From: Candidatus Electrothrix yaqonensis
Lineage (GTDB): Bacteria > Desulfobacterota > Desulfobulbia > Desulfobulbales > Desulfobulbaceae
Assembly: GCA_047651235.1 (NCBI GenBank)
Contig: CP178758.1
Span: 2,490,001-2,522,000 of the forward strand
DNA length: 32,000 bases
Reading direction: 5' to 3'
Position 1 is the stretch's first letter, and the number at the start of each line of letters is the position of its first letter. The translations under genes and the position numbers were made by a program. Below, one piece after another: positions 1 to 32,000 of the stretch. The notes beneath the pieces were generated by a model, which had not been told where the DNA came from, ran no database searches, and saw only the letters and a list, made by a program, of their open reading frames with translations.

Positions 1-251
1 GATTGAGAAGGTCAGTCAATGTACCATAGAAAATGTGCTGTATGAACAAAAAATTAGCCAAAAAAGTACTTGACAAAAGGCATGGAGTGCGTCGGAAGAA
101 TTTTTATTTTCTGTGAATCTGGCATCTTGCTGTCAAAAACAACGAAAAAACAATCAGACGCTTGCTTTTTCCGCATAGGTCGGGTAAAAATATCCGTTTT
201 CGGTCAAGTATAAATTGTTTGACAAGAGTTTAATGAATCAATAAAAATGAG

Positions 252-626
252 GTGGTCCGTATGAGTTTTCTTGAAGGATTACTCTGGCTGACGCTCAATG
301 TATACCACGAAGCCCGCAGTGAACCGCAGATCGGGCAGCTTGCCGTGGCCCATGTCACCCTGAACAGGGCCAGTCAGAATAATCAGACGGTTGAGCAGAC
401 AGTGATGGCCCCCCGTCAGTTCAGCTGGACCTTTCTGCAGAAATCCTATATCCCGAAAGAGACGGATGCGTTTGTCGAGTGCCTGCAGACAGCGATGAAG
501 GCTATGACGACTTCTGATTTTACCGAAGGTGCCACGTATTATCATCGCGAAGACGTGCATCCGAAATGGGCTGCCAGAAAGACCTATGTTGCCAAGTACG
601 GTGACCATATCTTCTACCGGAACTGA
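252..626 (+). CDS. SleB-type cell wall hydrolase domain protein (Hydrolase_2 family)
   Basis: 124-aa ORF with NVYHEARSEP..G..AVAHVTLNR...PRQFSW, typical of the SleB/CwlJ hydrolase domain. The ORF opens at GTG 252, but ATG 261 lies about 6 nt after GAGGTGG and is the likelier start. No signal peptide is visible. Confidence 0.75.
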   Translation: MVRMSFLEGLLWLTLNVYHEARSEPQIGQLAVAHVTLNRASQNNQTVEQTVMAPRQFSWTFLQKSYIPKETDAFVECLQTAMKAMTTSDFTEGATYYHREDVHPKWAARKTYVAKYGDHIFYRN

Positions 627-1447
627 TTTTTCTTCATGTTCTGTCTGACTGTCATCGCCCGAATGACTACCCCCTGCTGTTTCTGCTGATTTTTCTCAAC
701 AACATATCGTCCGCCGTCAGAGGTCATTACCGGTACCTGACGGCTCTGCTCAAAGGCATTATACCCTGCTGCCAGATCTGACCAGAATATATACCAGGGA
801 GAATAGCGATATTTGACAAGGTTGTCCTTGGTCATCCTGAAGGGAAAGATGTGGATGCTGAACTGCTCCTGGCCCTGCAGGAATGCCTGATGGGCCAGCA
901 GATAAATTTCTTCTATCTGCGTATTGCCCATAGCAAAGCAGCCCTGGGAGAGGCATTTGCCGTGCACCATAATAGCGCTGCCGGTACAGTTCCGTGCTAT
1001 ATCAACGGTATTCGGATAGCCGATATTAAAGGACAGGTGAAATCTGCTTCTCGGATTCATCTGCTCGACAGAGACCGTGTAAAAGCCCTCCGGGCTCTGC
1101 CAGTCGCCTTCCAGCAGTTTCGGGCCGATATAGCCGGAATAGCTGCAGATCGGGTATGTTTTGAACAGCCGGTATTCCCCTCTGCTTAGCAGCCAGACCT
1201 CCAGTTCTTTGGAGAGCTTGAAAATACGCATGAACACGGGCTGCCCCAACCGCATACCTTGACGGGCAAGCGCCCGTTCCACCTTCGGCAGTGCCCGGTC
1301 CATAAGGCGTTCTGCCTTGGGAGTGGTGGGTAGATGCAGGTACTCCTCCGTATCCACGGAGGCACGGACAAAAGATGCAGCAAAGGGTGCTGTCCCCCGT
1401 CCGATAATCAGAAGAATAAGCAGAAGCTGAACGATCTTCCGAAGCAT
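614..1447 (-). CDS. YafK/DpaA-like L,D-transpeptidase family protein
   Basis: Motifs VFMRIFKLSKELEVW, YPICSYSGYIGPKLLEGDWQSPEGFY and MVHGKCLSQGCFAM (catalytic His/Cys of the YkuD fold, COG3034-like). The ORF is open to 1573. The ATG at 1447 starts a signal-peptide-like MLRKIVQLLLILLIIGRG and avoids overlap with the upstream gene, whose stop is at 1452-1454. Confidence 0.85.
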   Translation of the reverse strand: MLRKIVQLLLILLIIGRGTAPFAASFVRASVDTEEYLHLPTTPKAERLMDRALPKVERALARQGMRLGQPVFMRIFKLSKELEVWLLSRGEYRLFKTYPICSYSGYIGPKLLEGDWQSPEGFYTVSVEQMNPRSRFHLSFNIGYPNTVDIARNCTGSAIMVHGKCLSQGCFAMGNTQIEEIYLLAHQAFLQGQEQFSIHIFPFRMTKDNLVKYRYSPWYIFWSDLAAGYNAFEQSRQVPVMTSDGGRYVVEKNQQKQQGVVIRAMTVRQNMKKNQFR

Positions 1448-1451
1448 CTGA

Positions 1452-2654
1452 TCAGGAGGCTGTGTTTTTTTCTGCCTGCGCTTGAGCTTGGGCATAGGCT
1501 GTAGCTGCGCACTCGTTCTTGCCGAGATCAAGCTCTTCCGCCCGCGCATCATCCACCTGTTCCGTATTGGCATTGACCCGCCTGATCACAGCGTATTCCT
1601 CCGGCTGCGGCCGCATATTCTCTTTGATGAAGGCGATAAAGTCTGCCTCGCGTTCTATACCGTAAATCGACTTGTTCCGTTCAATTGCCTCGGCAAGGGT
1701 GGTTATGAACAGCAGGTTGGGATCAGCTTCCTCCCAGTCCATATAATGGGCCGGTAATATTTTTATGTTTTGGTCGAGCTGCTGTATCATGCTGAGAGAC
1801 CGGAAAAGCTGGACAGCCCAGGCTTCAGCCTGTCCGCCGAGATCCGGGCGACCGACCGAGGAGATGAATACCGTGTCGCCGGAGAGCATATATCGACCGT
1901 TGATGAGATAACAGGTTGATCCCGGTGTATGTCCGGGAGTAAAGACGGCTCTGACTTCGGGGCCGTTTTCATCATTTTCATCGTTGTCGTTAGGCCGATA
2001 TATTTTCTGATCGATAACCGGGGTGTACGGATTCTCGGAACTGCCGAAATCTCCTGCATTCCCGTAAAAGGTTGCGCCGATTTTTTCGGCAAGGGTTCTT
2101 GAACCGGAAATGTAGTCGGCCTGCAGGTGGGTCTCAAAGGCGCTGATGATACGGCATTTTTTCTCCGCAGCAAAGTTCAGGTAAAAATCCACATTGCGCG
2201 AAGGGTCAAAGAGCATCATGCTGCCGCCGGAAAGCAGGCCGTAAGAGCAGGATGCCTTGGCCGGACGGATAAACTGATACAGCGCAAAATTATCTTCCGC
2301 TGCCACCAGTTTCGGGATCAGCAGGTTGCCCCAGCTCTTGAAACCGCCTGATAGATAGCCCAGATCGGAAAAGCCGTGTCTGTCCAGTATTTCAGCCACG
2401 TATTTTGCCGATCCCTCTTTGGCACAGACGATACGGATGCTGCGGTTCTGCGGAACCCGGGCAACGGATTCCTCTTCCGCTTCCATAAAATCGTAATAGG
2501 AGATGTTGTGCTGCTCAAAAGGGTAGGGTGACTCGATATGCGAGCGGCTGAAATCTTTTTCATTGCGGACATCAAGAACAACAATATCTTCAAGATCTTT
2601 TTTCTCTGTGAGCCGGTAGAAAAGATCCGGTGCCTGAAAGCTGAAAACTGCCAT
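1452..2654 (-). CDS. Rhodanese-like domain fused to MBL-fold metallo-hydrolase (persulfide-dioxygenase/ETHE1-like family)
   Basis: The N-terminus VVLDVRNEKDF...IRIVCAKEGSAKYVAEIL...GGFKSWG is a rhodanese fold with a candidate active-site Cys. The C-terminus TPGHTPGSTCYL...SGDTVF..SVGRPDLGG is an MBL fold. The ORF is open to 2792, but ATG 2654 (MAVFSFQ) is preceded by GGAGG and is the likely start. Confidence 0.75.
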   Translation of the reverse strand: MAVFSFQAPDLFYRLTEKKDLEDIVVLDVRNEKDFSRSHIESPYPFEQHNISYYDFMEAEEESVARVPQNRSIRIVCAKEGSAKYVAEILDRHGFSDLGYLSGGFKSWGNLLIPKLVAAEDNFALYQFIRPAKASCSYGLLSGGSMMLFDPSRNVDFYLNFAAEKKCRIISAFETHLQADYISGSRTLAEKIGATFYGNAGDFGSSENPYTPVIDQKIYRPNDNDENDENGPEVRAVFTPGHTPGSTCYLINGRYMLSGDTVFISSVGRPDLGGQAEAWAVQLFRSLSMIQQLDQNIKILPAHYMDWEEADPNLLFITTLAEAIERNKSIYGIEREADFIAFIKENMRPQPEEYAVIRRVNANTEQVDDARAEELDLGKNECAATAYAQAQAQAEKNTAS

Positions 2655-2998
2655 TGAGAAAACCTCCGGTTGAAATATTGGGCAATATCGGGTGCAGTGC
2701 GGTGTGCTTCTGCCTCTGCCCGTCGGGGTGGAACAGTTTATAATTGGATTGGATAGTCGAGCTATAGTCGGGCAGAAAAAAAGATTCTGCATTTTTTTAC
2801 CGGTTTTTCAGGAAAAGTTCAAGGAGAGTTCAAAGAAGAGAGTGGAGAGAGAAAGAGGCGCCGTGTTCTGTCCGGCAGGCAGAAAATTCTCCTGCTGAAC
2901 GGGTTGGCCGGATTGCGGAATGACTGCGGAATAATTGAAATCGATTCGCATTATTGCATCACTCTATTTCTTGAAGAGCAGCGTGGAACATGATATGC

Positions 2999-3008
2999 TC
3001 TGCACAGA
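2999..3008 (-). promoter_or_regulatory. Copy 1 (minus orientation) of palindromic motif TCTGTGCAGA(G)
   Basis: The plus strand reads CTCTGCACAGAG at 2998-3009, which is CTCTGTGCAGAG on the minus strand. It lies in the 588-bp divergent intergenic region between the MBL gene and the hemerythrin gene. Confidence 0.35.
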
Positions 3009-3242
3009 GTACGGAGCAGTGCCGGACTTTACATTGTTTTTTTTCTTTTCTCTGTGTAAAATTGTTTAGAACTATCTTCCTGATACCCTATAGAAAAACG
3101 AAAAACTACAGAAAAACCTGCCGGAAGAAGGCGTCCGCTACGTCTGATCAACCTTCAGCAGGGCCGCAACGGTCGTACGGTCATAGAGGAATGTGCAATG
3201 CATTCTTTATTTTAATTAATTTTATTCCTGTTGGAGAAAAAA

Positions 3243-3650
3243 ATGCTTTATATGTGGAAAGATGAATACAGTGTGGGGGTTTCCCGTTTTGACAATCATC
3301 ATAAAAAATTGTTTGATATCGCCAATCAGCTGCATGATATGATGAAGACCGGAAAAGGTGAGGAGGTTATAGAACCTACTCTTCGGGAACTGGTCGAATA
3401 TACCAGATATCATCTTGCCGAAGAAGAAAAAGCTATGGAGATGATAGGGTATTCCGGCATCTCTTCGCATAAGAGGGCCCATGCCCTCTTTACAGCGCAG
3501 CTCAACGAGGCAATGGGTGAGATCGAGAAAGGGCATGCCACCTTTGTGGTGATCAAGGTCGCCCGGACTGTTATTGACTGGCTGATTGACCATATCTTTG
3601 TGGTTGACAAGAAATATACCGCTGAAATGAATGAGGCTGGCATGAAATAA
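3243..3650 (+). CDS. Bacteriohemerythrin (hemerythrin-like metal-binding protein)
   Basis: MWKDEYSVGV..FDNHHKKLF....L.EYTRYHLAEEE..M......SHKRAH..F....DWLIDHIFVVDKKY carries the classic H/HxxxE/HxxxH/HxxxxD ligand pattern. The ORF opens at TTG 3231; ATG 3243 lies 7 nt after GGAG. Confidence 0.85.
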   Translation: MLYMWKDEYSVGVSRFDNHHKKLFDIANQLHDMMKTGKGEEVIEPTLRELVEYTRYHLAEEEKAMEMIGYSGISSHKRAHALFTAQLNEAMGEIEKGHATFVVIKVARTVIDWLIDHIFVVDKKYTAEMNEAGMK

Positions 3651-3697
3651 AAAGCAGCTGCACTGCCTGGCTGCAGGGAGATATTTTTCTTATATTT

Positions 3698-3707
3698 TCT
3701 GTGCAGA
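3698..3707 (+). promoter_or_regulatory. Copy 2 of palindromic motif TCTGTGCAGA
   Basis: TTCTGTGCAGAT at 3697-3708, 68 nt upstream of the kinase ATG at 3775. The 14-mer ATTTTCTGTGCAGA (3694-3707) is identical to 23311-23324. Confidence 0.35.
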
Positions 3708-3712
3708 TACTG

Positions 3713-3738
3713 CGGGACAGTCCAGAGCGGCTGTCCCG
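3713..3738 (+). other. 8-bp stem hairpin (CGGGACAG / CTGTCCCG, 10-nt loop) in the leader of the kinase gene
   Basis: Perfect inverted repeat read directly from the sequence. No T-run follows, so it is not a classical terminator. Function unknown. Confidence 0.4.
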
Positions 3739-3774
3739 GATTCTGTCCGGTTCAGGCCGCATCGCGCTGTTCTG

Positions 3775-6700
3775 ATGTTCATTCAAGTCTTTCATCCCCC
3801 TATGCAAAGCGAAAGCGTGCCTTTTTACAGACAGCTCCGTTTCAGCATGATGCTGACGATGTTTGTTCTCGTTACGCTGATCAGCGGAACCAGCATTCTG
3901 ATAAGCTATTATGTGACCGGACAGAAGATAGAAAGGGATGTCTCGGCAGAATTTCTCAGTACGGAAGGTGTTGCGCGTTCTTCTTTTCAACGGTTTAAAC
4001 AAGAGCTTCTGTGCATTTGCCGGTCAGTGGCGGATGAATTGATACTCCGCCGGCTGCAGCCTGCCGGAGAAACTCTGCCTCCGGCCGAGCTTTTCCGTTT
4101 TCTTGAGCGGAAAAATAATGCGGATATAGTTTTTCTGGTGAATCCGGCGGGTGAGCTAATCGGAGCTTCTGGAAAAGAACGGTCTGCTGCCAACGCATTA
4201 TTTATGCATCAGGCTGTCCGTTCAAAGGCTGGAACAGGAGCAGAAGAACAGCCCTTCACGGTGATTTTTCTTGATGACTCCGCCTCAGGAGGCAGCAGGA
4301 ACCGAAAACGTTTCTTTATGCTTGCCGCTGTTTCGTTTCGGCTGCCCGGTACAGAAGGCAGTTTTTTTGTGTTCAGCGGCTTCCTTATGGACAGTTCTTT
4401 CCTGCTGCGCTTTCCCATTCATTCCAATATGGATATCACCCTGGTCAGCGACAACAATGTCATCGCAACGACATTGCCGCCGGAGGACGTTGTCCGGGAA
4501 CAGGCGAATTATCCGTTCTACAGGCCGTCGCTGCTGCTGCCGGGAGCTCTTGATCTGATCCATGAAAGTTCGTTTTTCAACGAAAAGATGTATGTTAAGA
4601 TCAGGTATATTCCGGGAATGGAGAACAGCACGGTCAATTTTCTTATTCTCTCCCATCCGTCCAGACTTGTCCTGGCGACCAAAACAGAGGTCGGCCAGCA
4701 TTTCATTATTCTTCTTTTCCTGGGCATCTGCTGTTCAGTCCTGCTGATTTTTTTTATTACCGGCTCGGTGCTGAATCCGATCAGAGAGCTGAAACAGCTT
4801 GTCTATACGATCAGCCAGGGAGATCTGAGCAACAGGATTGAAACGGCTGTGACCAATGAGTTCACGCCGCTGATTATCCAGTTCAACAACATGCTGAATC
4901 TGATTCAGCGGAAAGATGAAGAACTGCTGGACAGAGTAGCAGCCAAAACCGCCGAACTCCGCCGGCAGAATGCCTTTATCGACAATCTGCTCCGTTCTTC
5001 CCTGATTATGGGGATTGCCGCTACGGATATGAATCTGATCATCACGTATTTCAATCCGGTTGCCGAGAAGCTGTTCGGCTTCAGGGCGGATGAGGTGATC
5101 GGAAAAAAGGTCACCGAATTTCATCCTCATATAAAAAACAGAGCTGAAGAGTTCCGCAGACTGATTGACAGTGCTCTGGACAAAGGGTCCCATACGTTCA
5201 CGGTCACTGTACCGGATATCGCCCCGGGCAGAGACGGTGCAGATGGTGACTCAGATACAGTCAGATGTGCAGAAGAACATTCCGGAGATCAACGTATTAT
5301 AGAGGTCTATTTGTCTCCCATCAAGGCGAGAAATAAGCAGGGACGGGAGATCACCGGCGGCCTGATGCTGATGGCCCAGGATATTACAGCGGCCAGACTG
5401 ATGGATGAACGCCTGCATTCTGCTCTGGCCGAACTGCAGGTTATTCTGGACAATACCATGCTGGGCCTGGCGCTGGTCCAGGGAGAACGGATTATCCGGG
5501 TTAATACCACCTTTGAGAAGATGTTCGGCTATCCTTTTGATGAAATTAAGAATATGCCCTGGACGCTCTTCCGTTCTTCCATCTTTGCCGGTAAAGAAGC
5601 GGAATGCTGGGACGGAAGCGGCCGTATGTTTTCCATGATGAAAAAAGCGGAATCCCAGCCGTTTTGGAGCAAGGTCCGTCAGATTACCATTGACAGCGAG
5701 CGCAGGCAGGAGAAAAAAAGGGATCTCTACCTCTTTGAGGATATGAGCAGTCAGAACGAGATGTTCGAGAAAATCCAACGCCTCAGTCAGGCTGTGGAGC
5801 AGAGTTCGAATTCCGTTGTGATCACCACGACGGACGGCGTGATTGAGTACGTCAACAAAACCTTTGTCAGCACAACCGGGTACTCCGCCCGTGAGGTCAT
5901 CGGGCAGAGTCTGGAGGTGCTGGCACCCGGCAGAACAGAGGCGACTGTATATCAGAAAATGTGGGAGGCTGTCCGGGCCGGCAACGAGTGGACCGGCGAG
6001 ATTGTCAATAAAAAGAAAAATGGTGTGTTGTACGAGGAGAACGTTGTTGCCTCGCCGATCCGTAATGAAGAAGGGCAGATAACACATATTATTGTCACCA
6101 AGGAAAATATTACCGACCTCAAAAAAGCCAGGCAGCAGGCGGACAGCGCCAACCGGGCCAAGAGTGAATTTCTTGCCAATATGAGTCATGAGATCCGTAC
6201 CCCGATGAATTCCATCATCGGGATGACGGAACTGCTCCTTGAGACGGAGATGCAGCCGGAACAGCAGGGATATCTGGAAAACGTCAACAGTTCGGCCAGC
6301 GTTCTTCTGTCCCTGATCAATGATATTCTTGATTTTTCAAAAATTGAGGCAGGTAAACTGGAGCTGGACAGCCAGCCCTTCAGACCGCTGCAGCTTGCGG
6401 AAGAGGTTATCCGGACCCTGCAGATTCTGGCGGAACAGAAGGGTATTGAACTCCGGTTGCATGTAATCAATGATGATGCATGTTATCCTGTGGGGGATTC
6501 GTTGCGTATCCGCCAGGTGCTGCTCAATCTTGTCGGCAATGCCATCAAATTCACCCAGCAGGGCAGTGTTACGCTGGAGGTCGATATACGGGCTACGCAT
6601 ACGAATTACTGTTCCCTGAGTTTTACCGTGATTGATACAGGGATCGGCATTTCTCAGGAACATCAGAAAAATATTTTTTCCAATTTCACCCAGGCCGACA

Positions 6701-7713
6701 GTTCGATAACCAGGGATTTCGGAGGAACCGGTCTCGGTCTTGCCATCAGCAACCGCCTGCTGCAGATGATGGGCAGTGAAATTCATCTGAAAAGCACGCT
6801 CGGCGAAGGAAGTATTTTTTCTTTTACCCTGCTGTTTAAGGAAGGGGCACAGGATACCGACGGTCCCAGGACTCAGAAAAAGCATGTCCCCCCTGATCGC
6901 TGTCTTGATATCCTGCTGGTTGAGGATAATCCTGCCAATCAGCAGCTCGCTCTAATTATTCTTGAAAAGCAGGGACATAATGTCAGCGTAGCCAATAACG
7001 GCCTGGAAACGCTTTCCTGTCTGAGCCGTCAGCGGTATGATCTTATTTTTATGGATATGCAGATGCCGGTGATGGACGGCCTGACCGCCACCCGGCATAT
7101 CCGGCGGATCGAGCAGGGATTTGCGGAAGAATTGCCTGAAATGGCTGCTGTCTCGGAACAGCTTCATGCCAGGCTGACCGGCGGACATGTTTATATTGTT
7201 GCTGTTACGGCCAATGCTATGTATGAGGACCGGAAGCAGTGTCTTGAGGCCGGGATGGATGAGTATCTCAGCAAGCCCTACAAGAAACATGCTCTTCTGA
7301 AAATATTGCACTTATTTGACAAAGAAACTATGTTATCTGTACCGGAGGCGGAAATGACTGAACAGGAAAAAGCCCCGGCTGTCTCATGGAATGAGGTGCT
7401 GGACCATCTTATAGGACAGTTTGAGCTGGAACGCGAAGATGCGGAGGCCGTGCTCGGCACCTATTCCGAATCTCTTGCCCGGAATATCGATATGCTGCGT
7501 GAGTATATCGCCAAGGGAGAGGGGGTGGAGGCCGGACGTCAGGCCCATGCCATGAAGGGAGGGCTGCTTAATCTGGGACTTGAGCAGCTTGCGGAAACAG
7601 CCTTTGCTCTGGAAAAGGAACTCCCCAAGGCAATAGAGAAAAAACATACAGAAATGATCGGGCAGCTTGCTCAGGCTCTTGTCGGGATAACCTCCGGACA
7701 CACCGGTTCCTGA
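3775..7713 (+). CDS. Hybrid sensor histidine kinase (TM-sensor-TM-HAMP-PASx3-HisKA-HATPase_c-REC-Hpt)
   Basis: 1312 aa. There are two TM helices flanking a sensor domain of about 260 aa, and a HAMP-like segment [17 protein letters not shown]. The H-box is [23 protein letters not shown], the N/G boxes are [10 protein letters not shown] and [15 protein letters not shown], the REC is [11 protein letters not shown]...[14 protein letters not shown]...KPY, and the Hpt is [13 protein letters not shown]. The start is ambiguous (ATG 3775, 3802 or 3847) and none has a strong SD. Confidence 0.9.
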
Positions 7714-7746
7714 TACGCCGGATATGCCGGTCGGTCCTCCTGCGGA

Positions 7747-10700
7747 ATGAAGTACGTGAAATACGGCAATCTCCTGCTTCTCTACCTGTTTATAGCCGTC
7801 ACCCTGATTGTGCTTGTCCTGTCCGGAGGAGGCGTTGTCGCGTATAAGTATCAGCAGCGACTTCTGCAGGAAGATATCAGAACCTACCGTTATTCTCTTG
7901 CCCAGGAGGCTGAACGCCTCAGGCAGACACTGCAGCAGATTTTCAGCCTTGCGGAACTGCTGGCGGATAATCCGGTGATCATCAATATGCTGGATAAACG
8001 GCTGCACAGGATTGCGCCATCTCAGGTGGCCGAGCTTATTGTTGAAAAGAATCTGCAGGCAATCGCTGCGGTTGAAAATATTTCCGTCGTTTTTCTGATC
8101 GATCTTGAAGGGGAGTGCATTTATGCCAGTGAACCGGATGCAGTCGGGCGGAATTACAGGCTCAGGAGATATTTCCAAGATGCTGTGCAGCATGAGACCG
8201 GTCTGTATGCTGCCATGAATACTGATACTGAGCCAGCTACCCGACGGACGGAGATGTATTATGCCCGGATCGTCAGAAACGGAACCCTGCCGCTTGGAGT
8301 TGTCGTGCTGAGAATCAGTCCGGATTTTTTTCACCTCCGTTCCTTTGCCGCAGCCTTTACAACCAGGCCTCCGGCGCCGGAGGAAATGCGCATCGGGCTG
8401 TCCGCAGACAAAAATATTATCTTCGGCTCAACAGACAGTCCAGACAGTCTTGTTGCACTCCGTCAGCTTTCAGCAGAACAGCGGCAGTTTCCGCCGGAAA
8501 ACATACAGCCGCTGGGCTTTTCTCTGTCCGGGGTGAACGATCTCATTGCCACGGGTTTTCTCAAGGAAAAAACGCCTGGCGGCAGGGAATATTATCTGTT
8601 CTATCAGCCGCTGTCCGGTAATGATCTCGCTCTGATTCATGTTGTGGCAACTGCATGGTTTGAAAAGTTTTTCCGGCCGGCTTCGCTGAATTATTCAGGC
8701 TATGCCGTCATGCTCTGCCTGATGCTGTTCATTATGCTTGCCCTACTGTATATGCTGAACAGGCGTCATCAACAGGCGATTCTGGCAGCAGCAACTCTTG
8801 AACGTGAAGCAGGGCAGCGGCTTCAGGAAAAAGAAAAATATGAACAGATCATCAACCGGAATCCGCAGGGATTCTGGCTGAATGATTTTAAATCAGGGAT
8901 AATCCTTGAGGTCAATCAGAGCCTCTGCCGACTGCTCGGCCTACCGGCCGAGCAGATTATCGGCCGCCATGTCAACGAGTTCCTGACCATAACCAGCATG
9001 CATCCCGATGACAGGCCCCTCCCGGAAGCCCTGCCTGATGCCTCCAGCGAAGGTACCCTGGGGTACGCTGACGGAACAGCCTCGGATGTGCTGGTTACCT
9101 CTTCCTGCATCATACCGGATGACAGTCGGCGGAAGACCTGTTTTTCTTTTTTTACCGATATCTCAGAAAGAAAAAAGGAGCAGGAACAGCTTTTTCTTTT
9201 TTCCCAGGCAGTGAAGCAGAGTACAAGCGCCATTGTGATTACGGATAAAAATGCTGATGTCGTGTACGTCAACCCGTTTTTCACCGAGCTGACAGGCTAC
9301 AGCCGGTCGGCGATGTACAGCACGAATCCGGCCGTGCTGACCGGCGGAGAAAAGGATACTCCGGTCAGCCAAGAAATCTGGCAGCAGATCAGAAGCGGCG
9401 GCACCTGGAAAGGAGTTCTGCGCAACCGGAAAAAGGACGGTACCCTGTACTGGGAGGGACAGACGGTCTGTCCATTATATGATGCTGCGACCGGGACGAT
9501 CAGTTATTATCTGGCTATCAAACACGATGTGACGGAACGGGTTGAGCTGGAAAAAGAGCTCAAGGCCCAGCTCACCAAACTGGAGCTGATTGTCGAACAT
9601 GCGGCCATAGGTATTGCCCATGTTATTGACCGGCGGTTTGCCTGGGTCAGCAGAGGGGCTGCAGAGATGTTCGGTTACTGTGACAAGGAAGAAATCGCGG
9701 CCATGCCGACATCCGTTATCTTTGAAAATCAAGCGGTTTTTGAAGAGACATATCAGCGCGCCCACAGTGCGTTTGCCGCAGGCAGGATCTTTCAGGAAGA
9801 ACAGCTGATGCAGCGGAAAGACGGAGGCCGTTTCTGGTGTTCGCTGACCGGAAAAATGATTGATCCGACAGAGCCGGAGATGGGGGCCATCTGGCTGACC
9901 AAGGATATCAGCCGCGAGAAAGAGGAAGAACGGCAGCTGCAGCTGGCCAAGGAAAGAGCGGAGCAGGCGAATCAAGCGAAAAGTAATTTTCTGGCCAATA
10001 TGAGTCATGAGATCCGTACCCCCATGCACGCCATCATCGGTATGAGCAGGCTGGCTCTGGAAACCTCTCTTGATGAGCAGCAGCGGTACTATATCGGAAC
10101 GGTCAACAAGGCAGCGGAAGCGCTTCTCGGGCTGCTGAATGATATTCTCGAATTCTCCAAGATAGAGGCGGGCAGGCTGAAGCTGCATCCGAAACCGTTC
10201 GAGCTGGAGGAGTGCGTCCGGGACGCGGTACGGACCCTGGAATATCAGGCTGAGGAGAAAGGGCTGTCTCTGCACTGTGCTGTTGATCCCGGAGTCCCCG
10301 GGTTTGTCTGCGGTGACCCGATGCGGCTGCGCCAGATTCTTGTCAATCTGCTGAACAACAGCATCAAATTCAGTAACCAGGGGACGATATCCGTTCAGGT
10401 TGCCGTGCAGGAACGTACAGAGAATGAGATCGTGCTGGCCTTCCGGGTCAGAGATCACGGTATTGGGATTATGCCGGAGAAGCTGAATGATATTTTTGAA
10501 AAATTTGTCCAAGTCGATACCAGTGCCAGCAGGGGATTTGAGGGTACCGGTCTGGGGCTGACCATATGTTACCGGCTCTGCAGGATGATGGGCGGTGAAA
10601 TCAATGTTCAAAGTGTGCCCGGTCAGGGAAGCACCTTTATTTTTACAGTCCGTTTTCAGCAGGTTCCTGCACTTGATCGGCCTGCCGGGGATGCTGCAGA

Positions 10701-11571
10701 TGAAAAAATCCGGCTTCAGGACTTGCGTATCCTTGTTGTGGATGATAATGAATCAAATAGGTTCCTTGCCAGGGCCATGTTCCAGAAGGACAACCATCAG
10801 ATCGTTGAGGCGGGAGACGGCATGGAAGCTCTGAAAATCCTGCTTGACCATCATTTTGATGTGGTCCTGATGGACGTACAGATGCCTGTTCTGGACGGAC
10901 TCACTGTGACGAAAATTATCCGCGCCTGTGAGCAGAAAAAGCAGCAAAGTTCTCTGGCTGCGGAAAGTCCGCTTCCGGAGGAATTCATGGATGCTTTACA
11001 GTACCGGCTGACCGGCGGTCACACGCCCGTTATTGCCCTGACCGCCCATGCGATGCAGGAGGACAGACAGCGGTGCCTTGAGGCCGGGATGGACGGCTAT
11101 GCTGTCAAGCCGTTTAAAACAGAGGAGATATACCGGGCTTTTCAGCAGACAGGATATGTACAGGATGCCCGGGAACAAAGAGAGGAGGAAAGGACTTCGA
11201 TGAGGGAACAGAAAAAAGAAAACGATAATTTGCTGCTTGCAAATGTTGCTGAACATCTTAAAACTGTATACAGTCTTGAACCTGACCAGGTGGAACAGAT
11301 GATTCAGCTGTCCGCCCGATCGATCAGCGAGACTCTGGAACAGGCCAGGCAGGCTCTGGCTGACAGGGATCTGACAATGCTTTCAGCAGCCGGGCATAAG
11401 GCCAAGGGTATCCTGCTCGGCGTGGGGCTGAAGGAGGATGCGGAGCAGGCCAGAAAGATTGAGGTTGCCGGAAAAGAAGGAGCAGATGCGGATTATCAGG
11501 GGATAATATCCTGTCTGGAGGAAAATCTGCAGCCCCTGCTGCTGCTGTTTTCCGGAGAGCCCAGAAGCTGA
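7747..11571 (+). CDS. Hybrid sensor histidine kinase (TM-Cache-like sensor-TM-PASx3-HisKA-HATPase_c-REC-Hpt)
   Basis: 1274 aa. The H-box is [24 protein letters not shown], the N/G boxes are NLLNNSIKFS and DHGIGI..GTGLGLTI, the REC is ILVVDDNESNR...DVVLMDVQMPVLDG...KPF, and the Hpt is AGHKAKGILLGVG. The domain order matches the preceding kinase. Confidence 0.9.
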   Translation: MKYVKYGNLLLLYLFIAVTLIVLVLSGGGVVAYKYQQRLLQEDIRTYRYSLAQEAERLRQTLQQIFSLAELLADNPVIINMLDKRLHRIAPSQVAELIVEKNLQAIAAVENISVVFLIDLEGECIYASEPDAVGRNYRLRRYFQDAVQHETGLYAAMNTDTEPATRRTEMYYARIVRNGTLPLGVVVLRISPDFFHLRSFAAAFTTRPPAPEEMRIGLSADKNIIFGSTDSPDSLVALRQLSAEQRQFPPENIQPLGFSLSGVNDLIATGFLKEKTPGGREYYLFYQPLSGNDLALIHVVATAWFEKFFRPASLNYSGYAVMLCLMLFIMLALLYMLNRRHQQAILAAATLEREAGQRLQEKEKYEQIINRNPQGFWLNDFKSGIILEVNQSLCRLLGLPAEQIIGRHVNEFLTITSMHPDDRPLPEALPDASSEGTLGYADGTASDVLVTSSCIIPDDSRRKTCFSFFTDISERKKEQEQLFLFSQAVKQSTSAIVITDKNADVVYVNPFFTELTGYSRSAMYSTNPAVLTGGEKDTPVSQEIWQQIRSGGTWKGVLRNRKKDGTLYWEGQTVCPLYDAATGTISYYLAIKHDVTERVELEKELKAQLTKLELIVEHAAIGIAHVIDRRFAWVSRGAAEMFGYCDKEEIAAMPTSVIFENQAVFEETYQRAHSAFAAGRIFQEEQLMQRKDGGRFWCSLTGKMIDPTEPEMGAIWLTKDISREKEEERQLQLAKERAEQANQAKSNFLANMSHEIRTPMHAIIGMSRLALETSLDEQQRYYIGTVNKAAEALLGLLNDILEFSKIEAGRLKLHPKPFELEECVRDAVRTLEYQAEEKGLSLHCAVDPGVPGFVCGDPMRLRQILVNLLNNSIKFSNQGTISVQVAVQERTENEIVLAFRVRDHGIGIMPEKLNDIFEKFVQVDTSASRGFEGTGLGLTICYRLCRMMGGEINVQSVPGQGSTFIFTVRFQQVPALDRPAGDAADEKIRLQDLRILVVDDNESNRFLARAMFQKDNHQIVEAGDGMEALKILLDHHFDVVLMDVQMPVLDGLTVTKIIRACEQKKQQSSLAAESPLPEEFMDALQYRLTGGHTPVIALTAHAMQEDRQRCLEAGMDGYAVKPFKTEEIYRAFQQTGYVQDAREQREEERTSMREQKKENDNLLLANVAEHLKTVYSLEPDQVEQMIQLSARSISETLEQARQALADRDLTMLSAAGHKAKGILLGVGLKEDAEQARKIEVAGKEGADADYQGIISCLEENLQPLLLLFSGEPRS

Positions 11572-11583
11572 GACGGAAAGCAC

Positions 11584-12714
11584 ATGAAAGTCATTTTCTG
11601 TGAAGAGTGCGGCGGGAAAAATATCGTTTCAGATGAACAGCTGGAGCATATTGACACTACACCGCTTGTCTGTCGGTTCTGTGACAATATTATTTCCCAA
11701 GAAACGATAATTCCCCATATTTGTCCGACAGCTCCCATTAATACGCTGCATTATCATCTGCTGATGATTGACGATGATTTTGCCCATCTGCAGCTGATGA
11801 AAACAACGCTGGAAAAAGAATATACAGTATCCATTGCCTCCACCGGCGTGCATGGACTCGAGCTGGCAGCAGAACGGCAGCCTGATCTGATCCTTCTTGA
11901 TCTGGGGATGCCCGGGATGGACGGATATGAGGTCTGCAGGCGGCTGAAGGAAAACCCGACCACCAGAAAGATTACCGTAATTTTTGTCAGTGCACGGGAC
12001 GATAAGGATGATGAGTACCGGGGCTTCACCCTTGGGGCGGTAGATTATATCAACAAACCCATCAATCTGCAGATTCTCAATGCCCGTATTACTGCCCAGC
12101 TCCGCCTCAAGCAGCTGCTGGATCAGCAGAAGAAACAGGCTGACAGCCTGATTCAGTCGCTGCATCAGGACAATATGCAGAGCGAGCTGGACCGGGAGCG
12201 CCTGCAGCAGGAAAAAACCAGCCTGTACGCTGTCCTTGACGCTGTTCAGGATCGGGTTCTTCTGGAAAATGCCGAAAAGAAAATAACATGGGCCAACAAG
12301 GCCATGCGGGATTTCTGCAGTATGCGTCTTTCCGAAATTGTCGGTTCTTCGCGTGATGATCTTTCTCCGGACCGCATACCTGCAGGTTCTGCAGGAACTG
12401 CGGAGGACGTCTGTATCCCTCTGCTGTCCGAAGACGGAGAAGAAAAAGGAAAGGCCCATATTTTTCCGAAAAAAAGCAGTGGACAGATCTGTCAGGCGGC
12501 AGAGTCGGCAGTCAACAGATTTGTCGATAGGAACAGAAAGGCGATACGGGATAATCTGGCCACTATACTTTTCGGGATTGATGCGGTCAGCAGTCTGCTC
12601 AGAGAAAATAAAGAGTTTGAAACCGTCAGCCGTCCTGTCACCAAAGCAGCTGAAGAGCTTGACCGTATGGTGTCTGCCCTGCTGGATGTGCAGCAGAGCG
12701 ACAGCGAGAACTGA
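11584..12714 (+). CDS. Response regulator with N-terminal CxxC..CxxC zinc-ribbon and C-terminal PAS-like plus His-less DHp-like region
   Basis: FCEECGGKN...VCRFCDNII (MJ0042-like zinc ribbon). The REC is LLMIDDD...DLILLDLGMPGMDG...FVSA...NKP. A coiled coil follows, then LYAVLDAVQDRVLLENAEKKITWANKAM (PAS-like) and RKAIRDNLATILFGIDAVSSLL...ELDRMVSALLDV (an H-box-like helix with Lys in place of His). Confidence 0.8.
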   Translation: MKVIFCEECGGKNIVSDEQLEHIDTTPLVCRFCDNIISQETIIPHICPTAPINTLHYHLLMIDDDFAHLQLMKTTLEKEYTVSIASTGVHGLELAAERQPDLILLDLGMPGMDGYEVCRRLKENPTTRKITVIFVSARDDKDDEYRGFTLGAVDYINKPINLQILNARITAQLRLKQLLDQQKKQADSLIQSLHQDNMQSELDRERLQQEKTSLYAVLDAVQDRVLLENAEKKITWANKAMRDFCSMRLSEIVGSSRDDLSPDRIPAGSAGTAEDVCIPLLSEDGEEKGKAHIFPKKSSGQICQAAESAVNRFVDRNRKAIRDNLATILFGIDAVSSLLRENKEFETVSRPVTKAAEELDRMVSALLDVQQSDSEN

Positions 12715-12743
12715 CTGAAAATCGAATAAAAACTATCTGAAGA

Positions 12744-12759
12744 CTGACAACCTGACAAC
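12744..12759. repeat. Tandem 8-mer CTGACAAC x2
   Basis: Read directly from the 175-bp gap between the two response-regulator genes. Confidence 0.8.
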
Positions 12760-12792
12760 CGTCTCCTGATTTCTGATCGCAGAAACCGCAAA

Positions 12793-12822
12793 ATTATGTA
12801 CGTACGCAGGATTATGTACGTA
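12793..12822. repeat. 12-bp direct repeat ATTATGTACGTA x2 (18-bp period), each with a TACGTA/GTAC palindromic core
   Basis: Copies at 12793-12804 and 12811-12822 are identical, 68-97 nt upstream of the ATG at 12890. This is a candidate operator or response-regulator binding site. Confidence 0.85.
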
Positions 12823-12889
12823 TTGAACTTGGCCGGTCCGGGGCGTGGAAGCTCCCGGTTCCCGTTCAGCAGTATTGATACTATTGACA

Positions 12890-13579
12890 ATGAAACATGT
12901 CCTGATTGTTGATGACGACCTTGGTTTTCAGAGATTGCTGGGGATCAGTCTGAAGAAATATAAAAAAGATTTTGACGTGATCCTCTCCAACAACGGAGAG
13001 GAGGCGATCGGTATTCTGAACAGAAAACCTGTTGACCTGATCGTGACGGATCTGCAGATGCCGAAAATTGACGGGTTGACCCTGCTGGCCTATATCAATG
13101 ATGCATTTCCGCGAACTCCCTGTGTAATCATGACGGCGCACTCCACTCCGGAAATTGAGAAACAGTTTGCTCAGACAGGACAGCATCTCCTGAAGAAACC
13201 GTTTACAATCAATAGACTGGTTGAGGCTATTCAGGCAGCGCTGGCGCCGCAGCCTCAGGGGGGGATGCTGAAAGGGATTTCCGTGGCCAATTTTCTGCAG
13301 ATGATTGCTCTGGAACAGAAGACCTGTCTTCTGGAGATCACATCCACAGAGAACGAGAAGGGATTCTTTTATATAGAAAACGGGGAGGTTTTTGATGCTG
13401 TATTCGGGAAGCTGAACGGAGAGGACGCAGCGTATGCCCTGATCGGGCTTGAGGAAGCGAGTATAAGTTTTACAGATCTCCCGACAACCAGGAAGGTGAA
13501 AAAGCGCATCCATGCAGGCCTGATGGCGCTGATCATGGAGGCGATGACCCGTAAGGACGAAACTGTCGGCAATGCCTGA
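12890..13579 (+). CDS. Response regulator, REC + DUF4388 (PATAN-like) domain
   Basis: MKHVLIVDDD...DLIVTDLQMPKIDG...MTAHS...KKPF (REC). This is followed by GISVANFLQMIALEQKTCLLEI....GFFYIENGEVFDAVFG.LNGEDAAYALIGLEEASISF, typical of DUF4388. The ORF opens at GTG 12845, but ATG 12890 gives a canonical REC N-terminus. Confidence 0.85.
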   Translation: MKHVLIVDDDLGFQRLLGISLKKYKKDFDVILSNNGEEAIGILNRKPVDLIVTDLQMPKIDGLTLLAYINDAFPRTPCVIMTAHSTPEIEKQFAQTGQHLLKKPFTINRLVEAIQAALAPQPQGGMLKGISVANFLQMIALEQKTCLLEITSTENEKGFFYIENGEVFDAVFGKLNGEDAAYALIGLEEASISFTDLPTTRKVKKRIHAGLMALIMEAMTRKDETVGNA

Positions 13580-15347
13580 ACCGGACAAGCAGCAGTCTTC
13601 CTGTCATGACCGACCGGCGCCCTATATCCTGCTTGTTGATGATAACCCCAGCGATATCTGCCTGCTCGAATCCATCCTCAGATCACATGGGTTCACCTCT
13701 TTTTCTCTAACCGATCCCACCGGCGTCCCTGCCCAGTGCCGGGCCGCCCGGCCTGAAATTATCCTGCTTGATGTCAGTATGCCTGAAATGAACGGTTTTC
13801 AGGTATGTTCTCAGCTAAAGAGCGATCCGCAGCTTGCCGATATTCCTGTGCTCTTTCTGACCGCCATGAGCAGTGTGGCAGATAAAATCCGGGGATTCAG
13901 GGTCGGCGGTTCTGATTTTCTTGTTAAACCGTATGAGCCGTCCGAACTGATCGCCAGGGTATCCACCCAGATCAGTCTGTGCAGGGCCCGGCAGGAACTT
14001 GCCTGCCGGAACAGAGAACTGAGAAAGGAAATCCGGGATAAAGAGAGGGCGTATGCGGCTTTGGTGGAAAGTGAATCGCGGAATGAGGCTGTGCTCAATA
14101 ATGCGGCGGTCTGCATAGGGCTTCTTGGCATTGACGGCACCTATGAAATGGTGAACGGTTTGTATGCCGAAGTTTTCGGGTATGCACAGGAAGAATTTCA
14201 GAACATGCGGATGCTGGACATCATTCATCCGGATTATATTGCAGCGACCGTAGAGACCATGACCCTTCTGCGGACCGGCAGGCAGGAGCAGCATTATATG
14301 AGCAAACAGTTTATCCGTAAGGACGGGTCGGTTTTTCCGGGAGGACACTGGCTCAGTTCCTGGCGGACAGGGGAGGGCAGCTGCAGCGGTTTTGTCTGTA
14401 TTATCAGTGACCGGACAGAGCAGAAAAAAGCAGAAGATAAACTGCGGCTCGCCCATACGGTGTTTGAAACCAGTTCAGAAGGTATGCTGGTGACAGATGC
14501 GGAAAACCGGATTGTCATGGTTAATCCTGCTTTTACGGCAATTACCGGGTATCAGCGCGACCAGGTGATCGGCAGAGAACCGTCTTTTCTCAAGTCGGAC
14601 CGGCATGACACCAGGTTTTACCGCAGGATGTGGGTTACTCTTCTGCGCAGCAACCGCTGGCAGGGGGAAATATGGAACCGCCGGCAGAACGGCGAGGTCT
14701 ATCCCCAGTGGCTTTCTCTTGCGGTTATCCGCAGCCCGGATGCACGTATTGTCAACTATGTGGCGTTATTTTCCGATATCAGTGAGCGGAAAAAGGCCGA
14801 AGAAGTACTCCGGTATCAGGCGATGCATGATCCCCTGACCAACCTGCCCAATCGGCTGATGTTTGATGACCGGCTGCGTACTTCTCTGTCCCGAGCAAAG
14901 CGAAAAAAGAGCAGAGTGGCGCTGCTGTATCTGGATCTGGATAATTTTAAAACCATTAATGATACCCTGGGGCATCTTGTCGGTGACCGGGTTCTGCAGA
15001 TGGTGGCGGAACGATTGCGGGAATGCCTGCGGCTTGAAGATATGATCGCCCGGATCGGCGGGGATGAATTTTCCGCTGTGCTTGATGATATCACCTCAGC
15101 AGGACATGCGGTCTGCATCGCAGAGCGTATCATTGCCGCGTTTTCTGAGCTTAATTGCGTTGTGGACAATGCATCTCTTCAGACAAGTATCGGTATTGCC
15201 TTGTACCCGGATCACGGCTCAGACACGGAGACGTTGCTGCGTCGTGCTGATGATGCCATGTATACGGCCAAGCAGTTCGGCAAAGGGTGCTGTTTTCTTG
15301 CCGGGAACGGTGGTGCCGGGACATCATCGGAGGACTCGGAGGTCTGA
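13572..15347 (+). CDS. Response regulator diguanylate cyclase (REC-PAS-PAS-GGDEF)
   Basis: ILLVDDNPSD...EIILLDVSMPEMNG...KPY (REC), then two PAS/PAC units. The GGDEF domain has DPLTNLPNR, LDLDNFKTINDTLGH and RIGGDEF, and an I-site RLED lies 5 residues upstream of GGDEF. The ATG overlaps the upstream stop (ATGCCTGA). Confidence 0.9.
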   Translation: MPEPDKQQSSCHDRPAPYILLVDDNPSDICLLESILRSHGFTSFSLTDPTGVPAQCRAARPEIILLDVSMPEMNGFQVCSQLKSDPQLADIPVLFLTAMSSVADKIRGFRVGGSDFLVKPYEPSELIARVSTQISLCRARQELACRNRELRKEIRDKERAYAALVESESRNEAVLNNAAVCIGLLGIDGTYEMVNGLYAEVFGYAQEEFQNMRMLDIIHPDYIAATVETMTLLRTGRQEQHYMSKQFIRKDGSVFPGGHWLSSWRTGEGSCSGFVCIISDRTEQKKAEDKLRLAHTVFETSSEGMLVTDAENRIVMVNPAFTAITGYQRDQVIGREPSFLKSDRHDTRFYRRMWVTLLRSNRWQGEIWNRRQNGEVYPQWLSLAVIRSPDARIVNYVALFSDISERKKAEEVLRYQAMHDPLTNLPNRLMFDDRLRTSLSRAKRKKSRVALLYLDLDNFKTINDTLGHLVGDRVLQMVAERLRECLRLEDMIARIGGDEFSAVLDDITSAGHAVCIAERIIAAFSELNCVVDNASLQTSIGIALYPDHGSDTETLLRRADDAMYTAKQFGKGCCFLAGNGGAGTSSEDSEV

Positions 15348-15485
15348 AGCTGCTGCTCCGCTGTCTGTGAAGGGAAATAAGAATCTGCTGGGGAATATTG
15401 CTGGAGAGGGAGAGCAACCGGATCACCCGGAAGCAGGGATGAATCAGGACACCTGCAGTGTCCGCTGAACAAGGAGGAGAAAATA

Positions 15486-17303
15486 ATGGCCGCAGCAAAG
15501 AAAAAACATGATTGTCCGTTACTGAAGTTTTTTCAGGGAGATTGTACCTGTTCCGCACCCGAACCGGAGCAGAAACCGGAACAGAAGGAGGATGATCCGG
15601 CTCCTGTACAGCCGCAACCGCCGGTAGAGGCAGCTGGCCAGGGGAAATCCCAAGAAGACTCCGGCGGTACTGCCCAGGTGGAAAAGGCTGAGGAGAAGAA
15701 GGAAAACGCTCCGCAGACCGATGTTCCCGCCCAGCCGGAGCCGCCGGTAGAGGCAACCGATCAGGAGAAGTCTGACGATACTCCCCAGGTGGAGGAGAGT
15801 GAGACTGAAAAACAGGAAAAGGAGGAGAACAGTCCGCAGGAAGATGAAGCGGTGATCAATGCTGCTCTGCAGGAATGTCAGAAGGATACTCCGGCATTTA
15901 TGGACAGACTGCCAGCCAAGTTTGATCCAGAGGGAAAGCGACTTGATCAAGGGACAGGCCTTTTTACTGAGGAGGCCATCAGGGAAAAGGAATTTATTCC
16001 GGCCCGTGATGACAAGCGGCAAGAGCTGACAGAGCTGGATGCGATTACAGCTGGCAGGGCTGCCTTTGCCGAGAATGATCAGGCGGACGGCTTTGTGGAC
16101 ACCTTCCGTCATGCCGGACTGAAGAGCATGGAGAATAACGGCCTGATGGGCGCCAGACTGCCTGAGCAGCCCTGGTCTGATGATTACTGGGCAATCTATC
16201 TGGGAATGCTCGGCAAACGCTATGCTGATCCGGGATTTCCCGGTGAATGGGACTGGAAGGTGAATTATGATTATATTCAGAGAAATCCGGCCCAACAGAT
16301 TGTGGCGAATGGAGACTCCAATGCCATAAACCGGCTTTCCCCGTCGGAAAAATACGATATTCTGGTCGGTGATGCGAATATGTCGCTCACTAAAAAAATG
16401 TGGGAGGAAGGAAAAGGGTATTATTCCCGGAACGGCACGGTGGAAACCTGGATGGGCCTCTGTCACGGCTGGGCACCGGCTGCGTATATGCTTCCCCGCC
16501 CGAAAAGAAGCGTCACGGTTCCTGCGGCGGACGGCAAAACTTCCATCACTTTTTACCCTGCTGATATCAAAGCGCTTGCCACCCTGCTCTGGGCCAAAGT
16601 CAGAACCACGACCGAATTTATCGGCGGCCGCTGTAATGACAAAAATCCGGCACGGGATCCGCAGACCGGACGTATTATCTCGCAGAACTGCTTTGATACC
16701 AATCCAGGTTCCTGGCATCTGGCCGTAGTCAACCAGATCGGTGCTTCACAGCGCAGTATGGTGCTGGATGCCACCTACGATTATGAGGTCTGGAATCAGC
16801 CCCTTGTTGCATATAACTACAGATATTTTAATCCGCAGAGAATGGTGTATGCCCGTTCTCTGCCTGAAGCGTCTGTGCTGAAGAGCAGTTTCGGCAATGA
16901 CTGGTTTATCCGCTACCGCAGTGGGGAAACCGAGACCATTGTCGGCATTGCAATGGATGTTTCCTATATGGTGGAAACCAGTCCTGCACAGTATTCCACA
17001 GACAGCGCCGCCCGGGACCGGGTGCAGACAGTGCGGTATTATTATGATCTTGAGCTTGATTTTACCGGGAATATTATCGGTGGCGAATGGTATCAGAATG
17101 CGCATCCGGATTTTCTCTGGACCCCTGTTAAAGGAGCCAGAGCCCTGACGTACTGGGAAGCCAGATATGGCCTGAGCGGAACATGGGAGGGGAACCAGCC
17201 GATGAATGAAGACTGGAGGCGGGTTGCTGCAACGATATCCGGATATCAGAAAGCACCCTTGGCTGCCATTGTGGAGCGGCTGATAGAATTGGCCAATGTT
17301 TAA
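15486..17303 (+). CDS. GP42/Pep-13-type transglutaminase family protein (TGase_elicitor-like), paralog 1, with acidic Q/K/P/E-rich N-terminal tail
   Basis: 605 aa with a strong RBS, AAGGAGGAG, before the ATG. Motifs are WMGLCHGWAPAAY, PGSWHLAVVNQIG and LDATYDYEVWNQPLVAYNYRY; compare Pep-13, VWNQPVRGFKVYE. No signal peptide is present. Confidence 0.75.
   Translation: MAAAKKKHDCPLLKFFQGDCTCSAPEPEQKPEQKEDDPAPVQPQPPVEAAGQGKSQEDSGGTAQVEKAEEKKENAPQTDVPAQPEPPVEATDQEKSDDTPQVEESETEKQEKEENSPQEDEAVINAALQECQKDTPAFMDRLPAKFDPEGKRLDQGTGLFTEEAIREKEFIPARDDKRQELTELDAITAGRAAFAENDQADGFVDTFRHAGLKSMENNGLMGARLPEQPWSDDYWAIYLGMLGKRYADPGFPGEWDWKVNYDYIQRNPAQQIVANGDSNAINRLSPSEKYDILVGDANMSLTKKMWEEGKGYYSRNGTVETWMGLCHGWAPAAYMLPRPKRSVTVPAADGKTSITFYPADIKALATLLWAKVRTTTEFIGGRCNDKNPARDPQTGRIISQNCFDTNPGSWHLAVVNQIGASQRSMVLDATYDYEVWNQPLVAYNYRYFNPQRMVYARSLPEASVLKSSFGNDWFIRYRSGETETIVGIAMDVSYMVETSPAQYSTDSAARDRVQTVRYYYDLELDFTGNIIGGEWYQNAHPDFLWTPVKGARALTYWEARYGLSGTWEGNQPMNEDWRRVAATISGYQKAPLAAIVERLIELANV
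15597..15845 (+). repeat. In-frame tandem duplication (about 123 nt / 41 aa x2) encoding an acidic P/Q/E/K-rich low-complexity region
   Basis: The 15-mer CCGCCGGTAGAGGCA occurs at 15618-15632 and 15741-15755. The peptide units are PAPVQPQPPVEAAGQGKSQED...ENAPQTD and VPAQPEPPVEATDQEKSDD...ENSPQED. Confidence 0.8.
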
Positions 17304-18351
17304 CTTTATTGATTTTTTTACATCCAGGTACCGGAAGATGCAGCCGAAACAGGAAGAACATCATGCCGTGGTCATCGGGATCAACGAGTACAGCGAGTAT
17401 CCTGCACTCAAGGGGCCAGTAACGGATGCCGAGGACTTTTACGCATGGCTCTGCGACCAGGAGGGCGGGAATCTGCCGGAAGAAAATATCCGGCGCCTGC
17501 TCTCTTCTGAAAGCGGGATAGAACAAAACGCTCTCACCCCGAACCGGATCGAGGCGCTGTTTGAACCCTTTGTCACTGCCGGTGTGCAGGGCAGGTTCGG
17601 CGAGCGGCTCTACGTGTTTATTGCCGGGCACGGGTTCGGGGATGCCGGAGATATGGGCCGTACAGCTCTGTATGCCGCCAATGCCAAAAAGCTGTTTCCC
17701 TGGCATGTGGCAGTGACGGATTATGTGGAATGGCTGCGGCGGCGGGCTGTTTTTGCCGAACTCGTGCTGATTATGGATTGCTGCCGCACGGTTAATCCGG
17801 TACATATGATCCGGGAACCGCAGTATCCCTTTATTGCCCGAAGAGGCGGGCACCCGGACGCGGACAAGGTGAAGTATTTCTATGCCTTTGCTGTGAGCAG
17901 AGGAAAGATCGCCAGAGAACGGCGGTTTGAGGATGGCCAGGAAGCCGGAATTTTTACCAGAACCCTGCTGAACGCTCTGAAAACCGCGCGTCCGGTCAAA
18001 GGACAGGTGACCGGGCAGGCATTGAAAGATCAGATTCATAATACGATTGACAAATTTGCCGATCAAGTGCAGATTGATCCTCCGGAGATCAGACTGGATT
18101 CGTCTCGGGATATTACTTTTCTGCGCCGTAAGTCGGCTGATTCGATGCCGGTCAGGGTCGTCGTGGAACCGTACAGGGGAGGGGAGACGTTGGTCCTTTT
18201 TGACGGCAGCTTCCGGGAAATTAGACGGGAACAGACTTCTGCCGCCACCACGACGCTGGAGCTGGAGCCGGGACTGTACAAACTTGCGGTCAGCGAGACA
18301 GGCCGTCAGCAGATATTTGAGGTGCCGAGTCATGAGCAGATTACAGTGTAG
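17296..18351 (+). CDS. Caspase-like cysteine protease (peptidase C14 / orthocaspase-like) with C-terminal beta-sandwich-like module
   Basis: HAVVIGINEY...L.GPVTDAEDF...LYVFIAGHG (His-Gly) ...LVLIMDCCRT (Asp-Cys). The C-terminal roughly 70 aa end in LELEPGLYKLAV. The ATG overlaps the upstream stop by 8 nt (ATGTTTAA); an alternative start is ATG 17338. Confidence 0.8.
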   Translation: MFNFIDFFTSRYRKMQPKQEEHHAVVIGINEYSEYPALKGPVTDAEDFYAWLCDQEGGNLPEENIRRLLSSESGIEQNALTPNRIEALFEPFVTAGVQGRFGERLYVFIAGHGFGDAGDMGRTALYAANAKKLFPWHVAVTDYVEWLRRRAVFAELVLIMDCCRTVNPVHMIREPQYPFIARRGGHPDADKVKYFYAFAVSRGKIARERRFEDGQEAGIFTRTLLNALKTARPVKGQVTGQALKDQIHNTIDKFADQVQIDPPEIRLDSSRDITFLRRKSADSMPVRVVVEPYRGGETLVLFDGSFREIRREQTSAATTTLELEPGLYKLAVSETGRQQIFEVPSHEQITV

Positions 18352-19474
18352 AGATCAGGTCAACCTGACAGTCAGAGCAGCGGACCTCCTGACCGAAATT
18401 TTTCTGGTGGACAGCGGCTTTCAGCGCATCGCCAGTGATGTCGGTCAGCTGGAGACAAAAATCGGGCCGGGTATATATAAGGCCCGTTTCCGGGTCGGAC
18501 AGCGGCAGATTGATCAGCTGATCGAAGTGAAAGCCGGAGCCGGGTCGTTGATTCTTGACGGCCCGGCTGTGGAGTTTGCTTCACCTGCTCCGCTGCCGCA
18601 GACTCTCACCCATCGGAAGAAGCATCAGGAGGCAGCACAGGACTTCTCCTGCGCTGTTCATCTCGAAAAAGGTAGCGGCAGTCAGCTGTACCTCTTTATC
18701 CGGGGACTGGAGGAATCTGCCCCGGCTCCCTGGACCGGCGTGTCATTACATGATCTTGACGGCAACTGGCTTGCCGGGCCGGAGCAAGGTGAATGTAACC
18801 AGGAGGACAACTTTTTCGCCCTCAATCTTGCACTTGATCCGGGCACCTACCGGTTGCGGGTTGAGGAAGAGCCGGGTGAAACTTATGAAATGTTTGTCAT
18901 CACGGCGGCAGGATGGCAGACGCAGATTTTTGCTCTGACAGAGGCTGGCTGGCTGCCGGGAGTTGAGACCTGCCGGGCTGCCCTGCCTACAGCGTCGGTA
19001 TTCATGGTCCGGGAAGGACAAGGTTTTACACCGGATGACGCTGCGTTCCGTCGGACGGAACTGCGTCGGCTCGGCCTGATGAGCAGGCGTAAGATCCTGA
19101 CGGAACGCACCGTAAACAGCCTGCTGAAAGAGCTGTCTCCGGATCCGATGGCGGCAATTTTTGCCGCCCATCTGCTGATGCGGCAGGAGCCTGCTGATTC
19201 TGCTGCTGCAACACTGCTGACCAAAGGACTGGCCCCGACCCTCAGAGAGCATCCGGATATTCAGGCCCTGCAACTGCACCAGGAACCGGGTATCCGGCCT
19301 GTTTTTCCGGCTCCGCCTATGCTCAACTTCAGCAGGGAATGTCTTGCGCAGGCAGCGGCCCGGGGAAAAGTCATTATCCCGCCGGGATCACTGACCTGGC
19401 AGATCATGGAGAAACAGGTCAATACTCCGTTGTGGTTTGTGCACCGGCTGGACAATATGGCTGCCGAAAAGTAA
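18332..19474 (+). CDS. Hypothetical protein: two beta-sandwich-like modules plus a helical C-terminal half
   Basis: The ORF is open from 18047, but ATG 18332 lies 7 nt after GAGGTG, and the upstream extension is Arg-rich out-of-frame junk. It overlaps the caspase gene by 20 nt. It contains GPGIYKARF and DPGTYRLRV motifs resembling the caspase C-terminus. I recognise no family. Confidence 0.6.
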   Translation: MSRLQCRDQVNLTVRAADLLTEIFLVDSGFQRIASDVGQLETKIGPGIYKARFRVGQRQIDQLIEVKAGAGSLILDGPAVEFASPAPLPQTLTHRKKHQEAAQDFSCAVHLEKGSGSQLYLFIRGLEESAPAPWTGVSLHDLDGNWLAGPEQGECNQEDNFFALNLALDPGTYRLRVEEEPGETYEMFVITAAGWQTQIFALTEAGWLPGVETCRAALPTASVFMVREGQGFTPDDAAFRRTELRRLGLMSRRKILTERTVNSLLKELSPDPMAAIFAAHLLMRQEPADSAAATLLTKGLAPTLREHPDIQALQLHQEPGIRPVFPAPPMLNFSRECLAQAAARGKVIIPPGSLTWQIMEKQVNTPLWFVHRLDNMAAEK

Positions 19475-19540
19475 TTCGGTTACCGGGCCGGGAAGAACAA
19501 TATCCCGGTCTTACTCAAGAAAAATCAGGAGGAAGGAATC

Positions 19541-21016
19541 ATGTCCGCAGTACAGGAAGAGCAGATGAACGAGGAGTTGAAGGCGTGTCAGGAGAATCCT
19601 GTGGAATTCATGGATCGGCTGCCGCCCAAGTATGATGGAGACGGAGAGACTCTGGATTCTTCCGGAGAGAGCCTGTTTGAGCAGGCTGCTGTTGAGAGCG
19701 GTGACCATATTGAGGCCCGTGATGTTCTGCGGCAGCAGGTAACCGTTAAGGATGAAGTCGCTGTGGGGCGGGCCGCTTTTGCGGATAACGATCAGGCAGA
19801 TGGCTTTGTCGATTCATTTCGTTATGCAGGCCTGCAGAGCATGGAGGCCAACGGCCTCATGCAGGGCGGGCTGAGTGAGTCGCCCTGGTCGGATGATTAT
19901 TGGGCTTTATATTCAGGATCGCTGGGAAAACGTTATGCAGACCCTGCTTTTCCCGGTTCTCAAGACTGGAAAGCGAACTACGATTACGTGCAGGCCCACT
20001 CCGCAGCCGGAATCTTAGGGAGCGGAAATACGGATGCGGTCAACCGGCTTTCCCCGGCGGAAAAATATGACATTCTGGTAGGTGACAGTGACTATTCGCT
20101 GACCCGGCAGATGTGGGAACTGGGAAGAACATACTATGTCCGCAACGGCAAAGTGGAAACATGGATGGGCCTCTGCCACGGCTGGGCACCGGCTGCCTAT
20201 ATGCTGCCCCGTCCGACAGGGACTGCCACTGTCCTGGCGGCAGACGGTCGAACCCGCCTCACCTTTTATCCTTCTGATATCAAAGCACTCGCCACCTTGC
20301 TCTGGGCAAAGACGAAATATAGCTCCCGGTTTATCGGCGGCCGCTGCAATGACCGCAATCCGGCAAAAGATCCGCAGAGCGGCCGGGTGCTTTCACAGAC
20401 ATGTTTTGATACCAATCCCGGCACCTGGCATCTGGCGGTCGTGAACCAGATCGGCGGGTCGCAGCGCAGCATGGTTATGGATGCCACCTATGATTATCAG
20501 GTCTGGAATCAACCGGTGGTGTCGTACAGCTATCGGTATTTCAACCCGAAAACCATGACCTATGCCGGTTCGCCGACAGAGGCTGCAGTGTCGCTCAGTA
20601 CGTTTGCCGAGGACAGGTTTGCCCGCTTCCGCAGCAGTGAAACAGACAGCATTGTCGGTATTATGATGGAGGCGAAATATACCGTCGAGACTGCTCCCAC
20701 GCACAATTCAACGGACAGCCCGGCGCGTGATCAGCTCAAGGCGGTCCGCTATTATTATGATCTTGAACTGGATTTTACCGGCAACATTATCGGCGGAGAA
20801 TGGTATCAGAATGCCCACCCGGATTTTCTCTGGACGCCTGTACAGGGCGAACGGGCCGTGACCTCCGGAGAAAAAAGATATCCGCTCAGCGGTTCCTGGC
20901 AGAGCGGCCAGACCATGCCGCAATCCTGGCAGCAGCTCGCCTCTATGGTGGCCAGGTATGAACAGGCCCCTCTTGCTGTGATTGTGGAGCAGCTGATCGC
21001 GTTTTCCAAGAGCTAA
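19541..21016 (+). CDS. GP42/Pep-13-type transglutaminase family protein (TGase_elicitor-like), paralog 2
   Basis: 491 aa with RBS AGGAGGAAGG. It is collinear with residues from about 121 to the end of paralog 1. Motifs are WMGLCHGWAPAAY, PGTWHLAVVNQIG and MDATYDYQVWNQPVVSYSYRY. No signal peptide and no acidic tail. Confidence 0.8.
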   Translation: MSAVQEEQMNEELKACQENPVEFMDRLPPKYDGDGETLDSSGESLFEQAAVESGDHIEARDVLRQQVTVKDEVAVGRAAFADNDQADGFVDSFRYAGLQSMEANGLMQGGLSESPWSDDYWALYSGSLGKRYADPAFPGSQDWKANYDYVQAHSAAGILGSGNTDAVNRLSPAEKYDILVGDSDYSLTRQMWELGRTYYVRNGKVETWMGLCHGWAPAAYMLPRPTGTATVLAADGRTRLTFYPSDIKALATLLWAKTKYSSRFIGGRCNDRNPAKDPQSGRVLSQTCFDTNPGTWHLAVVNQIGGSQRSMVMDATYDYQVWNQPVVSYSYRYFNPKTMTYAGSPTEAAVSLSTFAEDRFARFRSSETDSIVGIMMEAKYTVETAPTHNSTDSPARDQLKAVRYYYDLELDFTGNIIGGEWYQNAHPDFLWTPVQGERAVTSGEKRYPLSGSWQSGQTMPQSWQQLASMVARYEQAPLAVIVEQLIAFSKS

Positions 21017-21050
21017 TGTCTGATCTTGACCGGTTACTGCAGGGGGGATT

Positions 21051-21731
21051 ATGGCGTTGCTGTTAAACGATATTGGTTATACAGCCTCTCTTGCTGTTGT
21101 CCCCCGGCTGTATGTGGCTCTGACCGGCCTCTGGTTCGGCACCTGCTGGCCTGAAATCCGGGGCCGGGAGAATCTGGACAAGATGCTGACCCACGGGGCG
21201 GCAGTGGTGCCGTTCTGGCATTATTCGCTTTTTTACATGCTGCATCATCTGCGCCGGTATCCGGGCGTGGCTATGGTCAGTGCGAGTAAAGACGGCGAAT
21301 ACATTGCCCGCGTTGCCCAGCTCCTTAATTTCGAGACTGTACGCGGCTCAGCCAACCGTTTCGGGGTCCAGGCGCTGAAGGGCATGGTTGATCATGTGAA
21401 GCAGGGCAAGAATGCCGGTATTGTGGCAGACGGCTCTCAAGGGCCACCCCTGAAGATGCAGCCCGGCGCGATTCTGCTGGCAGCCAAATCCGGCTCACCG
21501 ATTATGCCCATTGTCTGGGCCGCCAAACGATACAAGGCGTTTAATTCTTGGGATAATTCTGTCCTGCCCCTGCCGTTCAGCCCGATTATCCTGCAGTACG
21601 GGGACTTGATTTATGTCGAACCCAAGCTGACCGCTGCGCGGGTGGAGGAATACCGGCAGCAGGTGGAAACCGCGATGCATACCATGTATTGGCGGCTCTG
21701 GGCGGAATTCGGCAAAGACGGGCATGTGTAG
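21051..21731 (+). CDS. DUF374 domain protein (lysophospholipid acyltransferase-like, COG2121)
   Basis: MVSASKDGEYIARVAQLLNFETVRGSANRFG..AL..M......G....IVADGSQGPP...QPGAILLAAKSGSPIMP is the characteristic DUF374 signature. Confidence 0.75.
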   Translation: MALLLNDIGYTASLAVVPRLYVALTGLWFGTCWPEIRGRENLDKMLTHGAAVVPFWHYSLFYMLHHLRRYPGVAMVSASKDGEYIARVAQLLNFETVRGSANRFGVQALKGMVDHVKQGKNAGIVADGSQGPPLKMQPGAILLAAKSGSPIMPIVWAAKRYKAFNSWDNSVLPLPFSPIILQYGDLIYVEPKLTAARVEEYRQQVETAMHTMYWRLWAEFGKDGHV

Positions 21732-21757
21732 AAAAATAACCTGTCAAAGAGGAGATC

Positions 21758-22735
21758 GTGAGCACATTGATTTACGGCGGCGGTGCAGTGGGCCTCGGTC
21801 TTGCTGGGTTTCTGTTACCAGCCGGAGAACAGGTTGATATTCTTGCCCGCAAAGAAACCATGCGTTGTCTGCGGCAGGACGGACTGCAGCGGAGCGGCAT
21901 CTTCGGTGAATATCATGCCGGGCCCCGGGAATTCGGTTGTTTTTCCGTCTCTGATGATCTGCCCGGTACGCCCTACGATTTTATCCTCATCTGTACCAAA
22001 TCCTTTGATTCTGTTGCCGCAGCACAGGATCTCGCCCGCAACCCTTCCCTGCTGCATGACCGGAGCAGAATTATTCTGGTCCAGAACGGCTGGGGTAACG
22101 CGGAGATCTTTGCCGCGCATTTTCCGGCAGAACGCATCTGCAATGCCCGGGTGATCACCGGCTTCTGCAGGCCGCAGAAAAATCATGTGGAGATTACGGT
22201 GCATGTCCAGCCCGTGCATATCGGCAGTCTGTTCGGCAACGATCCGGCCGGGATGGAACATCTCTGTCAGCTGCTCAGCCGGGGCGGTATGCCCTGTGCG
22301 GCTGTGCCGGATATTGCCCGTGATCTCTGGGCCAAAATGCTGTTCAACTGCGCTCTGAACCCGTTGGGAGCGATTTTTAATGTTCCCTACGGTAGTCTGG
22401 CTGAACAGGAACCCACCCGGAAGATTATGAACGAAGTCATTCATGAGGTCTTCAGTATTATGAAGGCGGTCGGCTACAGCACCCACTGGCCGGATGCGGC
22501 AGAATATCTGGAGGCGTTTTATGGAAAAATTGTTCCCCTTGCAGCCGAACATGCGTCCTCTACTCTGCAGGATATCCGGGCGGGGAAGAAGACGGAAATA
22601 GATGCCCTGAACGGGGCTGTTCTCCGTCTGGGGCGGGAAAACGGCATCGCAGTGCCGTGTAATGAGATGCTCTATAATATGATCAGGTTTATGGAACGTT
22701 CCGGAGCAGGGGGGAGCACTTCCGGGATAGAGTGA
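21758..22735 (+). CDS. panE: 2-dehydropantoate 2-reductase (ketopantoate reductase, ApbA/PanE family)
   Basis: GTG start 5 nt after GAGGAG. The N-terminus has a Rossmann motif, IYGGGAVGLGLAGFL, followed by ICTKSFD. The C-terminus SSTLQDIRAGKKTEIDALNGAVLRLGRENGIAVPCNEMLY is typical of PanE. Confidence 0.7.
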   Translation: MSTLIYGGGAVGLGLAGFLLPAGEQVDILARKETMRCLRQDGLQRSGIFGEYHAGPREFGCFSVSDDLPGTPYDFILICTKSFDSVAAAQDLARNPSLLHDRSRIILVQNGWGNAEIFAAHFPAERICNARVITGFCRPQKNHVEITVHVQPVHIGSLFGNDPAGMEHLCQLLSRGGMPCAAVPDIARDLWAKMLFNCALNPLGAIFNVPYGSLAEQEPTRKIMNEVIHEVFSIMKAVGYSTHWPDAAEYLEAFYGKIVPLAAEHASSTLQDIRAGKKTEIDALNGAVLRLGRENGIAVPCNEMLYNMIRFMERSGAGGSTSGIE

Positions 22736-22759
22736 TTGCTCACCTGAATCAGCCTCTGA

Positions 22760-22993
22760 TCAGTCCCTGAACAGGCCGGTACTGCCCCGCGCCCGGTGCT
22801 CACGCGCTGATTGCCGCTCTTCTCTGTTTTCTTCCGGTTCTTCCGGATACCAGCAGAGCACCAGAGTGATCAGGATAATAAGGGCAATACCGAAAAGTAC
22901 TGTTAATGTTGCTAAAATCGGCATACACTGGAGACACATACATCCGGGATAATGATTGGTTGCGGCTGTTCCGACTGGAAAAATATTTCCCAC
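22760..22993 (-). CDS. Small (77 aa) hypothetical membrane protein with CxCxxC motif
   Basis: GTG start 5 nt after a very good SD, AAGGAGG. The protein has PGCMCLQCMP, then one hydrophobic helix (ILATLTVLFGIALIILITLVLCW), then a charged tail. No homolog recognised. Confidence 0.45.
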   Translation of the reverse strand: MGNIFPVGTAATNHYPGCMCLQCMPILATLTVLFGIALIILITLVLCWYPEEPEENREERQSAREHRARGSTGLFRD

Positions 22994-23305
22994 AATTTCC
23001 TCCTTTTCTGAACAAATATTCTGCGGGAAGGTTCGGATTCAATAAATTGCAACTATCATACCGTAACAGGAGGATATTGCTTCGTGATTGCAGCATGATG
23101 GATAAGACATCATATCTTGACGGCATGTATATTTAATTTGCCGTATCAATAATATACTTCATTACCTCCTGGTAACTGTTTCCTTTCTTTGCCCCGACAG
23201 CTAGGATACTTTTTTCCCGACGGGTACAAAAAACTGAATAGTTTTTACCCGATTTTCCAGCCTGTTTCTCACGGACAGGATCTCTGCCCTGTTTCCTGAC
23301 ATCTC

Positions 23306-23334
23306 CTGCAATTTTCTGTGCAGAGAATTTGCAG
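23306..23334. promoter_or_regulatory. Imperfect 13-bp-arm inverted repeat CTGCAATTTTCTG-tg-CAGAGAATTTGCAG, containing copy 3 of TCTGTGCAGAG (23315-23325)
   Basis: The arms pair with one bulge and one T-G mismatch. It lies 82-110 nt upstream of the pilT-like ATG and just upstream of the putative promoter. Confidence 0.5.
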
Positions 23335-23351
23335 TTCAGGCAGGTTTCGCT

Positions 23352-23380
23352 TTTTCTTCATCTTCCAAGTATGGTATAGT
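23352..23380 (+). promoter_or_regulatory. Putative sigma70 promoter with extended -10 (TGgTATAGT) for the pilT pair
   Basis: TG at 23372-23373 and TATAGT at 23375-23380. The -35 is weak (TTTTCT, 17-bp spacer). Called by pattern match only. Confidence 0.3.
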
Positions 23381-23415
23381 TCGTTAAATTTTTTAATTTT
23401 ATACGGAGTGTTCCT

Positions 23416-24477
23416 ATGGCCCTACTGGATAAGGTGTTCAAGGCGGCAGTGGATCTCAAAGCGTCCGACCTCCATGTGCTGCCGGGCGAACCGTTTATGG
23501 TTCGCCGACTCGGTACGATGATCAGGCTGAAAAGCCAGCCCCTGACAGCAGACACCTGCCGCAAGGTGATTCTGGAAATTCTGACCCCGGAACAGCGGCG
23601 CATCCTGAGCGAGGAAATGCAGCTGGACTTTGCCTACGAGATCAAGGGGCTGGGCAGATTCCGAGGTAGCGCCATGTTTCACAACAACGGCATGAGCTGC
23701 ATCTTTCGGGCAATACCGGATAAAATTCCCTCATTTGATGAGCTGGGACTTCCTGAGGTAATGTATAAAATTCTGGAAAATCATCAGGGAATTGTCCTGG
23801 TTACCGGTGCCACCGGGCACGGCAAGACGACCACGTTGGCCTCTATGGTTGACTACATCAACAGCAACCACTCCCATCATGTCCTGACCGTGGAGGACCC
23901 CATTGAGTTTATTCATCCGTTAAAAAAAGGGGCCATCAATCAGCGGCAGATCGGCAAAGACACCCTGTCCTACGGCAATGCCCTCAAGGGGGCGCTGCGC
24001 CAGGATCCAGATGTCATTGTCATCGGTGAGCTGCGCGACCTTGACACCATCTCCTTGGCCATCTCGGCCTCGGAAACCGGCCATCTGGTCATCGGCACCC
24101 TGTCCACTTCCAGTGCTCCCAAAACCGTGGACCGGATCATTGATTCCTATCCTCCGGGTGAGCAGAATCAGATCCGGGCGATGCTCAGTGAATCCCTGAA
24201 AGCCGTGTTCACCCAGCGGCTGCTCCCGGCCAAGGACGGCTCCTGCATGTACCTTGCTGCCGAGGTCATGATCGGTAATCTGTCCATCGCCAATCTGATC
24301 AAAGACAACAAGACCTTCCAGATCCGTTCCACCATGCAGATGGGCACGGCTCTGGGCATGAAGCTGATGGATGAATCTGTCCTTGCACTGCTCAAAGAGG
24401 AAAAGATCAGCTTGGAGACAGCTCAGGCTAATATCGATAAAAAAGAGCTGCTCAAGCCTTTCATGGCCAAAGCCTGA
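23416..24477 (+). CDS. PilT-family type IV pilus retraction ATPase paralog (divergent motifs)
   Basis: 353 aa. SDLHV..GEP...R, Walker A GATGHGKTT, Asp box LTVEDPIEF, Walker B DVIVIGELRD, and a His-box region HLVIGTLSTSSAPKTVDRIID. Confidence 0.85.
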   Translation: MALLDKVFKAAVDLKASDLHVLPGEPFMVRRLGTMIRLKSQPLTADTCRKVILEILTPEQRRILSEEMQLDFAYEIKGLGRFRGSAMFHNNGMSCIFRAIPDKIPSFDELGLPEVMYKILENHQGIVLVTGATGHGKTTTLASMVDYINSNHSHHVLTVEDPIEFIHPLKKGAINQRQIGKDTLSYGNALKGALRQDPDVIVIGELRDLDTISLAISASETGHLVIGTLSTSSAPKTVDRIIDSYPPGEQNQIRAMLSESLKAVFTQRLLPAKDGSCMYLAAEVMIGNLSIANLIKDNKTFQIRSTMQMGTALGMKLMDESVLALLKEEKISLETAQANIDKKELLKPFMAKA

Positions 24478-24494
24478 GAACACGGGGGAATATC

Positions 24495-25556
24495 ATGGCA
24501 ATTATTGACAAGTATTTTCGGGAAATGAAAGAACGCGGAGCCAGTGATCTGCATATGGTGATCGGTTTCCAGCCTCTGCTGCGCCTGCGGGGCGAACTGG
24601 TGCCGCTGGACGAACCGGTACTGACGCCGGAGAGCAACAAAAAAATCCTCTTTGAAATTCTTGATCAGGATCAGCAGGCTGCTACGGAGAAAAATCGGGA
24701 TTTTGACAAGGCGTATGCTTTGGACGGCGTGGGCCGGTTCCGCTGTAATTTTCTGTACCAGCATCGGGGTATCGGCGCGGTATTCAGGATTATTCCGGCC
24801 AAAATCCTGACCGTAGATCAGCTGAACATGCCGGACGTGGTCAGGAGCTTTGCCGATTATGTGCGCGGGCTGGTTCTGGTCACCGGGCCGACCGGCAGCG
24901 GCAAGTCAACCACTATGGCCGCGATCATCGACCTGATCAACGACAAACATGCCAAGCACATCATCACCATTGAGGATCCGCTGGAATTTGTCCATCCCAA
25001 TAAAAAATGCATCTTTTCCCAGCGCGAAGTCGGCTCTCATGCCAAAAGTTTTGCCAAAGCACTGGCTGTGGCAAACCGGGAAGATCCGGACATTATTCTG
25101 GTCGGTGAGATGCGGGATCTGGAGACCATTTCTCTGGCCCTGACCTGCGCAGAACTGGGTATTCTGGTCTTCGGTACCCTGCATACCAACAGCGCGGCCA
25201 AGACTATTGACCGGATCATCAATGCCTTTCCGGCGGATGAGCAGGCCCAGACCAGAACCATGCTGGCTGACTCGCTCAAGGGCGTCATTGCCCAGCAGCT
25301 CCTTAAAACCAAGGACGGCAAGGGCCGCTGCGCTGCCCTGGAAATCCTGATCGGCTCCAATGCACTGGCCAGCATCATCCGGGAAGGCAAGATCAACCAG
25401 ATTGAGTCCATGATCCAGACCGGTACCTCGCAGGGGATGCAGACTATGGACCAGCATCTGCAGCAGCTCATTGACGAGGACAAAATCACGGTTGCTGCAG
25501 CGCGGGAAAAGGCGATCAACAAAGGTCTGTTCCCGCTGCCGGATGAGGAAGAGTAA
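24495..25556 (+). CDS. pilT: Type IV pilus twitching motility ATPase PilT
   Basis: 353 aa with canonical Walker A GPTGSGKSTT, ITIEDPLEF, DIILVGEMRD, GTLHTNSAAKTIDRIIN and AALEILIG..A..IIREGK..QI. Confidence 0.9.
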   Translation: MAIIDKYFREMKERGASDLHMVIGFQPLLRLRGELVPLDEPVLTPESNKKILFEILDQDQQAATEKNRDFDKAYALDGVGRFRCNFLYQHRGIGAVFRIIPAKILTVDQLNMPDVVRSFADYVRGLVLVTGPTGSGKSTTMAAIIDLINDKHAKHIITIEDPLEFVHPNKKCIFSQREVGSHAKSFAKALAVANREDPDIILVGEMRDLETISLALTCAELGILVFGTLHTNSAAKTIDRIINAFPADEQAQTRTMLADSLKGVIAQQLLKTKDGKGRCAALEILIGSNALASIIREGKINQIESMIQTGTSQGMQTMDQHLQQLIDEDKITVAAAREKAINKGLFPLPDEEE

Positions 25557-25622
25557 TTTCCTGCAAGAAAAATCGCAAAACACGAACCGTCAATCGAAAA
25601 AAAACAGAAGGAGACCGGAAGA

Positions 25623-26438
25623 GTGACAGCACAAACTGTATCTCCGCACAAAACAACTTTGGACAAAGGAAATGCCTACTGGATGGCCAGGATGGCCGAA
25701 GCGGTCTACATGAAAGTAGACAACGGTACACGACCGGACGAAGAAAAGATTCTTCAGGGTCTGAAACAGGAGGATGACAGATTTTCTTCCGTAACCGGTT
25801 TTGACAATAAAAGCTCCCAAGCAGCCCTGGTGGAGCATAACGATTATATCTGCATGGCCTTCCGGGGCACCGATGAGCTGGAAGACTGGCTGGACAATAT
25901 AAAAATCACTGCAACCAAGCAGCTGTTCGGCCATTTTCATCTCGGATTCTGGGAAGCTGTGCAGGACATCTGGCCGCCCATGCTTGCCTGTTATGAGGAG
26001 GCGCAGAAGAACGGCAGCCGTCCGCTTTTTATTACCGGTCACAGTCTGGGCGGAGCTATGGCGACCATAGCTGCGGCCATTATGATGCATGAAAATAAAG
26101 CTGTTGCCAGTGTCTATACTTTCGGTCAGCCCCGAACCATGCGGCCGCTTACCTCAATGAAGTTCAATACTAAGTGTAAAAATATTTTTTTCCGATTTCA
26201 TAATAACAATGATATTGTCACCAGAATTCCCGCAAGGATAGCCGGTTACAGTCATGTCGGCACCTACCTCTATATCTCCCAGGAAGAGACCATTTATGAA
26301 GAAGTAGGGTGCTGGTTCAGATTTCTTGATTATGTTGACGGAGCGATCAGTGATTTGGGAGAAAAGGGCATGGATATGCTCAAGGACCATAGTATGAAGA
26401 ACTATCTGGAAGCAGTCAAAAAGTGGGACTTTAAGTGA
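25623..26438 (+). CDS. Class 3 lipase / alpha-beta hydrolase (Lipase_3 family)
   Basis: GTG start after AGGAGA. AFRGTDELEDWLDN, a nucleophile elbow ITGHSLGGAMA, FHNNNDIVTRIP (catalytic Asp region), and DHSMKNY (catalytic His region). Confidence 0.8.
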   Translation: MTAQTVSPHKTTLDKGNAYWMARMAEAVYMKVDNGTRPDEEKILQGLKQEDDRFSSVTGFDNKSSQAALVEHNDYICMAFRGTDELEDWLDNIKITATKQLFGHFHLGFWEAVQDIWPPMLACYEEAQKNGSRPLFITGHSLGGAMATIAAAIMMHENKAVASVYTFGQPRTMRPLTSMKFNTKCKNIFFRFHNNNDIVTRIPARIAGYSHVGTYLYISQEETIYEEVGCWFRFLDYVDGAISDLGEKGMDMLKDHSMKNYLEAVKKWDFK

Positions 26439-26460
26439 TCTTTTCTGACAGATTCTCCTC

Positions 26461-29400
26461 TTGACAGCAAAGAAACCACATATTAACCAGACGACCGGTG
26501 GAATTCCCGCTCTGCGGGGGTTCCGTAAGCAATTTTTGCATACGCTGAACAGGATTCTATCTTCAGAAACAGGGCATTTCTATCCTGAAAGTTTGGAAGA
26601 TTTTTCGGTTTATGACAGTACCGGAAAACCGCTTGAAATTGTTCAGGTTAAAGACTACAAGGCCCCTCTGACATTTTCAGCATTAAACAAAGCGGGAAAG
26701 GGGAAGAATTCTGGAAAGAACTTTTTTGAACGTGCTGCTGAATACATCACGCGCTATCATGATGTTCAGGTTGTTCTGGCAAGTTATGGAGAGCTGGGGC
26801 CGGAATTGCAGGAGTGCATAGGTGTCGATGAAGCGACGCTGAAGAAAAATAAAAAATTCAACAAACCAGAACTGCTGAATGTCTTTCAGCGGCTCGAATA
26901 TCGTCCTCTCAAAGAGCAGGGCGAACGCAATTCTATCCAAGAACACCTCACCCAGTTTCCTCTGATAACTGGTAATTGGCAGGCAGCCTTTGACCTGCTT
27001 ATGCAGGAACTTTACCGTGGCGCTGAACAGGAAAAGGGCTATACCCGGCAGGACTTGCTGGAACGCTTGCAGCAGATCGGCCAATATTTTGCCGAACGTG
27101 AAGCGCATCATAGGGAATGGGGCACGACCATCATCCCGCTGCTGGAGCAAGAAATTGATGACGAGGAACAACTGCGCAGCGCGTTTCATGAAGGTGTATC
27201 AGTTGGCTGGCGGCATATTCTGTCTGATCTGGATGTTAAACGCCAGCAGCACTTGGGTGCTATTCAAGAAGGATTCAGGAAAACACAGATTGTCGTCGTT
27301 CATGGCGCATCCGGGCAGGGAAAGTCCGCCTTGGCCTATCGCTACCTGCACGATTACTGTCCTGCTGCTTCGTATGAAATTCGAGATTTAAGCACTGCAA
27401 AACGAGCGTTGGAAGTAGCTACAGCTCTTTCCGGGTATAATATTCCTTTCACCTTTTATGTTGATGCCAGTCATAATGATAAAGGACTTTCTGAGTTTTT
27501 ACGACGTATTGATGAGCTGAAGCATATCCGTTGCCTTGTCACCATTCGGGAAGAAGACTGGCGGCTGACCGGAATAACTTCGGCTGACATTACCTTTGCA
27601 GATGTAGAGCTTGTTTTTAACCGCGAAGAAGCACAGGAGCTTTATGCAGCATGGGGAAACGCAAAAGGCTGTCGTTTTCCTGATTTTGAACAGGCTTGGG
27701 CAAAATTTTCAGAAGAAGGCCCTTTGCTGGAATTCGTCCATCTGCTGACACACACACAGAATTTACGGAATCGCTTACAGCAACAGTATGAGCAGATTGC
27801 CGGTGAGGTTGATCGTCAGCAACGGTCAGGAAATGATCTAAAGTTAATTCGGCAGGTTGCAGTGGCTGGTACTTGCGGTGCCCGTATTGATTTAGCCAAG
27901 TTAGCTCAACTGCCCGGCAACGCGACGTTGAAACAATCAATTAACCGTTTAGAAAAAGAATATTTGCTGCGGCGCAGCAATGATGCCCGTCATCTAACAG
28001 GATTACATCCTGTCCGTTCCGAAGTCCTCACTTCAATTATTGCAGATCCTGTCCTGTGTCCTTGGGAAACATTGGCGTTAGAATGCCTGCCCTTGCTGGA
28101 AGATGCAGATGTAGAAATCTTCCTTTTGCATATCTTCCGGTTCTATCCAGAGGCTACGAATGCCGTTCTTTCACATTTGAACACGGAAAAATACGAAACT
28201 TGGCTTGCGGCAAACGGTGTGTTGCGTTCCTTGTTATGGCTTGGGATATATGAGTATGTTTATGAAAATGAAGGGATAATTAGAAAACTTGCTGAAATAT
28301 ATACTGGAGGATGGCTTGTTGTTTTAGACTTTGTCGATTTTATAGGAGCACTGGATGAACCAATAGATTTTGTCAAGCTTCTTCCAGAGGAAGAAAGAGC
28401 GCAGGCGGAAAAAAAGATTGAGCACTGGCGAAGTGAGAAGACTCATAAAGATAGGGTATTCGTGCGAGTTGACGAGTGGTTGCAAAAAATTTCGCTTCCT
28501 CTTATTCCTTCCTATGAAAACGAAGAAGGCTGGAATGAATTTGGTCAGGTTGTGTATTGGCTGGGATTCAGAAAGATCGACAAAAGGATAGACGGATTTC
28601 TTGATTGGAATGGTCTTCGGCAAACTATAGAAGCATTGCCTATAGACACCCTGGCAACTCTGATTTACGGTTTATGGCAATTTTTTTCAGATGTTGACGT
28701 GTTTATTGATTGGTACAAAGATATTCGCCCGGCATTGCTTGATCGTTACCGCAGGGAAACAAATACGCCATATCTTGAAGAACAAGAAGGGGGTATTCGG
28801 GCGCATTTTATTGTGCCGTTAGATGATGAAACTGAAAAGTCAGGTGACTCTAATTCTGCTGAAAATAACTGGTTTCATGATATGGCGATGGAGCATGTTG
28901 ACCTTTTAGCGCAATTAATTCCTGATTGTACAGGGTATGGTTGCCAAGGATATGGACATCAGGTTCTTGATATTGAGTATCCTTATGATGATACGACTAA
29001 AAAAAATATTTCGGCCAGTCACTTGAAACCAAGCTGGGTAATGCATGTTAATAAAACGGCTCGCATTCTTGCAGATCACCTGTTCAGACCAGCAACATGG
29101 CAGGATTATAGCAATCAGATATTTAAAATACGAAATGATGCTGTGTTGTGTCTCGATAATCTCCGCCGGAACTTAGAAAAGCATTTCCACAGTAAAAAAG
29201 TTGTTCAGCAACTCACTACACTTTACGATACTGTAGATTGGAAGAAGGCTTTTCAGCAGGTCAGCCGCCGATCTTCCTTCCCGCTGGAGGCACTTGATCA
29301 TTTTGGGTATACAGAAGAAAACCAGAAGAATATGGTGACTGAAGGTTCTGGTGGCAGGAGAAAAGAAATTTTTATTTCCGCATACCTACAACGGTATCAT

Positions 29401-30675
29401 GTATATCTTCATGAGCAAAGAGAGTATTTTAACGGTATACAAAATTTTTCCGACCAAGCAGCATCTTTGATGATAGCAAATGCCTTGCTTGGCAAAGCTA
29501 AAACACCTAAGAAGCGCATTAAAATTAAGCAAAAAATTGAGGAGGTAAATTTAAAACTCAGCAGACCTCTCCTGCCAGCTTTCAACCTAATGGCATCCAT
29601 AAAACATCTCCAGCAGTTTCAATCCTCCTTCCGCAAGCATTTTTCCAGCCTGATAGACAACGAAGAGCTTTCTCAATTGGAACATAGGGAGCGTAAAATA
29701 CTTCACTCCCTATGGCCCTTGTGGTTCTGTTTTGAGAAAACCCCAAACCGCCGAATGCCTGCTCCTGGGAAAACTGCATCAGATCAATTGAAGCAACGGA
29801 AAAAGGTTCTTCGGAGTAAGCTGGAAAAGGCATTGAAAAAGGCTTCAACGGAAAAACTTCAATTTAAAATATTGGGAGATTCTATTGAATTCGACAGCAA
29901 GCCTGCGCTGTGGATAACGATAGATGGCGAGAATCCACTGGAAGTATATACACAGACAAAAAGCCTTTTTGTCCTGATGCAAAATTCTTTGGGCGAAATC
30001 AAACTGCACTCACTTGATCATTTTTCCTTGGAATTTCAATGGCAAAATCTTCTCCTGGTGCCAAGATGCAAAGGAAAGCTGCTGGAACCTCACGCATGGG
30101 TGATCCCTATTCATAAGTTCATCAGCCAGTTAAATGGAGATAAGGGGTTGGGTGCTCATAACTTAATCCCACGGCAAATTGGGCAGGAAAATTTGGAGGC
30201 TTTAGGGGTAAAAGTATGGGAGCCCGTACTGCTCAATGATGGAAAAATGTTTCTCAAGAGTTATGCCACATTGCAGATACGTCTTCGGCATCTGGTGCAA
30301 CTAAGAAATATCAAGAAGAAAGATGATCTTAGTGAAGAAATTATTCAATTCTATTTCAATCAAACAAAAAACGAGTTGAATGGAAATATTCAACAATTGC
30401 TTAATCAGATAGAAAAAATATTCTCTTTAAATAGCCAACTATCCGGCATGGCTGATAAAAACAAGCATGAATATTTAAAACTTGCCGCAGATCAACTATT
30501 TAAAATTAATAAGCAATTAATTCCAGAGTATTTAAAAAATGGTCAAGCTGTTATGACCTATGAAACCATGAAAGAATGGCAGGAACAGCTTTTGTCTGTT
30601 CAAGATACGGTGTTTGTCATCTATCTCTACTGGTGCGGATATGCTATTCATCGCTATAATTCTGGTATCCAATGA
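26461..30675 (+). CDS. Large STAND-like P-loop NTPase with N-terminal Cap4/DUF4297-like PD-(D/E)xK nuclease motif and long helical C-terminal region (candidate Avs-like antiviral protein)
   Basis: 1404-aa uninterrupted ORF. The N-terminus is GGIPALRGFRKQFLHTL...ESLEDFSVYD-x7-EIVQVKDY (26593-26652). Walker A is HGASGQGKSALAY (27304-27327). Walker B-like is FTFYVDAS (Asp codon 27463-27465), followed by RCLVTIREEDW. About 1000 aa of helical sequence follow, in which I recognise no domain. The only in-frame start near the 5' end is TTG 26461, and it has no clear SD. The distal part has lower GC than the flanks. Confidence 0.6.
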   Translation: MTAKKPHINQTTGGIPALRGFRKQFLHTLNRILSSETGHFYPESLEDFSVYDSTGKPLEIVQVKDYKAPLTFSALNKAGKGKNSGKNFFERAAEYITRYHDVQVVLASYGELGPELQECIGVDEATLKKNKKFNKPELLNVFQRLEYRPLKEQGERNSIQEHLTQFPLITGNWQAAFDLLMQELYRGAEQEKGYTRQDLLERLQQIGQYFAEREAHHREWGTTIIPLLEQEIDDEEQLRSAFHEGVSVGWRHILSDLDVKRQQHLGAIQEGFRKTQIVVVHGASGQGKSALAYRYLHDYCPAASYEIRDLSTAKRALEVATALSGYNIPFTFYVDASHNDKGLSEFLRRIDELKHIRCLVTIREEDWRLTGITSADITFADVELVFNREEAQELYAAWGNAKGCRFPDFEQAWAKFSEEGPLLEFVHLLTHTQNLRNRLQQQYEQIAGEVDRQQRSGNDLKLIRQVAVAGTCGARIDLAKLAQLPGNATLKQSINRLEKEYLLRRSNDARHLTGLHPVRSEVLTSIIADPVLCPWETLALECLPLLEDADVEIFLLHIFRFYPEATNAVLSHLNTEKYETWLAANGVLRSLLWLGIYEYVYENEGIIRKLAEIYTGGWLVVLDFVDFIGALDEPIDFVKLLPEEERAQAEKKIEHWRSEKTHKDRVFVRVDEWLQKISLPLIPSYENEEGWNEFGQVVYWLGFRKIDKRIDGFLDWNGLRQTIEALPIDTLATLIYGLWQFFSDVDVFIDWYKDIRPALLDRYRRETNTPYLEEQEGGIRAHFIVPLDDETEKSGDSNSAENNWFHDMAMEHVDLLAQLIPDCTGYGCQGYGHQVLDIEYPYDDTTKKNISASHLKPSWVMHVNKTARILADHLFRPATWQDYSNQIFKIRNDAVLCLDNLRRNLEKHFHSKKVVQQLTTLYDTVDWKKAFQQVSRRSSFPLEALDHFGYTEENQKNMVTEGSGGRRKEIFISAYLQRYHVYLHEQREYFNGIQNFSDQAASLMIANALLGKAKTPKKRIKIKQKIEEVNLKLSRPLLPAFNLMASIKHLQQFQSSFRKHFSSLIDNEELSQLEHRERKILHSLWPLWFCFEKTPNRRMPAPGKTASDQLKQRKKVLRSKLEKALKKASTEKLQFKILGDSIEFDSKPALWITIDGENPLEVYTQTKSLFVLMQNSLGEIKLHSLDHFSLEFQWQNLLLVPRCKGKLLEPHAWVIPIHKFISQLNGDKGLGAHNLIPRQIGQENLEALGVKVWEPVLLNDGKMFLKSYATLQIRLRHLVQLRNIKKKDDLSEEIIQFYFNQTKNELNGNIQQLLNQIEKIFSLNSQLSGMADKNKHEYLKLAADQLFKINKQLIPEYLKNGQAVMTYETMKEWQEQLLSVQDTVFVIYLYWCGYAIHRYNSGIQ

Positions 30676-32000
30676 ATAAGCAACCCCAAACTCCCCAATT
30701 CCTTGCCGCCGTTGATCTCGGCTCCAACAGCTTCCACATGGTTGTTGCCCGCATTGAAGACGGGCATATCCACATCCTGGACAAGCTGAAAGAGATGGTG
30801 CGTCTCGGTGCCGGACTGGATAAGCGCGGTCGGCTTTCCGCAGAAGCCCGCCAGTGCGCCCTTGCCTGTCTGCGCCGTTTCGGCGAGCGGGTGCGGAATT
30901 TTCCTGCCGGGACGGTAGCCGCTGTGGGCACGAAAACGCTGCGGCAGGCTAAGAAATCCCGGCGTTTTGTAGAGCAGGCCGGGCAGGCTCTGGGCCATCC
31001 GATTGCCGTCATCGGCGGGAAAGAGGAAGCCCGCCTGGTGTATCTGGGCGTTTCCCATTCCCTGGCAGCTGCGGGCGGCAGGCGCTTTGTCATGGATATC
31101 GGCGGCGGCAGTACTGAGCTGATTATCGGAGAAGATTTTGAGCCGCTGCACCTGCACAGCCTGAATATGGGCTGTGTCAGCATGAGCCGTCAGTGCTTCC
31201 GCAACGGCAGCCTGAACCAGAAAAACTGGAAAAAGGCTTCCATTGCAGCTCACCTGGAACTGCGTCCGGTGCGGTATGCGTTTCAACAGGCAGGCTGGGA
31301 TTCCGCCACCGGGGCCTCCGGTACGATCAAGGCTGTGGGCAGCGTTGTGCAGGCGCTCGGCCTTGCGCCTTACACCATCACCCTGGACAGTCTGGACAGG
31401 ATACGCAAACTGATGACCGCTGCCGGACACCTGGACAATCTTGATCTGCCCGGCCTGAAAACAGAGCGCAAGCCTGTTTTTGCCGGAGGACTGGCTGTCC
31501 TTATTGCCGTGTTTGAGGCTCTGAAAATCGAGAGCATGCAGATCTCCGACGGGGCTTTGCGGGAAGGGCTGCTCTATGAACGACTGGGCCGCATCAGAAG
31601 CGAGGATACCCGGTTAACGACTGTTGCCGGTGTACAGCAACGCTTCCAGCTCAGCCGCCGACATGCTGATCGGGTGACCGAAACAGCGCGTCGGCTCTTT
31701 GCTGCCTGTGAAGCAGCATGGAATTTGGCTCCAGAAGATGCTGAACTGCTCTACTGGGCAGGCAGTCTGCATGAGATCGGCCTTGCGGTTTCTCTGAGCG
31801 GATACCAGAAACACGGTGCCTATCTCCTGGACCACGCTGATCTGCCCGGATTTTCTTTTGCCGAGCAGGAGCAGATGAGCGTGCTGGTCCGTTGCCATCG
31901 CAAGAAGCTGTCGAAAAGTCTGTTCAGAAAAATCCCCGCTGAACGGCGGCAGACTGTCCTGCGGCTTGCGGTCCTGCTGCGCCTTGCTGCGCTGCTGCAT
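30672..32000 (+). CDS. ppx: Exopolyphosphatase / guanosine pentaphosphate phosphohydrolase (Ppx/GppA family), 5' partial
   Basis: This gene is not in the supplied ORF track because it has no stop in the window. I translated it by hand: MNKQPQTPQFLAAVDLGSNSFHMVVARIEDG...MDIGGGSTELIIGE...ISDGALREGLLYE...GSLHEIGLAVS. The frame stays open to 32000. Its ATG overlaps the upstream TGA (ATGA). Confidence 0.9.
   Translation, partial: MNKQPQTPQFLAAVDLGSNSFHMVVARIEDGHIHILDKLKEMVRLGAGLDKRGRLSAEARQCALACLRRFGERVRNFPAGTVAAVGTKTLRQAKKSRRFVEQAGQALGHPIAVIGGKEEARLVYLGVSHSLAAAGGRRFVMDIGGGSTELIIGEDFEPLHLHSLNMGCVSMSRQCFRNGSLNQKNWKKASIAAHLELRPVRYAFQQAGWDSATGASGTIKAVGSVVQALGLAPYTITLDSLDRIRKLMTAAGHLDNLDLPGLKTERKPVFAGGLAVLIAVFEALKIESMQISDGALREGLLYERLGRIRSEDTRLTTVAGVQQRFQLSRRHADRVTETARRLFAACEAAWNLAPEDAELLYWAGSLHEIGLAVSLSGYQKHGAYLLDHADLPGFSFAEQEQMSVLVRCHRKKLSKSLFRKIPAERRQTVLRLAVLLRLAALLH

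Follow-up and report, generated by a model that had tools for sequence, protein, structure and literature searches.

The window, a 32,000-nucleotide stretch of DNA, carries a four-gene cassette: the version, found in cable bacteria, of a widespread module of three parts, one of them a swappable enzyme. The conserved core of this module consists of a caspase-family protease (gene 2) and its constant partner (gene 3), not of the two GP42-type transglutaminases (genes 1 and 4). A sequence-only reading of this DNA had proposed a four-gene unit; the linkage of transglutaminase and caspase does recur in other genomes, but only the caspase and gene 3 form a constant pair, whereas the transglutaminases are variable. 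We found no name for the three-part module in the literature, nor, in the literature searched, any paper that links transglutaminases of the GP42 type with a caspase-like protease. The earlier statement that no such system had been described thus holds for the transglutaminase partner but not for caspase-effector pairs in general, which are known: the pairing of alpha/beta-hydrolases with caspases has been predicted (Kaur et al., eLife 2020), and a caspase-like protease has been shown to turn a zymogen into an active hydrolase at R|G sites (Evans et al., bioRxiv 2025). New here are the effector class and the constant partner, gene 3, while the logic of the module was already known. The combination of the caspase core with transglutaminases is a candidate mechanism by which the multicellular filaments of cable bacteria may control cell death.

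All four open reading frames were confirmed in the ORF listing of the window and lie on the plus strand, as do the motifs and sites given below. Gene 1 (15486–17303) encodes the upstream transglutaminase paralog (605 aa), gene 2 (17296–18351) an orthocaspase-like cysteine protease (351 aa) with a C-terminal beta-sandwich-like domain, gene 3 (18332–19474) the constant caspase partner (380 aa), and gene 4 (19541–21016) the downstream transglutaminase paralog (491 aa). Coordinates and junctions agree with the sequence-only reading: genes 1 and 2 overlap by 8 nt, genes 2 and 3 overlap by 20 nt, and genes 3 and 4 are separated by a gap of 66 nt. The 8-nt overlap depends on where gene 2 is taken to start, as the public gene call begins at 17338 (337 aa) and homologs align from this alternative start. 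Caspase and gene 3 are translationally coupled, and the ATG of gene 3 sits inside a longer ORF with a TTG start. A ribosome-binding site, AGGAGG, is read from the sequence at 15472–15477, 8 nt 5' of the gene 1 ATG and within the 138-nt spacer downstream of the REC-PAS-GGDEF gene. GAGGTG lies 5' of gene 3, and AGGAGGAAGG lies 5' of gene 4. No terminator-like site was found in the gaps of the cassette or in the 138-nt spacer, the nearest to this spacer being located at 15278–15292, within the GGDEF gene. The DNA belongs to Candidatus Electrothrix sp. YB6, one of the cable bacteria.

Both transglutaminases score 131 bits with the Pfam profile TGase_elicitor (PF16683), for which the cut-off is 25 (E about 1e-38; 4.9e-38 for gene 1, residues 223–548, and 3.3e-38 for gene 4), in keeping with the GP42-type assignment. 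Their identity amounts to 64% across 484 aa and, at the DNA level, 71.7% across 1235 nt, which supports the proposed paralogy, and the two 73-aa antisense ORFs said to mirror each other are present at 16553–16774 and 20266–20487. Orthologs of gene 4 occupy the same position in Electrothrix species, with 71–73% identity. The catalytic Cys-His pair is intact in both paralogs: Cys326-His327 of gene 1 (16461–16466), whose Cys falls on the catalytic position when aligned with the GP42 structure 3TW5, and Cys212-His213 of gene 4 (20174–20179), assigned by alignment to 3TW5 and by conservation among homologs. The Cys is present in 79 of 79 homologs and the adjoining His in 78. In published GP42, the catalytic His directly follows the Cys, giving the 'CH' motif (PMC10318531). 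The His of WHLAVV, earlier placed in a Cys-His-Asp triad, is at odds with this active site, although both His residues are conserved here. The motifs and codon positions quoted in that reading were otherwise accurate (Cys codons 16461–16463 and 20174–20176 in the transglutaminases; His 17629–17631 and Cys-Cys 17779–17784 in the caspase), and VWNQPV does line up with the first residues of Pep-13 in the sequence of 3TW5.

The paralogs differ at their N-termini, as the TGase_elicitor core of gene 1 is preceded by an additional N-terminal module, which gene 4 lacks. Gene 1 carries the N-terminal motif KKKHDCPLLKFFQG (15498–15539), which is conserved in translations upstream of the transglutaminase core at 16 cable-bacteria loci and, among these loci, is confined to the upstream paralog. 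The linker behind it is rich in Cys and His in Electronema but acidic in Electrothrix. None of the four proteins contains a signal peptide, a membrane helix, or a hydrophobic N-terminus, and the Kyte-Doolittle maximum in any 19-residue window is 1.31, consistent with the reported lack of export signals. The transglutaminases of the cassette are therefore probably cytoplasmic.

Gene 2 matches the Pfam profile Peptidase_C14 with 33.1 bits (cut-off 21.4, E=5.8e-8), and in PADLOC only the generic 'caspase' model (1e-13). The proposed caspase dyad is borne out by an alignment of 17 homologs from many phyla, in which the His of G-H-G (17629–17631) and the second Cys of IMDCCRT (17782–17784; motif D-x-C-R) are invariant, while the first Cys is replaced by Ser or Ala in some. 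The protease is probably Arg/Lys-specific.

Gene 3 has no family match in Pfam, NCBIfam, or PADLOC, the last of which also has no models for the hydrolase and the transglutaminase. The AlphaFold2 model (pLDDT 91) contains two beta-sandwiches, at residues 10–76 and 117–227, and a helical domain at residues 237–358, so that the earlier description as a beta-sandwich protein captured only part of the fold. The family is large, with 2,710 cluster representatives. At 38 of 39 genome loci, the caspase gene has gene 3 as its direct neighbor in the same orientation, and in most cases the two overlap; the loci come from Desulfobulbaceae, Gammaproteobacteria, Holophagae, Chlorobium, Planctomycetota, Verrucomicrobia, Myxococcales, Flavobacteriales, Deinococcota, and others. 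In some relatives (P0289, P0332, P0335, and L133) the two are fused in a single polypeptide. No homologs were found on viral contigs.

The third partner of this core is interchangeable. Usually it is an alpha/beta serine hydrolase of about 490 aa encoded immediately upstream of the caspase (19 loci), with invariant HFHGG, GHS(T)G, Asp, and His and a conserved [RK]-G in a variable insert. On a Sinorhizobium plasmid, an Endonuclease_NS+Trypsin protein lies downstream of the core, and a Mesorhizobium plasmid encodes a gene 3-like+Trypsin_2+PLDc_2 protein adjoining IS21. Cable bacteria and no fewer than five further lineages have a transglutaminase in the third position, the further ones including a Crocosphaera MAG, Thiocystis, a Desulfobacca MAG, and loci L063, L068, L085, and L088; no hydrolase is present at the transglutaminase loci with a visible upstream flank (L003, L085, and L088). 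In Electrothrix the transglutaminase is duplicated, with one copy on each side of the core.

On balance, we lean towards the view that the core and its licensed transglutaminases act as a protease-effector module that arrests or kills the cell. How it would work is inferred by analogy with characterized protease-effector modules; this applies to the cutting of the transglutaminases by the protease, to the trigger, to the part played by gene 3, and to an outcome in death or defense. Gene 3 would hold or sense, and would control, the protease, which would become active in response to, for example, infection or damage to the cell. The protease would then license its partner enzymes; the transglutaminases may be cut after the Arg of a GRAAF motif, the candidate sites being Arg77 of gene 4 (19769–19771) and the aligned Arg191 of gene 1 (16056–16058). 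Once active, these papain-fold enzymes could cross-link or deamidate cytoplasmic proteins, which would arrest or kill the cell to the benefit of the filament or clone. The GRAAF Arg is found in 36 of 37 caspase-linked transglutaminases but in 19 of 36 stand-alone ones, and the Phe at +3 in 36 of 37 versus 10 of 36. Outside GRAAF, no residue separates the two groups in this comparison (37 versus 36 sequences), so a dedicated zymogen relationship is no more than putative.

A rather unlikely alternative is that the cassette serves development or maintenance in multicellular filaments and not anti-phage defense, for instance by retiring damaged cells in an orderly way, be it through the formation of 'ghost' cells, through filament fragmentation, or through cross-linking that seals the contents of a dead cell. 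Caspase and transglutaminases would then act on the cell's own proteins under the control of the neighboring two-component and c-di-GMP genes. All recovered genomes of cable bacteria carry the cassette, which in eight Electrothrix species has a fixed position after RR-PatA-type RR-GGDEF and before DUF374/ApbA, among housekeeping and signaling genes, a setting unusual for mobile defense islands. Close transglutaminase homologs (55% identity) also occur in the filamentous sulfur oxidizers Thiothrix and Thiolinea in housekeeping neighborhoods, cable bacteria carry caspase-domain genes of uncharacterized role in a 'ghost' cell context for which deliberate cell death has been raised (2025 paper), and multicellular prokaryotes are strongly enriched in such systems (Kaur et al. 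2020). However, many unicellular lineages and conjugative plasmids have the core too, and it is joined there by nuclease, PLD, and hydrolase partners, a hallmark of conflict systems. Synteny with the upstream REC-PAS-GGDEF gene is moreover absent in Electronema and all other lineages compared, so the suggested output of an upstream phosphorelay finds positional backing within Electrothrix only. A filament role is compatible with a protease-effector module, the main differences being the trigger and the beneficiary.

The transglutaminases might instead be mere neighbors of an independent caspase–gene 3 pair, with a cytoplasmic function of their own. Most close transglutaminase homologs do stand alone, namely 24 of the 27 metagenomic loci whose two flanks each reach 2.5 kb or more, which lack a caspase or gene 3, as well as those of Thiothrix and Thiolinea; the core pair of Electronema sp. 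JM (L019) has no adjacent transglutaminase, and linked and stand-alone transglutaminases are nearly alike in sequence. Yet the anticipated caspase–transglutaminase linkage occurs in several lineages, and at distant loci it survives, with operon-like same-strand spacing, where caspase and gene 3 are only 39–47% and 33–37% identical to those of the window. Linked transglutaminases also group in one clade of a neighbor-joining tree without support values, they fill the slots of other effectors, replacing the hydrolase where the flank is visible, and the genes of the cassette overlap or lie 66 nt apart. Chance neighborhood is accordingly improbable, and a functional tie to the caspase is supported by these comparisons because the linkage recurs across lineages with a diverged caspase. 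It is similarly doubtful that the module operates as proposed with GP42-like proteins that are papain-fold peptidases, or glutamine deamidases of an essential target, like many bacterial papain-fold toxins. To our knowledge, transglutaminase activity has been measured only for the oomycete enzyme. The bacterial proteins are distant relatives of it (gene 4 against 3TW5, phmmer E=1e-24), and GP42 belongs to a papain-like superfamily in which peptidases, amidases, and deamidases use the same Cys-His chemistry (PMC10318531). Against this reading, the active-site motif and the Pep-13 region are shared with the characterized transglutaminase, and no sequence feature points to a changed reaction.

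Protease-licensed cross-linking enzymes and cross-linking in cell death are established principles: thrombin activates factor XIII, Streptomyces pro-transglutaminase is activated by protease, and TG2 cross-links proteins in apoptotic animal cells. These enzymes have unrelated folds or families and are eukaryotic or secreted, and we claim no homology to them. The top NCBIfam match of the caspase domain, NF047832 (caspase_w_EACC1), describes a two-gene system that likewise has a constant component; gene 2 scores 49.5 bits, far under the cut-off of 140, and an EACC1-like single-helix membrane protein is absent here, gene 3 being soluble and structurally unrelated. Genes 1 and 4 share the 131-bit profile, the 'CH' motif, and the Pep-13 start with Phytophthora GP42 (3TW5) and its Vibrio homologs. 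They differ from GP42 in having no signal peptide, in lying within a protease operon, and in about 110 extra N-terminal residues, to which gene 1 adds its further module.

The closest known systems are the alpha/beta-hydrolase-caspase modules (Kaur 2020; Evans 2025), which likewise place a caspase-family protease beside a latent enzyme. Relatives of the cassette carry this same pairing, with the hydrolase directly upstream, and their [RK]-G resembles the R|G cleavage motif of Lysobacter capsici LcCaspase/LcHydrolase. LcHydrolase has about 300 aa, compared with about 490 aa for the hydrolases here. The window has GP42-type transglutaminases instead, a class unmentioned in those papers, and the STAND NTPase, beta-propeller, vWA-MoxR, and CRISPR sensors of the known modules are neither fused nor linked to gene 2, which is accompanied by gene 3. 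Swappable partners and a patchy phyletic distribution are common to both, whereas the cable-bacteria locus is vertically inherited and fixed.

The cassette comprises four open reading frames on the forward strand, at 15486–17303, 17296–18351, 18332–19474 and 19541–21016, encoding two transglutaminases (genes 1 and 4, 605 and 491 residues) on either side of a caspase homolog (gene 2) and a 380-residue partner (gene 3). This is the arrangement proposed in an earlier sequence-only reading, whose motif and codon coordinates are all correct. The 8-nt overlap it described between genes 1 and 2 applies to a start of gene 2 at 17296, but not to the public gene call at 17338, where distant homologs begin to align. 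An AGGAGG site precedes gene 1, and genes 3 and 4 are preceded by Shine-Dalgarno-like sequences of their own. Scans for promoters and terminators inside the cassette returned nothing informative. The paralogy of genes 1 and 4 is confirmed by 64% identity over 484 residues and 72% identity over 1235 nt, the latter accounting for the mirrored antisense reading frames noted earlier. As anticipated, the TGase_elicitor profile matches genes 1 and 4 and the Peptidase_C14 profile matches gene 2, all above cut-off. The reported absence of export signals is likewise borne out, with no hydrophobic N-terminus and no membrane-helix-like segment in any of the four proteins.

To our knowledge, the TGase_elicitor family is otherwise known mainly as an oomycete plant immune elicitor. 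Against its profile (PF16683), genes 1 and 4 score 131.3 and 131.9 bits (cut-off 25), and the GP42 structure (PDB: 3TW5) is matched by phmmer with E=1e-24. Both paralogs contain the sequence GLCHGW, whose cysteine aligns with the catalytic position of GP42, a serine in the crystallized 3TW5 chain. A catalytic cysteine directly followed by histidine, the “CH” motif, is the unusual active site of GP42 (PMC10318531). This cysteine is found in 79 of 79 transglutaminase homologs and the histidine in 78 of 79, while both candidate histidine residues and two aspartates are essentially invariant across the same set. Two invariant residues, Asp314 and Asp318 (gene 4 numbering), are candidates for the third catalytic residue (Asp or Asn), as judged from the alignment. 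The profile match and the “CH” motif place genes 1 and 4 in the GP42-type family, and both may have Ca2+-dependent transamidation activity. In contrast to oomycete GP42, which is secreted or cell-wall located, the transglutaminases of the window lack a signal peptide; neither a signal peptide nor a hydrophobic segment was found in them or in seven homologs inspected.

The upstream paralog of cable bacteria alone carries the N-terminal motif M-x-T-P-x-K-K-H-[ND]-C-x-[LI]-L-x-[FL]-F-[KQ]-G (core KKHxCxLLxFFxG), followed by a variable linker that is acidic and proline-rich in Electrothrix and Cys/His-rich in Electronema. Motif and linker lie upstream of the transglutaminase core, at 15486–15850 in the window, and also occur in the retrieved loci L011, L015, L018, L021–L024 and L027. 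The long cysteine- and histidine-rich runs of the Electronema linker, for example HSHHHDHGHGHHHDHEHPH, resemble metal-binding tails, which is of note as cable bacteria build nickel-containing conductive fibres. Long tails of a different kind are seen in the stand-alone Thiothrix homologs P0176 and P0201, where Pro/Thr-rich low-complexity C-termini end in a short conserved WW(R/E)RLL...G motif; the cable-bacteria proteins have neither tail nor motif.

Gene 2 matches Peptidase_C14 at 33.1 bits (cut-off 21.4). In an alignment of 17 caspase homologs, G-H-G and D-x-C-R are invariant, which identifies the second cysteine of DCC as the catalytic one. The aspartate two residues before this cysteine and that of GPxND are also invariant; they are reminiscent of the acidic pocket (S1) in metacaspases and may confer Arg/Lys specificity. 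A sequence search for relatives of solved structure gave none at E-values up to 1. The C-terminal 80 residues of the caspase contain a PGLYK motif, which resembles PGIYKARFR and PGTYRLRV in the two β-sandwiches of gene 3.

Gene 3 has no match in Pfam, NCBIfam or PADLOC and is unannotated in that sense; CATASP, a caspase-associated regulator cited by Evans et al. (2025), lies outside that comparison. The AlphaFold2 model of gene 3 (pLDDT 91) consists of two β-sandwiches and a helical domain, and homologs outside cable bacteria have about 100 additional residues at the C-terminus. A protein 100% identical to gene 3 is encoded in the metagenome-assembled genome (MAG) Candidatus Electrothrix sp. 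YB6. We looked for a specific fold relative and rejected the candidates, as the whole model retrieved from the PDB only generic Ig-like/prealbumin-like β-sandwiches with TM <0.2. A death-like or other known fold for the helical domain is unsupported: modeled alone (pLDDT 73.5), it gave nothing below E=1 in a Foldseek search against the PDB.

To define the conserved unit, we used gene 3 as the anchor of a neighbourhood survey, locating relatives of the four proteins in 39 loci from one-genome-per-species contigs. In 38 of these, the caspase gene directly neighbours gene 3 in the same orientation, usually with an overlap of 14–20 nt. The hosts include cable bacteria, a Crocosphaera MAG, several Gammaproteobacteria (Thiocystis violacea DSM 208 among them), Holophagae, Desulfuromonadales, Chlorobium, Planctomycetota, Roseovarius, Mariprofundus, Verrucomicrobia, Myxococcales, Flavobacteriales, Longimicrobium and Calidithermus. 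In the database proteins P0289, P0332 and P0335 and in a 901-residue protein of Sinorhizobium terangae, a single polypeptide comprises Peptidase_C14 and, C-terminal to it, the gene 3 region. A gene 3 profile retrieved 2,710 cluster representatives (clustering at 50% identity), of which 1,469 had E <1e-30. Because of this adjacency and overlap, the fused polypeptides and the breadth of the gene 3 family, the constant core is the caspase together with gene 3, and the latter is not the passenger for which it had been taken. The sole locus seen with a broken pair (L007/L008, 8001–9458) encodes a highly diverged gene 3 relative (28% identity) with no caspase nearby, flanked by an RND efflux operon and a PQQ dehydrogenase gene.

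The enzyme accompanying this core varies. A protein of 480–530 residues is encoded immediately upstream of the caspase in all 19 genome loci outside cable bacteria that extend far enough upstream (L028–L048, e.g. L030:4538–6004). Alignment reveals an α/β serine hydrolase with invariant HFHGG, GHS(T)G, an aspartate and HGDFD; Pfam gives only a sub-threshold match to Abhydrolase_6, and NCBIfam and PADLOC give none. Within the hydrolase, an insert of about 110 residues shows little conservation; conserved [RK]-small-residue sites flank it, one of them an invariant [RK]-G. We had also considered this protein of about 490 residues as a divergent transglutaminase, an assignment dismissed on the lack of any BLASTP similarity. 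The GP42-type transglutaminase takes the third place in all cable bacteria but one draft genome, in a Crocosphaera MAG (downstream), in a Desulfobacca MAG and in the metagenomic loci L063, L068, L085 and L088. In Thiocystis, it lies downstream on the opposite strand and the hydrolase is still there. Where the upstream flank of a transglutaminase locus is visible (L003, L085 and L088), the hydrolase is absent.

Further partners of death type accompany the core on plasmids. On the Sinorhizobium mexicanum plasmid pEmeITTGR7b (L135), an Endonuclease_NS+Trypsin protein is encoded directly after the core pair; on Mesorhizobium onobrychidis pOM4 (L132), beside IS21, a hydrolase and a caspase precede a 1449-residue protein with a gene 3-like N-terminus, then Trypsin_2 and PLDc_2 domains. 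A constant core, swappable enzymes, patchy phyletic spread and plasmid copies together constitute a conflict-system signature. The gene 3 relatives of L132 and L135, like those of L133 (an S. terangae plasmid) and L134 (a Cupriavidus campinensis replicon), are 23–28% identical to gene 3 and encoded with a caspase on large plasmids or replicons; within this group, an astacin-like metallopeptidase is encoded before a caspase–gene 3 fusion. A search for an adaptor domain common to the transglutaminase and the Sinorhizobium endonuclease–trypsin protein found none.

Seen from the transglutaminases, the link to the core is loose. Their family counts more than 4,000 matches, and the caspase–gene 3 pair is present in 11 of 80 metagenomic transglutaminase loci, or 3 of the 27 whose flanks each extend for at least 2.5 kb. 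Homologs from Thiothrix and Thiolinea, at 55% identity, stand alone amid housekeeping genes. Seen from the core, the link is meaningful, being kept where the caspase has fallen to 39–47% and gene 3 to 33–37% identity. The association is thus recurrent and non-obligate. A neighbour-joining tree without support values suggests that the linked transglutaminases, those encoded beside the pair, form one clade. One sequence difference concerns the GRAAF motif, about 77 residues into gene 4, with its arginine at residue 191 of gene 1: 36 of 37 linked versus 19 of 36 stand-alone proteins have this arginine, and 36 of 37 versus 10 of 36 have the phenylalanine at +3, a difference noticed on inspection that may partly reflect relatedness of the sequences. 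A strict filter for residues separating the two groups returned one weak position only. The GRAAF conservation is a hint, at the level of sequence, that cleavage may occur here, and it marks candidate sites only. Since linked and stand-alone transglutaminases are otherwise indistinguishable, a dedicated zymogen relationship is unproven. No relatives were found on viral contigs, and we rejected a phage origin of the transglutaminases.

Cable bacteria are multicellular, electrically conductive filaments of the Desulfobulbaceae. In eight Electrothrix species, the gene order is response regulator, PatA-type response regulator, REC-PAS-GGDEF, transglutaminase, caspase, gene 3, transglutaminase, DUF374 and ApbA. 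Electronema retains the transglutaminase, caspase and gene 3, usually lacks the second transglutaminase and has different surroundings; Electronema sp. JM has only the caspase–gene 3 pair, with ilvBN/psd/SDR genes on one side and a methyltransferase gene on the other. Across species, sequence conservation is lower for the cassette proteins (gene 3, 49–61% identity; caspase, 57–67%; transglutaminases, 47–74%) than for their neighbours (PatA-type regulator, 85–88%; DUF374, 75–80%). The proposed control of the cassette by the upstream phosphorelay is supported by synteny within Electrothrix, but not outside it, because the surroundings differ in Electronema. The signalling genes concerned are the last three of a long same-strand cluster at 3775–15347, which comprises two hybrid sensor kinases of about 1300 residues (one dCache/PAS/HisKA/REC), REC, PatA-type REC and REC-PAS-GGDEF proteins; these three are syntenic with the cassette in the eight Electrothrix species and not in Electronema. 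Split tblastn matches in the upstream transglutaminase of E. marina (L014, 5568–5586), the caspase of E. aarhusensis (L016, 6643–6685) and the downstream transglutaminase of Electronema nielsenii (L018, 9368–9383) suggest frameshifts, either assembly errors or single-gene decay. Elsewhere in the window (25623–30675), a Lipase_3-family gene and, directly after it, one for a 1404-residue protein with a weak nSTAND_NTPase5 match (precomputed Pfam) lie downstream of two genes for PilT-like ATPases; the lipase and NTPase pair looks like a separate effector-plus-STAND-NTPase conflict system.

The composition of the cassette, its intact active sites, the coupling of caspase and gene 3 by adjacency, overlap and fusion, and the polymorphism of the third partner are established. 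In the mechanism we propose, gene 3 would regulate or target the protease, the protease would license the transglutaminases, and the resulting cross-linking or deamidation would halt growth or kill the cell. The protease-licensed cross-linking envisaged in the sequence-only reading is thereby retained in part, with its centre shifted to the caspase–gene 3 core. Classical phage defence and a role in filament biology are equally compatible with the fixed, universal presence in cable bacteria, and these readings differ mainly in the trigger. A more specific scenario, which we regard as a long shot, is a death programme that protects the shared filament: in a damaged or infected cell, an orthocaspase–gene 3 complex would activate the two cytoplasmic transglutaminases, these would cross-link the cell contents into an inert plug, and the resulting “ghost” cells would be metabolically dead yet current-carrying. 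A 2025 study of inactive cable-bacteria “ghost” cells noted caspase-domain genes without assigning them a role. If true, the scenario would parallel in bacteria the cross-linking by transglutaminases in apoptotic animal cells, and it would supply the first death effector of prokaryotes acting by cross-linking, as opposed to pore formation, nuclease or NADase activity.

Modules with protease-gated effectors are becoming a dominant theme of immunity and cell death in prokaryotes. To the existing list of effectors, the locus may add a cytoplasmic GP42-type transglutaminase, giving a plant-immunity enzyme a bacterial context, and it points to a large gene 3 family (about 2,700 representative clusters) partnering caspase-family proteases. 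For cable bacteria, the cassette is a concrete, universally conserved candidate set for deliberate cell death and the origin of ghost cells. Related modules in Thiocystis violacea DSM 208, Roseovarius sp. D22-M7 and Calidithermus roseus, all cultured, and on rhizobial plasmids make the core testable.

Among catalogued defence systems, PADLOC and NCBIfam models recover nothing beyond a generic caspase: PADLOC-DB v2 gives that match alone, and none for genes 1, 3 and 4, the hydrolase or distant gene 3 homologs. Against the EACC1 caspase model NF047832, gene 2 scores 49.5 bits (cut-off 140) and the cassette encodes no small membrane protein, which sets it apart from that class. Our literature search found no paper tying cable bacteria to transglutaminase, or PF16683 to bacteria; GP42-type transglutaminases are not mentioned by Kaur et al. 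(2020) or Evans et al. (2025, preprint), whose “transglutaminase-like peptidases” are another family. The closest described module is that of these two studies. According to Kaur et al., caspase domains of their conflict systems always occur with a neighbouring α/β-hydrolase gene, and Evans et al. report that a Lysobacter caspase-like protease cleaves the hydrolase at two R|G sites, the cleaved enzyme killing the cell. The 19 related loci have a hydrolase beside the caspase, and the conserved [RK]-G in its variable insert resembles these R|G sites, which fits activation by the caspase; the hydrolase is a putative relative of the characterized LcHydrolase family. The protease of these studies is tied to a sensor, whereas here the constant neighbour is gene 3: across the fetched loci, the core has no STAND NTPase, β-propeller, vWA-MoxR or CRISPR component as a conserved neighbour, and the other adjacent genes vary. 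The window itself lacks the hydrolase and has transglutaminases in its place, and is thus a relative of the hydrolase–caspase module with a swapped effector, strictly not a member. The protease–effector logic is already known; new here are the GP42-type transglutaminase effector class and the unannotated constant partner.

Follow-up and report, generated by a model that had tools for sequence, protein, structure and literature searches.

A candidate Avs-type STAND protein with a Cap4/DUF4297-type nuclease domain, encoded next to an independent lipase gene in a cable bacterium

Results

Gene content and integrity of the locus

We analysed a window of 32,000 nucleotides (the whole stretch of DNA, to which all positions refer) from the cable bacterium Candidatus Electrothrix sp. 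YB6. A class-3 lipase gene and a large ORF with STAND features lie here in the following order:

23416-24477 and 24495-25556, + strand: two PilT-type (T2SSE) ATPase genes, upstream context only
25623..26438, + strand: class-3 lipase gene; 271 aa, GTG start, AAGGAG Shine-Dalgarno sequence upstream
26461..30675, + strand: large STAND ORF; 1404 aa, TTG start; Cap4 nuclease, STAND NTPase and C-terminal sensor-like region
30672..32000, + strand: ppx/gppA, context only; continues past the window end

The lipase gene and the STAND ORF are separated by 22 nt on the + strand, and the STAND stop codon overlaps the ppx ATG as ATGA. An earlier, sequence-only reading of this DNA had described two same-strand genes, 22 nt apart, between pilT and ppx; coordinates, strand, gap and flanks were all verified, and every motif that it quoted was found (GGIPALRGFRKQF, LEDFSVYD, EIVQVK with E59 and K64, GASGQGKS with K288, FTFYVDAS with D335, and RCLVTIREEDW with R363). 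The ORF product is 100% identical to hypothetical protein ACL93V_11875 (Ca. Electrothrix sp. YB6).

No terminator was predicted between the lipase and STAND genes, and promoter and terminator scans of the locus gave matches at chance level. Both genes are lower in GC than their flanks; for the STAND gene GC3 is 0.40 as compared with 0.60-0.70 in the flanks, a dip that recurs in orthologues, and a search for tRNAs, Rfam families and bounding repeats found none marking the low-GC segment as a mobile insertion. The surroundings of the YB6 gene consist of housekeeping and signalling genes, not a defence island.

The TTG start, which has no clear Shine-Dalgarno sequence, and scores under Pfam thresholds (see below) are what an inactive remnant or a mis-called ORF might display. 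However, the frame is intact over 1404 codons, which in DNA of 43% GC cannot be put down to chance, and both length and layout are those of hundreds of homologues. In addition, the catalytic and nucleotide-binding residues are all intact, the models of both halves are confident, and dN/dS against three orthologues is ~0.2, as expected under purifying selection, so that the probability of a remnant or mis-call is negligible and this reading is refuted for practical purposes.

The N-terminus is a predicted Cap4/DUF4297-type nuclease

The first domain and its putative catalytic segment were placed as follows:

26461..27165, + strand: Cap4/DUF4297-type nuclease domain (residues 1-235), from fold model, Foldseek and family profile
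26587..26652, + strand: predicted nuclease active-site segment (residues 43-64), with E43, E46, D47 ... E59, Q62, K64 (PE.LEDF ... EIVQVK)

This domain is recognisable only via the family alignment, profile and structure model. Scanned directly against Pfam, NCBIfam and PADLOC, the N-terminus had no match, and the window STAND protein alone did not match PF14130 (Cap4_nuclease), a family that is matched by 20 of 36 family members (best 4.5e-6). When a family profile covering residues 1-238 was searched against PDB sequences, it recovered LmuA (9ux7, E=1.5e-3) and a DUF4297 protein (9c1m, 3e-3) with their motifs aligned. The AF2 model of the domain (pLDDT 88.7) was compared with the PDB using Foldseek, where ranks 1-23 were taken entirely by HerA-DUF4297, LmuA, HamA, the Avs3 N-terminus or Cap4, and the E-value rose from 0.02 to 0.26 once these Cap4-type nucleases ended at rank 23.

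In the family alignment no variation is seen at Q24, E43, E46, D47, Q62 and K64, and conservation of E59 reaches at least 90%. Q62-V63-K64 falls on the Q-V-K of LmuA in the HMM alignment, and the residue equivalent to K64 in V. cholerae LmuA, K57, is essential (10.1101/2025.04.02.646746). From sequence and model, residues 1-235 are predicted to form a Cap4/DUF4297-type PD-(D/E)xK nuclease with an intact putative active site. An N-terminal nuclease of this type had been proposed from motifs, and the fold model, the 23 best PDB matches and the LmuA profile match all bear the proposal out.

The nuclease fold and the motif G-[FY]-x-x-Q ... E-D ... Q-x-K are common to the window protein, Cap4 of CBASS, LmuA, HerA-DUF4297 and HamA. 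What differs is the control of the nuclease: CBASS Cap4 uses a SAVED domain and cyclic oligonucleotides, LmuA the SMC-like LmuB/C, the DUF4297 nuclease HerA, and HamA the HamB helicase, whereas the window nuclease is fused to a STAND NTPase and the SAVED, LmuB/C, HerA and HamB partners are absent. Two known systems that contain such a nuclease were ruled out. For Lamassu (LmuA-LmuB-LmuC), the neighbours are the lipase, the PilT-type ATPases and Ppx, with no LmuB/LmuC and no PADLOC match; for a CBASS Cap4 effector, a STAND NTPase and not SAVED follows the nuclease, and the window holds no CD-NTase.

A STAND NTPase, probably of the nSTAND5 clade, follows the nuclease

The second module carries these features, with invariance scored over 36 diverse homologues:

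27166..28065, + strand: STAND NTPase module (residues 236-535), comprising nucleotide-binding domain, helical domain and winged helix
27304..27327, + strand: Walker A GASGQGKS (K288), invariant in the 36 homologues
27448..27471, + strand: Walker B strand FTFYVDAS (D335); D335 invariant
27538..27561, + strand: Sensor-1 strand VTIREEDW; R363, E364, E365 and D366 invariant
27718..27738, + strand: GxP-type motif GPLLEFV in the helical domain; P421, L422, E424 and F425 invariant
28000..28020, + strand: winged-helix histidine motif GLHPVRS, in the predicted strand-helix of the winged helix; H516 and R519 invariant

R363 (in TIR), G420-P421 and H516 are thus invariant or nearly so. A sensor-1 Arg, a GxP motif and a winged-helix His are reportedly the STAND-defining motifs set out by Leipe and colleagues in 2004. 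The best NTPase family match is Pfam nSTAND_NTPase5 (PF25199), which scores 31.8 bits with the whole protein and 33.7 with the isolated region, just under the gathering threshold (34); in the source database, the window protein and most homologues have a precomputed PF25199.2 hit. A strand-helix nucleotide-binding domain is predicted in the NTPase model, for which the best Foldseek matches in the PDB were Avs4 (8dgf, 7.6e-5), PAB2304 (2qen, 1.4e-4) and Avs5 (9jap, 2.2e-4). Together, the invariant hallmark motifs, the near-threshold nSTAND5 score and the Avs4/Avs5 fold matches substantiate the NTPase assignment already made from the sequence. A literature search for nSTAND5 or PF25199 returned no paper describing the function of the clade.

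The C-terminal region is long, divergent and only partly helical

The remainder of the protein is the presumed sensor:

28066..30672, + strand: C-terminal region, presumed sensor (residues 536-1404, ~870 aa); helical arrays and two alpha/beta subdomains
28771..29013, + strand: first alpha/beta subdomain (residues 771-851, from model secondary structure), containing YGCQGYGH, D843 and K847
28936-28959, + strand: YGCQGYGH motif, in the first alpha/beta subdomain
29857..30225, + strand: second alpha/beta subdomain (residues 1133-1255, from model secondary structure)

The region was modelled with a pLDDT of 88.8 and a pTM of 0.85. A Foldseek search of the PDB with residues 236-1404 gave matches through the NTPase only and no solved relative of the C-terminal region, and a profile of the same residues run against PDB sequences returned P-loop matches only, with no Avs among them. 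On the strength of the model, the presumed sensor appears to have a fold not seen in solved structures. It had been described as about 1000 aa of helical sequence with no recognised domain; there is indeed no solved relative, but the region spans ~870 aa and has two alpha/beta subdomains amid its helices. It diverges at about three times the rate of the N-terminal half (effector and NTPase), and within the first subdomain Y831, G832 and D843 are invariant while G830, H833 and K847 are at least 90% conserved.

The lipase is an independent hydrolase

The upstream gene has a Pfam Lipase_3 (PF01764) match at 8e-25 and shares with that class-3 family the GHSLGG nucleophile elbow and the Ser-Asp-His triad:

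26037-26054, + strand: lipase GHSLGG nucleophile, Ser141
26211-26213, + strand: lipase Asp197
26388-26390, + strand: lipase His256

S141, D197 and H256 are invariant across 32 lipase homologues, with a mean column identity of 74%. The subfamily is compact (~270 aa) and 55-64% identical across Gammaproteobacteria, Nitrospirota and Thermodesulfobacteriota; no signal peptide was evident, as judged by eye.

Lipase-type effectors occur in other defence systems, and this precedent, the common strand, the 22-nt gap without a predicted terminator and the lower GC of both genes would all suit a two-gene defence system, in which the STAND protein would activate the lipase as a second effector that attacks membranes. 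Such a partnership, which the sequence-only reading had put forward as a defence locus of lipase plus STAND gene, is not seen outside this organism. Across 80 STAND loci, among them four further ones from cable bacteria, there is no lipase homologue within 10 kb; conversely, a STAND gene was found at one of 85 lipase loci (L083, from the same organism as the window) and at 0 of the 84 independent ones. Furthermore, the lipase family is well conserved across phyla with no conserved neighbour gene, and the STAND protein has an effector domain of its own. The two-gene system is largely refuted and highly improbable. The lipase is instead an independent, strongly conserved, stand-alone cytoplasmic hydrolase and not a second effector, as in the alternative, also raised earlier, that it is an unrelated passenger; it and the STAND gene are probably co-transcribed, in this organism only.

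Distribution and neighbourhood of the STAND family

At E<=1e-30 the STAND family comprises 503 cluster representatives, annotated only as "hypothetical protein". Its spread is patchy, over more than ten phyla including one archaeon, with two plasmid copies, and cultured Gammaproteobacteria such as Pseudoalteromonas and Thalassotalea are among the sources. The N-terminal effector is Cap4 almost invariably; a 49%-identical relative has a CHAT protease where Cap4 would be. This near-constancy, which contrasts with the free exchange of effectors in Avs7, for example, is an observation that counts against defence.

No conserved neighbour gene was found among 80 STAND loci from many phyla, and the system is accordingly taken to consist of a single gene; the commonest neighbour cluster, of generic TPR proteins, occurred at 10 of the 80. 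A KptA/Tpt1 gene that precedes the orthologue in E. gigas and E. marina was rejected as a partner, being present at only two of the 80 loci and absent at the YB6 locus. Nearest neighbours matched 479 PADLOC models and an equal-sized set of more distant ORFs matched 94, a semi-quantitative comparison in which models rather than genes were counted and the control lay nearby. The types encountered near family members include type I R-M, Septu PtuA, DRT reverse transcriptases, Cas1, MADS, SoFic and Avs1a/LmuA.

Most sampled cable bacteria carry the STAND gene. The E. marina gene sits between panE and ppx like its YB6 counterpart, and the E. gigas gene also follows panE; both PilT-type ATPase genes are missing from these syntenic loci. 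This shared placement shows that the gene is no fresh insertion island between pilT and ppx. A core gene pair conserved across the lineage, which the sequence-only reading had named as speaking against its proposal, was found in part only: the pair is not conserved, but cable bacteria share the STAND gene by itself, which evolves at about the rate of panE. This broad retention, the chromosomal position that the E. marina and E. gigas genes share, and the panE-like rate make the gene more core-like than most defence genes and count against a defence role, as do, at the YB6 locus, the housekeeping and signalling neighbours, the missing terminator ahead of the gene and the ATGA overlap.

The same architecture might mainly serve an end other than anti-phage defence. 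Multicellular filamentous bacteria would then maintain it in their lineages as a switch for suicide or self-surveillance (programmed cell death, kin/conflict control or damage sensing), and what the conserved pocket in the C-terminal region recognises would be a small molecule or nucleic acid of the cell itself. Family members are concentrated in lineages with a filamentous or multicellular habit (cable bacteria, Thiomargarita, Parabeggiatoa, filamentous cyanobacteria, Chloroflexota, Sorangium, Ktedonobacteraceae), the gene is retained at its syntenic cable-bacterium site under purifying selection and embedded among housekeeping genes, and invariant polar and glycine-rich motifs (YGCQGYGH, D843, K847, N864, R876, R891) lie in an alpha/beta subdomain and not in plain TPR repeats. 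Against this, members are also known from unicellular taxa and an archaeon, and two copies are plasmid-borne; defence genes are enriched beside family members, and a conserved sensor is equally typical of those Avs proteins whose targets are conserved phage folds; moreover, all characterised Cap4-STAND proteins are antiviral (PMC13581612). We consider such a switch unlikely, though worth keeping in view. A more specific version is a long shot: that the C-terminal region represents a novel type of STAND sensor whose pocket, formed by these same residues, would bind a small molecule or nucleic-acid end and not a phage structural protein. Vertical inheritance would then maintain the family in cable bacteria and other filamentous lineages, where it would act as a cell-suicide switch to rid the multicellular filament of infected or damaged cells.

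Relation to known Avs proteins

PADLOC 2.0, a check of the locus that the sequence-only reading had itself suggested, matched no family to the STAND protein or the lipase at E<=1, Avs types 1-5 included, and a search of PDB sequences with the full-length STAND protein gave spurious CENP-X matches only, with no Avs. That the window protein falls below the Pfam thresholds for Cap4_nuclease and nSTAND5 and has no PADLOC 2.0 match is an observation on the other side of the balance.

The order of domains is that of SeAvs3 (Avs type 3, PDB 8dgc) and SeAvs7, in which an N-terminal Cap4-type nuclease, a STAND NTPase and a large C-terminal sensor form one polypeptide, and the window nuclease model counts the SeAvs3 N-terminus among its best fold matches. 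The window protein differs from both in having no sequence-level Avs match in the PADLOC and PDB sequence searches, an NTPase probably of the nSTAND5 clade, and a C-terminal region that departs from a plain TPR solenoid and has no counterpart among solved sensors. EcAvs4 (PDB 8dgf) and EfAvs5 (PDB 9jap, 9nc9) are the best solved fold matches to residues 236-1404, through the NTPase module; their global TM-scores are very low (0.15-0.28), the NTPase core alone is held in common, and their effectors, an Mrr-type nuclease and SIR2, are unlike the Cap4 domain here. The Avs-type architecture proposed for the protein thus stands (one polypeptide in which an effector precedes a STAND NTPase and a sensor of 400 aa or more comes last). 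The label of a novel STAND defence protein is also fair, since the protein lies outside Avs1-5 and every PADLOC 2.0 family, novelty being judged against PADLOC 2.0 and PDB sequences. A 2026 survey by Lee et al. (PMC13581612) sets out 589 STAND clades and Avs7-Avs24.

Discussion

We favour, at a probability of roughly two in three, the reading that the 1404-aa gene encodes a stand-alone, single-protein Avs-type STAND receptor, with a Cap4/DUF4297 PD-(D/E)xK effector, an nSTAND5-clade switch and a presumed sensor of ~870 aa, and that the upstream lipase is unrelated to it. Antiviral STAND proteins have been delimited by association with defence genes or by a defence-type effector (PMC13581612); the Cap4 domain is an effector of this type, and the association appears semi-quantitatively in the neighbour counts above. 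Indirectly, defence-type biology is also suggested by the exchange of CHAT for Cap4, the patchy spread and plasmid copies, the GC3 dip, the defence-gene neighbours and the fast divergence of the C-terminal region. We infer a defence function on these grounds, and regard the protein as an uncharacterised addition to the known Avs-type kind and not as part of a lipase-STAND system.

In SeAvs3 and SeAvs7, binding of the trigger leads to ATP-dependent tetramerisation and to DNA cleavage by Cap4 (PMC13581612). By analogy with these two proteins, the resting form of the window protein may be a monomer that holds ADP and is autoinhibited. A ligand from the invader, most probably a conserved phage protein, would bind the C-terminal region and open the NTPase; ATP binding would then drive oligomerisation, bringing Cap4 domains together as an active nuclease that would cut dsDNA and abort the infection.

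The pairing of a lipase with a STAND protein has no place in defence-system catalogues. For the STAND protein itself, members from cultured Gammaproteobacteria should make heterologous tests feasible. Were the more specific reading of a cell-suicide switch true, it could bear on the empty 'ghost cells' described in cable bacteria. If the favoured reading of an Avs-type receptor is confirmed as antiviral, it would extend the Avs-type proteins by a large family of wide phylogenetic range and uniform structure, whose sensor fold no solved structure shows; and, as a literature search returned no paper on defence systems in cable bacteria, it would also provide a first handle on immunity in these organisms.

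Gene organization and the neighbouring lipase

Both open reading frames of the candidate locus were found as the sequence-only reading had described them, with all quoted motifs at the residue numbers it gave and 22 nt between the two frames:

25623-26438, + strand: lipase ORF, 271 aa, GTG start, AAGGAG ahead of the start
26461-30675, + strand: STAND ORF, 1404 aa, TTG start

Two T2SSE/PilT-type ATPase genes lie upstream of this pair and ppx/gppA lies downstream, the ATG of ppx overlapping the STAND stop codon as ATGA (window 30672-30675). Since the genes from pilT through ppx all share one strand, are separated by no more than 66 nt and lack a convincing terminator, the STAND gene may be transcribed together with housekeeping genes; likewise, because no terminator is predicted between them, the lipase and STAND genes may be co-transcribed. 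A hypothetical protein of the cable bacterium Candidatus Electrothrix sp. YB6 has the same sequence as the 1404-aa protein (100% identity).

The upstream gene encodes a genuine class-3 lipase (Pfam 8e-25) whose Ser141-Asp197-His256 triad is invariant. Across Vibrio, Shewanella, Marinomonas, Nitrospirota and Thermodesulfobacteriota, members of its family, which are about 270 aa long, share 55-64% identity, and the mean column identity is 74%; such strong sequence conservation is unlike that of a defence effector. Lipase homologues were present in none of 80 STAND loci, and among 85 lipase loci (644 kb covered) the STAND gene was found only in L083, which is the same organism in another assembly; close lipase orthologues have no consistent neighbour. 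The proposal of a lipase-STAND system was therefore not borne out, and the two genes stand side by side in this organism by chance of local gene order. Elsewhere, the lipase homologue P0127 has a ThsB-like TIR gene at a distance of 1.7 kb (loci L084 and L085, 8497-8913), while distant relatives (30-35% identity, marine metagenomes, L096-L165) share a set of small-ORF neighbours, so that their contigs may be viral.

The large protein combines a Cap4 nuclease with a STAND NTPase

Scanned directly, residues 1-240 matched no Pfam family even at E<=10, and the STAND protein alone did not match Pfam Cap4_nuclease (PF14130), which 20 of 36 family members matched individually (best 4.5e-6). In an alignment of these 36 diverse homologues, Q24, E43, E46, D47, Q62 and K64 are invariant and E59 nearly so. 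The resulting profile matches Lamassu LmuA (9ux7, E=1.5e-3) and a DUF4297 protein (9c1m, E=3e-3), with G-[FY]-x-x-Q, PE..ED and Q-V-K aligned column for column in both; in V. cholerae LmuA the Q-x-K lysine, K57, is catalytically essential (10.1101/2025.04.02.646746). A confident AlphaFold2 model of residues 1-238 (pLDDT 88.7, pTM 0.82) returned only Cap4-type nucleases as its best 23 Foldseek matches in the PDB, namely HerA-DUF4297, LmuA, Hachiman HamA, the Avs3 N-terminus (8dgc) and Cap4 itself; beyond these 23 the E-value rises sharply, from 0.02 to 0.26. Taken together, these results show that the earlier assignment of a Cap4/DUF4297 nuclease was correct.

In Pfam, the NTPase comes closest to nSTAND_NTPase5, scoring 31.8-33.7 bits where the threshold is 34. 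Across homologues sharing only about 30% identity, the Walker A motif including K288, the Walker B aspartate D335, the sensor-1 strand TIR-EED (R363 to D366), the GxP motif (G420-P421) and the winged-helix histidine H516 are all invariant. The domain interpretation first made from sequence is supported. The model of residues 236-1404 (1169 residues) is of high confidence (pLDDT 88.8, pTM 0.85), and among solved structures it best matches Avs4 (8dgf), the archaeal STAND-like ATPase PAB2304 and Avs5. Between cable-bacterium species, the C-terminal region is 57-67% identical, compared with 81-88% for the Cap4 and NTPase parts, and the dN/dS of the C-terminal region is 0.18-0.29; this region therefore changes faster while still being held by purifying selection, the pattern expected of a sensor.

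A widespread single-gene family

An exhaustive HMMER search identified 1233 cluster representatives at E<=1e-3, of which 503 also pass E<=1e-30, nearly all of about 1400 aa with the NTPase beginning near residue 230-250. Relatives occur in 164 species (one genome scanned per species), among them cable bacteria, Thiomargarita, Parabeggiatoa, many filamentous cyanobacteria and Chloroflexota, Geobacterales, Acidobacteriota, Bacillota, Sorangium, Pseudoalteromonas, Thalassotalea and one Methanosarcina MAG. Because no neighbour gene is conserved across the 80 STAND loci, where the commonest neighbour cluster (10 loci) consists of generic TPR proteins, the family is a single-gene system. [quoted passage not shown]

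Judged by the record titles of loci L001-L080, the family appears to be commonest in lineages that are filamentous or multicellular (cable bacteria, Thiomargarita, Parabeggiatoa, filamentous cyanobacteria, Chloroflexota, Sorangium, Ktedonobacteraceae), and it is found in unicellular taxa and the Methanosarcina MAG too. Two full-length copies, both annotated as hypothetical protein, are carried on plasmids. On the Pseudanabaena plasmid NZ_AP017562.1 (L166; 12305-18645, 1107-5145), the STAND copy adjoins a 1412-aa DEAD/DEAH helicase, two SAM-dependent methyltransferases and an AAA-ATPase/VWA gene set, in what looks like a cluster of conflict systems. A partial Cap4 and NTPase match (residues 20-636, 24% identity, E=9e-33) lies at 5104-6942 of MT836892.1 (hit H8), an unannotated 8.7 kb contig labelled 'Bacteriophage sp.' from a human faecal sample.

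Genomic setting and the inferred defence role

The STAND gene was found in at least nine cable-bacterium assemblies. The possibility that the pilT-ppx interval is empty elsewhere does not hold: in both YB6 and E. marina the gene sits between panE and ppx, while the E. gigas gene also follows panE, with a downstream neighbour other than ppx. The variable part lies upstream of the gene, with KptA/Tpt1 in E. gigas and E. marina versus pilT-pilT-lipase in YB6. The KptA/Tpt1 RNA 2'-phosphotransferase gene (PF01885, 2e-53) stands 37-40 nt upstream of the STAND orthologue, and may be there by chance or as a lineage-specific partner:

L002:9419-9961, strand of the STAND orthologue: KptA/Tpt1 gene, no window counterpart
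L007:9407-9964, strand of the STAND orthologue: KptA/Tpt1 gene, no window counterpart

Gene order breaks relative to these two species at window 22736-23415, a GC-poor (about 0.47) stretch of 680 nt between panE and the first pilT gene, in which no convincing ORF, tRNA or Rfam match was found. Further upstream, window 15486-21016 holds a caspase-like Peptidase_C14 gene (about 17338-18351, positioned from the L083 gene calls), an ORF of some 380 aa that carries no annotation, and two TGase_elicitor-domain genes (15486-17303, 19541-21016). The loci of E. gigas and E. marina also have two TGase_elicitor genes each.

We infer a defence function for the STAND protein from its Cap4 effector, the swap to CHAT, the patchy distribution, the plasmid copies and a compositional anomaly repeated in orthologues. 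The gene (window 26461-30675) has a GC of 0.43 and GC3 of 0.40, against 0.55-0.59 and 0.60-0.70 in its flanks; since the same dip is seen in the E. gigas, E. marina, Electronema and Thiomargarita orthologues (L001, L002, L007, L008), low GC travels with the gene and is not the mark of a recent insertion. Defence genes are also commoner directly beside family members than farther off: by a crude measure, the 144 nearest ORFs matched 479 PADLOC models at E<=1e-10 and 144 more distant ORFs matched 94, the matches near family members including type I R-M, Septu PtuA, DRT reverse transcriptases, Cas1, MADS, SoFic and Avs1a/LmuA. Counted against defence are the signalling and housekeeping genes that surround the STAND gene in this genome, the lack of a visible mobile-element boundary around it, its presence in those cable-bacterium assemblies, the position after panE kept in E. 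marina and E. gigas, an evolutionary rate about that of panE, and the fact that the protein matched no model in a PADLOC 2.0 scan. It is conceivable, and in our estimate rather unlikely, that what the conserved C-terminal alpha/beta pocket senses is not a phage protein and that the gene is a suicide switch kept in multicellular filaments.

Relation to known antiviral STAND proteins

The closest parallels in layout are SeAvs3 and SeAvs7, which share the order Cap4, STAND NTPase, sensor. These proteins form tetramers in an ATP-dependent manner once their sensor has bound a phage protein, and DNA is then cut by the Cap4 domains brought together in the assembly (PMC13581612). By analogy, the STAND protein probably follows the same mechanism. 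Membership of Avs1-5 by sequence was rejected, there being no PADLOC 2.0 match; unlike those proteins, it has an NTPase of a different clade, nSTAND5, for which our literature search found no descriptive paper, and its sensor is without a counterpart among solved structures. Of the 589 prokaryotic STAND clades defined by a survey of 2026, which had Cap4-containing proteins among its seeds, 198 were defence-associated (PMC13581612), and the family described here very probably falls inside that data set. The STAND protein is an uncharacterised member of the already known Cap4-STAND-sensor type.
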